DNA of 64,000 bases from contig CBFIBM010000006.1 in the NCBI GenBank assembly GCA_965660855.1, positions 1 to 64,000 on the forward strand. Direction: 5' to 3'. This DNA comes from an uncultured bacterium (GTDB taxonomy: Bacteria > Fidelibacterota > Marinisomatia > Marinisomatales > UBA1611). The position numbers and the translations under genes are program-made. Below, piece by piece: positions 1 to 64,000 of the stretch. The first letter of the stretch is position 1, and every line of letters begins with the position of its first letter. The notes under the pieces were generated by a model. It ran no database searches, was not told the origin of the DNA, and saw nothing but the letters and a program-made list of their open reading frames with translations.

Positions 1-2312
1 TGCTTGAGGGTATTGAGGTGACTAAAGCCGGTACTCCCGATCAGGATGCAGACGTGTTAGGTGGTACTGTAAACTTTGAGTTAAAAAAAGCAAAACCTGG
101 ACTCCATGGAAATATTATCATGCAAGGAATGCATAACGGTCTCAAGAATACTTATGATGATAATAAGTTGGTTGTAGATGTAAGTCGCAGATTTTGGAAT
201 AATCGAATTGGAGTCCTAGCTCAAATTGATAATGAAAACCGAAATAGAAGTTCTAATGAAATAAGTACGGGATACAAAGTCAATGCAGCAACCATTGATA
301 CCACAACCCCTATTGTATTAGAAAGTTTAAATCTGAATGATTGGATCCGTCTCAATGATAGAGAAAACAGATTGCAAGTTTTTGATATTAATATTCCAAA
401 TGGAAATATTAGTTATAGCAATTTAAATAGCTACATCGATAAAGATATTACTCGATATACAATAAGCTATGCCCTTCCTCTTAATTCGCGGCAAATGAAT
501 ACGGTACTAGGTGTTAACTCTATTAAAGTCTTGACAGAATCCTGGAAATATGAGCAAACATTTCGATCTGATTTTTATGTTGATGCCTTTTATTCTTTTT
601 CCCAATCAAAAAATGATGAAGAATTCTATGATTTTAATTTCAATGAACTTTTTGCCTATGATACATCCACCTATGATCAAAGTATTGAAGTCGTTCAACA
701 AATTGCAAAAAATAATTTATCTAATATGTATTTAGGAACATATGATTATAATATTAACAAAAGTAATGAAAAAGAAATATCTCAAGGCTTTAATTTTAAG
801 TATGACTTTCGTCTTACAAACTTTATATCCGGAAGTTTAAAGTATGGAAGAAAAAATAGAATTAAAAATAGAACCTTTGATCGCCATCATGAATTTCTTA
901 TGAGTTCAGAGGGATATGGAAAAGATGAACTGATAGCTTTACTCGATATTGGTCATTTAGATTCGGATCCACGAAAGGTTCCATTCCTTGGATTAATAGA
1001 TTTAGATTATAATAATGAAACGTTTTTTGATGGTCGTTATTCCTTTGGTGCTGTTGCCGATTTAGATATAATAATGGAAGTATACAAACATTATTCAAAT
1101 GATTGGGATAGAGCTGCAGTTCAAGCACGATACGGTTCAGAAGGAATTACAGCTGATACTGAAGTGGTGCATCATTTACACCAAACAAATTCTATCATAT
1201 ATGATTATGCTGGTGAAGAAGAATATAATGCATCCTATTTCATGGCCGATATAAATTTTGGTTCAAATTTTAACATGCTTGCGGGGGGTAGAGTAGAAAA
1301 AAATGAAACTACGTACTTTTCCAATAGCTCTTTAGATCATGCTCTCCCTCATTGGGTTTATGTTGGAGAATCTGAATCTCATACTCGGAATAATTCATAT
1401 TTCTTACCTGCATTATTTTTAAACTATAAACCAGAGCCCTGGGTTAGTATCCGGTATGCACAGACTAATACTCTCACCCGTCCAGATTATACCAGTATCA
1501 TTCCTCTAACTCGAGCCAATGGTCAGGGTAGAACTCTAGATTGGAGAAATAAATTCTTAGAACCTGGCCTATCTCGAAACATTGATTTGTCTGTATCTTT
1601 TAATGAAGATAAGCTTGGGTTAGTCACCATGACCTACTTTAAAAAAAATATTAGGAGTTTAATCTATGAAAGTGGATCGCGAATCGTATTTGCGAGAGAT
1701 ACCATGGGTTTTGATTTGCCTAGTATGTATGAAGATTTTAGAATCCTTAATTATAGTATGAATAATCCCAATGATTTAAAACTGGATGGATTAGAATTGG
1801 ATTATCAAACACGCTTTTGGTATTTACCTGGTCCATTTAATGGACTAGTATTTAATGCTAATTATACACGAACGAAATCTAAAGTACCCTATCCATTGAC
1901 GTTCATTGAGCAGGAAATTATATGGAGCCCTTTTCAAATTGTAAAACACAATAGAGACACGACTTACACGGACAGATTACTTGATCAACCTAATGAAATT
2001 ATTAATTTATCACTGGGATATGATTATAAGGGGTTCTCTGGAAGATTATCCATGCTATATAATGATGATGTTTTCTCAAGCACAAATTTTTGGAAGGAAC
2101 TAAGGCAAACAACAGACAGCTATCGTAGATGGGACCTCTCTATAAAACAAAAACTACCCGTTGATGGCCTGGAACTATTCTTGAATGCGAGCAACTTAAC
2201 AAATACAAATGATGTGAATCGTTACAGAGGTGTTTCCTCCAGCGGGGACAACTTAAGTTCCGAGCAATATTACGGTAGAACCATTGATTTAGGGTTTAGA
2301 TATAACTTTTAG
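1..2312 (+). CDS. TonB-dependent receptor, 5'-truncated by the window edge
   Basis: Frame is open from base 3 (LEGIEVTK...GGTVN, end of plug domain); beta-barrel-like remainder; C-terminal YYGRTIDLGFRYNF ends in an aromatic residue. Confidence 0.9.
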   Translation, partial: LEGIEVTKAGTPDQDADVLGGTVNFELKKAKPGLHGNIIMQGMHNGLKNTYDDNKLVVDVSRRFWNNRIGVLAQIDNENRNRSSNEISTGYKVNAATIDTTTPIVLESLNLNDWIRLNDRENRLQVFDINIPNGNISYSNLNSYIDKDITRYTISYALPLNSRQMNTVLGVNSIKVLTESWKYEQTFRSDFYVDAFYSFSQSKNDEEFYDFNFNELFAYDTSTYDQSIEVVQQIAKNNLSNMYLGTYDYNINKSNEKEISQGFNFKYDFRLTNFISGSLKYGRKNRIKNRTFDRHHEFLMSSEGYGKDELIALLDIGHLDSDPRKVPFLGLIDLDYNNETFFDGRYSFGAVADLDIIMEVYKHYSNDWDRAAVQARYGSEGITADTEVVHHLHQTNSIIYDYAGEEEYNASYFMADINFGSNFNMLAGGRVEKNETTYFSNSSLDHALPHWVYVGESESHTRNNSYFLPALFLNYKPEPWVSIRYAQTNTLTRPDYTSIIPLTRANGQGRTLDWRNKFLEPGLSRNIDLSVSFNEDKLGLVTMTYFKKNIRSLIYESGSRIVFARDTMGFDLPSMYEDFRILNYSMNNPNDLKLDGLELDYQTRFWYLPGPFNGLVFNANYTRTKSKVPYPLTFIEQEIIWSPFQIVKHNRDTTYTDRLLDQPNEIINLSLGYDYKGFSGRLSMLYNDDVFSSTNFWKELRQTTDSYRRWDLSIKQKLPVDGLELFLNASNLTNTNDVNRYRGVSSSGDNLSSEQYYGRTIDLGFRYNF

Positions 2313-2375
2313 AAAATTTGGTAATTCCTTTATTAATTTTTAAGTAATTTTTTTTTACAATAGAAAGGAAATTAT

Positions 2376-2720
2376 ATGGACTTACTAAATACTTGGATTG
2401 AAAAAATTAGAACAAGTGATCCAAATCAAGTTGCAGAATTATATCATAAAAATGCTCTATTATTAGGAACATTTTCAGATATAGAACGTCACGGTCATGA
2501 TTTAATATTAGAGTATTTTGAAAGTTTACTTCAAACCAAAGTTGATGTTGAAATAATCACCGAACACCAATATGAAGCTAATTCATTAATTACAAATTCA
2601 GGACTTTATAATTTTATTCTAAATGATAAAACTATAAAAGCTAGATTTTCATTTGTTTTTAAAAATTCAGGAGGTAATTGGAAAATTTTATCTCATCATT
2701 CATCAGTATTACCTGAATAA
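2376..2720 (+). CDS. SnoaL/NTF2-like (CaMKII-association / SgcJ-EcaC family) protein, candidate iota-class carbonic anhydrase
   Basis: 114 aa; ARFSFVF...WKILSHHSSVLPE C-terminal motif; AAAGGA RBS upstream. Confidence 0.7.
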   Translation: MDLLNTWIEKIRTSDPNQVAELYHKNALLLGTFSDIERHGHDLILEYFESLLQTKVDVEIITEHQYEANSLITNSGLYNFILNDKTIKARFSFVFKNSGGNWKILSHHSSVLPE

Positions 2721-2891
2721 TATTCTTGAAAATAATTATACTCGTAGCTCTACTGTCTCCCTTTGGATGCAAAAAAGAAAAAGACATATTATCATCTGAA
2801 ATTTGCGTAGATGATTCACTAATTTCTGAAAATGATTGCTATGAGAATGACTAAATTTATTTTAAACCCAAAGGTTTATTAACATAATAAC

Positions 2892-5162
2892 ATGAAATTT
2901 ATTGATGAGATCAAGAAAAGTAGTGCTTTTAGGTTAACAGCTAGTTACCTAGGAATCTGCTTTGTATTATTGCAGATACTAGATCCACTTGCAGAAAGAG
3001 ACATAATAAATAATGATTTATTCACATTTATCGTTTATTTATCTATTACAGGGACAATCTTACCTTTGTTTTTTGGAATTTTCCGTGATTGGTCTTACGT
3101 AAAAACATTAGGAGACAGAACATATATAAATGGGAAAATTTTCCTCTCTTTCTCAATATTATTTATTATATTTTATCTTTCTATAAAAAATATTGAATTA
3201 AAACGATCTTCAAAAAATCTAATATCCTTAGAGAGTAGCCTAGAAGAAATTATTGAAAAATGGGAAGCAAAAGAGAATCTCTTTGTTTTTCATAAAACAA
3301 GTGAACTGTTATTAGATTTTCCAGAAAATAAATTGTTGCAGCTCTATTTTGATAAAGTAACGTACCCCACATACATTACAACACAGCCTGACTCTGTACC
3401 AGTTTATGTTAGATATGGGGATCAGAATCATTGGATTGAATTAGAAAATAGTCCAATAGATACTTTACATGTTCCATGGGCGTATGGTGGAAAAGCTTTC
3501 CAGCTAAAATTTAAATTAAAAGATCGATTTATTTTTTCGACCTACGATCGAAGTGGGAAATTTAATTTTGAAAGTATTGAAGAATATCCATTAGATCATG
3601 CTATAATTCCAGGGTTTGAAGATAATATGATGACCTTACCAGGAATAAATTTTGATAATGTTTCATTGGAAACATTCTCTATTTCAAAGACAGAGGTCAC
3701 TAATGAAGAGTTTCAAAAATTCGTAAATGATGGAGGATATAAAGATTCAACCTATTGGGACTTTCCCATAATTATTGATGGGATTAATTACACCTTTAAT
3801 AATAGTATCGAAAAATTCATTGATAAGCATGGCCAATCCGGTCCAAAAAATTGGTCATACGGTCGTTTTAGTAATGATATAAAGAATCAACCAGTAACTG
3901 GTGTTTCATGGTTTGAAGCAAGGGCCTATGCAAAATATAAGAATCTTAAATTACCAAATATTTTTCAATGGTTAACTGCTGCAGGTTTATCTGGTTTTGT
4001 TTCTGACTTACCTGATATTTCTAAAAGTAATTTAGAATCTACCTATTTATGGGATGCAAATGATTCAAGATGCTTAAATATTTTTGAAATAAAAAATATT
4101 GCAGGGAATGTAAGAGAATGGACAACCAATCCCAATGGAAAATCTAATGATAAGTATTCTATTCTTGGAGGTTCATATTTTGATAATTCTTATAGTTTCA
4201 ACGATTATTATAGCCTCTCCCCTTTTGATCGAGGTGTTGGAAACGGTTTTAGAGTTGTAAAATCTTCATCCTTAGATAATTCTGACTTAGCAGACAACAT
4301 GGTAATCAATTTCAATAACAGAGATGTTTTATTAGATGATGATGTTAGCGATGATGTATTTTCTATTTATAAGAATCAATTTAATTATGAGCCTTATGAT
4401 TTAGATACCAAGATTGATACCACATATAAAAATACCAATTATATTACATATAGGTTCCAACTAACTCCAGCATATAAAAGCGATGAAGAGTTACATGGTT
4501 ATGTTATTTATTCAAAACAATCAAAGCTACCACTTAAACCGATAATCCAATTCCCAACTGCTGGAGCCATATTTAGTGAAACTGATGAAGGAATAATAGA
4601 TAATGCAATTCAAGAATATAATTACTTATTAGTAGAAGGGTATGCAGTTATTTGTCCTGTTTACTTTAGCACATATAATAGGAAAAAAACTATTAAAACA
4701 TGGTGGGCAAATGAATCTGAAGAATATAAAAATACAATTATTCATATCGGTAAGGATTATAAAAGAAGCATTGATTTTATTTTTTCAAAAACAGAGTTTG
4801 ATGTAAAAAATTTATCTTATATGGGATATAGTTGGGGGTCAATAATGTCAAATATTATGTTGGCAATAGATGAAAGAGTCCAGTTTGCTTTTATCTGTGC
4901 AGGAGGATTGCAAGTGCAAAAAAGTAAGCAAGAAATTGACCCCGCAATATTTACTAGGAGGATAACAATCCCAGTAATGAGTATCACAGGAAAGAATGAC
5001 GGAATATTTGATTACGAGAATTCACAAATTCCAATGCAAAAATTATTGGGAACCCCAATTGAAGATCAAGAAATCATTGTCCTTGATAATATTGGACATA
5101 AAATCCCAAGAGATTTTATGATTCAAAATCATTTGAAATGGTTAGAGAAGTACATAGAATAA
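2892..5162 (+). CDS. Membrane-anchored FGE/SUMF1-like domain fused to a C-terminal alpha/beta hydrolase
   Basis: N-terminal hydrophobic segments; EVTN..F..FV, PVTGVSWFEARAYA, AGNVREW and GFRVV motifs; GYSWG nucleophile elbow with later Asp (KND) and His (GH). Confidence 0.8.
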   Translation: MKFIDEIKKSSAFRLTASYLGICFVLLQILDPLAERDIINNDLFTFIVYLSITGTILPLFFGIFRDWSYVKTLGDRTYINGKIFLSFSILFIIFYLSIKNIELKRSSKNLISLESSLEEIIEKWEAKENLFVFHKTSELLLDFPENKLLQLYFDKVTYPTYITTQPDSVPVYVRYGDQNHWIELENSPIDTLHVPWAYGGKAFQLKFKLKDRFIFSTYDRSGKFNFESIEEYPLDHAIIPGFEDNMMTLPGINFDNVSLETFSISKTEVTNEEFQKFVNDGGYKDSTYWDFPIIIDGINYTFNNSIEKFIDKHGQSGPKNWSYGRFSNDIKNQPVTGVSWFEARAYAKYKNLKLPNIFQWLTAAGLSGFVSDLPDISKSNLESTYLWDANDSRCLNIFEIKNIAGNVREWTTNPNGKSNDKYSILGGSYFDNSYSFNDYYSLSPFDRGVGNGFRVVKSSSLDNSDLADNMVINFNNRDVLLDDDVSDDVFSIYKNQFNYEPYDLDTKIDTTYKNTNYITYRFQLTPAYKSDEELHGYVIYSKQSKLPLKPIIQFPTAGAIFSETDEGIIDNAIQEYNYLLVEGYAVICPVYFSTYNRKKTIKTWWANESEEYKNTIIHIGKDYKRSIDFIFSKTEFDVKNLSYMGYSWGSIMSNIMLAIDERVQFAFICAGGLQVQKSKQEIDPAIFTRRITIPVMSITGKNDGIFDYENSQIPMQKLLGTPIEDQEIIVLDNIGHKIPRDFMIQNHLKWLEKYIE

Positions 5163-5365
5163 TTCGATTATCTGTCAAATTTTATTTAATTTTTTCTAAT
5201 GCAAAATACTCTTCGTAAATATTTTGAAAATGTCCTTTCTAATCAGATTTTGAATGATGGTGGTGAATTAGAAAGTGAAATAAACTTAAAAGTCGAAGTA
5301 AAACAAACAATCCATATAGTTTATAAATTTTGTTTCATTTCTGCTTTTTATTTAAGTTAAATATC

Positions 5366-6829
5366 ATGTATAGATTTTTTCATATTTTAATTATATATTT
5401 TTTTTCAAGTAAATCATTTGCTAACACCTTAGATCTATCAGTTATTCGTGAAAGTAATATGACAATTATTTCTGTTGATTCTCAAATTCATATTGATTAC
5501 GGTTTGTCCTACCCACTTACGTATGAATTTAGCTTACCCGAAGGATCTGAAAATTTAAAAGCTTATCGAAAATTTCAAACTGAAGATAATTGGGAGTTAA
5601 TGGAAGAAAAAACAAATGATGATTTTTTCAATGGAATTGAAGTCATTAGGTTTGATTATGAATCAAATATTGCATTTTTATCTGTTGGTTTTTCTAGTAT
5701 TTCTGATTCAATATTCTTAAAAATAATGGATTTCGATGAAAATAATTTAGATATGGAATATTTAGGGACTAGTGAATATTACGACAACAGAAAAGCTGTT
5801 GTAACCATAACAGGAGATGATTGGGCAGATTATTGTAATTTAAAATTTGTTCAAGCGTGTACAAATTTTCGGAGTTTTAATCTTTGGTACTCCGTGGGTG
5901 TAATTAGTGGCCCTAGTTGGTTAAGTAATACCTCATGGAATGATATTCAAAATCAGATTGACCTTGGATTGGTTGATGTTGTAGCACATTCAAGAACTCA
6001 TCCTTATATTCCATATATAGACACTGAGGGTGAAGTATTAGGAAATAAACAGGATTTAATTGATAACTTAGATCTCTCAGGTCATAATTCATCTGGAGAA
6101 AATGAATACATTTATGCCTGGGTTGCACCATATGGAGAATACAATTCTGCTATTGATACAATGACTAGTATCGGAAAATATTTAATTTCAAGGTTATTTT
6201 ATTGGGGGGATAATAATTTTTCTGATTGGGATAATGAATTAAATAAATTTGATCCTGTTGGTGCATCCATAGAAGTTGGTTCCTCCAACTATTGGGGATC
6301 AACCGACATTAACGAATTAAATGAAACATTTGACAGTGTCATCGAATCAAATGGTATTTATCATTTAACGACACATCCTAATATTCTTGAATGGAATGAG
6401 GATTTCACATGGGATCATCTGGAATATATTAGTAATAAAAAAGATATTTGGTATGTTGGATTTGGGCACCTTTATCTTTACCGCTTCATGCAAAATGCAT
6501 ATTTTCCAGAACATAATTTAAAATATAGTGAACATAAAAATGTTTTTCCTGAAACATTTAAACTAATTCAAAACTATCCAAATCCATTCAATCCAACCAC
6601 TAATTTAAAGTATGATTTACCTAAAGATATATTTGTAGATATAACCGTTTATGATATGCTTGGAAATGTGGTAAATAATCTTGTTAACAAGAGTCAAAAT
6701 TCTGGCTCTCATTCAGTTCAATGGGATGCCACAAATAATCAAGGCGAATCAGTATCAGCAGGAGTCTACTTATACAAGATTCAGGCAGGCGAGTTTAGTC
6801 AAACAAAAAAGATGATTTTATTAAAGTAA
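5366..6829 (+). CDS. Secreted polysaccharide-deacetylase-like (NodB fold) protein with FlgD/T9SS-like CTD
   Basis: TITGDD and HSRTH motifs; C-terminal NYPNPFNP...YDMLG...WDAT...SAGVYLY...KMILLK. Start moved to ATG 5366, which gives a signal peptide (the track used TTG 5330). Confidence 0.7.
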   Translation: MYRFFHILIIYFFSSKSFANTLDLSVIRESNMTIISVDSQIHIDYGLSYPLTYEFSLPEGSENLKAYRKFQTEDNWELMEEKTNDDFFNGIEVIRFDYESNIAFLSVGFSSISDSIFLKIMDFDENNLDMEYLGTSEYYDNRKAVVTITGDDWADYCNLKFVQACTNFRSFNLWYSVGVISGPSWLSNTSWNDIQNQIDLGLVDVVAHSRTHPYIPYIDTEGEVLGNKQDLIDNLDLSGHNSSGENEYIYAWVAPYGEYNSAIDTMTSIGKYLISRLFYWGDNNFSDWDNELNKFDPVGASIEVGSSNYWGSTDINELNETFDSVIESNGIYHLTTHPNILEWNEDFTWDHLEYISNKKDIWYVGFGHLYLYRFMQNAYFPEHNLKYSEHKNVFPETFKLIQNYPNPFNPTTNLKYDLPKDIFVDITVYDMLGNVVNNLVNKSQNSGSHSVQWDATNNQGESVSAGVYLYKIQAGEFSQTKKMILLK

Positions 6830-6848
6830 TTATCAGTGATTCATTTAT

Positions 6849-7490
6849 CTATTTTAAAAGACCATTTAAATAAATTTTTAAATGATCAAAATATTCATCA
6901 TGAAATTCTGGTAGTATATAATCAGAATTAGATAATTCATGAGCTTTTTTTTGCATTTCATTAGGGTCTGATACACTTCGAACTCCTACAGCAAAATAAT
7001 ATTGTGCATTAAAAAATCTATAAACATCTTTATCAGATAATTTTGGAAGACAGTTTTTAATTACCCTTTGTAATGATTTCATATGCAATGATAAGTCAGC
7101 TTTAAATGCTGTAAGTGGTTCTAATTTTACATTCTCCTCAATAACAAATTTCAGAAGAATGAATAAATGAAATAATTCTTTATTTCTCTTTACTGATTTA
7201 CACCATAGTTTGATAAAATCATTTAATTTGATATTATTTGTATTGAGAGTTTCTTTTTCTAAGTATTTTACCCAAGAAACAAAATATTTAAGTATGATTT
7301 TTAAAAATATTTCTTCTTTACTGGATGCATATTGATAGATATTAGCTCTCGTGAATGATGTGTTTTTAGCTATATTAGTAAGAGATATTTTTGAATAAGG
7401 AATTTTATGAAATAACTCTATTGTAGAGTTAATTAACTCTTCCCACCTTTTTTCTCTATTTTGACTAGTTCTAGCTCTTTGAAATTCCAT
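6849..7490 (-). CDS. TetR/AcrR family transcriptional regulator
   Basis: N-terminal HTH (SLTNIAKNTSFTRANIYQYASSKEEIFL); divergent from an oxidoreductase gene. Confidence 0.9.
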   Translation of the reverse strand: MEFQRARTSQNREKRWEELINSTIELFHKIPYSKISLTNIAKNTSFTRANIYQYASSKEEIFLKIILKYFVSWVKYLEKETLNTNNIKLNDFIKLWCKSVKRNKELFHLFILLKFVIEENVKLEPLTAFKADLSLHMKSLQRVIKNCLPKLSDKDVYRFFNAQYYFAVGVRSVSDPNEMQKKAHELSNSDYILPEFHDEYFDHLKIYLNGLLK

Positions 7491-7554
7491 TATAACCTTG
7501 AATAGGCTAATATAATATACATTTTAATAATTCTAAAAGAAATACGTAGCTTAT

Positions 7555-7569
7555 TTAACACAATGTTAA
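7555..7569. promoter_or_regulatory. Candidate TetR operator TTAACA-N3-TGTTAA
   Basis: Perfect 6-bp inverted repeat in the divergent tetR/oxidoreductase intergenic region. Confidence 0.4.
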
Positions 7570-7636
7570 TAATTTTTTCAACGATATGGAATTATTTAAA
7601 TAAAATTAATCTATTACTATTAAAAAAAGGTTATAA

Positions 7637-8647
7637 ATGAAAAAAATTTTAGTCACGGGTGGAACATCTTACATTGGTAAACATTGTATAGCTCAATTAT
7701 TAGAAAAAAATTATGAAGTTAGGACAACAGTTAGAGATATAAAAAAATCAGATCTAATCAAATCTGATATAGAAAAACATCTTAAAAAAGATATAAAGCT
7801 CGATGTTTTTGAAGCTGACTTATTAGAAGATAAAGGTTGGAATGAGGCTATAAGTGGTTGTGATGCTATTATTCATATCGCCGGTCCTTTTCCAATTGGC
7901 TATGATGGATCAGAAAAAGATCTAACAGGCCCTCATGAAGATGGTGCAATGAGAGTATTTAAATTTGCTAAAGATAATGGAGTGAATAGAATAGTACTTA
8001 CCTCATCAATTGCTTCCGTTTGGATGGATTCAAATATTGATGATACAATAGAATATATTGATGAAAAAAGTTGGACAGATTTGTCTAATCATAGTGTTGA
8101 TGCATATTCTAAGGGGAAGACTTTAAAAGAAAAAGCTGCCTGGAATTTTGTTAAGAAGAATGAATCTATAAAGTTAACAACAATTCTTCCATCTGTTGTA
8201 TTGGGTCCAAGTATTGGTCATCCAGTTAGAAGAGGTTCCATGGAGTTTTTTTTGATGTTAATTAATAAAGAAATGCCTGTAGCACCACCCTTAAAAATGG
8301 GTATTGTTGATGTTCGAGATGTTGCGAAAATGCACATTGCCGCTCTAGAAAATGAAGAATCTATAGGAAAAAGAATAATAGTTACAGAAAATACCTATTG
8401 GGTAAAAGATGTCTGCAAAATGTTAAATGATTTGGGGCATAATGCACCAACCTTTTCCCCACCAGTTTTTCTAGTAAAATTTATGGCAAACTTTGATAAG
8501 ACAATTAAACCTATTAAATCATTATTGGGTATTGATTTAAGTTTTAATACAAACCCTGCAAGGTCTATTTTAAATTATGATCCCATACCAGTTAAACAAA
8601 CCATTAAGGATACAAGTGATTATATGAAATTATATGAGGTCAAATAA
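7637..8647 (+). CDS. NAD-dependent epimerase/dehydratase family (aldehyde reductase/DFR-like extended SDR)
   Basis: ILVTGGTSYIG Rossmann motif, TSS, YSKGK catalytic motif, VDVRDVA. Confidence 0.9.
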   Translation: MKKILVTGGTSYIGKHCIAQLLEKNYEVRTTVRDIKKSDLIKSDIEKHLKKDIKLDVFEADLLEDKGWNEAISGCDAIIHIAGPFPIGYDGSEKDLTGPHEDGAMRVFKFAKDNGVNRIVLTSSIASVWMDSNIDDTIEYIDEKSWTDLSNHSVDAYSKGKTLKEKAAWNFVKKNESIKLTTILPSVVLGPSIGHPVRRGSMEFFLMLINKEMPVAPPLKMGIVDVRDVAKMHIAALENEESIGKRIIVTENTYWVKDVCKMLNDLGHNAPTFSPPVFLVKFMANFDKTIKPIKSLLGIDLSFNTNPARSILNYDPIPVKQTIKDTSDYMKLYEVK

Positions 8648-8700
8648 ATATAATCTTTATATAAAGTAATTTTTTTAATCATGCTTAATTAGATTTAAGC

Positions 8701-9969
8701 ATGATTAAATATATTTTATCATTATGTTTTTTTAGTTTTTTAATTTCACAAAACTATCCTGATTATGAAATCACTATTTTAGGCAGTCCTTACCCTAATA
8801 ATCTATTTTTATATACCATGTCAGAAGATAAAAGGTTTATGTCTATTTTAGACTCTGAATTAAACCTCAAATGGCATGTTCATAGTAATAATATGGGCCT
8901 TGATTTCAAGGTAAATCAAAATTACCTCAGCTATTTTCATCGAATAGATATGTCTTGGATTATAATTAATCAGTCCATGAATGAAGTAGATACATTAAGT
9001 TGTGCAGGATCCTATAATGCAGACTACCATGATTTTCAAATACTAGCTAATGGAAATTATATTTTACAGGCTTATGATTCTAGATTTATAGATATGAGCT
9101 TAATTGTGAATGGTGGCCAATCTGTAGCTTGGATTACAGGCATTATGATTATTCAAGAATTTAATAGTGATAATGAATTAGTATTCGAATGGGATGCTTG
9201 GGATCATTTAGATATCCTAGATTATGATAATCTAGATTTAACTATGAGTACAATTGAATGGATGCATGTAAACAGTATTGAAATAGATAATGATCAAAAT
9301 ATTTTAATTTCAAATCGTGTTAGTAGCGAAGTGATAAAAATAAATAGAGAAAATGGTGAGGTTTTATGGCATCTAGGTGGTCCTTTAAATAATTTTACAA
9401 TTTTAAATGATTCAAAAAATGGATTTAATATGCAACATGATGTTAGAAGACTCGAAAATGGAAATATTACATTGTTTGATAATGGAGTAAACCATAATCC
9501 TCCAATTTCGAGGGCACTAGAATATGAACTTAATGAGACTACTAAAACTGCAAATTTAATTTGGGAATACATACATCCAGATAGTCTCTTAGGCTTAGCA
9601 ATGGGGAGTGTACAAAGATTGCCCAATGGGAATACGCTTATAAATTGGGGAACTATTAGTGACAGAGGTGCATTAATCACGGAAGTGACTTATTCCCTTG
9701 ATACTGTTTTTGAAATTCAATACCCAAATGAGCATAAAGTATATAAAGCGAGGAAAAGCGATTGGATGTTTTCAGTTAATCTAGAAAATGGAGATACTGA
9801 TTTAAATAATGTAGTCGATATATTTGATATCAATAAGATTATTGATCATACATACCAAGAAGAAATCACTCAAAGTCTGTATCATAAATATCGGTTTGAT
9901 TCTGATAAAAATGGTGAAATTAATCTTGAGGATGTGAATTATATCGTTGATTTATTGATGAATAATTAA
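8701..9969 (+). CDS. Secreted aryl-sulfate sulfotransferase (ASST)-like protein with C-terminal dockerin-like domain
   Basis: Signal peptide; HVNSI, ISNR, QHDVR, LFDNG and LPNGNTLI motifs; C-terminal GDTDLNNVVDIFD...DSDKNGEINLEDV pair of Ca-binding loops. Confidence 0.8.
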   Translation: MIKYILSLCFFSFLISQNYPDYEITILGSPYPNNLFLYTMSEDKRFMSILDSELNLKWHVHSNNMGLDFKVNQNYLSYFHRIDMSWIIINQSMNEVDTLSCAGSYNADYHDFQILANGNYILQAYDSRFIDMSLIVNGGQSVAWITGIMIIQEFNSDNELVFEWDAWDHLDILDYDNLDLTMSTIEWMHVNSIEIDNDQNILISNRVSSEVIKINRENGEVLWHLGGPLNNFTILNDSKNGFNMQHDVRRLENGNITLFDNGVNHNPPISRALEYELNETTKTANLIWEYIHPDSLLGLAMGSVQRLPNGNTLINWGTISDRGALITEVTYSLDTVFEIQYPNEHKVYKARKSDWMFSVNLENGDTDLNNVVDIFDINKIIDHTYQEEITQSLYHKYRFDSDKNGEINLEDVNYIVDLLMNN

Positions 9970-9985
9970 CTGTGTTACCGATTTT

Positions 9986-10174
9986 TTAATTAAGCCACCT
10001 TAAAATCATAGGTATTGGGTCAAATCTACCGGTTACAATTAGAAAAATAAAAATAATAAAAAAAATAATTACCACCGTTACAATCAAACATCCAATTGAA
10101 AAAATTTTAACAACCCTTCTTAACGAATAATCAAAAAAATCAATTAGCACTGATATCATATATTTTAAATTCAT
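9986..10174 (-). CDS. Small hypothetical membrane protein
   Basis: 62 aa with one long hydrophobic segment; co-oriented with its neighbours. Confidence 0.5.
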   Translation of the reverse strand: MNLKYMISVLIDFFDYSLRRVVKIFSIGCLIVTVVIIFFIIFIFLIVTGRFDPIPMILRWLN

Positions 10175-10201
10175 TTAAATAATTATTCGATATATTATTT
10201 T

Positions 10202-10675
10202 TTATGATATTAAAAACTTATGTGATATAGCATGAAATTTTGAAGCTGAATTAATTAGAGAAGTAGCTGTCAACTCTTTGACACCATATACCTCTACATA
10301 ACACTTATATTTCTCTTTTATTTTTCTCAAAAGTATATCAAAGTCACCATCTCCTGATAGAAGAATAATTTTTTCAACTTTTTCTGCCATTTCTAAAATA
10401 TCAATGGTTATACCAACATCCCAATCTCCTTTCGAAGAACCATCAGATCTTGAAATATAAGGCTTTAGTTTGACATTAAAGCCAATTGCTTCAAGTGCAT
10501 ATTGAAATTTCTGCTGTTTGTCATCACCTTTATCTATCGCATAAGCAAATGCTGCAATTATTTCATTCTTAGCTGAAATATGATTCCAAAAAAAGCGATA
10601 ATTAAATGGTTTTTTGAATGAGTCCCTAGTTGTATAATAGATATTTTGAACATCTACAAAAATGGCAGTTTTCAT
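10202..10675 (-). CDS. NYN domain (LabA/DUF88) PIN-like nuclease family protein
   Basis: IFVDVQNIY, KGDWDVGITID and LLSGDGDF motifs. Confidence 0.9.
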   Translation of the reverse strand: MKTAIFVDVQNIYYTTRDSFKKPFNYRFFWNHISAKNEIIAAFAYAIDKGDDKQQKFQYALEAIGFNVKLKPYISRSDGSSKGDWDVGITIDILEMAEKVEKIILLSGDGDFDILLRKIKEKYKCYVEVYGVKELTATSLINSASKFHAISHKFLIS

Positions 10676-10693
10676 TTTATTTAGTCTATGAAG

Positions 10694-10984
10694 CTATTTG
10701 ACAGTTACTCTTTTATCTAAATATTGTAAATAAGATGTTAAGTATAAGTTTTTTGCATGCTGCTCTTTTTCAAATTTTATCAATTCTTCCTTGAGACTTA
10801 ATTTTAATGCCTCATTATTTTCATTCATTGTCAATAACATTTCTTCATGTTCTACTAACTTTTTCATGATTTCAGTTTGGTTTTCCATAACCGAAATCAC
10901 ATTATCCTTAGATTGCCCCATGAAAATAAATGAGGAAAATACAAGCATACCACCGGTAAACAATCCTTTTAAGTATGATTTCAT
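10694..10984 (-). CDS. Hypothetical exported coiled-coil protein
   Basis: N-terminal hydrophobic segment followed by a charged helical region; AAGGA RBS. Confidence 0.6.
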   Translation of the reverse strand: MKSYLKGLFTGGMLVFSSFIFMGQSKDNVISVMENQTEIMKKLVEHEEMLLTMNENNEALKLSLKEELIKFEKEQHAKNLYLTSYLQYLDKRVTVK

Positions 10985-11164
10985 AAACTATCCTTTTAAA
11001 ATTAAAAAAAATTTAAATTACAATTTAGTAAGGGAAAAAGATAAATCAATATTTGAAATTTTTAGTTTTTAATTACTTCAAAATCTCTAGTATAAATCTT
11101 TGTTAATTTTTTTAAAAAAAATTAAGTAGTTCTTATTTCTCCAACGTATAACATAAGGTAGAGA

Positions 11165-11212
11165 TTACAGTTTAAAATTTTTAGTATCTATCACTATAAC
11201 AATTTTCTTCAT
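11165..11212 (-). CDS. Possible 15-aa small ORF (MKKIVIVIDTKNFKL)
   Basis: GGAGG RBS 8 nt upstream of ATG 11212; TAA at 11165-11167; lies just downstream of the hairpin at 11248-11275. Confidence 0.3.
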   Translation of the reverse strand: MKKIVIVIDTKNFKL

Positions 11213-11247
11213 AATCTAAACCTCCAAGTTTTTTCATGAAGAAATTA

Positions 11248-11275
11248 AAGAGCCTTAAGAATCCTTAAGGCTCTT
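11248..11275 (-). terminator. Probable intrinsic terminator of the susC-susD-Rieske operon
   Basis: 12-bp perfect stem AAGAGCCTTAAG / CTTAAGGCTCTT with a 4-nt loop, about 30 nt after the Rieske stop; the U-tract is short. Confidence 0.65.
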
Positions 11276-11304
11276 ATCTTATCTATACAGTTAAAAAATA
11301 TTTT

Positions 11305-11745
11305 CTATTTACTTATAATTAAAATGTTTTGATCAATGCTGGTATTATATTCTTTTAATCTTCCATTTGCAGGTCCAGATATAGCGACACCGTTTGCATT
11401 AAATTTTCCACCATGACCAGATACACATGTAGATACACCATTTTGAAAAGGACTTAGATTATAACCAGAATGAGTACAATTATTGGTAAACGCCCTTATA
11501 GTATCACCTGTTCGAAGTAATAAGAGACCTTGTGAATCTATAATATTACCAGATATTATAATGGATCCACCATCTTGTAATAATTGATTATACTCTTCTA
11601 GCTCAAGATCTAATACTAACTCATCCCCTTCTTCAGATGGCACTGTAACATTGTTGGTACAACTTTGGATGATTGATAAACCAGAAGAAATTGTACATGC
11701 ACAAAGAATTTTGGTAGTATTGTTTAGAAATTCTCTTCTTTTCAT
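11305..11745 (-). CDS. Tat-exported Rieske [2Fe-2S] lipoprotein
   Basis: MKRREFL twin-arginine start (ATG 11745; the track started 6 codons earlier); lipobox-like IIQSC; CTHSG and CVSGHGGKF ligand boxes; SGPA. Confidence 0.8.
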   Translation of the reverse strand: MKRREFLNNTTKILCACTISSGLSIIQSCTNNVTVPSEEGDELVLDLELEEYNQLLQDGGSIIISGNIIDSQGLLLLRTGDTIRAFTNNCTHSGYNLSPFQNGVSTCVSGHGGKFNANGVAISGPANGRLKEYNTSIDQNILIISK

Positions 11746-11847
11746 TTTACAGATACCTTCCATTTAATCTTTTTAAAATAAATTAAGACATAAAAAAAGA
11801 TCGAAATGAATATCTTCTTAAAAAATTAGAACAAATGTAGGATTTTT

Positions 11848-13185
11848 CTATGGATAATTAGGATTACTTAATTCTTCCTCATAAGGTATTGGTAAATAAT
11901 GCCAGGTATTATCACCTGATATATGCCAAGGTAGTAAATCAGAAAAACGGTTCTGATCGATTAATCTCTGACCTTGACAAAATAATTCTTTATCTCTTTC
12001 ATGAAGTAGTATACTCAAATCTATATTCTCAATATTCTGAAGGCCATAAGAGCTTCTTACTATATTCACTGCATCTAAGGCAGATATATTTACAGATTCT
12101 CCTCTTAAGGAAAGTTCAGCTAAGATTAGATATGTTTCTTGCCAATTAATAATGGATATAGGTGAATCCGCATCCGGGTATTTTGTTTGGAAATATCTGG
12201 AGTAATTCTGCCCGGGTGTCATTGCAGCAACTGACATTGATAACCTTACAGACTCTTCAGATTCTGTAGGTCCATTATAAATACCGTCTCCTTGCCCTTG
12301 ATCAGCACCAGCTAAAGCACAATCTGTGAATACTTCACTGGTATCCCAAACATTGTTGCTATTGGTATCCTCGAAATCTTCTCCTAGCAAATACTTAAAT
12401 CTTGATGCAAGAGTGTAACGAGTTCTATTATTTCCTGCTTCATACCAATACCAATTCGGCCATGGATCTTCCAAACCAGGATATGCATTAAAAGAGGCAT
12501 CTCCACTTTGAAGACCTAATGAAGCATAGTTTGCTGCTTCTGAAAAATTTCCATTATATAAACTTTGACGTGCTAAAAGTGAATTAATAATTTTTATTTC
12601 TTGTTCATTCGCATAAACAAGCGCGGAATCAAAATAGGTAGCTGCCATTGAAATAAATTCGCCAGATGATTTAAATCCACTTCCATCTAAAGTTGCTCCA
12701 CCGTCGCTCGGATAATTTGGCCCTCTCCCATAGTAAGTTCCCAATAGATAGCATGGTAAAGCTTGATAAAGATACGCAGTATAGTATCCAGATTTTTCTA
12801 CAGATTCATCCGCATCAATTATATCTAACTTTTCTTTTAAAGTTTTTGCTGATCTCCAGGCCTGAGCTATAGCTTCATATGGAGGAGAATATGTTCCTGC
12901 TGTCGGATCATATGTCCCGTTATCAAGGTATTCACCTCTAACGTCTGTTGATCCTTGTACTTTCCCATCATTTACAATCACATCTGAAAGTAGATCAGCC
13001 CACAATGAAACATATGTATGCGCTCTAGAATAATTATTTAAAACACCATTTATGAGAAATGGAATATTTGATGCGTCATTTATATCATCATCATTAACGT
13101 AAGAAATCGGAGAAGTCGCATTCTCAACAAAAGATTCGCAACCAAGTGAAAATAACAATAATAAAGTAAGTGATAATTTTTTCAT
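11848..13185 (-). CDS. SusD/RagB-like surface lipoprotein
   Basis: Lipobox SLGC; ETYLILAE, AVNIVR, ILLHERDKELFCQGQRLID and LPIPYEE..NPN are SusD C-terminal motifs; starts 3 nt after the susC-like stop. Confidence 0.85.
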   Translation of the reverse strand: MKKLSLTLLLLFSLGCESFVENATSPISYVNDDDINDASNIPFLINGVLNNYSRAHTYVSLWADLLSDVIVNDGKVQGSTDVRGEYLDNGTYDPTAGTYSPPYEAIAQAWRSAKTLKEKLDIIDADESVEKSGYYTAYLYQALPCYLLGTYYGRGPNYPSDGGATLDGSGFKSSGEFISMAATYFDSALVYANEQEIKIINSLLARQSLYNGNFSEAANYASLGLQSGDASFNAYPGLEDPWPNWYWYEAGNNRTRYTLASRFKYLLGEDFEDTNSNNVWDTSEVFTDCALAGADQGQGDGIYNGPTESEESVRLSMSVAAMTPGQNYSRYFQTKYPDADSPISIINWQETYLILAELSLRGESVNISALDAVNIVRSSYGLQNIENIDLSILLHERDKELFCQGQRLIDQNRFSDLLPWHISGDNTWHYLPIPYEEELSNPNYP

Positions 13186-13188
13186 TTC

Positions 13189-16100
13189 TTAAAACCTAAT
13201 ATTTATTCCAAAATTATATACAGTAGGATAAGGCATTGTATGAACTTCAATGCTTCGATATCCCGTTCCAGTGGTTCCTATCGCACCTGTAACTGCGCCT
13301 GACATGTTTAACTCTGAGTCAACACCAACTGTCCCTTTAGGTCTCCATAATTTTACATTTTGTGCAGAAGCGAATACCCTCAAACCTGATAAAACATTAT
13401 CCATACCAATGCTAGGAAGATATTTATCAAGATTTATGCCAAAGTTCACCTCTCTCAATCTTGTAAAACTTCCATCCTCCGCATAATTAGATGAATAAGC
13501 AGGATGAGCATGAGCATAATCATTCGCAACCTGCTCCCATTCAGATTCTTTTCCATCCAATGGTATAGGTAAAAATACCGTTCCACCCGATGCGGCAAAT
13601 ATACTTTCATCGTAAGTACCGACTATTTCGTCTTCCGTTATCAAAGAGTTGACTGCACGTGTCATATCACCTGGTATGATATTCATCGCAGCAAAAAAGC
13701 TATCAAGACCTAATTTTTGAATAGAGCTAATCCAGCCAGTGTGACCATTATTATTTGGAAGAGTTGCCCACCACATACCACCTACTGCTGTAGAAAAACC
13801 AGATTTCCTCTCTATAACCATTGAAAAATCAAATATTTTATAATCAGCATCCAAAGAAAAATTAAATGTGTGTTGTGGAACAAGTCGATCAATAAAACCC
13901 TGTTCTTTTAGATTAAGACCATTGATTGGATCAAAAAATGGTAACGTTCCCTCCAATCCTAGTAGTGATAAATCAAAAGTATCAATTCTAGCACCTATGA
14001 CTTCTTGTCCCCACAAAGAATATTTTGGATAGCCTTCTCTTGTTGTTACAAGACCATAATTATCAAAAACTGGATCACCCATTTCCTTAACTTTGTTTTC
14101 GTTCCAACTATAATTGGCTGTCAGGTCAAGATTAAGGTCATTATTTCTTATGGCGGAAACAGTTATTAAAGCTTCAAATCCGTCCATCTCCATACTTCCA
14201 ATATTTTCAGGTCTTGCTATATTACCGTAGCCCATCGATGGTGCAAGAGGTCTATAAATTACTGAGTTTTCAGCCCATTGCTTATAGGATGTTACTTCTA
14301 AATAAAATAAGTCATTCCATGTCAAATCAATTCCAAATTCTCTTTCTTTAATTCTCTCGGGTTCAATTTCAGGATTACCAACTTTTGAAATCAAAGCTCC
14401 AGATCCATTACCACCAACACTCCCTGAATATAGAATGCTTTGCCCATCTGTATAATCTGGTAATACTCCACTTTCACCATATGCAGTTCTAAATTTTAGC
14501 ATCTGAAATTGTGAGGGTATAAAATTAAATTTATCCAACCTTGTTGAAAAGCGAAAACCAGGATACCCAATAGATTTAGAGGATGATCCCAGTGCGGAGC
14601 TATAATCTTTTCTATAGGAAAAAGTAAGATAATATTGATTTAAAAAAGATAATTCTTGAGTTACAATAGCTCCCGCATCTCTGGTATTACCTAGCCATTC
14701 ACCTGCCAGAGTTATATTAGATCCAGATCCAATGTCTGTAACAGCATTTTGCCCAAAAGCGTCTCTAGAAATTTCCATTCCATCCCAATATTTGTCAAAA
14801 AATTGTGCAGAAAGACTTGTTGTCCCTTTGATGATTCCGGTTTTATAATTCTGAGATGCACCTAAATTAATTAATGTATTTCTCTCATTTGATCTTTCCA
14901 TAGCTTTTGTACCACCATCAAAAAGTGCATAATTGAATCCAGCTGGAAAGAGGTGACTTTGATGACGCTCTGCGTCATCAATACCTATTTTTGCATTTAA
15001 TTGAAATGTATTTAAACCATATTTTAACACCTTATTAAAAGGATAATACTTAACGCTAGCTGAAGCAATTAAGCGTTTTATTTCAAAATCAACCCCTAAT
15101 TGAGATATAGAAGCACTATCTGATTCTTGCCAAGGATTAAAAGCAACTAAAGTATTATACATAACTCCATAAATATGATTGTCACTTGGTGGCATGATCG
15201 CATCAAGTGTGCTATATGAAGAGTTTAAACTGATTGTAAGATTGTCTTGTGGGATAAAGTCAAAATTTGCTCTTAACGTATTTCTGTCATAAAAATTTCT
15301 ATCTTTCCAGATTATCATTCCTTCTTCATGTCTTTTAGAAAAAGATAAAAAGTGACGAAATCTGTAGTCACCACCGCTCATACTAAAATAATTATCTCTT
15401 ATTGCACCATCAGACAAATAAGAATGAAATATGTCTCTATTTTGGAAACCATTATCAACCTTAAATCTCGGACTATTTGTTCCGGTGGAGCTCTTAAAAT
15501 TAAAAATAGGACCATCTTCGCTGGCAGTACCTTTTTTCGTTTCAATAAAAACAATACCATTTGATCCATTTGTTCCATAACTCGTTGCTGCAGCAGGACC
15601 TTTTAAAATTTCAATATTTTCAATATCATCCGGACTAAAGTCAAGCAATGTAGAGATTCCTTGTCCGCCCGTGGTTAGAGCATTTGATCCACCACCACCT
15701 ATTTCATCATTCATAATTCTCATTCCATCGATATAAATGACTGGTTGCTCATTACCATTAAGACCGCCTCCAGCACGCATGTCAAATCGAAACCCACCTC
15801 CCACAGTACCTGATGACTTCCTTATATCTAATCCACTTACTTTAGCCATCATCAGTGAACCAAAATCAGTATAGGATGATGATTCATTTAGTTTTCTAAC
15901 TTTTAAACGTGTCACGGAAACCTCAGAGACTTCAACTGATCTTTCAGATGCAATTCCAGTGACGACTACTTCCTCACTATCAAAGACATCTTCTATTAGG
16001 GTAAAATCAACCCCTTCTAAATTGTTTCCTTTGAGTAAGCCAGCATCAAAATCTGTATCTTCTGTGTCTAAACCCATTTTTTCAAGATACAATGCATCCT

Positions 16101-16386
16101 CAGAATTAATATCATCTTCTATGTCAGACTTGGATACATAAACTGATCTTTTGGAACTCCTATACCCAATGTAATCGCAGACAATGGTGTATTTATCAAT
16201 GGGAATGTTATCAATACGATAAGATCCACTGGAATCAGTTGAAGAACCAAGAGTGGTACCTAAAAGATATACATTCGATCCCCATAATGGGTTTCCGAAT
16301 TTATCCTTAACAACACCTTGTATTGAACCGTCCTGTGAAAATAGACCCACAAAAACTAAAAAATATATGTAAAAACTTAATCTCAT
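13189..16386 (-). CDS. SusC/RagA-like TonB-dependent receptor
   Basis: N-terminal carboxypeptidase-regulatory-like domain; EVVVTG TonB box; PVIYIDG and DIENIEILKGPAAATSYGTNGSNGIVFIETKKG SusC signatures; C-terminal Phe. Confidence 0.92.
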   Translation of the reverse strand: MRLSFYIYFLVFVGLFSQDGSIQGVVKDKFGNPLWGSNVYLLGTTLGSSTDSSGSYRIDNIPIDKYTIVCDYIGYRSSKRSVYVSKSDIEDDINSEDALYLEKMGLDTEDTDFDAGLLKGNNLEGVDFTLIEDVFDSEEVVVTGIASERSVEVSEVSVTRLKVRKLNESSSYTDFGSLMMAKVSGLDIRKSSGTVGGGFRFDMRAGGGLNGNEQPVIYIDGMRIMNDEIGGGGSNALTTGGQGISTLLDFSPDDIENIEILKGPAAATSYGTNGSNGIVFIETKKGTASEDGPIFNFKSSTGTNSPRFKVDNGFQNRDIFHSYLSDGAIRDNYFSMSGGDYRFRHFLSFSKRHEEGMIIWKDRNFYDRNTLRANFDFIPQDNLTISLNSSYSTLDAIMPPSDNHIYGVMYNTLVAFNPWQESDSASISQLGVDFEIKRLIASASVKYYPFNKVLKYGLNTFQLNAKIGIDDAERHQSHLFPAGFNYALFDGGTKAMERSNERNTLINLGASQNYKTGIIKGTTSLSAQFFDKYWDGMEISRDAFGQNAVTDIGSGSNITLAGEWLGNTRDAGAIVTQELSFLNQYYLTFSYRKDYSSALGSSSKSIGYPGFRFSTRLDKFNFIPSQFQMLKFRTAYGESGVLPDYTDGQSILYSGSVGGNGSGALISKVGNPEIEPERIKEREFGIDLTWNDLFYLEVTSYKQWAENSVIYRPLAPSMGYGNIARPENIGSMEMDGFEALITVSAIRNNDLNLDLTANYSWNENKVKEMGDPVFDNYGLVTTREGYPKYSLWGQEVIGARIDTFDLSLLGLEGTLPFFDPINGLNLKEQGFIDRLVPQHTFNFSLDADYKIFDFSMVIERKSGFSTAVGGMWWATLPNNNGHTGWISSIQKLGLDSFFAAMNIIPGDMTRAVNSLITEDEIVGTYDESIFAASGGTVFLPIPLDGKESEWEQVANDYAHAHPAYSSNYAEDGSFTRLREVNFGINLDKYLPSIGMDNVLSGLRVFASAQNVKLWRPKGTVGVDSELNMSGAVTGAIGTTGTGYRSIEVHTMPYPTVYNFGINIRF

Positions 16387-16480
16387 GTTATCTGAACTTC
16401 CTTTCCAAAATAGATTTCAAATTATAAAATAATTAATTTTTATACAACTAAAAGAAACTACTTGACGTGTAAAAAGAAAT

Positions 16481-16498
16481 AATTAACGGTCGTTAATT
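16481..16498. promoter_or_regulatory. Candidate operator AATTAACG-GT-CGTTAATT
   Basis: Perfect 8-bp inverted repeat about 95 nt upstream of the susC-like start. Confidence 0.5.
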
Positions 16499-16579
16499 TT
16501 ATGCTATAATATTTCAGTTATAGATTAGTTTATAAATTAAATCTAAAAACAACTATTAAAAACTTGCATATCCCTTTCA

Positions 16580-16838
16580 TTAGGATCCTCCATTCTGATA
16601 AGAATTGATAATTAGTAATATTAACCTAGGAGAAAATAAAAATACTGTAAATAAAAAAATGAGATTGGAACTAACAAACACCAATATGATTAAAATATCT
16701 CTTGTTTTGTTCAATAATTTTATTTTCGATTGATGGATTTTTTTTTAGGTTTTTTCCTCTTAATTCTCTTCGGTAGAGATTAAGAATTTCATTAATAGGA
16801 ATTTCATGAGCTGGTTTTAGAATTTTTATTTTTTTCAT
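16580..16838 (-). pseudogene. Small membrane-protein gene split by a frameshift at an A9 run
   Basis: AAAGGA RBS and ATG 16838 give a 55-aa ORF (TAG at 16671). The +1 frame opens at the A9 run (16738-16746) and encodes a hydrophobic segment to TAA 16580; A8 would give one 85-aa ORF. Confidence 0.4.
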
Positions 16839-16940
16839 TTTTAAATCCTTTTTCTAAATTTACAGCAAATAGTATTCAAATACACTTTTAAATGATTAAT
16901 TGTCATGTAAACCAAAAAATAAAATCCATAAAAAGTCAAA

Positions 16941-17012
16941 TTGACAAAGTTTTACGCCGAAAAGTACATTGGAGTTAAATTATTACTATTATTTTTTGCG
17001 ATTGAATCTCAA
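16941..17012 (+). promoter_or_regulatory. Putative sigma70 promoter followed by a Fur-family-like 8-1-8 box
   Basis: TTGACA (16941-16946), 18-nt spacer, TACATT (16965-16970); TTGCGATT-G-AATCTCAA at 16996-17012 is 7/8 palindromic. Confidence 0.35.
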
Positions 17013-17206
17013 TAGCATTAAATTATGATAGATGAAATCAAAGTGTTGCAAAAAATATAAAAAAAAGAAAAATAAATGGTGTAAAAAATGCCCAAAGAAA
17101 AGCTGTCTTGTTCTTTCTGATTCAAACTCCAACATAATTTTGCTTTAACAATCTGTAAATAGTTTTTTAAATTTATATATTTTATAGATTAATTACAGGT
17201 AAAAAT

Positions 17207-17665
17207 ATGAAAAACTTAATCGCTCTTACCATTATATCACTCTTTTTCACTTCATGTAGTGATGAGAATGACAATGACTCTACTTCAAATGATTTAGATT
17301 ATATTGGTCAATGGCTCCTTACCTTTTCTGGTACTTATGAAGGAAGTGAATGTTCGGGCGACCTCATGGGATCAGGTGATGGTAGTACTGATGGCAGTAC
17401 CTTTATTACATTATACGAAGATGGTACTTACTTAAGTACGGACAGTTTTTTCTGTACAGAACCTGATAATGTGAATGATCCTAATTGCCAAGGTACTTGG
17501 TCGTCAAATACTTCTGGAGTCATTATTACTTCTTTTTTCTCAATTACTTATCTTGTAGATGAAGAAAATGGAATAAGGACTATGACTTCCGAGTTACAAG
17601 GTGAAATGACTTCAAATGGAGAAACAACTCAAACCTGTTCCAAATCGATTTATACTCAGCAATAA
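17207..17665 (+). CDS. Hypothetical lipoprotein (possibly lipocalin-like)
   Basis: Lipobox FTSC; YIGQW and GTW motifs; several Cys residues. Confidence 0.7.
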   Translation: MKNLIALTIISLFFTSCSDENDNDSTSNDLDYIGQWLLTFSGTYEGSECSGDLMGSGDGSTDGSTFITLYEDGTYLSTDSFFCTEPDNVNDPNCQGTWSSNTSGVIITSFFSITYLVDEENGIRTMTSELQGEMTSNGETTQTCSKSIYTQQ

Positions 17666-17754
17666 GTAATTGACATCGAATTTTTCAACAAGGAAAGGAA
17701 AATAAAAAATGAAATCTATCTATTATTTTTTCTTTAGGAGAATAAATAATTAAT

Positions 17755-18321
17755 ATGAGGTTTTTTTTACTAACGTTTTTTTTTCTTGAAATATGCTATT
17801 GCAATGATACTCTATCTGTTTTTGACTTTATAAAAAATGGTGTTAATAAAAATGAATTTAAAATTGAAAAAGATTACTCTCCAGTGATTAAAGATAGTTT
17901 CTACTCTTATATTGATGCTCTGAATGATCAATCGGTAAAACATATTTCTAATTTTTTCAATTTTGAAAGATATATTTGGAACTCTGGGCCTGTATTCCAT
18001 TTTGGAGATAATACTCCTATTGTTTTTGAGACACCTTATGAACTTGATTCATTTTTTACTAATTGGAAACAATCACAAAAAAATTATAATAATACCACAC
18101 AGGTAGATACAGTCATAATTACTCCTATCTCTGGTGGAGAAGATGCAAAAGTTTATATGGTTGATGCTTCTCTGTCTCGATATGATTCAAATGGGAAACT
18201 AATTAAAATGAGTCGTAATTTATATTATTTTCAAACGAATAGGAATTCTGGTTTGAAAAAACTTTTTAAAAAATGGAAAAACTGGACAATTTATTTAGTC
18301 TCAGAAATAAGTATGAATTAA
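17755..18321 (+). CDS. Hypothetical exported protein
   Basis: AGGAG upstream; short signal-like N-terminus; 188 aa. Confidence 0.6.
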   Translation: MRFFLLTFFFLEICYCNDTLSVFDFIKNGVNKNEFKIEKDYSPVIKDSFYSYIDALNDQSVKHISNFFNFERYIWNSGPVFHFGDNTPIVFETPYELDSFFTNWKQSQKNYNNTTQVDTVIITPISGGEDAKVYMVDASLSRYDSNGKLIKMSRNLYYFQTNRNSGLKKLFKKWKNWTIYLVSEISMN

Positions 18322-18428
18322 CCCTAATAATGCACCAATATAAAATAAGAGAAGCATTAAAAACATATAAATTATTTTAATAAGGTTTTTCAGCCTTTTA
18401 TAATAATTGAATAATAATAAATTAAAAG

Positions 18429-18806
18429 ATGAATCTTAACTATATATATTTGACAGTCCTTTTAATAATAGCGATATTAGTTTATATTAATTTGAACTCC
18501 AATACTCCTGAAATCCAAGCAGCTTCAGCATCTAAATTAATCAATGATGAAAATCATATATTTTTAGATGTCAGAACCGATTCAGAGTATAACAGTGGTC
18601 ATATTAAGAATTCATATCACATACCATTACAAAGTTTGCAAGACAGGCTAGATGAAATTGAAACAATTAAAAATAAAAATATCATTGTTTACTGCAGATC
18701 TGGCGCTAGATCTAGCAAGGCAACAAAATTTTTATCGCAAAATGGTTTTCGTGTAAGAAATCTTGTAGGGGGTGTACTAAGTTGGGATAGTAAATTGGTG
18801 AAATGA
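18429..18806 (+). CDS. Rhodanese-like domain protein with N-terminal membrane anchor
   Basis: LDVRT..EY..GHI and YCRSGARS active-site loop. Confidence 0.9.
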   Translation: MNLNYIYLTVLLIIAILVYINLNSNTPEIQAASASKLINDENHIFLDVRTDSEYNSGHIKNSYHIPLQSLQDRLDEIETIKNKNIIVYCRSGARSSKATKFLSQNGFRVRNLVGGVLSWDSKLVK

Positions 18807-19474
18807 TACCAAAATACCTACTTTATATAATTATTTTTTTTTCAACTATATTTTCCCAAACTGAAAAAAACACTTTTAATCTCAAAGATAAAAACCATAG
18901 TTGGAGCTTGAACTATGATCAAGAGGGACTTTTCTCAGACGCTTATTTTCACTACAATTTAAATATAGGTCTATTTGGTGAAATATATATTAATGATATT
19001 ACTACTAATAATGATAGAAATACTCTCTACAATCTCTCATTCGGTTTTATGACAAATATTGAGGATCAAATTACAATTGGCATTGGTTATACAAATTATT
19101 TCAATAACGAAAATTACATTGAGCATGAAGTTTTTTTCGGTTCTAATTACAATTTTTTATCTGGTATTTTTTACTATGATATGTTTGAAAAAAGTCTTTC
19201 TTTTCAATCAATCTTAAATATAAATTTAATATTTGAACATTTACCTTTAGATCTGAGCCATTCCTTTACTTTTGATGGTACAAATTTTGAGTCATTCCTT
19301 GACATATCTAAAACATTTAGTAGCAATATTTTTCTTGGTTATATATTTTCTAGAGAGCAAATTGAGGGAATTAGGACTATTAGTTATTCCAAAAATGGTA
19401 AAACTGGCACCTATAATATTTCAAATAATAGAATGTCTTTTTATAACGAGTTCTACGTTGGCTTTTATTTCTAA
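18803..19474 (+). CDS. Hypothetical outer-membrane beta-barrel-like protein
   Basis: Signal peptide; alternating aromatic beta strands; C-terminal FYVGFYF; ATGA overlap with the rhodanese gene. Confidence 0.6.
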   Translation: MIPKYLLYIIIFFSTIFSQTEKNTFNLKDKNHSWSLNYDQEGLFSDAYFHYNLNIGLFGEIYINDITTNNDRNTLYNLSFGFMTNIEDQITIGIGYTNYFNNENYIEHEVFFGSNYNFLSGIFYYDMFEKSLSFQSILNINLIFEHLPLDLSHSFTFDGTNFESFLDISKTFSSNIFLGYIFSREQIEGIRTISYSKNGKTGTYNISNNRMSFYNEFYVGFYF

Positions 19475-19494
19475 AAAAGTTTTAATTTGATTCT

Positions 19495-20451
19495 ATGAAG
19501 AACATATCGTTATCATTTTTTGTTATCTCTATTTTTTTTTCATGCGAGGAACCTCAAGATATAACTCCTCCATCACTAAACATAATCAGTCATGTATCAA
19601 ACCAGATAGTCTCAGGTATTTCTACTATAATAGTTACAACTGAAGATAATGGAAGTGTTGAAAAAGTCGAATTTCAAATTGATAATATAATTATAGCGAC
19701 TGATTTTGAATCTCCCTTTGAATATGAATGGAACACAGAACTTTATGACAACCTTTCATCCCATACACTCCAGGTAACCTCTTATGACAGGTCTGGAAAC
19801 TTTACACACTCTGATACACTACTTCTTATTATTGACAACAGAGTATCTTTTTGGGGTCAACATTATGATATAAATAATACAAACGTTTTAGATTTAGAGT
19901 CCTTTCGCATTAACTCAGGAGAATTACTTCCTGCCCCGATACCGATTAAAATTGGTGACCTAGTTAACTTGCGAATACTTAATTTAAGTTTGAATAAACT
20001 TAATGATACAATTCCAAATGAATTATTTAATTTACTTAATTTAGAAGAACTTTATTTAAATGATAACAACTTAATTGGTCCAATTTCAGATAATATCGCC
20101 AAACTTCAACAATTAAATATTTTGTCCATAATCGGTAATGAAATATCAGGAAATATTCCATCTGAAATTGGAGACTTAAATAACTTAAAAGAAATATTTT
20201 TAAATGATAATCAACTAAATGGCACTATTCCTGAAGAAATAGGAAGCCTTACAAACCTCACTGAACTTCGACTCCAGAATAATCAACTGAAGGGAATAAT
20301 TCCTCAAACAATATGTAACCTTAGTGAAGAAATATATTACAATGTCTTAGGAACTACAAATTTCTCAAACAATAAGCTATGTCCACCTTATCCGTCCTGT
20401 ATAGAGGATTTTATAGGTTTGCAAGATACTTCAGAATGCAATCAATATTAA
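19495..20451 (+). CDS. Lipoprotein with an Ig-like domain and plant-type leucine-rich repeats
   Basis: Lipobox FFSC; Ig-like segment (DNGSVEKVEF...PFEYEW); about five 24-aa LxxLxLxxNxLxGxIPxxI repeats; Cys-containing cap. Confidence 0.85.
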   Translation: MKNISLSFFVISIFFSCEEPQDITPPSLNIISHVSNQIVSGISTIIVTTEDNGSVEKVEFQIDNIIIATDFESPFEYEWNTELYDNLSSHTLQVTSYDRSGNFTHSDTLLLIIDNRVSFWGQHYDINNTNVLDLESFRINSGELLPAPIPIKIGDLVNLRILNLSLNKLNDTIPNELFNLLNLEELYLNDNNLIGPISDNIAKLQQLNILSIIGNEISGNIPSEIGDLNNLKEIFLNDNQLNGTIPEEIGSLTNLTELRLQNNQLKGIIPQTICNLSEEIYYNVLGTTNFSNNKLCPPYPSCIEDFIGLQDTSECNQY

Positions 20452-20454
20452 AAT

Positions 20455-20604
20455 ATGAATTTTATAATTAAATATCGTTTTTTTTTCTTAATAGTAATTT
20501 ATTTTTCACTAAGTTTTTTTGGCTTTGAAGATATAGCAACCATTGTTTTTTTTATCGCAATTTTAGACTTATCCAATGTTATGAGTAAAAATAAAAAAGA
20601 CTAA
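20455..20604 (+). CDS. Small 49-aa membrane protein (not in the ORF track)
   Basis: ATG 3 nt after the LRR gene stop; MNFIIKYRFFFLIVIYFSLSFFGFEDIATIVFFIAILDLSNVMSKNKKD has two hydrophobic segments. Confidence 0.45.
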   Translation: MNFIIKYRFFFLIVIYFSLSFFGFEDIATIVFFIAILDLSNVMSKNKKD

Positions 20605-20934
20605 GGATTAAATTCCTTTTTCCATTTTTCTCTTAATATTTTCTTCTACTTTCCTTTAACCCTGTTCATAATTTCTACAGCAGTGTGTCTTTTTATAATA
20701 TATCAATTAACCAATCCATTCTTTATAAGTAACTTTTTTATTTCTTTCTTTTCTTTATCAGCCATAACCTTTTCTAAATGGTTATTGGAAGCTAACATAT
20801 AAAACTTTCTTTGTTACTTGATTTCAGTTTTATTTTTTTAAAATATATCTTTTGAACCTCCATTTCAGTCATATTCTCCTCCCAAACATTGTTCCAAATA
20901 TTTATCAGAACTTTCTTGTTCATATTTTTATCAT

Positions 20935-21357
20935 TTATAATTGATTGATTCTTTTATTTAAGACTTTAAAGAATGAATTAACATCTCCTGCCATTTTATC
21001 TAATTCTGCATCATTCACTAAAATAGTATATTTATCGTTATTTTTAAGAATAACGCAAGGTGCTTTGCTGTTTGTAATGTTCATTAAGTTTGATGACCGT
21101 TCGTTTATATGAATTGTCTCTAAACTAATTTTTAATTTTTGAACATTTTTTTTCCATTCAAGTTTTTCAAAAAAAGTATTATGAGTTATATTACATAATG
21201 AGCATTTTACTTTAGAAGTATATTTTTTCCATATATAACTTATCTCACCAAAAAGGCTTCCATTAGCATTATAAATACAATATATTTTTAACTCTTTCGT
21301 ATCATCTAAATGTTCTGAGCTACCAGATTGATGCATTTTATAATTAATGTTTACCAT
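20935..21357 (-). CDS. Hypothetical protein with a CxxC motif (thioredoxin-like/uncharacterised family)
   Basis: IYNANGS...CSLCNITH...W; overlaps the upstream ORF. Confidence 0.65.
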   Translation of the reverse strand: MVNINYKMHQSGSSEHLDDTKELKIYCIYNANGSLFGEISYIWKKYTSKVKCSLCNITHNTFFEKLEWKKNVQKLKISLETIHINERSSNLMNITNSKAPCVILKNNDKYTILVNDAELDKMAGDVNSFFKVLNKRINQL

Positions 21358-21646
21358 TATTATCCTGTAAATTTTTCGTTATTTTTGGTAATAATCGTTT
21401 GTTCAATGAAAAAAAAGGATGCCAATCCCACATCTCTTCGAGGATAAAATTATAACCACCATCAGTAATTCTTGCTCGCTTTCTAATATACATTGATAAT
21501 TTTAAATCATATTGTATAATCTTATCTTTATGTAATTCAGAGGATTCGGTAATGAGTAAATCTCTTTTTTTAATATACTTAAAAAAAAGTTTATCTATTG
21601 TATCTAGCATTTTTTGCTGATTTTTGAATTTTGCTTTAGCTGACAA
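21344..21646 (-). CDS. Hypothetical protein
   Basis: 100-aa ORF overlapping the next gene; no recognisable motif. Confidence 0.5.
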   Translation of the reverse strand: MSAKAKFKNQQKMLDTIDKLFFKYIKKRDLLITESSELHKDKIIQYDLKLSMYIRKRARITDGGYNFILEEMWDWHPFFSLNKRLLPKITKNLQDNNGKH

Positions 21647-22038
21647 TATAATTTTTCTTTTAATGAAAAAATATCATAAAAAACTATGTATAACAGTTTA
21701 TAAATGATTAAAAACCTAATTGAAAATAACTTTGAATACCTATATTTTTCATACTGTTTATATTTTTTAAATCCCATCTAAATATTAAATTATTTTCTTA
21801 GTAACTCTTTCTTTTGTTTTTACCGTTTCATTTGATTGAGTATATTTACTTAACAAACAAGGCTGGAAATGAAAAATACTGTATTTTTTTATCTCACTTA
21901 TTATGACCTTCTCTCCTTTGAAAATACATATTTAACAGGATCTTAAAATGTTTAAAAATTGGGGATATTACATTTTCACAATTAATGATTTGAGAGCTTA
22001 TTAAAATTAGTTCTATTAAAAGAAAGAGAAAAAAAATT

Positions 22039-23082
22039 ATGATAGATCAATCAAAACCAGTTTTAGTTACTGGTGCAACAGGGTATATTGCTGGTTGGGT
22101 AGTAAAAAAATTACTCAATCTTGGGATGACAGTGCATGCTGCAGTTCGGGATATTTCTAAAAAAGAAAAATTAATATATTTAGATGAGCTTGCAGAAAAC
22201 TCAAAAGGTAGGATTGAATACTTTGAAACGGACCTTTTAATTGATGGATCCTATCAAAATGCAATGGAGGGCTGTGAACTGGTATTTCATATAGCTTCTC
22301 CTTTTATAATGGACTCAAAAGATCCACTAAAAGAAGTGATTGACCCTGCTCTAAATGGAACAAAAAATGTCCTTAACTCTGTAAATGTTATTAAGTCTGT
22401 AAAAAAAGTGGTTTTAACAAGTAGCGTTGCTGCTATTTACGGTGATAATATTGATTCAAAAAAAGTACCCGGTGGTGTTTTTGATGAAACAATGTGGAAT
22501 AAAACTTCAACGCCTAATTATGGTGAATATAGTTATTCAAAAATGATAGCTGAAAAAGAAGCATGGAAAATTTATGAAAGTCAAAATAGATGGGATCTTG
22601 CGGTTATTAATCCTTCTTTTGTTTTAGGCCCATCAATTAACCCTTATTCAAATTTCGAAAGTAAAAAATTCATGTTACAAATGGGCAACGGTGATCTTAA
22701 AAATGGAGTCCCTGACATTGTTTTGGGTGCTGTTGATGTTAGAGATGTCGCAGAAGCACATATTAAAGCAGGTTTTGATAAGAAAGCTAAAGAACGTTAT
22801 ATTTTATCAAATGAATCTGTTAGTATGCTTGAAATAGCTACATTTATTAAGAATAAATATGGTGATAAGTATCCTATTCCTACTAAAAATGCTCCAAAAT
22901 TTCTGGTTTGGCTCATCGCTCCTTTTATTGGTGTGAAACGAAATTTTATCAAAAATAATGTTGGATACCGTGTGGATTTTGATAATAAAAAAAGTAAAAA
23001 TATATTAGGAATAAAATATACTCCCATTGAAAAGGCTACAACTGATTTTTTCCAACAATTTATTGACCATGACTTTATTTAA
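22039..23082 (+). CDS. NAD-dependent epimerase/dehydratase family (aldehyde reductase/DFR-like)
   Basis: VLVTGATGYIA, HIASP, TSSVAA, YSYSK and VDVRDVAEAH motifs. Confidence 0.9.
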   Translation: MIDQSKPVLVTGATGYIAGWVVKKLLNLGMTVHAAVRDISKKEKLIYLDELAENSKGRIEYFETDLLIDGSYQNAMEGCELVFHIASPFIMDSKDPLKEVIDPALNGTKNVLNSVNVIKSVKKVVLTSSVAAIYGDNIDSKKVPGGVFDETMWNKTSTPNYGEYSYSKMIAEKEAWKIYESQNRWDLAVINPSFVLGPSINPYSNFESKKFMLQMGNGDLKNGVPDIVLGAVDVRDVAEAHIKAGFDKKAKERYILSNESVSMLEIATFIKNKYGDKYPIPTKNAPKFLVWLIAPFIGVKRNFIKNNVGYRVDFDNKKSKNILGIKYTPIEKATTDFFQQFIDHDFI

Positions 23083-23117
23083 GCCTACTACATTATTTTA
23101 AATAAAATAAAACCAAA

Positions 23118-23318
23118 TTGAACGAAAAAACTTTATTAACACTTATATTGCTTTTTCTTTCATTTATTTGCATAGTAAATATTCTTTTATTCTTTAAAAA
23201 CTACAAAAATAAAAACACCTTAAAAAAGACTCCAAGACTCAGTCAGAATATAGCTGAGGCTATGGCAAGCAAAATTAAATTTGAATCTATTCAACATAGA
23301 AAAAAAAGAGATAATTAA
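23118..23318 (+). CDS. Small single-TM hypothetical protein
   Basis: N-terminal hydrophobic helix, basic tail. Confidence 0.45.
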   Translation: MNEKTLLTLILLFLSFICIVNILLFFKNYKNKNTLKKTPRLSQNIAEAMASKIKFESIQHRKKRDN

Positions 23319-23427
23319 TAGAAATTCATTTTCTTTCCCAATCAAGTTACCAAAGTTCGGCTTTCTTAACATAGGCTAATTAATAAAATACATTTTGCAT
23401 TAAGCTAATTAATTCTTTTAATTTTAA

Positions 23428-23447
23428 TTGAGCGTTTTGAGCGTTTT
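23428..23447. repeat. Tandem direct repeat TTGAGCGTT x2 upstream of the DUF4397-like gene
   Basis: TTGAGCGTTTTGAGCGTTTT seen directly; GC-containing repeat in an otherwise very AT-rich intergenic region. Confidence 0.5.
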
Positions 23448-23470
23448 AATTAAAAATAAAAGGAAATAAA

Positions 23471-25123
23471 ATGAGAAATAATATTATCTCACTGTTATGT
23501 TTACTCTCCATTACATTTGGATCAAAACTTCAGTTGATTAATGCTGGTATAAATTCAAATGTTGTAGTTTACGCTGGCGATTCAAAATTAGACAAAAATT
23601 TGGCTACCGGTGAAAATCTGATTTTACAATCTAGAAATCAGAGTACAGAAATAACCCTAGAGTCAAAAAAAACCAATTTCAGTTATAGTTTCAATATAAA
23701 TGAATCATACGAATCTGATAATGTTATTGCAGTAATGATTGGATCTGAATTAAAGAAAGATAATAATCTTCAAATTATCCAAACAAAAATGCAAGAAGAT
23801 TCAAGGTCTAAAAGAACCATTGATGTGATGTTAATGAATACGTCATCAGAGAATGATAATTTTGATTTGTACGTTGATGGCTCTTTAATTTGCGAAAATT
23901 TGGGTTTTGGGAAATACAGTGATTACATTCAGATACCAAACAACTCAAGATTAATCAGTCTACACAATCATAGGGAATCCAATGCAATTGCCAAATATAA
24001 TATGCCTGAGAAAAACCTAAGTGGAAAAGCCGGTACACTGATCATAAACAATAATAATGAATATTTTAATTTGGTTTTAACAATGAGTAATGGAGAGTCA
24101 TTAGCTCTAGACGCAAAAGTAGGTTCGATAGTCGAAAGAAATCTAGCCGAAACAAATCAAAATGACCCAATAGTGGAAATTCGCGAGACAGCACAAGTGC
24201 AAATTGTCCATAATTCTCCATCCCCTGATGTGGATATTTACGTTGATGGTACGTTAGCAGTTGAAAATTTTAGCTATCGTTCCAGTACAGGTCTAGTCAA
24301 TTTACCATTAAATACCGTAGTGGGTATTGCTCCAGCAGGTGATGATATAATTGCTGAGTTCCCATTTGCACTTGAACAAGGAGTAGATTACATAGTAGTA
24401 GCATCAGGGATTTTAAATAATACAGAAACTCCGTTTACATTATTAGCTTCCACGTTAAATCAGGAGGCACAGGATAATGAAAGCTTTGCATTGAAAGTAC
24501 TCCACGGAGTTACGGATGCTCCAGCAGTAGATATTTATGCTAATGGAAGTTTGGTAATTGATTCACTAGTTTATGGTGATTTTACAGACTATTTACAATT
24601 ACCAGTAGGCAACTATACAATTGATATTACTGCGCATGGTGCACAACAAGCAGTAGCTTCATTTAGTGCTCCACTTACAGGTCTTGGTGGTGGAGCTGGT
24701 ATCTTGTATGCCTCTGGTTTTCTTGCAGGAGCAGATACAGATCCAGCCTTTGCGTTGGTACTTACTACCCCAAGTAGTTACGTTGTTGAACTTCCTGCAA
24801 CAGAAACCTACTTAAAAATTGATAATATATTTACGGCGGAATTAAATGAATTTACATTATCGTCCAACTACCCAAATCCATTTAATCCTATTACTTCAAT
24901 ACGGTATAATTTAAAGACCGACTCAGAGGTTACTATCACTATATATGACTTGTTAGGAAACGTTATCAATAAATTATTTAAAGGCACCCAAAATGCAGGG
25001 TCTAAAAAAATAAATTGGAATGCAACTAACAACGCAGGAGATCAAGTAAGCTCTGGTGTCTATATTTATAAAATAGAGACTAATAATTCATCCAATTTTG
25101 GAAGAATGATGTATCTAAAGTAA
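23471..25123 (+). CDS. Secreted DUF4397-like repeat protein with FlgD/T9SS-like CTD
   Basis: Signal peptide; repeats VQIVHNSPSPDVDIYVDG and VLHGVTDAPAVDIYANG; NYPNPFNP...SSGVYIY...MMYLK. Confidence 0.8.
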   Translation: MRNNIISLLCLLSITFGSKLQLINAGINSNVVVYAGDSKLDKNLATGENLILQSRNQSTEITLESKKTNFSYSFNINESYESDNVIAVMIGSELKKDNNLQIIQTKMQEDSRSKRTIDVMLMNTSSENDNFDLYVDGSLICENLGFGKYSDYIQIPNNSRLISLHNHRESNAIAKYNMPEKNLSGKAGTLIINNNNEYFNLVLTMSNGESLALDAKVGSIVERNLAETNQNDPIVEIRETAQVQIVHNSPSPDVDIYVDGTLAVENFSYRSSTGLVNLPLNTVVGIAPAGDDIIAEFPFALEQGVDYIVVASGILNNTETPFTLLASTLNQEAQDNESFALKVLHGVTDAPAVDIYANGSLVIDSLVYGDFTDYLQLPVGNYTIDITAHGAQQAVASFSAPLTGLGGGAGILYASGFLAGADTDPAFALVLTTPSSYVVELPATETYLKIDNIFTAELNEFTLSSNYPNPFNPITSIRYNLKTDSEVTITIYDLLGNVINKLFKGTQNAGSKKINWNATNNAGDQVSSGVYIYKIETNNSSNFGRMMYLK

Positions 25124-25145
25124 ACACCTCCAAGTTAATCAATAG

Positions 25146-25171
25146 AAAACCCCACTAATGTGGGGTTTTTT
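25146..25171 (+). terminator. Intrinsic terminator
   Basis: AAAACCCCAC-TAAT-GTGGGGTTTT followed by further Ts, after the DUF4397-like stop. Confidence 0.85.
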
Positions 25172-25225
25172 GTTTTTACAAACCTCATTAAATTTTATAC
25201 TAGAATGTTTTAAAAGGAAATTAAA

Positions 25226-26131
25226 TTGAAAAGAAGAAATTTTATAAAAACCGGAGTTATAAGTTTAACTGGAATTTCTATTTCACCGTTTATGTTATCT
25301 GCTAGAGACTGTACTCTAACATCCGCAGATATTGAAGGTCCTTATTGGTCAGAGAATCATCCAAATAGAACTATTTTAGCAAATCCTGATGAGCCTGGAA
25401 CAAGAATTTTTATTTCAGGTGTAGTATTATACAATGATTGTGAAACTCCAATAGAGAACGCAATAATTGATGTTTGGCATGCCAATGATAATGGATGCTA
25501 TACGGTATTTCAAGAATGTCAATCTGGGAATACAGATCAAGATCCATATAATTTACGGGGGTACATGAGAACAGATGAGAATGGAAATTATGCTTTTGAG
25601 TCTATTTTGCCAGGCTATTATTCAGGGCGTCCAAGGCATTTTCATTTCAAAATTACATCCCCATCTGGATTTGAACATATTACCCAATGTTACTTTCAAA
25701 ATGATCCTAGTATTGATGAAAATTGGGAAGAAAATCATCCTGGATTAATTATTCCACTCGAGGAGACAGAAAGTGGTTTCATTGGAAATTTTGATATAAT
25801 ATTAGATGAAATCTTATTAAATACAGATTATAATAATTCAAAATCATTATCTAGAAATTTCAAACTACAATTGCCCTACCCTAACCCGTTTAATAATTCT
25901 ATTAATATTCAATTTGAAATATTAAACCCAGGAAATGTTAATATTAATATCTATGATGTTAATGGTAAATGGATTACAACTTTAGTTAACAAAAATATTA
26001 GTTCTGGTATGCATTTAGTAAAATGGAATGGCCTAGATTCAAGGGGAATGGAAGTCGCATCTGGCCTCTATTTAGTCACTATGAAATTTGGAGAAAATGT
26101 AAAAACAAAGACATTGAATCTTGTTAAATAA
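25226..26131 (+). CDS. Intradiol ring-cleavage dioxygenase-like protein with Tat signal and FlgD/T9SS-like CTD
   Basis: MKRRNFIK; EGPYW, DVWHAN..GCY and PGYYSGRPRHFH (Tyr/Tyr/His/His iron ligands); PYPNPFN...ASGLYL...LVK. Confidence 0.8.
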   Translation: MKRRNFIKTGVISLTGISISPFMLSARDCTLTSADIEGPYWSENHPNRTILANPDEPGTRIFISGVVLYNDCETPIENAIIDVWHANDNGCYTVFQECQSGNTDQDPYNLRGYMRTDENGNYAFESILPGYYSGRPRHFHFKITSPSGFEHITQCYFQNDPSIDENWEENHPGLIIPLEETESGFIGNFDIILDEILLNTDYNNSKSLSRNFKLQLPYPNPFNNSINIQFEILNPGNVNINIYDVNGKWITTLVNKNISSGMHLVKWNGLDSRGMEVASGLYLVTMKFGENVKTKTLNLVK

Positions 26132-26133
26132 TC

Positions 26134-27123
26134 ATGAATAAAAAAAAATTACTATTTGGAACTTGGCTAAATTATATAGAACAATCTGATTCTCAATGGC
26201 TAAAATTTTTTGAAAAATTTAATGAAGCTGGCATTCAAAATTTTTTTGTGCATGGTACCCCAAAAAATCTTACATCTTTAATTTCTTTAACAAATAATAC
26301 TCCAATCAATATACATGGTTGGATTTGGACCTTTAATAGACCTAATGATAAGCTAGCAATGAAAAATCATGATTGGTATTCCGTAAATAAAAATGGCGAA
26401 AACAGCTATGATTCAAGACCATATGTTGACTATTACCAATGGCTTAGTCCTTTTAGCTATGGTGCAGTAGAACATATAAAAAATAATATTCTTGAGATTG
26501 CAAATATTCCTAATATAGCTTCGGTTCATCTTGATTATGTCAGGTATTGTGATGTCTTTCTACCAAGTACATTACAGGTTAAATATGATATAGATCAAAA
26601 ATCAATATTGCCTCAATATGATTTCGGATATCATAAAAATGCAAGAAATCATTTTTATGAGTTATATGGTACCGATCCAATAAATATCAAAGATAAAGAT
26701 CTTTATAGTTTATGGACTAGATTCAGACATAATGCTATCACTAAAGTAGTCCGAGAGTTAAAAAACATTGCACACAACAGTGGAACCATTTTATCAGCAG
26801 CTGTTTTCCCAACTCCTGAGATGTCTAAAAGAATGGTTTTACAAGATTGGGGCAATTGGGAGCTTGATATTGTTAGTCCAATGAATTATCAACATTTCTA
26901 TGATGAAGATACTGATTGGATTGGTAGAAATGTTAAAATTGGAGTTGAAAAAATTGAGCGAGATTGTAAATATCTATGCGGATTATTTGCTGGCTCATTA
27001 GATCTTTTTAATTTTGAAAAAGCAATTAATGTATCTTTAGAAAATAAAGCAGATGGGGTTAATTTTTTTAGTGCTTCAGGATTATCTGATGAGAAGCTAC
27101 GAATCATTAAAACTTTTAATTAA
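26134..27123 (+). CDS. Glycosyl hydrolase-like 10 (DUF187/YddW-like) protein
   Basis: IHGWIW, VHLDYVRY, LSAAVFP, QDWGNW and PMNY motifs. Confidence 0.75.
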   Translation: MNKKKLLFGTWLNYIEQSDSQWLKFFEKFNEAGIQNFFVHGTPKNLTSLISLTNNTPINIHGWIWTFNRPNDKLAMKNHDWYSVNKNGENSYDSRPYVDYYQWLSPFSYGAVEHIKNNILEIANIPNIASVHLDYVRYCDVFLPSTLQVKYDIDQKSILPQYDFGYHKNARNHFYELYGTDPINIKDKDLYSLWTRFRHNAITKVVRELKNIAHNSGTILSAAVFPTPEMSKRMVLQDWGNWELDIVSPMNYQHFYDEDTDWIGRNVKIGVEKIERDCKYLCGLFAGSLDLFNFEKAINVSLENKADGVNFFSASGLSDEKLRIIKTFN

Positions 27124-27140
27124 AGAAAGGAACTTAAAAA

Positions 27141-27332
27141 ATGAGTAATAAAAAATATCGAGCTCTTAAAAACGGAAATAAAGCCGAAGAATTAGACGCA
27201 GCTGTAAATTTAATTATAAGAACTAAGTGCCCTGAAAAATGGATTATCGAAGATTTAGAGACTGGACAAAGATATCAAGCAAATGGAAATACGGAAATTG
27301 GAAAAATGTTCACACCTCTACCTGAAAAGTAA
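27141..27332 (+). CDS. Small hypothetical protein
   Basis: AAAGGA RBS; 63 aa with TKCPEKW..EDLETG. Confidence 0.65.
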   Translation: MSNKKYRALKNGNKAEELDAAVNLIIRTKCPEKWIIEDLETGQRYQANGNTEIGKMFTPLPEK

Positions 27333-27341
27333 TATTTTATT

Positions 27342-28175
27342 TTAAATACTAAAAGATCTTGTAATATTAAATCCAAAAAACATATTAGATCCACCTCTAG
27401 ATTTCTCGATATAAGAACTTTCATACGTTCCCTGTGCATTTGTCAACAAGAGTTGAAATACGTGCCCTCCTGTCTCAATATCACAACCAAAACCCCATGA
27501 TTGATTATAAGAACCTACTCTCTCTCCTAAGGGGAAAAATGTATCAACGTTAAGTGAAACTCTTTTTGTTACTTTAGCTCTACCTCCAATTCCCATAGAG
27601 TAAAGACGATTATAAATCTCATGCCATTGAATACTATTTTTATGAATTACTGTTGGCATTATTTGAATTGAAATACTTTGGTTTATTTTACGAGCTATTA
27701 AAAGTTGAGCATCATAAACTAGCCGATTATTGAACTTTTCATTTTTATTAATCATAGCGATTTCTACCTTAGAGAATAAAACTACCGAAGCTAGAGAGAA
27801 CCGTTTCTTTGATTTTTGAGATAACAATTTTATTTTATAAAACAAATCATATGTTTTCATAAAACTACTTCTTCCAAATCCTAAACTAAATTTTTCATTA
27901 ATCCCATAACTAAGATCAAACCTTACTGAGGCTTCATCCAAACCATACAAATCATAGAATCCATTTCTCATTGATCCAAATCTATGAAATATAATGAATT
28001 CTAGAGTATTCTTACGTGCCATCTCAACAGACTGAGCATTAACGATGCGTGTAGCTTTAAAAGTACCTTGAACTGCAAGAGAAGGTGTTTCAATATCATC
28101 TATGTAAGAGAAAAGATCCTCTTGTGAAACACATATTGAACTACCAAAAAATATTATAAAAATAAGTTCTATCAT
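27342..28175 (-). CDS. DUF5777-like outer-membrane beta-barrel protein
   Basis: FKATRIVNAQSVE, HRFG and DIETGGHVFQLLLTN motifs; C-terminal GFNITRSF. Confidence 0.75.
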   Translation of the reverse strand: MIELIFIIFFGSSICVSQEDLFSYIDDIETPSLAVQGTFKATRIVNAQSVEMARKNTLEFIIFHRFGSMRNGFYDLYGLDEASVRFDLSYGINEKFSLGFGRSSFMKTYDLFYKIKLLSQKSKKRFSLASVVLFSKVEIAMINKNEKFNNRLVYDAQLLIARKINQSISIQIMPTVIHKNSIQWHEIYNRLYSMGIGGRAKVTKRVSLNVDTFFPLGERVGSYNQSWGFGCDIETGGHVFQLLLTNAQGTYESSYIEKSRGGSNMFFGFNITRSFSI

Positions 28176-28708
28176 TTTTTCTTCAATTCTAAATTCATTT
28201 TTATTTCAACTGACTCTGCAATATTTTTTATTAAAATTTTGGGAATTTTAACATCGTAGTCTTCTAGTTGTATTCTGAAGGTAGCATTGCCATTTACTTT
28301 ATTATTGTTTTTATAAATTACACCAGTTTCTTTTATAAAATTAGTCACACCATGAATTGTCATTTCTCCAGAAATAGAGACCTCTTGAGGTTGATTTGTT
28401 ATCACAATTTCTTTCCAGTTATTTATACTACCATTAAAAAGTGCATTGGGATACTTTTCTGATTCTAAATAATTCTCATTAAAATGCTCCTGCATGAGGC
28501 CATTGGGAAAAACAAAACCTCTAATTGGTATTCTAAATGATGTTTTACCAGTTTCTGTATCTAAGACACAAGTTACTTGATTATTCTTAGCCTTAATATC
28601 TTCAATTGGAGTCGTGGAAAAGAAAGATACAAAACCAGATCTAGTAAAATATATACCGTTTGAGAATAAAGGGCCTAAAAATACAAAAACTATAATTATT
28701 TGTTTCAT
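28172..28708 (-). CDS. YceI-like (polyisoprenoid-binding) protein
   Basis: FFSTTPIEDI, LMQEHFNENYLESEKYP and GEMTIHGVT motifs; ATGA overlaps on both sides. Confidence 0.85.
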   Translation of the reverse strand: MKQIIIVFVFLGPLFSNGIYFTRSGFVSFFSTTPIEDIKAKNNQVTCVLDTETGKTSFRIPIRGFVFPNGLMQEHFNENYLESEKYPNALFNGSINNWKEIVITNQPQEVSISGEMTIHGVTNFIKETGVIYKNNNKVNGNATFRIQLEDYDVKIPKILIKNIAESVEIKMNLELKKK

Positions 28709-29058
28709 TCACATTCCATATTTAGAAACACATCTAAAACGGATAAATTTTCATTTGATAATTTTTCTCCACCAAGAGGCATAAAACCTGATGAATTTTG
28801 ATCTCTTTGTACCCTATTAATGATGTTCTCAATTCCATTTCTGACATCGTTATAATTATTTGTTTTAATAGCTCCCGAAGGGCTACTCCCTGAATGGCAA
28901 CCATTACAACTTTGGGCCATAATAGGAGCGATAGTTTCATTATAATAATTTTCAACAACAGAACAGTCTACATTGATTGATTCATCACTGTCTGAGATAT
29001 TATTTGTACAGCTAATGAAGAAAATTTTAAAAAAAAATAAGAAAAAATATTTAAACAT
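28705..29058 (-). CDS. Monoheme cytochrome c lipoprotein
   Basis: Lipobox FISC; CNGCH heme motif; distal MP. Confidence 0.8.
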   Translation of the reverse strand: MFKYFFLFFFKIFFISCTNNISDSDESINVDCSVVENYYNETIAPIMAQSCNGCHSGSSPSGAIKTNNYNDVRNGIENIINRVQRDQNSSGFMPLGGEKLSNENLSVLDVFLNMECE

Positions 29059-29123
29059 AAACTATCCTAATAATTAATATAAAACAATTTGCTATTTTAC
29101 GGTATGTAAATATAGTATTAGAT

Positions 29124-29516
29124 ATGACACGAGGTGAAATGAATTGGAAAATAGTACGATCTGTAATTCCTATAATTGCATTATTTACTTTTTTATATTA
29201 CACCAAATCACTTCAAACTAATTATGCATCTCAAAAACCAGTTTTAACTACCGATGCTTCATCTCTGTTTTGGAGATTTCAAATGAATGAAGCAAAGGAC
29301 CTTATTAACCAGGTCGTCCAAATTGAAGGGGAGGTTACTGGGTATGATTCAACATTACTTATTTTGAATAACAGCTTAGTATGTTCTCCAGAAAATAATG
29401 AAAAGTTTAATATAGATATTGGTGAAAAAATTGTGGTAAAAGGAAGATGTATTAGCTTTGATGACCTATTATTAGAGCTGAGGCTGGATCATGTTATTCT
29501 TGTACAAGAAAAATAA
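29124..29516 (+). CDS. OB-fold (tRNA_anti-like) membrane-anchored protein
   Basis: N-terminal TM; VVQIEGEV and IVVKGRCISFDDLL. Confidence 0.6.
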   Translation: MTRGEMNWKIVRSVIPIIALFTFLYYTKSLQTNYASQKPVLTTDASSLFWRFQMNEAKDLINQVVQIEGEVTGYDSTLLILNNSLVCSPENNEKFNIDIGEKIVVKGRCISFDDLLLELRLDHVILVQEK

Positions 29517-29531
29517 AATTTGATTCAATTT

Positions 29532-32300
29532 TTATTTTAAGTATAAAATTTTATGATTATTTAATTTATCATCAACTCTAATTGAAACAATATATACACC
29601 AGTTGATATAGTGTGATCGAATTGAGATTGCCCATTCCATTCAAAAGAATTATGTCCTATTTCAAGACTTAATTCTCCTGATGAAAAAATTAAACGACCA
29701 GATAAATCAAAAATATTAATAGTACCCTTAGTCGGAGACTCTGAGTAATATTTAATAATCACTTGTCCATTAAATGGATTTGGATATGAGCCAATTAAAT
29801 CAATTTTATCTGGAATTAATTTAAATTTATCAATTTTTAAATTCAGATTTTGGTTTGAAAAAGCTATTGCAGATTTAGCCTCAATAAAATATTCACCCAA
29901 ACTATCTGATGAAAGGATCAAATTTTCATTGGGTTCTAACACATTATACCATGTTCCGGAAGAAAAGAATGGAACATTTTCAACAACCCGGTCTAAGCTG
30001 GAGAAATTTGCAATTACTACTATTTGATCATTGTAATTTTCAGGTGTCTGGTATGAATAACCATAAACAATAACATTTTGGTTCGTGTAACGATAAAGAT
30101 CAAAAAAATCACCTTTAGCTATAGCTGGACTCATTTTTCTAAGTTTGATTAACTTTTTATAATGCGATAGGTGCTCCTGCCCTTCCTGAGTATCTAAAAA
30201 AGACCAATCAATTGGCCTATATTGTAGTTTCTCTTCATCATAATTACCATTATTATTGTCGTCTGTCCATCCAGTTTGCAGGCCAAACTCTTGCCCCTGG
30301 AAAATCATAGGTACACCTTGAGAAGTAAATAATAAAGTAGCATAAAATTTATCTCTAATTCGAGCTTGCTCTGGAGTAAAATCATTAAAGGTTACCATTT
30401 CTTGAATAAGTGATTGTTCATCATGACTAACCATATATTTCACAGCTTGCAATCTATTTTCATATGGGTCATCCCAGTTGGAATACTCATGCAAACCAAT
30501 TACTTGACGCATATAAGTAATTGTTGAAAAAAATTGCCCGTGAATATCATCCTTTAAACGATCATGAAAGCTATCATGCCATCCCGATGATAAATCTGTA
30601 TTTTCAATTAGCCATGGATTCGAAGGTAAATGTTCAGCTATTTGGTAAATATCAGGGTGACTATTTTTTAATATAGACGACCATGCAGGTATACCATATT
30701 CTGGCTGTTGAAGGTCCCAACCAATCATATACATTGCATCAAATCTAAACCCATCAATCTTATATTCTTCAACCCAAATATTATTTACTTGATTTATGTA
30801 GTCTATCATTCTGGGATTAAAGTGATCTAAATCCAACATTCCCCATGAACCTTCTGCCTCATTTGGATTTAATTCGGTAGAAAGTTTCACATACGGATTT
30901 AAATTGTAATCTGGTTGAATCTCCCATAAAGGACTCGACGGTCTTATATGATTCCAAATGATATCCAGTATAATTGCAATTCCTCTTTTATGAGCTTCAT
31001 CAACTAATTTTTTAAACTCAAATGGAGTTCCGTAATTCGATTCTAATGAAGAAATTAGGATAGGATCATATCCCCATGAGTGATTACCAGGAAATTCATA
31101 TATTGGGAGTAATTCTATAGCATTAATCCCTGTTGATTTTAAATGATCTAATTTTTCAATTATATCTTCAAATCGTCCTTGACCATTACCCATGGCAGAA
31201 AAGTCATCAATGTGCAACTCATAAATTACAAGAGTATCCATCAATGGGCGAATATATTCATTTGATTCCCATATATAATTATCTGCAGTTGTAACTCCTC
31301 CAGGGCCTATCTCGATACGAGTTCTATCATTAGAAATTCTTCTAGATAGAGGATCTGCTATTACTACACCCCCAGGTAAAACATATTGATATTCATAATG
31401 TCCTGTTGGCAGGTCTAGTTCAGCCCACCATAAATCTTCTTCATTTGGGTCTTTTTTCATTAATAATGGTTCTACTAATTCTCCATCAAATCCAGGTGCC
31501 CCTATTTGATATCTCATAAATGGCTGACTAGGTGCAAAAACCGATAAGTACATTGTATTATTAAACCAATTTGGCCCAAGCTTGATTCCATCAGGAATTG
31601 GCTCTTCAATGATAATAATTTCCTGCTCATTAAAAACCACATAATCTTGATTATTAATAGTTACATTGACCCAGATAGGATCATAAATACTGAGAGGGTT
31701 TGAGAATGGAATGTAAAGTACACCATTAGGATTTAAATAATCATTTCCTGATAATGTGTCATCACCAACATAATAAGTGATATTCTGAATTTCTTCAGAT
31801 GAAAATAGACCCATACTAAATCCTTCAACATTATTTTCACTATTTGTGTGTCTTTTTGGTTGAAAAAATATTGGATCTGAAATATTTAATATTGAGTTAC
31901 CATAAGCATCATTAGTTACATTAGGGTTTAAAGGATCTGAAATCCAACTATTATCCGTGCCTGAATTATTAAAATGAAAATGAAACTTATATTCGTGCTC
32001 TGATCCGATATCAAGGTTATAGCTCTTTTCATAACTATCTGTTGATGGATTATAGATCATTTCTGATAAAGCATTGGGACTAATCATCCCATTATTATTT
32101 GGTCCCCAATCATTAGCGGTTCCTGAAGGCATTGTTCCTGGAACAAACACCCTTTCAAAACTATCATTTGGTCCATTGATATACCTAAATGTGATTTCTA
32201 AAGTTTCTGAAAAAGATATAGATGCAGATAGCATTAAAAAAAGTTTTATACTTTTAACTTTATATTTTTTTGAAATTTTATTAAAAATTATATACCACAC
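29532..32300 (-). CDS. Secreted GH13 alpha-amylase family glycoside hydrolase with FlgD/T9SS-like CTD
   Basis: IYELH, IELLPI, WGYDP and DIIWNH motifs; catalytic GFRFD, IAEH and SHDE; C-terminal SYPNPFN...STGVYI...KILYLK. Confidence 0.9.
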   Translation of the reverse strand: MWYIIFNKISKKYKVKSIKLFLMLSASISFSETLEITFRYINGPNDSFERVFVPGTMPSGTANDWGPNNNGMISPNALSEMIYNPSTDSYEKSYNLDIGSEHEYKFHFHFNNSGTDNSWISDPLNPNVTNDAYGNSILNISDPIFFQPKRHTNSENNVEGFSMGLFSSEEIQNITYYVGDDTLSGNDYLNPNGVLYIPFSNPLSIYDPIWVNVTINNQDYVVFNEQEIIIIEEPIPDGIKLGPNWFNNTMYLSVFAPSQPFMRYQIGAPGFDGELVEPLLMKKDPNEEDLWWAELDLPTGHYEYQYVLPGGVVIADPLSRRISNDRTRIEIGPGGVTTADNYIWESNEYIRPLMDTLVIYELHIDDFSAMGNGQGRFEDIIEKLDHLKSTGINAIELLPIYEFPGNHSWGYDPILISSLESNYGTPFEFKKLVDEAHKRGIAIILDIIWNHIRPSSPLWEIQPDYNLNPYVKLSTELNPNEAEGSWGMLDLDHFNPRMIDYINQVNNIWVEEYKIDGFRFDAMYMIGWDLQQPEYGIPAWSSILKNSHPDIYQIAEHLPSNPWLIENTDLSSGWHDSFHDRLKDDIHGQFFSTITYMRQVIGLHEYSNWDDPYENRLQAVKYMVSHDEQSLIQEMVTFNDFTPEQARIRDKFYATLLFTSQGVPMIFQGQEFGLQTGWTDDNNNGNYDEEKLQYRPIDWSFLDTQEGQEHLSHYKKLIKLRKMSPAIAKGDFFDLYRYTNQNVIVYGYSYQTPENYNDQIVVIANFSSLDRVVENVPFFSSGTWYNVLEPNENLILSSDSLGEYFIEAKSAIAFSNQNLNLKIDKFKLIPDKIDLIGSYPNPFNGQVIIKYYSESPTKGTINIFDLSGRLIFSSGELSLEIGHNSFEWNGQSQFDHTISTGVYIVSIRVDDKLNNHKILYLK

Positions 32301-32402
32301 AATCCAAATTATAAAATATAATCATAGGAGTAAAACAAATTTATGATTTTATAAAATATTATGGTTATTTTTTCATGCATTGGAGCAACAAAAAAATTAT
32401 AA

Positions 32403-35400
32403 ATGACCTATTTTAGTACTTTAAAATATCATTTAATTCTTATTTTTGGTATGCATCTCGTATTAGCAGGTACGAGTGGAAAAATATCTGGGATAGTATT
32501 AGATGAAAATAATTTGCCACTCGTTGGATGTAACGTTATTGTAAAAAACACACTCTTTGGTGCCGCGACTAATATAGATGGTGAATATTATATTTTAAAT
32601 GTACCTCCAGGGAATTATGATATTTCTGCGTCCATGATTGGCTATGGTACTGTAACAATAAATAACCTACAAGTAATTGTTGATTTAACGGCTAAGGCTA
32701 ATTTTTCTTTAAAACCTCAGTCTATTTCAGGAGCAGAAATTTTTGTTACTGCAGAAAAACCAACCGTTCGTTTAGATCAAACTTCCATGTCTGCAGTCGT
32801 CAGTTCAGAGGATATTGAAAATTTACCTGTTTCTGATGTTGGGGATATTATTGAACTACAAGCTGGAATTGTTCGAGATCCTAATGGTGGTTTCCATGTC
32901 AGAGGTGGACGAAGCAGTGAAGTATCTTTCTGGGTTGATGGTGTAGCAACAACGGATTCTTATGATGGAAGCTCAGGGCTAGAGGTAGAAAATGCGGGAA
33001 TTCAAGAAGTCCAGGTTATCTCTGGAACATTTAATGCAGAGTATGGACAAGCAATGTCAGGGATTGTAAATGTAGTTACGAAAGAAGGTACTCAAAATTA
33101 CCAAGGGAATATTAATCTTTATGCTGGCGGGTATCATTCAAATCATTCAGATTTGTATTCTATATCATCACCTTTTTCTACCTGGGAATCGTTTTCAGAT
33201 ATAAACAATGATGGAAATTGGGATTATGGTGAAATTCTATATGATTTAAATAATAATGGTATCTGGGACGAAGGAGAAATATATTGGGATAAAAACGGGA
33301 ATCAAATTTGGGATGGAGATGAGGGTTCAGAACCTTTAAATGATGATTTAGGATATGATGGTTATCTTGGTGATTATTACGATTACAATGGAGATGGAAA
33401 TACCACACAACCTAGTCCTGGAGAAGGAAATGGTCGAAGAGACTGGGGCGAACATAGATTTAATCTAGACCCTAATGGATATACAAAATATTTAAATGTA
33501 TTTGAGAATATTTTCCAGCAATCTAACTTTTCAGGAAGTTTTAGTGGACCCGTACCTCTTTTAAATAAAAAGTTAACTTTCTACTCAACACTTAGATATT
33601 ATCATTCCATGGGAAGATACTATGGTAAAAAATTATTTACACCAATAGGACTTTTTGGAGATGAATCCATTGTACCACTAGACCCGTATTCTAAATTATC
33701 AACTCAATTAAAGTTAACTTATAAAATATCCTCAAGAATAAAACTTAACTACACCAACTATCTAACTGAAAAACAGTACAAGAGTTATGATAGTTTTTAT
33801 AAATACAACCCTGATGGTATTTTAAATAAATTTGAATCTGATAGATCAAATATGTTAACCCTAACACATAGTTTAAGCCAAAATACATTTTATGAACTAA
33901 AGTTTTTATCCTTTTCTAGTGGATATAATGAAAACCTTTATAATCAAAATGATATTCCATTTTCTGTAAAAATCATGAATCAAGATCAAGTTGATGCTCT
34001 GAATATAAATGATTCAATTCGAATTAGAACAGGATATGACATTTACGAAGAAAGTCCACGGTTTTTAGTAAGCCTGCAAGAAAATGGATCATATGAAGTA
34101 ATGGATTTAAGCGATCAAAAAGGCTATGTTCCCAGCGATATTTTTGTAACACCAGAGTGGTCATTTGGTATTGGGGGAACTCAAAATGGACAATTTGAAA
34201 GAAATACATCCTTTAATCAGCTAAAATTTGACCTATCTAGCCAAATTAATTCTAATAATTTCATAAAAGTTGGAATTTTATATAAAATCTACGATATGTG
34301 GGCAGATGATAAATTTCTTAATTATAAGACCAAAGGAGAATGGTCGTTGACTCAAGATGGTGATACCTTGGGATATAGTCCATTAGCTGGAGCTAGAATT
34401 ACTCCGTTTACTCCCGTTATAAACCCAACCTATACTTCTGACCACAGCTATTTTAGAGTACAGCCGCAAGAAATTTCCGCATATTTACAAGACAAAATTG
34501 AACTTGATGAGTTAATTATTAATGCTGGTTTTAGATTTGACTATTTTGATCCCAATTGGAAAATTCCAAAAGATGATGAATTACCAGGTAACTTAAAATA
34601 TTATTTAGCCGCAACACCAAACGATACATCTGTTATTTGGGAGCATGATTTTTCTAGTATGCACTCTGAGGTAATAATCATTGATTCAATCAATCAACAA
34701 GGAGCAGTTGCAATAGAAAATTTATTTATTACAGGTGTCGATTTTGACTCTTCAACTCAGTCTTATCAAAATGCTTTTGATGCAAAGTTATCATCCTATA
34801 GAAATTCCCACAGATGGTCCTATGGCTATACAAGTGTAAAACCAACTTATCAAATCAGTCCTAGAATAGGAATTGCATATCCGATAACGGATAAAGGTGT
34901 AATTCATGTTTCCTATGGCCATTTTTTCCAGGTGCCAAACTTTAGTCTTCTCTATGAAAATCCAGAATTTGAAATAACAGATAGTAACAATGGCGGAATT
35001 CTTGGTAATGGAGCTTTGAAACCTGAAAAAACTGTTATGTATGAAATTGGATTTAAACAAGAAATAGCCCCTAGAACTGCTTTAGATTTGACTATTTTTT
35101 ATAGAGATACAAGAGACTGGGTTGGCGTTTCTACGGCAATTAAAAAATATCCAGTTGGAAATTATAGAAAATATGAAAATAAAGATTACGCAAATACTCG
35201 AGGGTTTACATTAATACTTGACCGTCAGTTCACTAATGGATTTGGTGGTGGTGTAGATTATACATGGATGGTTGCTGAAGGGACATATTCTAATCCTCAA
35301 GATGCATATTTTGATGCTCAGGACAATCAAGCTCCAAGGCTGAATATGCTCCCCTTAGATTGGGATCAAACACATACCTTAAATTTTAGAGCAACGCTTG

Positions 35401-35804
35401 GAAAGAACGATTGGGTGATTAGTTCCATTGGTAAATTATGGTCCGGTAAACCCTATACTCCTGTATTCAAAACTGGTGTAGTTTCTGGCGCAGGAGCATT
35501 CGCAGGGTTTGCAGATAATAGCGAGCGTAAGCCAAATATTTTCACCTTAGATATTCGAGCATCCTATAAACTAACCTTTTTAGGTTTAAACTCAAATTTA
35601 TACTGTAACATTTACAATTTATTTGATCTCAGAAATGAATTTTCTGTTTGGGAAGATACAGGAAGATCTGATTATACTCTTATTGCAAAAGATGTTCCTT
35701 TAATCGATTCTGGAAGAATTGGTCATTTAACTGAGCATTTATTAAAACCTGATTGGTATGGAGAACCAAGAAAAGTAAATATTGGATTGGAACTGCAGTT
35801 TTAA
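32403..35804 (+). CDS. TonB-dependent receptor (non-SusC type) with an acidic DxNxNG-repeat insertion
   Basis: AGTSGKISG N-domain; HVRGGRSSEV and SGTFNAEYGQAMSGIVNVVTKEG plug motifs; C-terminal PRKVNIGLELQF. Confidence 0.92.
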   Translation: MTYFSTLKYHLILIFGMHLVLAGTSGKISGIVLDENNLPLVGCNVIVKNTLFGAATNIDGEYYILNVPPGNYDISASMIGYGTVTINNLQVIVDLTAKANFSLKPQSISGAEIFVTAEKPTVRLDQTSMSAVVSSEDIENLPVSDVGDIIELQAGIVRDPNGGFHVRGGRSSEVSFWVDGVATTDSYDGSSGLEVENAGIQEVQVISGTFNAEYGQAMSGIVNVVTKEGTQNYQGNINLYAGGYHSNHSDLYSISSPFSTWESFSDINNDGNWDYGEILYDLNNNGIWDEGEIYWDKNGNQIWDGDEGSEPLNDDLGYDGYLGDYYDYNGDGNTTQPSPGEGNGRRDWGEHRFNLDPNGYTKYLNVFENIFQQSNFSGSFSGPVPLLNKKLTFYSTLRYYHSMGRYYGKKLFTPIGLFGDESIVPLDPYSKLSTQLKLTYKISSRIKLNYTNYLTEKQYKSYDSFYKYNPDGILNKFESDRSNMLTLTHSLSQNTFYELKFLSFSSGYNENLYNQNDIPFSVKIMNQDQVDALNINDSIRIRTGYDIYEESPRFLVSLQENGSYEVMDLSDQKGYVPSDIFVTPEWSFGIGGTQNGQFERNTSFNQLKFDLSSQINSNNFIKVGILYKIYDMWADDKFLNYKTKGEWSLTQDGDTLGYSPLAGARITPFTPVINPTYTSDHSYFRVQPQEISAYLQDKIELDELIINAGFRFDYFDPNWKIPKDDELPGNLKYYLAATPNDTSVIWEHDFSSMHSEVIIIDSINQQGAVAIENLFITGVDFDSSTQSYQNAFDAKLSSYRNSHRWSYGYTSVKPTYQISPRIGIAYPITDKGVIHVSYGHFFQVPNFSLLYENPEFEITDSNNGGILGNGALKPEKTVMYEIGFKQEIAPRTALDLTIFYRDTRDWVGVSTAIKKYPVGNYRKYENKDYANTRGFTLILDRQFTNGFGGGVDYTWMVAEGTYSNPQDAYFDAQDNQAPRLNMLPLDWDQTHTLNFRATLGKNDWVISSIGKLWSGKPYTPVFKTGVVSGAGAFAGFADNSERKPNIFTLDIRASYKLTFLGLNSNLYCNIYNLFDLRNEFSVWEDTGRSDYTLIAKDVPLIDSGRIGHLTEHLLKPDWYGEPRKVNIGLELQF

Positions 35805-35806
35805 AC

Positions 35807-38800
35807 ATGAAAAAAATCTTAGCTATCATAATATTTATTTTTGTTTGTTCGACCTCTAAACTTTATTCGACATCAAAAGGAAACTCTCTATCACGAGCAA
35901 AAAATAACCACTCTGGAAATAAAGTAAGAACTACCTTTTATAATTACGGACTTATTGGGCGATGGACAAGCGAGCCTGAAGATATAGGCGGTGAGTGGCC
36001 AATCAATTCTGGGCATGAATATATTGGTGATGTTGGTCATATGGTTGGTTCAGAATTTAAAGATTTAGATGGTAATGAGAAAAAAAGTGTAATTACAATT
36101 GATAATCCGCGCGGGAGTGAATTCAATCTAGATACTCATTGGGGTTGGGAGCCATTACCTGGATATAATAATCCAGATACAACACTTGTTGCCATGAGTC
36201 ATATGGGACCATCAGAAAATCCAGATTATAAAAATAACACTTGGCCTAACCAGTGGCCTGATAAACTTGAAGACCCACTTGATCCAGGCTGGCCAGATTC
36301 TTGGAATGGATATTTTGGTAAAAATCAAAAGAATGCTGAGCAGGAAAGTTTTTTTGTTATGGATGATGCTCAAGATGCAGAATTTTTCTATTATCCTGAT
36401 TCTAACGATTTACAAAGACGTGGAATGGGTCTAAGATGTACTCAGAGAGGACTTCAATGGAATCATATTTTAGCTGAGGATGTTTTATTTTGGCTTTATG
36501 ATATAAAAAATATAAGTGATTATGATATTGAGAAAATGGTTTTTGGATATATCGTTGGAACCATCACCGGAGGAGATGGTGATAGTGGAGATGATTGGGC
36601 AGATTTTGAGAAAGAAGATGATATTGCTTACTCCTATGATAATGGAACTGATTTAGAAACTGGCTTAGGCGGTGTCGGTGCAAGTGGTTGGTCACCAGTT
36701 GGGCTTGCGGGATATGCCTTTCTTGAAAGCCCTGGAAACCCATATGATGGAATTGATAATGATGGAGATGGATCAGATGGATCCGGACTTACTTTGTCAG
36801 AAGATATTTTCTCAGCAAGAACTTATAACATTGGCGATACTGTTGTAGTCATAAATTATCAAACATATGAAAGAACATTAATCTCAATGCCTGCTGAAGG
36901 AATTATTGTTCAAAAGTCAGATAAAGAGTATGCCTTCCTCCCCGGCTCTAGCTTAGAAGAAATACCCAGAAATTTAATTGATGATAATTTGAATGGACTT
37001 ATCGATGAGAATAATGGTGCATCCGTAGAGATTGCTCCTGGGGTTTTTGAAGATTTATATTTGTATTTTGACCCAATTTCAGGAGAAGGATTAAAATACA
37101 TTGACTACTTTAATGGTATTGGTTTATCAAATAACTTAATTGATGAAAGTCGTGAAGATGGAATTGATAATGATGGAGATTGGAATATTGCTACTGATGA
37201 TGTGGGCATAGACGGTATGCCGGGAAGTAATGATCTTGGTGAGGGAGATGGAGTTCCAACTTCTGGTCGCGGTACTGAATTACCTGGAGAACCCAATATC
37301 GATAAAACAGATGTTGATGAATCTGATCAGATAGGATTATCTAGTTTTTATTATTTTAATTTTGGAGTAGGCCCTCAGATGAATGATGATAATAGATTAT
37401 GGGAAGAAATGTTACCGGGTTATTTTAATAATGCTGTTTCAAATACCGATGCTGATTTTTTATTTAGCTCTGGTTATTTCCCATTACAAAAAGATTTAAC
37501 AGAAAGATTTTCAATATCATTATTATTTGGAGATAATCTTCCTGATCTAATTCGTAATAAACAGACTGTACAAACTATATATAATCAAAATTATAATTTT
37601 GCTAAAGCTCCTGATCTTCCAACTTTAAGTTCATATGCTGGAGATGGGTATGTAACAATTTATTGGGATAATGCCGCAGAATTTTCAGTTGATAGAATAA
37701 CCGGAGAAGACTTTGAAGGCTACAAGATTTATAAGGCAACAAATACTCAGTTTACGGATGCGGGAGTGGTAACTGATGCATTTGGAACAGCAAAATTTAA
37801 TATTCCAATTAAACAATATGACCAAATAAATGAATATGAAGGCTTCTTCCCTGGTCATGTAGATGGAATACAATTTTATCTTGGTAGCAATGATGGACTT
37901 GTTCATTCATGGACGGATACAAATGTTATTAATGGCCATCGCTACTTCTATGCCGTAACCGCTTATGATCACGGATCAATTGAAAAAGAAATTCTTCCTG
38001 CTGAAACCTCTAAATTCGTTACTATGGACAGAGGAGGTAATATTATCACTGGTAAAAATGTCATATCCGTGATACCTGATGCTCCGGCATTAGGCTATAT
38101 ACCAGCACCTGATGAAAAATTTGTTTATCCAGTCGGTACACCAATTGGAACAGGTACTCTAAAGGTCAAAACTATTGACCCATCAAAGATTCCTGATAAT
38201 AATACCTACAGAATATATTTTAAAGATACAAAAATGAATGGAATTGATGATGATGGAGATTGGTCAGTAGAAATCCATGATGTTGGTAGCGATGGATGTA
38301 GTGATAATTTTGAGGATGGTTTTGGTGGGTGCTATGATGAAGCTAATTTAGATGCTGAAGACTTAAATCAAGATAACTGGAATGATTGTGGATCTGATGG
38401 AGTATGTAATCAAGATGAGCCTGGATTTAATCCCATTGAAAATCCAGACCCAAACAATGATGACTATGATTATAATATGAATCCTACTGGAAATGAAAAT
38501 AATAACAGATATGATTTAGGTGAGAATACTGAGGCCAATGGTTTTCCTGACAATGGTGAACCAAATATTGATGAAAGTGACTTAGAAGAAGCAATTCCTA
38601 TTACAACTCAATTTATGATACTAAACATCACAAATGAGTCTGACTTGGATACTGTTGTTTTTTGGAATGATAATTTAGATAGTGATTTAGGACAATTTGA
38701 TGGTATGGTTTTAGAAATTCAAAACCAAAATACTATTAGATTAGATCAAGAACGATCCCATTTTTATCCACAGACAGATACAGACTATTCATTTAATATT

Positions 38801-39775
38801 TCTCCATTCAATTTTGGGGGGATTGAAACTCAAGGAGTTAGATATCCTCGAAGCTATGGTATTGTTTTTTCAGATACAGCAATTCATAAGACTCTACCTG
38901 TGGTTGTCAAAAGAACGAATGGTCAGAACCTAACTATCGATTCTTCTAGAGCTAATTTTTATATCATAGATTTAGATAATCCAGATTTAAATATAGATAT
39001 TGCCGTGATTGATCAAAGTTGGTCCTATTATAGTTTAGCGACTGGATTACCTGATTCTGTACCTATAGATTCCATCATAAATAGTAAATTTTATTTAAAT
39101 CCTGATGAATTTAACGATTTTAATATTATTGATACCGTTTTAGGTACATGGTCAGATATTGGTTTTGCTCCGTCAAGTTTTGGTAGTAATTATGCATTGA
39201 AAGTGACTCTTGCAAAGCCAGGGCATTTTTCTTATTCTGATAGGATTATCATTTTAGAAAATGTGAAGGATACATCCATAGTTACATGGAATATTACACC
39301 AGGTCACGATAATATTTCTGGGCAAAAAACTCCATCCCATGGTGATACTTTATCATTATTCATGACCAAACCGTTCTCCAGCGCAGATGTCTATGAATTC
39401 GTATCTGAAGGCCATTCACTCGAAGAAAAAAATATAGATTTTTTATCAAAAAATATAAAAGTTGTTCCTAATCCTTATATTGTTGCAGCTAGTTGGGAAG
39501 GACAAAACCCTTATGCTGATGGTAGAGGACCTCGGTCTATTCATTTCACACATTTACCACCTCAATGTAAGATCCAAATTTTTACTTTAGCCGGAGAGCT
39601 TGTAAATACTTTAATCCATGATACGAGTATCGATGATGGATCTTATGAATGGAATATGCTAACAAAAGATAATCTAGATATTTCATATGGGCTTTATTTC
39701 TTTCATGTTGAACCCATAAATAGTGAAATAAATTCTTTCACGCCTCATCTTGGAAAATTTGCTGTTATAAAATGA
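35807..39775 (+). CDS. Large (1322-aa) secreted TBDR-associated protein with acidic Ca-binding-like repeats, an Fn3-like region and a variant CTD
   Basis: ATG 35807 (MKKILAIIIF signal peptide) lies 2 nt after the TBDR stop (the track started at 35753); DGIDNDGD repeats; FEGYKIYK...YFYAVTAYD; C-terminal IKVVPNPY...IFTLAGELV...GLYFFHVE...GKFAVIK. Confidence 0.85.
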   Translation: MKKILAIIIFIFVCSTSKLYSTSKGNSLSRAKNNHSGNKVRTTFYNYGLIGRWTSEPEDIGGEWPINSGHEYIGDVGHMVGSEFKDLDGNEKKSVITIDNPRGSEFNLDTHWGWEPLPGYNNPDTTLVAMSHMGPSENPDYKNNTWPNQWPDKLEDPLDPGWPDSWNGYFGKNQKNAEQESFFVMDDAQDAEFFYYPDSNDLQRRGMGLRCTQRGLQWNHILAEDVLFWLYDIKNISDYDIEKMVFGYIVGTITGGDGDSGDDWADFEKEDDIAYSYDNGTDLETGLGGVGASGWSPVGLAGYAFLESPGNPYDGIDNDGDGSDGSGLTLSEDIFSARTYNIGDTVVVINYQTYERTLISMPAEGIIVQKSDKEYAFLPGSSLEEIPRNLIDDNLNGLIDENNGASVEIAPGVFEDLYLYFDPISGEGLKYIDYFNGIGLSNNLIDESREDGIDNDGDWNIATDDVGIDGMPGSNDLGEGDGVPTSGRGTELPGEPNIDKTDVDESDQIGLSSFYYFNFGVGPQMNDDNRLWEEMLPGYFNNAVSNTDADFLFSSGYFPLQKDLTERFSISLLFGDNLPDLIRNKQTVQTIYNQNYNFAKAPDLPTLSSYAGDGYVTIYWDNAAEFSVDRITGEDFEGYKIYKATNTQFTDAGVVTDAFGTAKFNIPIKQYDQINEYEGFFPGHVDGIQFYLGSNDGLVHSWTDTNVINGHRYFYAVTAYDHGSIEKEILPAETSKFVTMDRGGNIITGKNVISVIPDAPALGYIPAPDEKFVYPVGTPIGTGTLKVKTIDPSKIPDNNTYRIYFKDTKMNGIDDDGDWSVEIHDVGSDGCSDNFEDGFGGCYDEANLDAEDLNQDNWNDCGSDGVCNQDEPGFNPIENPDPNNDDYDYNMNPTGNENNNRYDLGENTEANGFPDNGEPNIDESDLEEAIPITTQFMILNITNESDLDTVVFWNDNLDSDLGQFDGMVLEIQNQNTIRLDQERSHFYPQTDTDYSFNISPFNFGGIETQGVRYPRSYGIVFSDTAIHKTLPVVVKRTNGQNLTIDSSRANFYIIDLDNPDLNIDIAVIDQSWSYYSLATGLPDSVPIDSIINSKFYLNPDEFNDFNIIDTVLGTWSDIGFAPSSFGSNYALKVTLAKPGHFSYSDRIIILENVKDTSIVTWNITPGHDNISGQKTPSHGDTLSLFMTKPFSSADVYEFVSEGHSLEEKNIDFLSKNIKVVPNPYIVAASWEGQNPYADGRGPRSIHFTHLPPQCKIQIFTLAGELVNTLIHDTSIDDGSYEWNMLTKDNLDISYGLYFFHVEPINSEINSFTPHLGKFAVIK

Positions 39776-40782
39776 TAATTCTTTCAAAAAATCTAATACT
39801 TATTTTTTTTACATTTGAGTTACTGTTTTCTCAATCGGTTACAAAAACTGGCACTACTGCGGGACAGTTCTTAAAAATTGGTGTTGGAGCAAGAGCGCTG
39901 GGAATGGGAAGTGCTTTTTCGTCTGTTGCTGGTGATGGTTCATCTCTGTATTGGAACCCAGCTGGAATTTCTAGACTCAAAAAAAATCAGATCATATTTG
40001 ATCACCAAGATTGGATATTAGATGTTGATTTAGATTTTATTGGAGCATCATTTAAAACTCCGTTCGGAACTATTGCTGCGGCGATAAATACCATGCATAT
40101 GGGTGAGATGGAAGTAACAACTACTCATAATCCTGAGGGAACTGGAGAGAAATTCAATGTAGGTTCAATTATGGGACAGCTAACATTTTCGAAATTACTT
40201 ACCGATAGATTTTCTTTTGGGATATCCACAAAGTACATACAAGAAACCATATATAATTCAAAAGCAACGGGACTAGCTATAGATCTCGGTACCCTTTATT
40301 ATACCCAAATTGAAGGACTTAAAATGGGCATGAGTATTTCAAACTATGGTACTAAGATGAAAATGAGTGGTAGAGATTTATTATTGCAAACAGAGGTAGA
40401 TCCTAGTTTAGAATCTGACCCTACAAATATAAATGCTAATTTTGAAACGGATCGGTTTGAACTCCCATTAATTTTCAGATTTGGCGTTTCTTATGAAAAA
40501 TCACTATTAACTGATTTTGATATTTTGATTGCAGCAGATGCCTTGCATCCAAATGATAATACTGAAAGTATTAACCTTGGATCAGAAATATCATATAAAA
40601 ATTTCTTATTTATTAGATCTGGAATTTCAAATCTTTTTCAAAATGATCGTATTTCAGAGGAGTCTTTTGGCCTAGGTATTAAGGTAAAATTAGCCAACTC
40701 ATTTTACCTGATCGATTATTGCTATCAAAATATGGGACCATTAGGTAATCCCAAAAAAGTGACGCTTACCACACTATTTTAG
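39772..40782 (+). CDS. PorV/FadL-like outer-membrane beta-barrel protein
   Basis: GTTAGQFLKIGVGARALGMGSAF...LYWNPAG N-terminal signature; C-terminal Phe; ATGA overlap with the upstream gene. Confidence 0.85.
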   Translation: MIILSKNLILIFFTFELLFSQSVTKTGTTAGQFLKIGVGARALGMGSAFSSVAGDGSSLYWNPAGISRLKKNQIIFDHQDWILDVDLDFIGASFKTPFGTIAAAINTMHMGEMEVTTTHNPEGTGEKFNVGSIMGQLTFSKLLTDRFSFGISTKYIQETIYNSKATGLAIDLGTLYYTQIEGLKMGMSISNYGTKMKMSGRDLLLQTEVDPSLESDPTNINANFETDRFELPLIFRFGVSYEKSLLTDFDILIAADALHPNDNTESINLGSEISYKNFLFIRSGISNLFQNDRISEESFGLGIKVKLANSFYLIDYCYQNMGPLGNPKKVTLTTLF

Positions 40783-40942
40783 AAACCTGAAATTCATTGG
40801 TATATAAACATTTTTTTTTTATAGATTATAAGATCTGGTTTTTGTTATTTATTTATAAATACATTGTATAATTAACAATATTATAGCATTTATCAGATCA
40901 AAAGGACTAATCAATAATTATCTAAAAGGAGCAATAGATATA

Positions 40943-43900
40943 ATGAAAATGTTAAATATTTTTAAGCATATTTTTGGTCTTACACTTCTCACCTTTTCAG
41001 TTTATGGTGCGAATGTAACTTTCCATGTAGATATGCAATTTGAAACTGTAACCAATGGTGTTTACCTTGCCGGTGGAGATGCGGGTAATCCAGGTTATGA
41101 GATGACTGATGAAGATGGAGACAACATCTATTCATTAACAATAGAATTAACACAAGAAGCGTACGGAGATTGGTTTGGTTACAAATTTGTCAATGGACCT
41201 ATCGATGCTGGATGGCAAGGTGCTTGGGAAGTTGTTCCAAATGCTTGTGGTTTTGGAGAACACGCAGATAGACGAGCTGCAGTTCTTGAAGATAATTATG
41301 AATTACCTCCCGTAGTATTTGGCGACTGTTCACCTGACGGACAAACAACCATGGTGTTTAGGGTAGATATGCAATATGAAGAAGTTTCCATTGATGGAGT
41401 TTGGCTTGCTGGCGGAACTGCTGGTAATCCTGGTTTTCCTATGTTTCCAGGTGAAAATGGTATATGGTCTAGAACTCTAAGTATCAATGAAAACACAGCG
41501 TTCACTTATAAATTTGTGAATGGAATGATTGATGCAGGTTGGCAAGGTGCCTGGGAAGAAGTACCTGATGCATGTGGAGTTGGTGACTTTAATGATCGTT
41601 CCGTTGATGTTGGGACAGAAGATACGACCCTACCCGCGATTGTTTTTGGAACATGTGATGAAGCGGTTACAGAAGTTGATGTAACATTTCATGTCGATAT
41701 GCAACACGAAGAAGTTTCTACAGGCGGTGTATGGCTAGCCGGTGGAAATGCTGGTAACCCTGGATTTGAGATGAATGATGGAGATGGTGATGGAATCTAC
41801 TCTCTTGTTTTAACATTAGGTATAAACAGTACATTTGGTTATAAATTTTCAAATGGGCCTATCAACCCAGATTGGTCAGGTGGATGGGAGGAAGTCCCTT
41901 TAGCTTGTGCATTTGGAGACTTTGCCGATCGTTCAGTATCTGTCGGAATTGCTCCACTAGAGCTACCTCCAGTTGTTTTTGGTGAATGTACTGCAGATGG
42001 TGCTGTTCTTGTTACATTCCAAGTAGATATGCAAAATGAAGTTCTCATTGATGGAACGGTATGGTTAGCGGGTGGAAATGCTGGAAATCCTGGTTATCAA
42101 ATGATGAATGAAGGTGGTGGCAGTATATATTCCCATACGTTAGTACTTGGTAGTGGAACTAATTTTGGGTATAAATTTGTGAATGGTCCTATTGATGCTG
42201 GTTGGAATGGTGCATGGGAAGAAGTACCTGCAGCTTGTGCATTTGGAGACTTCGCTGATCGTCAGGTTACCATCATTGAAGCAGATATGTTATTACCTCC
42301 CGTTGCATTTGGTTCCTGTGATCCAATACCCGTTGAATCAGCGACAGTTACTTTCCAAGCTGACATGAGTAATTTAATAGCCCAAGGATGGAATGGTGAA
42401 ACCAGCACAATGAATGTTATGGGTATGTTAACAAATTGGGGCGATGGTGCAATAATGATAGAAGATCTTGTTAACCCGAGCATTTACACATTTACAACAG
42501 AACCAATAACTGCACCGGTCGGTTCACTTCACGAATGGAAATTTAAAGCCTTCTCTGAAGCAGTATCTTTTACAAATGGTGGCTGGGAAGTAGGCGAGAA
42601 TTTTATTTTAGAATTCACTGGTGAAGATATTATTTTAGAACCAATGGTTCCAAGAATTAATATTTTAGGTGAGCTTGCTAATGCAGTTACTGTAGATATT
42701 CATGTAACATGGAATGAGGGAACTCTGAACGTTAATACTGGGGAGCCATTTCCTGAAACTCCTGACACACTTATAATGAATGGTGATTTTCTTAATGGTT
42801 GGGGAACTTGGGGTGATTGTATGGGGGCTGATTGTGCTACGCCGGTAGGACCAGCTTCTAATATTCCAAGACTTACAGACTCAGATGGAGATGGTATTTA
42901 TACAGGTACACTTGAACTACCTGCTGGACATGGAAATGTGTTAACTTACAAGCTAGGTGCATATTACCCTGGTGTTGAGAATACAGCAGATGTTGCAACT
43001 AATGGTGCTATGGATAATGAAGGAGGATTTGGCGCTGATAAGATTTTTATCATACCAACTTCTACTGATGAAAATATTGCTCTTGAAACAGTATTTGGAG
43101 ATAATAATCCTCTAAATCCATTTTTACCTGTACAAATAACTTTTCATTTAGATATGAGAGATCATCAAGTATCTGATGATGGTGTGCATGTTGCAGGGAC
43201 AATCAATAGCTGGAGCACAACGGCTACTCCTTTACATGACGAGGATGGTGATGGAATCTATATCGGGCATGCAGAAGCAACCCCCGGAGATACTATTTAC
43301 TACAAATTTTTAAATGGAAACTCATGGGGAACTGATGAAGCCGTTCCAGATCCTTCATGTGGTGGAGCAGGTGGATATGGTTCCGATAGATTTTATCATG
43401 TGCCGCAAGGTGACTCTGACATTCCTCTAGTCTGTTTTGGTGAATGTATAACATGTGAAGAATCCTATGTAACATTCCATGTGGATATGTCTGAAGTAGA
43501 GTCTATATCCGAAAATGGTGTTTTTGTTGGCGGTGGAGTTTTCTACCCTGACTTTCATTTAATGGAAGAAGTTGATGAAAATTTATATGCTTTAAAAACT
43601 GTTCTTCCAGAAGGAACTCATCTTTATAAATTTAATAATGGTGGTACAGATGCCACTTATGAAGATGGCGGAGCATTATCAGCTGAAGGCTGTGGAGTAG
43701 GTGCTTACAACGATCGTGAAATCCTGGTTGGTGAATTAGATATGATGACTGAACCATTTTGTTATAGTTCATGTTATACATGTAGCGGCGGTGTTGATCC
43801 AGTGGAAGCAAATGTAACTTTCTCAGCTGACATGAGTATTTTACTAGCGCAAGGGTGGGATATGGAAACTTACTCAATGAATATTATGGGTACTCTCACA

Positions 43901-44896
43901 AATTGGGATACGGGTCTCCCTATGGCGCCTGATCTTATTGATCCTAACATATATTCATTGACTGCTACAGTTTTAGCAATTCCTGGAAGTATGCAAGAAT
44001 GGAAATTCAGAGCATTCCCAGGTGAAAATTTCACAAATGGTGGTTGGGAGGTTGGATCTAACCATATTGTAGAATTCACTGGAGAAGATCTTGTATTAGA
44101 AACAATGGTTCCAAACATTAATATAACAGGTGAACTATTAAATAATGTTACCGTAGATATTCATGCATTGTGGAGACCAGGTGTTTATAATGTAAATACT
44201 GGAGAGGTATTTCCAGAAGTACCTGATACATTAATCATGAATGGTGATTTCCTGAATGGATGGGGAACTTGGGGTGACTGTATGGGGGCTGATTGTGCTA
44301 CGCCAGCAGGACCAGCTTCTAGTATCCCAAGACTTACAGATTTAGATGGAGATGGTATATATACTGGTACACTAGAACTGCCTCTTGGACATGGAAATAT
44401 ATTGACCTACAAGTTAGGTGCATATTATGCAGGGGTAGAAAATACAGCCGATCTTGCTGAAAATGGTGCTATGGATAATGAAGGTGGGTTTGGTGCTGAT
44501 AAAATTTTTGTCATCAATCCATCTACTAGTGGAACAATTGTCTTAGAAACAGTTTTTGGTGATAATAATCCAATGAACGATGCTTTATCAACGGATAATA
44601 ATTTTGGTTTCATGCCAAAAGAATTTGCCCTGTTAGGCAACTATCCTAATCCATTTAATCCAGTTACTACCTTACAATTTGATTTAGATTACTTATCCAA
44701 TGTAAAAGTAACTGTATTTAATATTGCAGGTAATGAAGTAGTCACGCTTAAAGAAGGTGAGTTAGAACCAGGAAGACATTCTATTCAATGGAATGCTTCA
44801 AATAATTCTGGTCAAAAAGTACCTTCAGGTCTCTACTTATATAGAGTTACCTCAGATAATAGAACACTTACAGGTAAAATGTTATTATTAAAATAA
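40943..44896 (+). CDS. Secreted multi-module beta-sandwich (putative carbohydrate-binding) protein with FlgD/T9SS-like CTD
   Basis: Signal peptide; repeated VTFxVDM...DGDGIY...YKF modules rich in Trp; duplicated two-domain block; NYPNPFNP...SGLYLY...KMLLLK; no catalytic motif recognised. Confidence 0.8.
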   Translation: MKMLNIFKHIFGLTLLTFSVYGANVTFHVDMQFETVTNGVYLAGGDAGNPGYEMTDEDGDNIYSLTIELTQEAYGDWFGYKFVNGPIDAGWQGAWEVVPNACGFGEHADRRAAVLEDNYELPPVVFGDCSPDGQTTMVFRVDMQYEEVSIDGVWLAGGTAGNPGFPMFPGENGIWSRTLSINENTAFTYKFVNGMIDAGWQGAWEEVPDACGVGDFNDRSVDVGTEDTTLPAIVFGTCDEAVTEVDVTFHVDMQHEEVSTGGVWLAGGNAGNPGFEMNDGDGDGIYSLVLTLGINSTFGYKFSNGPINPDWSGGWEEVPLACAFGDFADRSVSVGIAPLELPPVVFGECTADGAVLVTFQVDMQNEVLIDGTVWLAGGNAGNPGYQMMNEGGGSIYSHTLVLGSGTNFGYKFVNGPIDAGWNGAWEEVPAACAFGDFADRQVTIIEADMLLPPVAFGSCDPIPVESATVTFQADMSNLIAQGWNGETSTMNVMGMLTNWGDGAIMIEDLVNPSIYTFTTEPITAPVGSLHEWKFKAFSEAVSFTNGGWEVGENFILEFTGEDIILEPMVPRINILGELANAVTVDIHVTWNEGTLNVNTGEPFPETPDTLIMNGDFLNGWGTWGDCMGADCATPVGPASNIPRLTDSDGDGIYTGTLELPAGHGNVLTYKLGAYYPGVENTADVATNGAMDNEGGFGADKIFIIPTSTDENIALETVFGDNNPLNPFLPVQITFHLDMRDHQVSDDGVHVAGTINSWSTTATPLHDEDGDGIYIGHAEATPGDTIYYKFLNGNSWGTDEAVPDPSCGGAGGYGSDRFYHVPQGDSDIPLVCFGECITCEESYVTFHVDMSEVESISENGVFVGGGVFYPDFHLMEEVDENLYALKTVLPEGTHLYKFNNGGTDATYEDGGALSAEGCGVGAYNDREILVGELDMMTEPFCYSSCYTCSGGVDPVEANVTFSADMSILLAQGWDMETYSMNIMGTLTNWDTGLPMAPDLIDPNIYSLTATVLAIPGSMQEWKFRAFPGENFTNGGWEVGSNHIVEFTGEDLVLETMVPNINITGELLNNVTVDIHALWRPGVYNVNTGEVFPEVPDTLIMNGDFLNGWGTWGDCMGADCATPAGPASSIPRLTDLDGDGIYTGTLELPLGHGNILTYKLGAYYAGVENTADLAENGAMDNEGGFGADKIFVINPSTSGTIVLETVFGDNNPMNDALSTDNNFGFMPKEFALLGNYPNPFNPVTTLQFDLDYLSNVKVTVFNIAGNEVVTLKEGELEPGRHSIQWNASNNSGQKVPSGLYLYRVTSDNRTLTGKMLLLK
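42341..44572 (+). repeat. Intragenic duplication: ~42341-43111 resembles ~43808-44572
   Basis: Near-identical DNA stretches (e.g. ggggaacttggggtga(t/c)tgtatgggggctgattgtgctacgcc) encode DTLIMNGDFLNGWGTWGDCMGADCATP twice. Confidence 0.85.
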
Positions 44897-44916
44897 GATA
44901 ACAATACCTCATTACT

Positions 44917-44948
44917 AAAAAAAAGGGGAGCTAGCTCCCCTTTTTTTT
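44917..44948. terminator. Intrinsic terminator, potentially bidirectional
   Basis: Perfect 32-bp palindrome A8-GGGGAG-CTAG-CTCCCC-T8 after the 1317-aa gene. Confidence 0.9.
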
Positions 44949-44973
44949 GTTCATTTTGAAAGTAAAATTATTC

Positions 44974-46278
44974 ATGTTTAAAATCCGATTACCTTTCCTA
45001 ACCTCTTTTATTATAATTTTTCTTAATTGTGAAAATCCAATAGATACGAATACTCTAGTTAAGGTTGGCTCTAGGACCATTACAAAAAATGATTTTATTG
45101 AAGCCTATTCAAAAAGGTTAATTCAGTCTAAGATTAAAGATTCAAATTTTGAGCGTGACAGAGTATTAAATCAATTAATAAGAGTAAAATTATTTTCTGA
45201 AGCAGCAAAACTGTCAAATATAAAGTTAGATTCAATAGGTAAAAATAGAGTACAAATATATGAGGAAATTGCACTAAGAGATCAATTATATGATGAAATC
45301 ATATTACCGATTAACATTGATATTTCTGATTCGATCGCGAGATTACATTACGAGTGGAAGAATACTGAGATTCACCTCTCGCATCTTTTTCATAACGATA
45401 AAACAGTACTTGATACGATTCTTCCATACCTTAAAAACGATACATCACAATTTAAGTTATTCTCCAGCGAACTCTTCAAGAATAAAAATTTAAAAAAATC
45501 TGGTGGTAATTTGGGTTGGATTAAGTATGACGATTTAGATCCTAACTTAGAAGAGAATGCATTTTCTATTCCCTATGATATCCCCTCTGGACCTTTTAGA
45601 TCTAGTTATGGTTGGCATATCCTATTAAAAAAAAATTCAAGGAAACAAATGATTTTAGATGAAAATCATTATCAACATATTAAAAATAAATTAAATAATG
45701 ATATTTTAAAAAAAAAGAGACAGATATATGCAAACAACTATATTAATAATCTTCTAGAAAAAGATGTTTCCATTGATGACTCTATCACTTATGAAATTTT
45801 AAACAAAATAAATACAATAGTTTTTACTAAAAATAAAATTAAACTAAATAATAATCATGAAATTTCAAAAAAATTTAAAAATATTATTTTAGGATTAAAA
45901 TCAAATGAAAAAACAATCTTAGCAAAATTCCCAGGCGGTGAATTTACTGTAAATGACTTACTAAATAATTTAAGAACAATAAACCCTGAATTATTTTTAA
46001 AGAACCCAGTCCAACAATTTTATAAATCCTTAAGAGATAAAATATTAACTGAAAAAGCTAAATTTAAAAATCTGGGAGAGCACCCCTCTGTTAAGTTGAA
46101 AATTCAATCAAAAATTGATGAAAATCTTGCAAGGCAATACTTACTTATGAACTCTTCAAATCAAAAAGATACACATTTTTCAAAAGAAGAATTAGAAAAT
46201 TTAGTTGAAAACTTAAAATCTAAAATTCCTATAACTCATCATACAAAGAATCAAAACAAACTATTTAATACTTTATAG
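44974..46278 (+). CDS. Parvulin-type peptidyl-prolyl isomerase (SurA/PrsA-like) lipoprotein
   Basis: HLSHL, GGNLGWI and SGPFRSSYGWHIL motifs; lipobox-like FLNC. ATG 44974 preferred because the track's TTG overlaps the terminator T-run. Confidence 0.8.
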   Translation: MFKIRLPFLTSFIIIFLNCENPIDTNTLVKVGSRTITKNDFIEAYSKRLIQSKIKDSNFERDRVLNQLIRVKLFSEAAKLSNIKLDSIGKNRVQIYEEIALRDQLYDEIILPINIDISDSIARLHYEWKNTEIHLSHLFHNDKTVLDTILPYLKNDTSQFKLFSSELFKNKNLKKSGGNLGWIKYDDLDPNLEENAFSIPYDIPSGPFRSSYGWHILLKKNSRKQMILDENHYQHIKNKLNNDILKKKRQIYANNYINNLLEKDVSIDDSITYEILNKINTIVFTKNKIKLNNNHEISKKFKNIILGLKSNEKTILAKFPGGEFTVNDLLNNLRTINPELFLKNPVQQFYKSLRDKILTEKAKFKNLGEHPSVKLKIQSKIDENLARQYLLMNSSNQKDTHFSKEELENLVENLKSKIPITHHTKNQNKLFNTL

Positions 46279-46281
46279 TCC

Positions 46282-48408
46282 TTATATTTTTGTAAACCTT
46301 ATTGCTTGTCCACCACCATCCGGAAGAATAATTTTATAACTATCTCTATTTGTAATTAATATTTCTTCAATTTCAATTTCTTCAGGTTTATTTAGCCAGC
46401 CACCATTTTTGTTATCTTTATAAATTGTTGCTTTGTATTCTTTTTCTTCTTCTAAAAATGATAAACTAATTTCAATCTCTCTAGAGTTTTGATTTGTAAT
46501 ACTACCAAGAAACCAATCATCACTATTAATATCTTTTCTAACTGTAGTTATATATTTTCCAATTTCTCCATTAAGTACTATTGTTTTTTCCCAATCAGTA
46601 GGAACATCTAATATAAATTGAAATGCTGGATGACCTTCGTAATTACTAGGTAAATCAGCGGCCATTTGGATGGGAGCATATATGACAACATATAAAGCTA
46701 ACTCTTTCGCAATAGTACTCGGAATATGATGATTTTTATTTATATTCCTATCACTTTGACTATTATATCGATACTCCTTTAAGTTAAAAATTCCAGGTGT
46801 GTAATCCATAGGGCTACTCAACAACCTTGTGAAAGGTAAAATTGTTGTGTGGTTAGGTTTGTTGTGTGCATCAATTGGCATAAAACCATTAAATTCTTGA
46901 CCTCTAGCACCTTCCCTAGATACCATATTAGGATAAGTCCTGCGTAAACCTGTATCTTTTATAGGCTCATGGACAACTATAGAAACCTCATATTTTGCGG
47001 CTGTTTCTAATACTTTTCTAAAATGTTCTACCATGTATTGCCCATGGTGCCATTCCATTTGAAGTTCACCATTCTCATCTACTCTTTTTATATTTTTACT
47101 TCCGTCATTTACATATCCAGTTTTAACGACTCTTATTCCCATTTTTTGACAATATGCGAAAGCTTCTTCAAGTTGGTTTTCATAGTTATCTATTTGAGTA
47201 CCTGTCTCATGATGTCCAACTATTCTTATACCTTTTTCCGCGGCGTATCTAGCAATTTCTTTATCATTAAACTCAGGATGTGGTGTAGAAAATTCAAATT
47301 TTTCTCCATCACCAGTACAACACCAATCTTCATCCCAACCAAGATTCCAACCTTCAACTAAAACACCTTCAAATCCATATTTTGATCCAAAATCAATATA
47401 CTCTTTCACTCGCTTAGTCTTTGCTCCATGATGTGGTCCGGATCCCCAAGAAGATTGATTTGTTCCAATCATCTCCCACCAAAGTCCAATATATTTTCCA
47501 GGATTTATCCAACTAACATCTTCTAATTTATTTGGTTCATTTAAATTTAATGTCATAGTAGACATAGCAAGTTCAGATGGATTCTTTCCAACCAGAATGG
47601 TTCTCCACGGAGAATGGAATGGCGCTTTTGTACGAACTTTAATACCATCTGACCAAGGAATCAGATCGCATTCCAAATAATTAGTACCATTTGCTTTTAG
47701 AGTCATACTGGAATATTCAGTAAGGTTAGCTTCATGTACAGCTATTGTAATTCCATCTTTTCTTTGTGTGGTAAATGGAGTTTGTACTGCTTCTGGACCT
47801 AACCTGTCCTCTTTGCTTAAATTTTCTACTAACTCTGAAAATTTATCTCTATCAATTTCACTAATAAGTGTATTCGCATATAAAAACTCATATCTACGAT
47901 ATGCATAAGCAGGAATCCACCAAGAAGGTGAATCTTCAGAAAAATTAAATTCTGTTAACTCATCTAAAATATTAAAGGAATCTAGCTCAGGCTGATCTTC
48001 AATTTGATACCTAAATCCAAGTCCATCATCATATAATCTAAAATGGACTACCATCTCTAATAATGTTTTTGAATTTTCTAAAACAACAGATAATTGATTA
48101 TAGTGGTCTTTTATTAATTTTTGCTCACCCCACACTTGTGTCCAATCTGAATTAGAACTACTGAATTGCTTATCTTTAATAATTAAGTTATCAAAAAAAT
48201 CAAATTTATCTGTTTTCATTCCTAAAATAGATTTATCAATAATATCTTTGCTATCTTTTTTTAATGAATATGAGAGGATTCCATTATCCAAGCTAATATC
48301 CAATACTAAAGATGTATCAGGCGACCGCAATTGGTTGAAATTTTTATCTCCACAAGAAGAGAAAAATAATCCTAAAAATAAAATAGGAATAAGTATTATT
48401 TTTTTCAT
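46282..48408 (-). CDS. GH97 alpha-glucosidase (SusB-like) lipoprotein
   Basis: Lipobox FSSC; SWINPGKYIGLWW, GVLVEGWN, GHHET, VKTGYV, HEPIKDTGLRRTYPN..REGARGQE and PMDYTPG motifs. Confidence 0.92.
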   Translation of the reverse strand: MKKIILIPILFLGLFFSSCGDKNFNQLRSPDTSLVLDISLDNGILSYSLKKDSKDIIDKSILGMKTDKFDFFDNLIIKDKQFSSSNSDWTQVWGEQKLIKDHYNQLSVVLENSKTLLEMVVHFRLYDDGLGFRYQIEDQPELDSFNILDELTEFNFSEDSPSWWIPAYAYRRYEFLYANTLISEIDRDKFSELVENLSKEDRLGPEAVQTPFTTQRKDGITIAVHEANLTEYSSMTLKANGTNYLECDLIPWSDGIKVRTKAPFHSPWRTILVGKNPSELAMSTMTLNLNEPNKLEDVSWINPGKYIGLWWEMIGTNQSSWGSGPHHGAKTKRVKEYIDFGSKYGFEGVLVEGWNLGWDEDWCCTGDGEKFEFSTPHPEFNDKEIARYAAEKGIRIVGHHETGTQIDNYENQLEEAFAYCQKMGIRVVKTGYVNDGSKNIKRVDENGELQMEWHHGQYMVEHFRKVLETAAKYEVSIVVHEPIKDTGLRRTYPNMVSREGARGQEFNGFMPIDAHNKPNHTTILPFTRLLSSPMDYTPGIFNLKEYRYNSQSDRNINKNHHIPSTIAKELALYVVIYAPIQMAADLPSNYEGHPAFQFILDVPTDWEKTIVLNGEIGKYITTVRKDINSDDWFLGSITNQNSREIEISLSFLEEEKEYKATIYKDNKNGGWLNKPEEIEIEEILITNRDSYKIILPDGGGQAIRFTKI

Positions 48409-48478
48409 TTAAATGCTCCGTAACATTAATATGTAATTAAATTTATAGACTATATTACAAAGAAACTTAAAATAAAAA

Positions 48479-49540
48479 CTAAGGTAAAATAGGACGTAAA
48501 ATTTGATCAGATGCAATTGCTCCAAAAAATCCGAATCCTCCCTCTAATCCAGAAGACCTGCCTTTTGTTGTGTTTGGTACGGTAATATTTGTATAGTCCT
48601 CAGAAGCACCTCTTATAAAATAGTCATAATAGTTTTCATCCATTGCCATTAACTTAATTAAAGCTATCTGAGGGTCAATATTTGATACATGTTCATCACA
48701 AAATATAGGATAAACATTGTGATTGTTCTCTGATAGTTCAACAATACTTGATTTATATCCATAGCACCATTTTTCTAATGTAGAAAAATAATTTATATTT
48801 GGTTCGATTAAAATTTGTTCAATTAATAGTCCATATTCTACATTTGAATTTTTCCATGAAACTTCATATTCATTATAGAAAGAAAGAGTATCAATGACTA
48901 AAGAATCATTTATAATAGGAAATTCGGGAGTCAGTAGACTACCACTAACTAAATTATAACCTGGTGCATTAATCGACAGTGTATAATTCATATTTGGAAT
49001 AGGTATAAATTGCCCCGAGGTATCTTTATAAATATTTACTCTTGTCGAAAAAGTGGTATCAATATCAAATGTATCAATGACTGTAAAAATAGTTCCACCA
49101 AATTCAAAATATGATGTATCAAATAATGTTGTATCAAAATTTATGTATTCAAACTCTACGAATGAAAATGTTGTGCTATTACCTTGCTCATCTGTAATAA
49201 TTACGATCGCATCATCTATGAGTGCTGCAGGAACAAAAATTGAATCAATAACCCAAAATCCATCCTCATCACCTTCTTTATCATTTTCGTTTTCATAATA
49301 TTCATATCCTAAAGTATCTACACTTACAAAAATTTGAGATTTTTCATCCAGATTTGTTGTTCTATATACACCAATAAAACTTTCAGAGGTACCATCATTA
49401 ATTTCATCTAGATTAATGATTCCTATTACATTTAATAAATGATCGTAATTTGAATCTATATTTTCCCAATTAGAATTGGTACATCCCAATGGTAATAGTA
49501 AAATTAAAAAATAGAAACTAATTATTACTTTAGAAAACAA
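48479..49540 (-). CDS. DUF4249-like lipoprotein partner of a TBDR
   Basis: Lipobox PLGC; C-terminal DENYYDYF...SGLEGGFGFFGA; overlaps the TBDR stop. Confidence 0.7.
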   Translation of the reverse strand: MFSKVIISFYFLILLLPLGCTNSNWENIDSNYDHLLNVIGIINLDEINDGTSESFIGVYRTTNLDEKSQIFVSVDTLGYEYYENENDKEGDEDGFWVIDSIFVPAALIDDAIVIITDEQGNSTTFSFVEFEYINFDTTLFDTSYFEFGGTIFTVIDTFDIDTTFSTRVNIYKDTSGQFIPIPNMNYTLSINAPGYNLVSGSLLTPEFPIINDSLVIDTLSFYNEYEVSWKNSNVEYGLLIEQILIEPNINYFSTLEKWCYGYKSSIVELSENNHNVYPIFCDEHVSNIDPQIALIKLMAMDENYYDYFIRGASEDYTNITVPNTTKGRSSGLEGGFGFFGAIASDQILRPILP

Positions 49541-51974
49541 CTTTTACTCCCAGAGTTATAATCAGAGGGAACATAGATATTGCTCTTCTCTGAACCCCTA
49601 ATTGATCTCCTGTTACAAGATCTCTATTAATACGGTATTGATAAGTTAGAACATTAAAATGTCTTGTAAGATTCATTATTTGAATATTAGTATCATATTC
49701 TACTCCAAATAAGTTCCCACCTTTTCTTGTAATACCCATATCGAGTCTAAAGTAATCTTCATATCTAGCTGAATTTTTCTTTCCTACTAAATATTTATCA
49801 TATGGGAACCATCTTGATTCTTCACTAATAGACTGGTTCCATTCTGTTACTCTTCCAATAATATTTGTATATGGGTTACCACTCATTTGGGTAATTGAGG
49901 AACTTAACTGGAGGGTTTTTGTAAGCATAAAATTTCCAACAATATTAAGAGTATGGGTTCTATCAAAACCCGGAAAATGACTTCCACTTATTTCATTATC
50001 ATATTTAGTTTTAGAATATGTATAACCCAACCATCCATTTAATCTACCAGATGATTTTTTGATAAGAAACTCAACTCCTTGAGAATTACCTTTTGTATCC
50101 CAAAATTCATTAGTTGTATTCGTTGTATCTGTTGGAACTTCATCTTCGTCCTCTGTATCTAAAGGACTTTCTTTTAGGGTTAATAAATTGTCAAAAGTTT
50201 TATTATAGATCTCAACTCTCAAAAAAATATTTTTATTTGTTAAATATTCAAAACCTCCAATAAAATGTTGCGATACACTTGCTTTTTTATCCTTTGGAAT
50301 TCCTAGCCAAAGCTCAACAATTCTCAAGTTCTCATCTTGATTTGTCGCCGTAGTTAGAAATTGATGATAAACACCCCAATTAAATTTAAAAGCTATATTA
50401 TCTGAATAGTTGTATTTCAATCCTAACCTTGGGTCTAAGTATATTTTGTTATGTAAACTATATTTCGTTGTTCTTATTCCACTTTGTAAATTGAACTTTC
50501 TATTAATTTTCCATTTATCTTGAAAAAAAATTGATATTTCTCTTGTTTCATTCTTTTGACTTAAAGGATTAAATACCAACGAGGTGTCTTGGTTTATAAA
50601 ATCAAATTTAATACCTAAATCAAAGTTTATAGTTTTTAATTGAAGGCCAGAACTTATTTCATGATTCTCACTGGCTTTCCATAATACCTCCGATTCAATT
50701 GTATTATCATAAATGACATCAAAAATATTATAACCAACATCGGAAAAATATTGTGTAGTAGAATCTGAATAATCATAAATTGTACTATCTGATATAGAGA
50801 TATCAAAGTCAAATCTATAACGACTATTTGAAAAAAATGTTTTTGAAACTATCGTTGGTGAACAAATCCATCTCCAAGTTAAACCATTTGTTTTATTTCC
50901 CCATGGCCACTCAATATCAAACTTATTTTTATTTGTAATGGTTGTATTTCCATCTTGATTTGTGGAATTATCAGAATAGGAAAAGCTCACAACATCATCA
51001 CCATAGAACCTAGAATAGGTTAATCGATGATCCGGATTGATATCTAAATTGATTTTAACCTGATAGTCATAAAAAGAATATGGAAATTGAAAGTATTGAT
51101 CACTACCATCTTCATTTTTATTTCCATTTGGAATTTTTGCTCTATTCAAAAGTTGATCCAGCCATGTTCGTCTTCCGGAAATCATCCAAGAACCTTTTAA
51201 TCTTTTAAATTTTGGCATAGGCCCTTCTAATAATCCTTTTGTAGAAATAAAAGAAATATCAGCAGATCCTCTGACTTCTTGTATATTTCCTTCACGATTT
51301 ATAACATTTAAGATTGCACCCATTCTTCCACCATATCTAGCAGGAAACCCTCCCGCATGGAAATCAGCTTCTTTTATTGCATCTGTATTAAACGTTGAAA
51401 AAATACCAAAAAGGTGAAATGGGTTATATATCGCAATACCATCTAGCATGATCAAGTTCTGATCCGGTGTACTTCCTCTAACGTATAATGCGCTAGATAA
51501 ATCACTAGAGGTTTGTACGCCAGGTAACATCTGTAATGTACGAAAAACATCTGGCTCAATAAATGCAGGAGCTGCATTTATTTCTCTTAAATCTAAAGAA
51601 ATCTGACTACTTTCAATGGCTCTTTTAAATTTTTGTCGTTCCGCAGTGACTACTACTTCCGATGTTTGTATTACCTCTTCTTTCAAAAAAATTTCTAATC
51701 TTAATGATTTATTAGATTCTATAGTAATTTTTTTTTGGTACATAGAGTACCCAATCATAGATGCATTTATTTCATAAACACCAATAGGCACATTGGGTAT
51801 AACAAAATATCCATCTCGATTTGTTGTAGACCCTAAATATTTATTGTTCAGAAATACATTTGCATATGATATGGGCTCCCCGGTACTTTTTTCTCTAACA
51901 AAGCCACTAATTGATTCACTCATAGCTAAGGTAAAGATTTGAATAATCAATAAAAAAAATAATTTAAAATTCAT
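49530..51974 (-). CDS. TonB-dependent receptor
   Basis: ISGFVRE...GEPISYANV N-domain; LPGVQ, YVRGSTPDQNLIMLDG and GGFPARYGGR plug motifs; C-terminal Phe. Confidence 0.92.
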   Translation of the reverse strand: MNFKLFFLLIIQIFTLAMSESISGFVREKSTGEPISYANVFLNNKYLGSTTNRDGYFVIPNVPIGVYEINASMIGYSMYQKKITIESNKSLRLEIFLKEEVIQTSEVVVTAERQKFKRAIESSQISLDLREINAAPAFIEPDVFRTLQMLPGVQTSSDLSSALYVRGSTPDQNLIMLDGIAIYNPFHLFGIFSTFNTDAIKEADFHAGGFPARYGGRMGAILNVINREGNIQEVRGSADISFISTKGLLEGPMPKFKRLKGSWMISGRRTWLDQLLNRAKIPNGNKNEDGSDQYFQFPYSFYDYQVKINLDINPDHRLTYSRFYGDDVVSFSYSDNSTNQDGNTTITNKNKFDIEWPWGNKTNGLTWRWICSPTIVSKTFFSNSRYRFDFDISISDSTIYDYSDSTTQYFSDVGYNIFDVIYDNTIESEVLWKASENHEISSGLQLKTINFDLGIKFDFINQDTSLVFNPLSQKNETREISIFFQDKWKINRKFNLQSGIRTTKYSLHNKIYLDPRLGLKYNYSDNIAFKFNWGVYHQFLTTATNQDENLRIVELWLGIPKDKKASVSQHFIGGFEYLTNKNIFLRVEIYNKTFDNLLTLKESPLDTEDEDEVPTDTTNTTNEFWDTKGNSQGVEFLIKKSSGRLNGWLGYTYSKTKYDNEISGSHFPGFDRTHTLNIVGNFMLTKTLQLSSSITQMSGNPYTNIIGRVTEWNQSISEESRWFPYDKYLVGKKNSARYEDYFRLDMGITRKGGNLFGVEYDTNIQIMNLTRHFNVLTYQYRINRDLVTGDQLGVQRRAISMFPLIITLGVKVVF

Positions 51975-52010
51975 TCATTTAATTTAGCTTAAAAAAATAA
52001 TAAATTATTT

Positions 52011-55000
52011 TTAATATTTATATATCATTCCATCGCGCTTTAATTTTGAGTATTTTAACCACTTTATTAAACTTGCTATTTTTTGAATCGTAATACTGAA
52101 CACTCCAAATGATTTCTCAACGACACCTCTTATAATAAATAATTTTTCCCAATTAAGAAGATCACCAAACTCTTTGAATACATCCGGAAACATAACACAT
52201 TCATATATCGCAGTTTCATCTTCTAAAGTTAAAAATTGCATAGGCTGATGATTCTTAGTAATAGATTCTTTACGAGTAATACATACTCCCATTAAATAAA
52301 TTGTTTTTCCAAAAAACTGAGGAATATCACTTGCATATTTTATACGATGACTAAGCATTTGTCTATAGATAGAAATTGGGTTTGTGGAAACAGAAAAGCC
52401 AAAAGAATCTAATTCTAATTTTAAAATATCTTCTTTTTTTATTTTAGTCTGAAAAGGGGATCCCGAAAAAATAATATTGTTATCATTTTGAAGATAATAA
52501 CCTGCAACTTTATAAGCAATTTCTTGATGAGACTTGTCAAATGCAATTTTATCAAAACAGCCCGAATTGGTAAGAAGAATTGCATCTGACAAGTCAAGGT
52601 CTGTACGAATCAAAAAATTCTCAAGAGATTCAAATTCCCCTGCTTTTCTTTCATCTAAAATGGTATTAATTGCTTTTATTTGAATGTTTTTTATACTCAT
52701 AAAACCCATTATAATTTTATCCTTATAGCCTCTCCATTCGTAATAACTTTTATTTATATCTGGTTTTATAATTTTAACTCCAAATCTCTTTGCTTCACTC
52801 ATATAAGCATAAGAAGAATAGTAACCACCTCTATTCGATATGACAGCTGCTAAAAATTCTGCAGGAAAATGAGCTTTAAGATATGCACACGTAAATGAAA
52901 GCATTGCATAAGAAGCAGAATGAGGTTTACAAAAAGAGTAACCTACAAAAGATTTAATCATTTCCCAAACTTCATTGATTACTCTTTCTGAATACCCTCT
53001 TTGAATAGAATTATTAGTAAATTTTTTTTTCCAATACTCTATAAGATGTTTCATGGATTCACGGCTCATTGTTTTTCGTAAACGTTCTGCTTCACTATAT
53101 TTCATTCCAGCCATTTTCATTACCGCTAACGAAACTTGCTCTTCATAGACCATAATACCATAACTCTCTCTTAAAAATTCTAAATCAGGATGAACTAAAT
53201 TCCATTTTTCACCACGTATCCTCGATAACATAATATTTGTAAATCGATTTGCAGCAGGTCTAATAATAGATGAATAAATAACTACATGTTCGAAATCAAC
53301 AGTTCTTGATTTTGATAATAATTGTCGAGTAGCAGGGCTCTCTATATAAAAAACACCTATTGTTTTTCCACTTTTCATCATTTCCATTGTTTTAAAGTCT
53401 CCTACTGGTTGAATAGAATGATAATCAAAATATTTATTTTTTAATTCCGATTCTTCATAATGCAAATTAACTTGCTTGATTGTATCTCGAACAACAGATA
53501 AACTTCTGTTTCCTAAAATATCAATCTTCAATAGACCTGAGTCTTCAACTTGATGTTTTTCCCATTCAACAATCTGTACACCTTTTGGGGCTTTAAGTAC
53601 TGGAACATATTTTTGAATTTCATCAGGTACAATTACTACTCCTCCAGGATGAACAGATGAATTTCTAAAGACGCCGATAATTTTCTCACTTTCTTGTAAA
53701 ATAGTAATCATTGTCTCATTTAAATCTAAATTTGAGAATTTTGAATTATTTTTAACCCATGATTCTAGATTTTTTCTAGAATGGTGCCAACCTATCCGCT
53801 TTGTTATATTATTTATTTCTTCATTAGAAATACCATACACCTTTCCAACTTCTCGAATGGCAGATTTAGACTTCAAAAATACTTGATTCGAGACCATTGC
53901 AGTTTTGTTATTCCCGTATTTTTTAAATATATAATCAAGTATTTTTTCTCTTTCATCCCATGGAAAGTCAATATCAATATCTGGCATGTCTTCTCTTTCT
54001 GAATGAATAAACCTTTCGAAGTGTAACGAATGTCTTATTGGATCAACTTGGGTAATAAAAAGACAATAACTTACAATTGATGCAGCAGCTGAACCTCGTC
54101 CGATAGTTGACTTTGTCTGTTTGATAATATCTTCTACAATTAAGAAATATGGAGAAAAACCTTTTTGATTAATTAGATTTAACTCATATTCAATTCTAGA
54201 GCATGTTATTTCATTTAAATCCCCATATCTCATTCTAGCACCATTATAGACCTTCTTTTTTAAAACTTTATTAGACCTGTATGTGTCTTTTAATGATAAA
54301 CCTGGGAAAATAGTATTCATAAATGACCAATCTGTCTTGCACCTTTCCGCTAAATAATAGCTATTATTTAAAGCATTCAGGCTATTTGGAAAAAGATGAA
54401 TCATTTGCTTCTCACTTCGAAACCAATGTTTTGATGTTTTGTATTGATCCTGTTTGAGGTTATGTTTTGTTGTATTATAATGAATCGCTCTTAATGTCAC
54501 ATGAGTACTGTGATCACTTTTTGATTTAAAATAAACATCACCTGTAACAATTATCTCTAACTTTAATTTCCTACTCAAATCATGTATTCTTTTTTCTTGT
54601 AAGCCAGGTCTTAACTCAATAAATAAATGACTATTAGGAACTATTTTTTTTAAAGAATTCAAGGTATTTTCGTTGTGTGATAAAAAAAATAATCCGAAAG
54701 ATCTATCTTTTACAATTTGATTAATTGGTTGGTTAGAGCTTCTATGCACATGAGAAATAATTCGGCAAAGATTTTCATACCCACTTTGATTCTCTACTAA
54801 AATAACTGCTTCATCTGAATCTGTAATTATATTTGATCCTGCAATTGGACTAATTTTTTTTTGATGAGCAATTTGTACAAAACGAATAAAACCCCATAGA
54901 CCATTTACATCCGTTAATGCTATTTTTTTCATTAGTGATGTTTTACATAGATTAATTAGACCATCTAAAGATAAAAGACCATTCATTTTTGAATAAATAG

Positions 55001-55025
55001 AATGAGTATTTAAATGAATAAAAAT
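52011..55025 (-). CDS. dnaE2: Error-prone DNA polymerase III alpha subunit (DnaE2/ImuC-like)
   Basis: GRGSAAAS, DMPDIDIDF catalytic motif, HPGGVV, KIDILG and YSFCKPH; the frame extends 13 codons upstream of ATG 54986 to encode FIHLNTHSIYS (PHP motif) from an ATT at 55025; follows lexA and the imuB-like gene. Confidence 0.85.
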   Translation of the reverse strand: MFIHLNTHSIYSKMNGLLSLDGLINLCKTSLMKKIALTDVNGLWGFIRFVQIAHQKKISPIAGSNIITDSDEAVILVENQSGYENLCRIISHVHRSSNQPINQIVKDRSFGLFFLSHNENTLNSLKKIVPNSHLFIELRPGLQEKRIHDLSRKLKLEIIVTGDVYFKSKSDHSTHVTLRAIHYNTTKHNLKQDQYKTSKHWFRSEKQMIHLFPNSLNALNNSYYLAERCKTDWSFMNTIFPGLSLKDTYRSNKVLKKKVYNGARMRYGDLNEITCSRIEYELNLINQKGFSPYFLIVEDIIKQTKSTIGRGSAAASIVSYCLFITQVDPIRHSLHFERFIHSEREDMPDIDIDFPWDEREKILDYIFKKYGNNKTAMVSNQVFLKSKSAIREVGKVYGISNEEINNITKRIGWHHSRKNLESWVKNNSKFSNLDLNETMITILQESEKIIGVFRNSSVHPGGVVIVPDEIQKYVPVLKAPKGVQIVEWEKHQVEDSGLLKIDILGNRSLSVVRDTIKQVNLHYEESELKNKYFDYHSIQPVGDFKTMEMMKSGKTIGVFYIESPATRQLLSKSRTVDFEHVVIYSSIIRPAANRFTNIMLSRIRGEKWNLVHPDLEFLRESYGIMVYEEQVSLAVMKMAGMKYSEAERLRKTMSRESMKHLIEYWKKKFTNNSIQRGYSERVINEVWEMIKSFVGYSFCKPHSASYAMLSFTCAYLKAHFPAEFLAAVISNRGGYYSSYAYMSEAKRFGVKIIKPDINKSYYEWRGYKDKIIMGFMSIKNIQIKAINTILDERKAGEFESLENFLIRTDLDLSDAILLTNSGCFDKIAFDKSHQEIAYKVAGYYLQNDNNIIFSGSPFQTKIKKEDILKLELDSFGFSVSTNPISIYRQMLSHRIKYASDIPQFFGKTIYLMGVCITRKESITKNHQPMQFLTLEDETAIYECVMFPDVFKEFGDLLNWEKLFIIRGVVEKSFGVFSITIQKIASLIKWLKYSKLKRDGMIYKY

Positions 55026-56197
55026 TATATTTTTCCTAATGCTTGAAAAATATTTGCAGTTTGAATAGAATCGACTCCATACTTTAGGCGTATTATCTCA
55101 ACAGCCTTAGATAATCCCATATTCTTACCACCTCTTGTTTGAAATATTGTTATTTGTTGATTATAGAGCGAAAAATGACTGACTTGTATTAGAATTGCTC
55201 GAATACGATTTCTTCTTTTATTTGCTTGTTGAAACAATATATAACAATTTTGAAAAACAGAAAAATCATCTAAGTCAATTATCTTACCAATCTTTTTACT
55301 TAAATAACCATCACTATAGTGTATTTCAACTTTACATTTATTCGCAATTTTCCATATTTTTCTTAATTCAAATGCAATTTGTTCTGCTAAATCTTTAACA
55401 AGCCCTTTTAAGATATCATTGTTATTTGTGTCTTCTGGTAAAATAGTCTGCCTAAGAATACTTTCTTGTTTTTGAATAGGTCTAACTGGACAATAATCTT
55501 TACCATGAGACTCTTTTTCAAGCTGTTTAGAATGAATTCCAAATAATATTTGGAATTCATTTCTATAACGGATCATTGATTGAATATTTTTTATTTTTTT
55601 TATAAGTAAAAATTGAATAATTCGGTTTACCTTTTCTTCTGATAGAATGGGTAATACAGTTGGATCTAAGTTTGAAAAAAATTCAGCTTCACCCCCACTT
55701 TTTACTTCATGTATCTTATCTAAAACCACAGAAGTAATTGTTCGACTTACAAGCTTATTTTGACTTATCCCAACTTGTCCAAATATATTTGATTTCTCTT
55801 TTATTGCTTTTAAAACAGAGGAAGCATTATTTTGGATATTGCCTTTTAAGTAACGCATACCATTCATATCTAAAAAAAATTCACCCATATTATTGGGCTC
55901 TACTATAGGTGTAAAAGAAGAAACTATTTTATATATGTAATGATTTATTTTTGTATATAGTGATTTATTGTAGGGTAACAATCTTACACCATGACTTACT
56001 CTTCGTATTGTAGATAACTTCATACCTTTTAATAAACCTTCTTCTTCTGCTTCAGGTGAAAGAGAAATAATAGTACCATTCGGACAATGTGAAGAAAGAA
56101 TCGCAACAGGACGTTTTTTTAAGGAAGGATCTATAATTTGCTCTGCCTGAAGCTCTATACCTTTAAGACGTATATGAAAAACGTCTTTTACTTTCAT
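55025..56197 (-). CDS. Catalytically degenerate Y-family polymerase (ImuB-like)
   Basis: Y-family architecture (PSLKKRPVAI, FTPIVE, GISQNKLVS, little-finger YSDG, IRLKYG) with the catalytic DxD and SIDE motifs replaced by HIRLKG and NMGEF. Confidence 0.8.
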   Translation of the reverse strand: MKVKDVFHIRLKGIELQAEQIIDPSLKKRPVAILSSHCPNGTIISLSPEAEEEGLLKGMKLSTIRRVSHGVRLLPYNKSLYTKINHYIYKIVSSFTPIVEPNNMGEFFLDMNGMRYLKGNIQNNASSVLKAIKEKSNIFGQVGISQNKLVSRTITSVVLDKIHEVKSGGEAEFFSNLDPTVLPILSEEKVNRIIQFLLIKKIKNIQSMIRYRNEFQILFGIHSKQLEKESHGKDYCPVRPIQKQESILRQTILPEDTNNNDILKGLVKDLAEQIAFELRKIWKIANKCKVEIHYSDGYLSKKIGKIIDLDDFSVFQNCYILFQQANKRRNRIRAILIQVSHFSLYNQQITIFQTRGGKNMGLSKAVEIIRLKYGVDSIQTANIFQALGKI

Positions 56198-56208
56198 TGA
56201 TGTTTTAC

Positions 56209-56829
56209 CTAATTCAAATAGTTTCTAAAAGAATAAAGGAGAACACCATTAATACGAAAATCATCTGTACTATCAATTTTGATAATTGGAAATTTTGGAT
56301 TTCTAGGATGAAGCTCTACTCCATTACTATTTGGAACATAACATTTTAATGTTGCTTCTCCATTAATTAAAGCAACAATAATTTGTCCAGAACGAGCAAT
56401 ATTTGTTTTTTTTGCAACAATAAAATCACCATCATGAATATGCTCTTCTATCATTGAGTCACCTTTAACCTGTAAAACATAATGATCTGGATGTAATAAT
56501 GAGGGTGGTACATCTATCATTTCAGAGTTTTCTAAAGCTTCAATAGGTTCGCCTGCAGCAATCAAGCCCAATAATGGCAAACGAGCTTTTGTAGTTGTAT
56601 GATTTTCATTCTGGTTAAGAATGAGTGCTCGTTTACCATTTGGTCCTTTTATACGTGATAGATAACCCTTTTCTTCTAGGGTCTTTACATACCAATTTAC
56701 TGTCCCTAATGATCCGAACCCTAAAGTTGCCATAATTTCTTCATAAGATGGAGATTGACCATTCATTAAAGTGAATCGTTGAATAAAGTTTAAAAACTTT
56801 TCCAATTTTGGAGACAGCATCTTATTCAT
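56209..56829 (-). CDS. lexA: SOS repressor LexA
   Basis: Winged HTH (PSYEEI...LEEKGYL); AAG cleavage site; GDSM serine and ATLK lysine. Start set at ATG 56829, which overlaps the upstream small ORF's stop (ATGA). Confidence 0.9.
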   Translation of the reverse strand: MNKMLSPKLEKFLNFIQRFTLMNGQSPSYEEIMATLGFGSLGTVNWYVKTLEEKGYLSRIKGPNGKRALILNQNENHTTTKARLPLLGLIAAGEPIEALENSEMIDVPPSLLHPDHYVLQVKGDSMIEEHIHDGDFIVAKKTNIARSGQIIVALINGEATLKCYVPNSNGVELHPRNPKFPIIKIDSTDDFRINGVLLYSFRNYLN

Positions 56830-56978
56830 GAGGTAATAGATAAGTTTATAATTGCTTTTCCATCCCAAACAACAGATTGTGGATATATATTTTTTTTATG
56901 GCTATTTAAACGTGATACAGCACGTAGCACTTCAAAGGATGGTTTCTTTTTATCTTTTCTTTTTTTCAAATATTTCAT
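56826..56978 (-). CDS. Unannotated 50-aa basic protein, first gene of the lexA cassette
   Basis: MKYLKKRKDKKKPSFEVLRAVSRLNSHKKNIYPQSVVWDGKAIINLSITS; lies between the promoter and lexA; its TGA overlaps the lexA ATG. Confidence 0.6.
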   Translation of the reverse strand: MKYLKKRKDKKKPSFEVLRAVSRLNSHKKNIYPQSVVWDGKAIINLSITS

Positions 56979-57000
56979 AATAATAATCTCTTTTTTAAAT

Positions 57001-57022
57001 TTACTCGTAAGTTACTCGTAAG
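57001..57022. promoter_or_regulatory. Candidate LexA operator (TTACTCGTAAG)x2
   Basis: Perfect 11-bp tandem repeat, each unit a TTAC-N2-GTAA palindrome, immediately downstream of the -10 box of the lexA cassette promoter. Confidence 0.65.
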
Positions 57023-57023
57023 T

Positions 57024-57051
57024 ATTATACAAAAAATTTTCTTTATGTCCA
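57024..57051 (-). promoter_or_regulatory. Sigma70-type promoter of the lexA cassette
   Basis: Minus strand: TGGACA (57051-57046), 16-nt spacer, TATAAT (57029-57024). Confidence 0.7.
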
Positions 57052-57082
57052 AATAAAAAGCCCCGTTTGGGGCTTTTTATTT
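57051..57082 (-). terminator. Intrinsic terminator after PAS-menA
   Basis: AAATAAAAAGCCCC-GTTT-GGGGCTTTTTATTT, a 14-bp perfect stem. Confidence 0.88.
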
Positions 57083-57107
57083 GATTTTATAGTTATTATA
57101 TCGTTAT

Positions 57108-58385
57108 TTAAACAGGAGCAATCCAAAGTCCAATAAACAACAATAAACCTGTTACAGTATGCATTATGATTGTACCCCAATTTGCTGGTTCTAGTAACCT
57201 ACTATTATAGTGCTTATATAAAGTTTGGATAGCCCTAAAACCAAAATATGCTGCTAAAAGAGATATCAAAGTTTCTTGAGGTAGTTTTTCACTTAAAACA
57301 AGTGCTATAATACTTAAAAATGCCCCGACTACTAAAGAAACATAGCCGGCTCTTGCTTTTTCTGGACCAAAAACTACGATTAATGTATTTTTACCAGATT
57401 GTTTATCACTATCGTGGTCTGGAAATTCATTAACATAAACTACCGCAGCTATTAATAAACCTATTGGTATTCCAATTAAAAAAGCTTCTGGTAAAAGAAT
57501 TCCAGTTTGTACTAAAGCACTTCCAGCAACCATTAAAGGACCAAAATTTAACCCTATTAATAACTCTCCTAGACCTTTTCTTGATGAAAACTTGAATGGT
57601 GGAGCAGTATAAAAAAGCCCAGAAAGGAAGCCTATTAAACCTAACCAAAGTATTGAATAACCTGCTTTTACAATTAGAGGAATACCAGCTAAAGCACTCA
57701 AAGCAAATGTTACAATAGCTAACTTCAACATACCTTCTGGAGAAATAAGTCCCATCTGAATACCTCTTCCCCCTCCATTGAGGCCTTTATTGCTATAATT
57801 ATAATTTATTTCATCCGTACCACTTATGTGATCAAAATAATCATTTGAGGTATTTGTCCCAATTTGTAATAAAGATCCTCCCAGAGCTGTAAGTGCTAGC
57901 CAACCCCACTGTATAGGGTAACCTGCAAATTTTGCAATAGCTGCTCCAACAAAAATAGGAACTAAAGTTGCAGATAAAAAGGGTAACCTCATGATAACAA
58001 CCCAAGAAAATATTTTAGTCATTAAATCAATTTTAGGACGAACTTCATCTGCTGTTTTATCTTTTAATGGAGTAGTAACACCACAGTAACCGATATGCTC
58101 TCCGTCTTTTGACTTCGTTGGAGTTATTTTAATACGAGAAGGTAACTCAGAACCATCTTTATGCAAGAAAACAGTGTCTCCTTCCCAGGCACCTTTTTCA
58201 ACAGCCTCAGCTAACCAGCCTACTACATGACCAAGTACTATTTGACCATCACTGAAATCACTCACTCTCATTTTACCAACGACTTCTTCTTCACTATAAC
58301 CAAATAGTTCAACTGCTCCTTGGCTGAATGTTTCGACTTTACCATCAACATCACATGTTATAACACTTTTTAAATTATCATTCAT
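57108..58385 (-). CDS. menA: PAS domain fused to a MenA/UbiA-family prenyltransferase
   Basis: N-terminal PAS signature (VITCDVDGKVETFSQGAVELFGYSEEEVVGK...HKDG); C-terminal MRLPFL, NDYFD...GTD, FYTAPPF, GLGE and NEFPDHDSDKQSGKNTL motifs with multiple TMs. Confidence 0.8.
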   Translation of the reverse strand: MNDNLKSVITCDVDGKVETFSQGAVELFGYSEEEVVGKMRVSDFSDGQIVLGHVVGWLAEAVEKGAWEGDTVFLHKDGSELPSRIKITPTKSKDGEHIGYCGVTTPLKDKTADEVRPKIDLMTKIFSWVVIMRLPFLSATLVPIFVGAAIAKFAGYPIQWGWLALTALGGSLLQIGTNTSNDYFDHISGTDEINYNYSNKGLNGGGRGIQMGLISPEGMLKLAIVTFALSALAGIPLIVKAGYSILWLGLIGFLSGLFYTAPPFKFSSRKGLGELLIGLNFGPLMVAGSALVQTGILLPEAFLIGIPIGLLIAAVVYVNEFPDHDSDKQSGKNTLIVVFGPEKARAGYVSLVVGAFLSIIALVLSEKLPQETLISLLAAYFGFRAIQTLYKHYNSRLLEPANWGTIIMHTVTGLLLFIGLWIAPV

Positions 58386-58458
58386 AGCTAATAATACCTT
58401 TTTATATAAATTAATGTTTAAAATTTACAATAGTAATTAAAGCGGTGAAAAACGAAAA

Positions 58459-59232
58459 TTAGATTGGGTAAAATATAGGCCTACTTGGAGCCACATCTAA
58501 ATTCCAGTTAGGAATTTGAATTTGTAAAAAACCAAAAGAGTCTTCAATTGAATTATCAATATATAATAACTCAGATATAGTTTTACCTTTTTTAAAAAAT
58601 CTATGGTGATTACCTAATAATCCATTATCATCAGCTTTATCAATAGATGGTATATCCACTAATAGATGTTGAATTGAAAGGTCTTTTATATATTCAATAG
58701 CTTCTGAAGTAAAAAAAGGTGCGGGAGATTCATCATAGTTTCTACTAAGCTTGAAATCAGAGTTTGGTAATGTTCTAATGATCAAAGAATCTATAGTATT
58801 TTTTACTTTTTCTTTAATCGACTCTTTTGTAATTACTAAATCCGAAACAGTATGAGCGTGATAAGTATCGCTAGTATCTGAAATATCTTTTGGATCTACC
58901 GTTATTAATCTAGATGGGATAAATCCTCTAGGGCAAAAATCTACTATTTTTTCTTCGATGTCAATTATGTGTCCTGCGCATTCTGTATGGGTCCCGGTAC
59001 AATGAATATCTATGGTGGCAATATTTACATTACAACTTCCCCCTCTACTAATATCTCCAATAAAATTATCAGATTGAACGATTTTAAGACTTGGTTGATC
59101 TGAATAAAAAAAAGTTGGGTTTTTATTATCAAAACTATTTTTTATAGATAAATCCAGTCCTTGGGATTCTTCAATAATATATGTTTTACCATTATAATAT
59201 ATTGATGTGGAAATTTTAGGCTTATTTTTCAT
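58459..59232 (-). CDS. Cyclase family metal-dependent hydrolase (kynurenine formamidase KynB-like)
   Basis: HCTGTHTECAGH, HLLVDIPSID, TISEL and DVAPSRP motifs. Confidence 0.8.
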   Translation of the reverse strand: MKNKPKISTSIYYNGKTYIIEESQGLDLSIKNSFDNKNPTFFYSDQPSLKIVQSDNFIGDISRGGSCNVNIATIDIHCTGTHTECAGHIIDIEEKIVDFCPRGFIPSRLITVDPKDISDTSDTYHAHTVSDLVITKESIKEKVKNTIDSLIIRTLPNSDFKLSRNYDESPAPFFTSEAIEYIKDLSIQHLLVDIPSIDKADDNGLLGNHHRFFKKGKTISELLYIDNSIEDSFGFLQIQIPNWNLDVAPSRPIFYPI

Positions 59233-59446
59233 TAATTAAGTCAATTATTTCCCCTTTACTTGGGAATCGTTTTAATATTTTTTTTGAAAATATTAACTTA
59301 TCATTAAAATAAACATCAAATATTCCACCACTACCTTCAATTAAGGTAACATCAATATTATCATATCTAGATATTAATTCACCTTCCAAACTGGAAGCAT
59401 TTGGTAAATAATTTCACATACCACAATATTTTATAGAAACTTTCAT
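59222..59446 (-). CDS. SelW/SelT/SelH (Rdx) family selenoprotein, CxxU (not in the ORF track)
   Basis: MKVSIKYCGM-U-NYLPNASSLEGEL...GSGGIFDV...LIFSKK..KRFP...; in-frame TGA at 59414-59416; AAGGAG RBS; hairpin CTTCCA-GTT-TGGAAG downstream of the TGA. Confidence 0.88.
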
Positions 59447-59448
59447 GC

Positions 59449-59946
59449 TTACTCCTTTATCATTTGCCCAAAAAATTTCAAAATATCTCGAGCATGAGAA
59501 TACAAATTTACATCATCAAAAACATGAACCAAAAACCCTTCTTCATCAATTAAAAAGGTCATTCTAGAAGGGAAGAAATAATATTTATTTGCACCATAAG
59601 CCGATCCAACCTTTTTATTTATATCTGATAAAAAATTAAAAGGTAAGTTATATTTTTCTTTAAACTTTTTAAGAACTTTTTTTGAGTCATAACTAATACC
59701 TAATATTTCAATTTGAGAATTTTCAAAACTTTGGAATTCATCACGGAATCCACATGCCTGTTTAATTCAACCAGGTGTTTCAGCTTTAGGGAAAAAATAA
59801 ATCACAAGTTTTTTACCCCTATAATCTTCCAATTTATGTATTCGATTATTTTGATCATATAATTCGAATTTAGGAACAAGCTCACCAATCTTAAGCGAAG
59901 TACTAAATAAAAAGGTATTAATTAAAGATATCACTAGAAATCTCAT
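59449..59946 (-). CDS. bcp: BCP/PrxQ peroxiredoxin selenoprotein, TPGU (not in the ORF track)
   Basis: VIYFFPKAETPG-U-IKQACGFRD...ILGISYD...LPFNFLSD...RMTFLIDEEG; in-frame TGA at 59767-59769 occupies the peroxidatic Cys position; 165 aa. Confidence 0.88.
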
Positions 59947-60011
59947 GATTTTTAATAATTATATGACATAAACTAAAATTCTATATTATGTTAAGGTATT
60001 AAATTTATACT

Positions 60012-60992
60012 ATGAAAAATATAGATATAAAATCAATTGCAAAAAATGTAATAAAAATAGAATCCGATGCTGTTTCACTTCTAGAAGATCGTATCGATGA
60101 TATTTTTGAATCTGCTGTGAGAACTTTATTGAAATGTAAAGGACGCTTAATTATTTCAGGTATGGGAAAATCGGGAATAATTTCTCAAAAAATTGCATCT
60201 ACAATGTCATCAACCGGCACGCCAGCTTATTTTGTACATCCAAGTGAAGCGATACATGGAGATCTAGGGATGATTACGGGTCAAGATGTTATAATACTAT
60301 TAAGTAATAGTGGAGAGACTTCAGAACTCATTCAAATATTGCCTGCCTTACAGAAAAAAAAAGTTACTATCATTGGCTTGATTGGAAAAGCGGGATCAAC
60401 ATTATCAAATGAAGCAAATATCTTCTTAAATACCTCAGTCAAAAAAGAAGCTTGTACGTTAGATCTTGCTCCAACAGCTAGTACCACTGCAACGCTAGCA
60501 ATGGGTGATGCCTTAGCGATATCATTATTAGAACTACGAGGTTTTAATAAAGAAAATTTTGCTGAATTACATCCAGGAGGAATACTTGGGAAAAAATTAT
60601 TATTGACGATAAATCACCTTGTACACATTGGAGAAGACCTACCTTTTGTAGAAACATCAACAAAGATAAAAGAGGTCCTATTAACTATATCTGAAAAAGG
60701 TCTAGGTGTTACGGGTGTTTTAAATAAAGATAAAGAGTTGGTTGGAATTATAACAGATGGTGATATTCGAAGGGGAATTGAAAAAAATTATGATAATTTT
60801 TTTGATCAGCCAGCAGAATTAATAATGTCAAAAGACCCAAAAATAATCAATTCAAATACTCTCGCAATTTCAGCCCTTAAAACAATGGAAAAATATTCTA
60901 TTACAAGTCTCTTTGTTTTTTCAGATCAAACTCTAAAAAAACCAGATGGGATAATCCATATCCATGACATACTCAAATCAGGAATTAAATAG
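60012..60992 (+). CDS. kdsD: KpsF/GutQ family arabinose-5-phosphate isomerase (SIS + CBS)
   Basis: GMGKSG, HPSEAIHGDLG, SNSGET, APTAST, HPGG and CBS-pair ITDGD motifs. Confidence 0.92.
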   Translation: MKNIDIKSIAKNVIKIESDAVSLLEDRIDDIFESAVRTLLKCKGRLIISGMGKSGIISQKIASTMSSTGTPAYFVHPSEAIHGDLGMITGQDVIILLSNSGETSELIQILPALQKKKVTIIGLIGKAGSTLSNEANIFLNTSVKKEACTLDLAPTASTTATLAMGDALAISLLELRGFNKENFAELHPGGILGKKLLLTINHLVHIGEDLPFVETSTKIKEVLLTISEKGLGVTGVLNKDKELVGIITDGDIRRGIEKNYDNFFDQPAELIMSKDPKIINSNTLAISALKTMEKYSITSLFVFSDQTLKKPDGIIHIHDILKSGIK

Positions 60993-61006
60993 TTATATTA
61001 TAAGTA

Positions 61007-61396
61007 GTGAAAAAAAAAATTATACTTGCTCTATTATTCTTTTTTATTAGTTGTAGTAAAAAAGAATCAGTAAATATATATAAAACAAATCAATACCTTA
61101 ATCTTAATGAAAAAGATAAAATAATTGGTGAATCCGTATGGGCAACTTCCTGTTTCCGTTGCCATATGTATGGGTCGAACGGAGCAAATGCACTCGATGA
61201 TAAGGAATATTGGGATAAAACAGCTGAAAAAGGTCTAGAAGATCTGTTTAAAAGTGTTTGGGAGGGAAAATATGGAGAAGAAGGCGCAATGCCACCAAAA
61301 GGTCTATGCCCTTCTTGTTCTGAAGATCAAATCGAAAAATCTATACTATATTTATTCAAACTCACTGAATTGAATGAATCGGCTGACTCTTTATAA
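61007..61396 (+). CDS. Cytochrome c5-like lipoprotein
   Basis: Lipobox FISC; CFRCH; MPPKGLCPSCS is a c5-type distal motif. Confidence 0.85.
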   Translation: MKKKIILALLFFFISCSKKESVNIYKTNQYLNLNEKDKIIGESVWATSCFRCHMYGSNGANALDDKEYWDKTAEKGLEDLFKSVWEGKYGEEGAMPPKGLCPSCSEDQIEKSILYLFKLTELNESADSL

Positions 61397-61409
61397 GTCT
61401 TTTATTCTA

Positions 61410-63746
61410 TTAACCCTTAAAAAGAGTTGAACTTTCTACAGCATCCGCTAAGTTTCTGGCAACTTTAAGAAAAGTTGATACATTCATCTCCTTCAAATAA
61501 ACTGCTCCATGAACAGCTCGCAAATGTGGATTCTTATTGCGATACCAATAATCTCTTCCCAGTATTAGCTGTAAATCTCTATGTTGATTTACCCAGATTT
61601 TTTGTGATAATTCTGAAAAAGGCCCATCATATTCATAGCTAGGAAAAGAAGCATCTTTCTGGCTTAGATAGCAATTCATAAAAGTAGAATTCATTATTGC
61701 AAGAGAGTTTAATGTTACGGGAACTATAATATCAGCCTCAGCTAAATCAAACTTATACCAAACATTCCTGTAACCCCAAATACGTAAGTTTGACAAATCC
61801 TTTGTCTTGCTCCATTGCCGTACCGCTTCAGCTATTGTCTGTAAGACTTTATAATGAGTGTCAGGACCACTACCTTCTGGATCTAAGGCTAAAGAAATTA
61901 CTGTGGGATTTATTAATTTTAATTGCTCGAGAACGGGAGCAACATCTCTTGCATTTTCTGGTTGTTCTGTAAATATTTCACCTTGGTAAAATCCTAATCT
62001 TAAATGATGGATATCTTTAACTCTTACTCCAAAATTTGCCCAAACTAATTCTTCTTCATATTCACGAACCATTCCTTTCAGTTTTTGAATTTTTGATGAA
62101 TTTTTTTGTCCATCATAACTATCATCTAATTCACTAATAATCCTCCCTAACTGACTTTTTAATTCAGATCTACTTTTTACATCATAAATTTCGATTATAG
62201 CTCGTACAATACGATGTGATAATCCCCTAACCTGACCTTCTTTATCATTGTTAGCAATTTTATCAAGATAGTGATATACGTCCTTATCCCAACGTTTTTT
62301 ATAACCATCAGTAAAAAAATCTTCGTAATATATCATTTGGATTTTTTTTTGAGATATTAGATGTAAAGTATTTTTAATTATCCTTTTTATAAAATCATTT
62401 GTGACGCTGGTAAAACCTGATGTCATGTTAGTAAAGATATGCTTATTAGTTGGTTCTCGAATAAGATGTATTATTTGTGGCATCATACCCAGCATAATAT
62501 CATCATGATGTGGGCCTGTATGATAATAAACTTGGTTTTTTTCTTGTTTTATACCTTTTTCTACTTTTCTATGAATACTATCAACAATATCACTAACAGT
62601 AGAATCTGATAGATTTGGTATCATCCTGCAAATTTTATCTTGTTTTAAATCTTTTAAACTTAATTTTTTCCCATAGATTTTTTTCTTACTAGCAAGAGTA
62701 TATAAAGCTTTCTGGCTCCTTCTTATACCCCAATTTTTGCTATCCCAATACCTATTTTTAATATTAGTTAATTGTTTTGTTGCACCAGTGGTTAAGAAAA
62801 AACGACTATTCCTTAATTCCTGAAGGGAGGTTGCTGGATATTTGATATTTGGTTCTGATTCAATAGATTTTTGTATTATAGAAGACTTTGCTTCCCCAGC
62901 AGCTATAATAATTGCAGTAACATCTTTATTATGCCTGATTGTACCGAGACCAATGGTAATCACTAATCTATTTTTACTTATTTCAATACCTCCCAAGTCT
63001 GCAGCTGCAGCAGCTTGAGTTTCAAAGTTTGTCTCTGTTAATCTTGTTGTCGAATTATGATCAGACCCTTTTACATTAAAAGCAATATGCCCATCGGGTC
63101 CAATACCACCTAAGAAGAAACCTATTCCTCCTAAAGATTGAATTTTCGCTTCGTAATCATTACACCATTGGTCTATACAATAAATAGATTCTTGCTGCTT
63201 CTGTTCAAAAGAAGATGTTGGATTTCTATACCTTAAACTGAGATCAATCTTCCTATCTGGAAATATATCCTCCCATTTTTTATTTTTATAGAGTGCGATA
63301 TTATTGCAATTAATTAAAAGTGCTTTTTCAAAGGACATATTAAAACCATCTAAATAAAAATGTTTAACATAATCAAAAAAACTATTTTTTTGATCTGGAT
63401 TGAGGGGATAGAACTCATCGATTTGAACAAATCTTAGATTAGTTAGATTTGGTTTTTTCTTATGCTTGAAATCATATTTTCTTAATAAGGATTGTACTTT
63501 CTTATCACTCCAATTATTTAGTAAATGGTGGGTCCATTTTATAAAATATTCAGGTGTTTTCCCAGTTGGCAAACTTATGACACCTTCTGGATTTTCAATA
63601 GCCCATTCCAAAAATCTTAAAGATGTTAATAATCCAAGATCTGGAAAGTTATCAACTATTAAATATGGAATTTTTGAATACTTATCATTGAATTCATTTT
63701 TAGAAAGAAATGCTCTTTCCATCGGAGACCAATTTATATTTTTCAT
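61410..63746 (-). CDS. nagB: Glucosamine-6-phosphate deaminase fused to a PIG-L-like deacetylase domain
   Basis: LPTGKTP, QIDEFYP and GIGPDGHIAFN motifs; C-terminal GPHHDDIMLG, DPEGSGPDTH and WGYRNVW. Confidence 0.8.
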   Translation of the reverse strand: MKNINWSPMERAFLSKNEFNDKYSKIPYLIVDNFPDLGLLTSLRFLEWAIENPEGVISLPTGKTPEYFIKWTHHLLNNWSDKKVQSLLRKYDFKHKKKPNLTNLRFVQIDEFYPLNPDQKNSFFDYVKHFYLDGFNMSFEKALLINCNNIALYKNKKWEDIFPDRKIDLSLRYRNPTSSFEQKQQESIYCIDQWCNDYEAKIQSLGGIGFFLGGIGPDGHIAFNVKGSDHNSTTRLTETNFETQAAAAADLGGIEISKNRLVITIGLGTIRHNKDVTAIIIAAGEAKSSIIQKSIESEPNIKYPATSLQELRNSRFFLTTGATKQLTNIKNRYWDSKNWGIRRSQKALYTLASKKKIYGKKLSLKDLKQDKICRMIPNLSDSTVSDIVDSIHRKVEKGIKQEKNQVYYHTGPHHDDIMLGMMPQIIHLIREPTNKHIFTNMTSGFTSVTNDFIKRIIKNTLHLISQKKIQMIYYEDFFTDGYKKRWDKDVYHYLDKIANNDKEGQVRGLSHRIVRAIIEIYDVKSRSELKSQLGRIISELDDSYDGQKNSSKIQKLKGMVREYEEELVWANFGVRVKDIHHLRLGFYQGEIFTEQPENARDVAPVLEQLKLINPTVISLALDPEGSGPDTHYKVLQTIAEAVRQWSKTKDLSNLRIWGYRNVWYKFDLAEADIIVPVTLNSLAIMNSTFMNCYLSQKDASFPSYEYDGPFSELSQKIWVNQHRDLQLILGRDYWYRNKNPHLRAVHGAVYLKEMNVSTFLKVARNLADAVESSTLFKG

Positions 63747-63747
63747 T

Positions 63748-64000
63748 TTATTTTAAATATATTATTTTTTCGACAGTTTGAATATTTTTGCTAGTTGCTT
63801 TTATAAAAAAGACACCTGAACTAGGTTTTGGATAAATATTTTTCATATCCCATTTTAAATAAAATTTTCCATTTGAAAGTTTTCGATTTAGCAATTCACC
63901 AATCAGCCTTCCATTTAAAGATATAAGCTGAATAGAAATCTTTTCTGAAGACTGAATATCTAATTCAATAGTATTCTCAGAGTTGAACGGGTTTGGATAA
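63748..64000 (-). CDS. 3' end of a secreted protein carrying an FlgD/T9SS-like CTD (truncated by the window edge)
   Basis: Minus strand reads YPNPFNSENTIELDI...SLNGRLI...WD...SSGVFFI...EKIIYLK then TAA at 63748-63750. Confidence 0.85.
   Translation of the reverse strand, partial: YPNPFNSENTIELDIQSSEKISIQLISLNGRLIGELLNRKLSNGKFYLKWDMKNIYPKPSSGVFFIKATSKNIQTVEKIIYLK

Follow-up and report, generated by a model that had tools for sequence, protein, structure and literature searches.

Three adjacent genes in the window, i.e., the whole 64,000-nucleotide stretch of DNA analyzed here, on balance probably encode an importer whose surface capture subunit is held in place by an outer membrane barrel in the manner of PorQ and PorZ. 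All three genes lie on the forward strand. The first (32403..35804) encodes a TonB-dependent transporter (TBDR) of 1133 amino acids; the second (35807..39775) encodes a secreted protein of 1322 amino acids as counted from its ATG, hereafter the partner, which carries a variant type IX secretion system (T9SS) C-terminal domain, hereafter the variant tail; and the third (39772..40782) encodes a PorV/PorQ-family outer membrane barrel of 336 amino acids. The tight coupling noted in the initial annotation is visible at both junctions, which are TAA-AC-ATG between the TBDR and the partner (a 2-nt gap) and an ATGA overlap between the partner and the barrel. A TTG at 35753, taken as an upstream start from the open reading frame listing, is unlikely to be the start of the partner because it overlaps the TBDR end.

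We propose that the triad is an outer membrane uptake module, which at this locus would serve alpha-glucans. Judging from its signal peptide and its tail, the partner would pass through Sec and then through the T9SS. The co-encoded barrel would collect the PorZ-like tail, which would stay uncut, and the barrel would thus keep the partner anchored at the surface, as PorQ keeps PorZ. The partner and the TBDR, probably in one complex, may capture or gate oligosaccharides that the neighboring GH13 and carbohydrate-binding repeat proteins would make and bind, and the partner might serve as a “lid” on the TBDR. With the tail held by the barrel, a protein-to-barrel anchor would take the place of SusD’s lipid anchor.

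The genomic setting, in a Marinisomatota-type genome, is consistent with glucan use. A GH13 enzyme of the alpha-amylase family that ends in a standard tail (29532..32300, reverse strand; PF00128, PF18962) is divergently transcribed from the triad, and downstream lie two accessory genes on the forward strand, encoding a CBM20/CBM48-like repeat protein of 1317 amino acids with a standard type A tail (40943..44896; PF00686 at 30 bits vs. a cut-off of 23.3, also PF18962 and TIGR04183) and a parvulin-type PPIase that is probably a lipoprotein (44947..46278; PF00639), followed by a GH97 glycosidase on the reverse strand (46282..48408; PF10566/PF14508/PF14509). The repeat protein would have a SusE/F-like role. 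With a TBDR beside GH13, CBM20/48-like repeats and GH97, the locus can be called a polysaccharide utilization locus in the broad sense. An orthologous locus (L001) adds an SSF transporter, a glucan phosphorylase, GH77 and TrmB, and a paralogous triad in the same genome neighbors GH16, GH3 and GH5. Among 83 flanking proteins scanned, many paralogous loci showed no recognizable sugar enzyme, and peptidases, housekeeping genes and unknowns were found there. A PPIase-like gene is frequent, not obligate (28/62, 16/71 and 3/26 partner loci in three sets). A terminator-like hairpin, by consensus match only, lies 3' of the repeat protein gene (44916..44949, forward strand), and a promoter scan returned 97 sites vs. 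96 expected, i.e., no excess.

The triad is conserved well beyond this window. Two large sets of partner loci were compiled, one from GTDB and one from metagenomes. Among partners with a visible upstream gene, a TBDR is directly upstream of 66/68 in the GTDB set, where counts are partly circular because the profiles were built from these loci, and of 63/66 in the metagenome set; the upstream gene of the remaining five is a barrel. A barrel is directly downstream of 54/59 (GTDB, with the same circularity) and 63/67 (metagenome) complete partners, and of none of the 145 standard-tail genes in those loci. Long antisense reading frames that overlie triad genes in seven loci (L019, L026, L141, L170, L179, L180 and L183) are allowed for in these gene orders. 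In two single-contig genomes (G016 and G026), a barrel lies within 250 bases of 12/19 variant tails vs. 1/145 of the standard tails listed; the latter are the G016 and G026 entries among 150 listed of 162 matches, five being from G023, and one of 14 G026 variant entries was excluded as a standard tail since it matches TIGR04183. Furthermore, in regions taken from four whole genomes, each of the 33 variant-tail genes is accompanied by both a TBDR and a barrel within its region. These neighbor counts indicate that the layout is more than chance, and separate profiles for the two kinds of tail set the variant tail apart as a class of its own, linked to a neighboring PorV-family barrel. The initial annotation had made this barrel a private shuttle or anchor; the tie to the adjacent barrel stands, but “private” is too strong. 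One-to-one pairing is broken in 10 of the 33 whole-genome cases, barrels are common to two partner genes or lie several genes distant in L108, L130, L116, L126 and L131, and in L144 there is no barrel within 5.7 kb downstream.

Across 61 triads, the distances of TBDR, partner body, tail and barrel co-vary (Spearman 0.82-0.90), and joint inheritance of the genes is expected from operon linkage alone. In equal-length subsamples, the tail-barrel relationship exceeds the tail-TBDR relationship in 93.5% of cases. A raw partial correlation of 0.52 between TBDR and barrel was discarded as a sign of contact, since it falls to 0.27 at equal alignment length.

These data bear on a reading that we consider unlikely, namely that the barrel does hold the partner’s tail as an anchor, while the partner, instead of sitting on the TBDR, acts independently at the surface as a binding protein, adhesin or scaffold and shares only its regulation with the importer. 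The tail-barrel evidence fits this reading equally well. Moreover, some partner bodies carry a standard tail (two in L057, one in L065) and have neither TBDR nor barrel nearby, which implies that the body can work alone, and L108 and L130 have two partners per TBDR. However, over the two large sets the TBDR is a steadier neighbor of the partner than the barrel is (129/134 vs. 117/126), all 29 full-length TBDRs of the triad clade in four whole genomes fall in regions with both partner and barrel, and the body-TBDR partial correlation exceeds the body-barrel one in 91% of subsamples, all of which argue for a partner that belongs to the importer.

The TBDR itself comprises an N-terminal extension (CarboxypepD_reg), a plug and a barrel (Pfam PF13620/PF07715/PF00593) and is not of the SusC/RagA family, as had been claimed: it scores 53 bits with TIGR04056 (SusC; cut-off 368) and has no match to the TIGR04057 signature at E 0.01. 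As a control, another gene of the window that is SusC-like scores 321 and 42.9 bits, respectively. The triad TBDR carries a lineage-specific Asp-rich insert at about residues 260-350, as judged from alignment occupancy, and is separated from other TBDRs by a clade gap.

The variant tail (39425..39775, forward strand) is composed of a leading helix and seven strands and ends in GKFAVIK, with an insert of about 22 residues following VVPNPY in the model. Its description as a divergent form of the common tail holds, in that the quoted motifs are present and six other proteins of the window (5330-6829, 23471-25123, 25226-26131, 29532-32300, 40943-44896 and a gene with its 3' end at 63748) end in YPNPFN-type tails. 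Homology between the two kinds is clear (hhalign, 97%). The window partner has no match to the type A cargo models TIGR04183 and PF18962; variant tails match them weakly in 43 of 49 cases (E up to 1, best 2.6×10−5), and standard tails do so in 46/46 (best 2×10−15). CHU_C gives weak matches in 44/49 variant tails (best 1.7×10−5). The closest solved structure to the predicted model of the variant tail is the uncleaved PorZ C-terminal domain (5m11; Z 12.1, rmsd 2.3, 90 residues aligned, 26% identity), followed by PorU (Z 8.7) and the mirolase tail (Z 7.5). The controls for this PorZ-likeness are sequence comparisons with standard tails, in which the PorZ model matches 48/49 variant tails vs. 21/46 standard tails. 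Among proteins outside the partner family, only the genome’s PorZ homolog has a better score with the variant profile than with the standard one.

The barrel belongs to the PorV/PorQ family (NF033709, 169 bits vs. a cut-off of 90), as do all 59 aligned barrels at E 0.001, and its profile matches the PorV structure 6h3i (E 1.4×10−30). It is neither a PorV (NF033710, 57.5 bits vs. 250) nor a PorQ (NF033711, 88.7 bits vs. 220) equivalog; the barrel of L024 scores about equally on both (PorQ 91.6, PorV 92.1). The presumed general PorV of G026 also falls below the PorV cut-off, at 211 bits, suggesting that these cut-offs are strict for the phylum. The triad barrel is distinct from the genome’s general PorV. 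An analogy with SprF/PorP had been drawn, and its logic fits, since in type B systems (SprB-SprF, PG1035-PorP-PorE) the barrel gene is likewise directly downstream of its cargo, with cognate pairing and some sharing. By family the analogy fails: no barrel of 59 matches the PorP/SprF model TIGR03519 at E 0.001, the type B tail model TIGR04131 gives weak matches in only 3/49 variant tails, which are thus not of type B, and in the triad a TBDR accompanies the pair. In a complex prediction for the homologous locus L024, its TBDR barrel (residues 222-896) and its own PorV-like barrel scored 0.24 (mark, 0.32), a value that bears on contact in neither direction.

The barrel could instead be a dedicated shuttle only, as SprF is for type B and PorV for type A cargo, taking the partner from SprA and handing it on, after which either the tail would be cut off or the TBDR or LPS would receive the partner. 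We consider this improbable, slightly more so than an independent partner. Type B cargo secretion does need cognate barrels encoded immediately downstream of the cargo, with crosstalk, according to PMC12618676; shared barrels occur in triad loci as well, and the host genome has two PorU homologs over the cut-off. The genome also has SprA in two pieces on two contigs, a PorZ homolog (170 of 260 bits) and a PorV-like gene, the PorZ, PorU and PorV-like genes all being separate from the triad, so that both translocon and attachment parts are encoded. Yet the closest tail structure is an uncleaved one, the segment before the tail is modeled as an ordered helix (pLDDT ∼87), and the variant tail is better conserved than the neighbor’s standard tail in 13/15 orthologous loci. 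In PMC9143113 and PMC10202324, dedicated barrels are shown or proposed as lasting anchors, and PMC10947112 and PMC10202324 describe PorZ as keeping its tail and remaining on PorQ. PorZ-likeness is nevertheless no proof of tail retention, since by the account in PMC11285876 the closest structures to the tail of mirolase, an ordinary cargo, are also PorZ and PorU, and a PorZ-like hairpin did not prevent cleavage of RgpB. Taken together, the evidence favors an anchor role like that of PorQ for PorZ over a shuttle role like that of PorV.

At E 0.01 the partner matches no family in Pfam or NCBIfam, and 3972 of its homologs are among the 8000 candidates scored. Its N-terminus is a hydrophobic signal peptide at about residues 1-21. 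A lipoprotein reading based on Cys14 was rejected, as there is no lipobox and Cys14 is not kept in the 29 nearest homologs; a lipobox-like pattern occurs in 2/60 partners. By sequence pattern, the partner is thus a predicted secreted non-lipoprotein, as first described. Residues 22-599 (35870..37603) are modeled by AlphaFold2 (pLDDT 83) as a beta-supersandwich with a linker helix, matched by 8rf9 (Z 19.3, rmsd 3.2, 259 residues aligned), 9ju0 (Z 19.2) and 1ulv (Z 18.6) in VIA-align, with identities of at most 13% (7-12% in the top five). In this model the region is like the non-catalytic domain at the N-terminus of GH15/GH65/GH94/GH116 enzymes. This fold is a common one. An Asp/Gly-rich insertion at residues 312-508 (36740..37330), mostly missing from short paralogs, possibly binds calcium. 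Residues 600-761 (37604..38089) are the best-conserved body domain across distant paralogs and are named FN3-like from their strand pattern and from Foldseek fibronectin hits without ranges. The variable beta-rich middle region (residues 762-1206; 38090..39424) has a poorly modeled Asp-rich insert and weak Ig-like matches only (best 7c7z, Z 8.7). The partner profile found no credible match among PDB sequences, Foldseek with a 1200-residue model returned FN3/Ig-like hits only, at low TM-scores, and the 30 nearest clusters in the ESM Atlas share no Pfam family. The mostly beta-sheet model and its supersandwich match argue against a SusD/RagB domain; as modeled, the partner is not SusD-like, and it is not recognizable as an enzyme.

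It is highly improbable that the partner acts at the surface as an enzyme, modifying the substrate before import by a mutarotase-, epimerase- or lyase-like active site in the supersandwich: aldose 1-epimerase-like and lyase domains do share the fold (Z 12-13.5) and close homologs hardly vary at several Asp, Glu and Trp positions, but the top matches (Z 17-19) are N-domains that have a linker helix and no catalytic role, models of residues 22-1322 show short scattered helices only in place of a catalytic (alpha/alpha)6 barrel, no His or Glu is at least 70% conserved over 20 divergent paralogs, and no enzyme family was matched in Pfam, NCBIfam or PDB profile searches.

Equally remote is the idea that the partner and barrel mainly serve assembly or stability of the TBDR clade, or non-glycan housekeeping import, with the sugar loci having recruited the unit: the variant tail occurs in every one of the 61 genomes sampled across the phylum, including three of 0.9-1.1 Mb with a single copy each, the G023 copy sits among purine-synthesis and MgtE genes, and BamG, a related FadL-type barrel, holds a surface canopy beside the larger barrel BamA with BamH (PMC12611786), but the number of matches rises to 28 in one genome and the nearest neighbor shared by partner and TBDR in 14/20 paralogous triads better fits substrate-specific pairs. 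The BamG-BamH likeness, a FadL-type barrel holding a surface subunit by a larger one, is limited in that BamH, a lipoprotein, is held N-terminally, the large barrel of the triad is a TBDR, and the triad barrel scores 26 of 250 bits on the BamG model.

A literature search found no description of a TBDR-partner-barrel module. As in the SusC/SusD (RagA/RagB) utilisomes of Bacteroidota, a TBDR with an N-terminal extension is followed by a surface partner gene, within a glycan locus that also encodes hydrolases and binding proteins of the surface, and many paralogous copies occur per genome. SusD is a TPR-type lipoprotein. Unlike that system, the triad has a TBDR that fails the SusC models, a beta-rich, T9SS-tailed, non-lipoprotein partner and a third, barrel gene. 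The T9SS attachment complex (PorQ-PorZ and PorV-PorU) shares with the triad a PorV/PorQ-family barrel dedicated to an atypical tail, and the triad tail is PorZ-like, but the partner body is related to neither PorZ nor PorU, and the pair goes with a TBDR and has multiple copies per genome. The proposal that the partner replaces SusD is tenable locus by locus but not genome-wide: a SusC/SusD-like pair is encoded in the window as well, and of the 35 genomes that have 1-6 SusD matches, 28 also carry the variant tail, so strict mutual exclusion was rejected.

Marinisomatota and other abundant uncultured groups have many glycan enzymes and few SusC/SusD pairs, and predictors based on SusC/SusD would therefore be expected to miss uptake loci there. 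The triad offers a searchable marker for such loci and a testable idea of polymer capture. If the proposal is true, it ties nutrient import directly to type IX secretion. It would also add a tail class that is widespread and has barrels dedicated to it, with a bearing on why some T9SS tails are cut and others kept. More tentatively, and with somewhat less than even confidence, the triad may be a second, ancient, FCB-wide architecture for active uptake, in which a dedicated PorQ-like barrel, reading a third kind of T9SS tail, docks a substrate-specific lid secreted by the T9SS onto its TonB-dependent transporter to give a stable complex of three parts, and may be the main importer design in SusD-poor phyla; one copy would then be retained even in genomes of about 1 Mb. 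A similar layout appears in a Rhodothermus table as hypothetical genes (Rmar_1070-1072), which are by this layout a candidate triad.

The three open reading frames proposed in the initial annotation, at 32403-35804, 35807-39775 and 39772-40782 (+), were confirmed by ORF listing with their 2-nt gap and ATGA overlap. The first encodes a TonB-dependent receptor (TBDR) with an N-terminal extension, a plug and a barrel by domain search, and its suggested placement outside SusC holds, since it fails the SusC models (53 of 368 bits), in contrast to the SusC-like gene at 13189-16386, which scored 321 bits on the SusC model. The second encodes a partner protein of 1322 aa with a signal peptide and without a conserved lipobox, consistent with the proposed secreted non-lipoprotein; no family was found for it in Pfam or NCBIfam. 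The closest homologues that carry a name belong to Candidatus Neomarinimicrobiota, so the genome is treated as Marinisomatota. The third, thought to be PorV-like, scores 169 bits as a PorV/PorQ-family barrel, against a cut-off of 90. The partner ends in a VVPNPY-type variant of the T9SS (type IX secretion system) C-terminal domain, and the standard YPNPFN-type tail is indeed present on six other proteins in the window. The triad is a real, widespread three-gene outer-membrane module, apparently undescribed so far.

The expected conservation of the triad was borne out. The partner family comprises 3972 of 8000 scored candidates. Genes were called in 75 GTDB loci, whose record titles name among others Marinimicrobia, KSB1, Calditrichota, Ignavibacteria, WOR-3 and Delongbacteria, in 80 metagenome loci and in 30 regions taken out of four whole genomes (genome G031 not being among these regions). 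Among partners with a visible upstream gene, a TBDR lies directly upstream of 66 of 68 in the GTDB loci and 63 of 66 in the metagenome loci. Of the complete partners, 54 of 59 and 63 of 67, respectively, have a barrel as the next gene downstream; the GTDB counts are partly circular because the profiles came from that set, and the metagenome and whole-genome sets are independent of profile building. The upstream gene is the barrel in the remaining five partners without a directly upstream TBDR. Nine partners have no barrel directly downstream: four have it upstream, two precede another TBDR, two stop close to the edge of a contig or to a seeming frameshift, and one (locus L144) has no barrel nearby. 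All 61 genomes sampled from the window's phylum carry the variant tail (1 to 28 matches each), as do 54 of the 101 from the phylum to which genome G062 belongs. The triad TBDRs also form their own group by sequence: across four genomes, 29 full-length matches have scores of at least 533 bits, all within triad-type regions to which they were matched by hand (20 are in the profile and the other nine score 533-1020), and the other TBDRs of these genomes reach at most 174 bits. A rearranged operon recurs in L116, L126, L131 and contigs C30, C32 and C50 of the window's own genome (G000), in the order variant-tail protein of ~715-740 aa, at least one other gene, ~500-aa protein, TBDR, barrel and ~450-aa protein.

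No description of the triad was found in the literature searched, which included few subscription papers, and a term search of PMC13543919 returned no PorV, T9SS or type IX. A candidate with the same layout is the Rhodothermus marinus xylan locus, where Table 1 of PMC6987092 lists a TBDR (Rmar_1070), a por-tailed hypothetical protein (Rmar_1071) and a hypothetical protein (Rmar_1072) before a separate SusC/SusD pair, with no comment on the three as a unit.

The adjacent barrel is tied to the variant tail, as was found when separate profiles for the two tail types were scored on the window's genome. The 85 matching proteins comprise five variant, one intermediate (a PorZ homologue) and 79 standard tails; a barrel directly follows 4/5 variant and 1/79 standard-tail genes, that one being atypical and some genes lying at contig ends. 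The PorZ homologue (L217; G000:C24:1553-3901; 170 bits) scores about equally on both profiles (variant 22.9, standard 20.5). In two single-contig genomes a barrel is beside 12/19 variant versus 1/145 standard tails, and none of 145 standard-tail genes in the fetched loci is directly followed by one. All 33 variant-tail genes in the whole genomes have a TBDR and a barrel somewhere in the fetched region, although these regions were selected around tails and barrels. The suggestion of a private barrel is overstated: the barrel is not always private and directly follows 23 of these 33 genes. Natural tail swaps exist: full-length partner bodies are fused to a standard tail at L057:9977-16616, L065:9977-13543 and L201 (without flanks), and L187 agrees with L065 in both tail and length. 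Neither a TBDR nor a barrel is near the partner bodies with a standard tail and flanks, a small number (n = 3). Another dedicated cargo-barrel pair may perhaps be present at G000:C23:167-7095, where a gene for a 1364-aa atypical-tail protein overlaps one for a 945-aa protein starting with a PorV-family barrel domain.

The proposal that the module replaces SusD was sustained only in part: the module neither depends on SusD nor excludes it. A SusC-like/SusD-like pair lies at 11848-16386 (-) (TIGR04056, 321 bits; PF07980, 24.3 bits), and its SusD is the only SusD match in the genome; therefore, both importer designs coexist. Five Marinisomatota genomes have SusD once (two genomes) or not at all (three). 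Among those 101 genomes from G062's phylum, the variant tail occurs in 0/17 with at least seven SusD matches, 28/35 with 1-6 and 26/49 with none, a table cross-tabulated by hand, with a threshold picked afterwards and kin that are not independent.

Beyond gene order, family, fold and context, we infer, with modest confidence in the whole, that the partner would be secreted by the T9SS, keep its tail, be held by its cognate barrel as PorQ holds PorZ, and act as capture subunit for the co-encoded TBDR. The triad would work like SusC/SusD but is not a member of that family. The chief alternative, an unlikely one, is that the partner is anchored but does not sit on the TBDR. Distance tables of TBDR, body, tail and barrel correlate at 0.82-0.90 across 61 triads and at 0.34-0.59 across 20 paralogues of four genomes. 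Partial correlations at equal alignment length are highest for tail-barrel (0.41), followed by TBDR-body (0.37), body-tail (0.33), TBDR-barrel (0.27), TBDR-tail (0.23) and body-barrel (0.21), with overlapping intervals. These values fit a tail-to-barrel and body-to-TBDR arrangement, but weakly, because linkage in an operon produces co-variation by itself. In 13 of 15 orthologous loci, conservation is higher in the variant tail than in the standard tail next to it.

A barrel that is a shuttle only is a little less probable still. A model of residues 761-1322 (pLDDT 81) contains a seven-stranded tail with an insert. Compared with 48,161 chains, this tail is structurally closest to that of PorZ (Z 12.1, rmsd 2.3, 90 aligned, 26% identity), with the PorU tail behind it (Z 8.7); Foldseek agrees on PorZ. 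By sequence, a PorZ model weakly matches 48/49 variant versus 21/46 standard tails, and the best PDB match of the standard-tail profile is 8glj_D, named a Por secretion sorting-domain protein. The tails of PorZ and PorU are retained, staying on PorQ and PorV, according to PMC10947112 and PMC10202324. Caution is needed in reading PorZ likeness as tail retention, because the mirolase tail, too, has PorZ and PorU as its nearest structures, and cleavage goes ahead despite a PorZ-like hairpin (PMC11285876).

That the partner is an enzyme is very improbable. The model of residues 22-1221 (pLDDT 83) resembles the beta-supersandwich with linker helix at the start of enzymes of GH15, GH65, GH94 and GH116 (Z 17-19, rmsd ~3, 240-270 aligned), but their catalytic helical barrel is absent from it. 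The modelled supersandwich is interrupted by an Asp/Gly-rich insertion and followed by an FN3-like domain and a variable region; distant paralogues of ~670-770 aa retain mainly the supersandwich, FN3-like domain and tail. One short paralogous triad, L109, encodes a TBDR of 982 aa, a partner of 668 aa and a barrel of 331 aa.

An assembly or housekeeping role is just as improbable. The genome has SprA, two PorU, eight genes above the PorV-family cut-off and the PorZ homologue. The triad's neighbours are a GH13 and a CBM20/48-like repeat protein, both with standard tails, a parvulin PPIase and a GH97. In the orthologous locus L001 there are also an SSF transporter, a glucan phosphorylase, GH77 and TrmB (the last three not found in the window's 84%-complete genome); together, the GH13, CBM20/48-like and GH97 neighbours and the L001 gene content point to alpha-glucan use. 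A complete paralogous triad (L216, L218; G000:C7:68238-88621) lies in a beta-glucan-type locus with GH3, a LacI-type regulator, an SSF transporter, two GH16 and GH5, so the unit is reused for other substrates. Metatranscriptome contigs from four runs, possibly one campaign, cover the triad and bridge both gene junctions, which proves neither a single transcript nor DNA-free RNA.

Several minor observations were made. Contig depth, which cannot rank genes, is ~36-78 over the CBM-repeat gene (40943-44896) versus 1-13 over the triad in the four assemblies. Partial paralogues lie at the ends of G000 contigs C54, C63, C47, C9, C15, C32 and C50. The PorU genes at G000:C29:2390-6097 and C2:154474-157545 have near-duplicate neighbourhoods, and the barrels on C32 and C50 share an N-terminus, which may mean that the assembly mixes two strains or that the duplication is real. 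At locus L132 (G023:C4:115000-134999), purine-synthesis and MgtE genes surround a full triad and no sugar enzyme was found; genomes G023, G031 and G039 (0.9-1.1 Mb) have exactly one variant-tail gene each. The window has yet another importer layout, its third (48479-51974, -), in which a second non-SusC TBDR (814 aa) is followed by a probable lipoprotein of 353 aa that matches no family. Beyond it, at 52011-56868 (-), LexA-like (from sequence), DNA polymerase IV-like and DnaE-like genes in a row look like a damage-inducible mutagenesis cassette.
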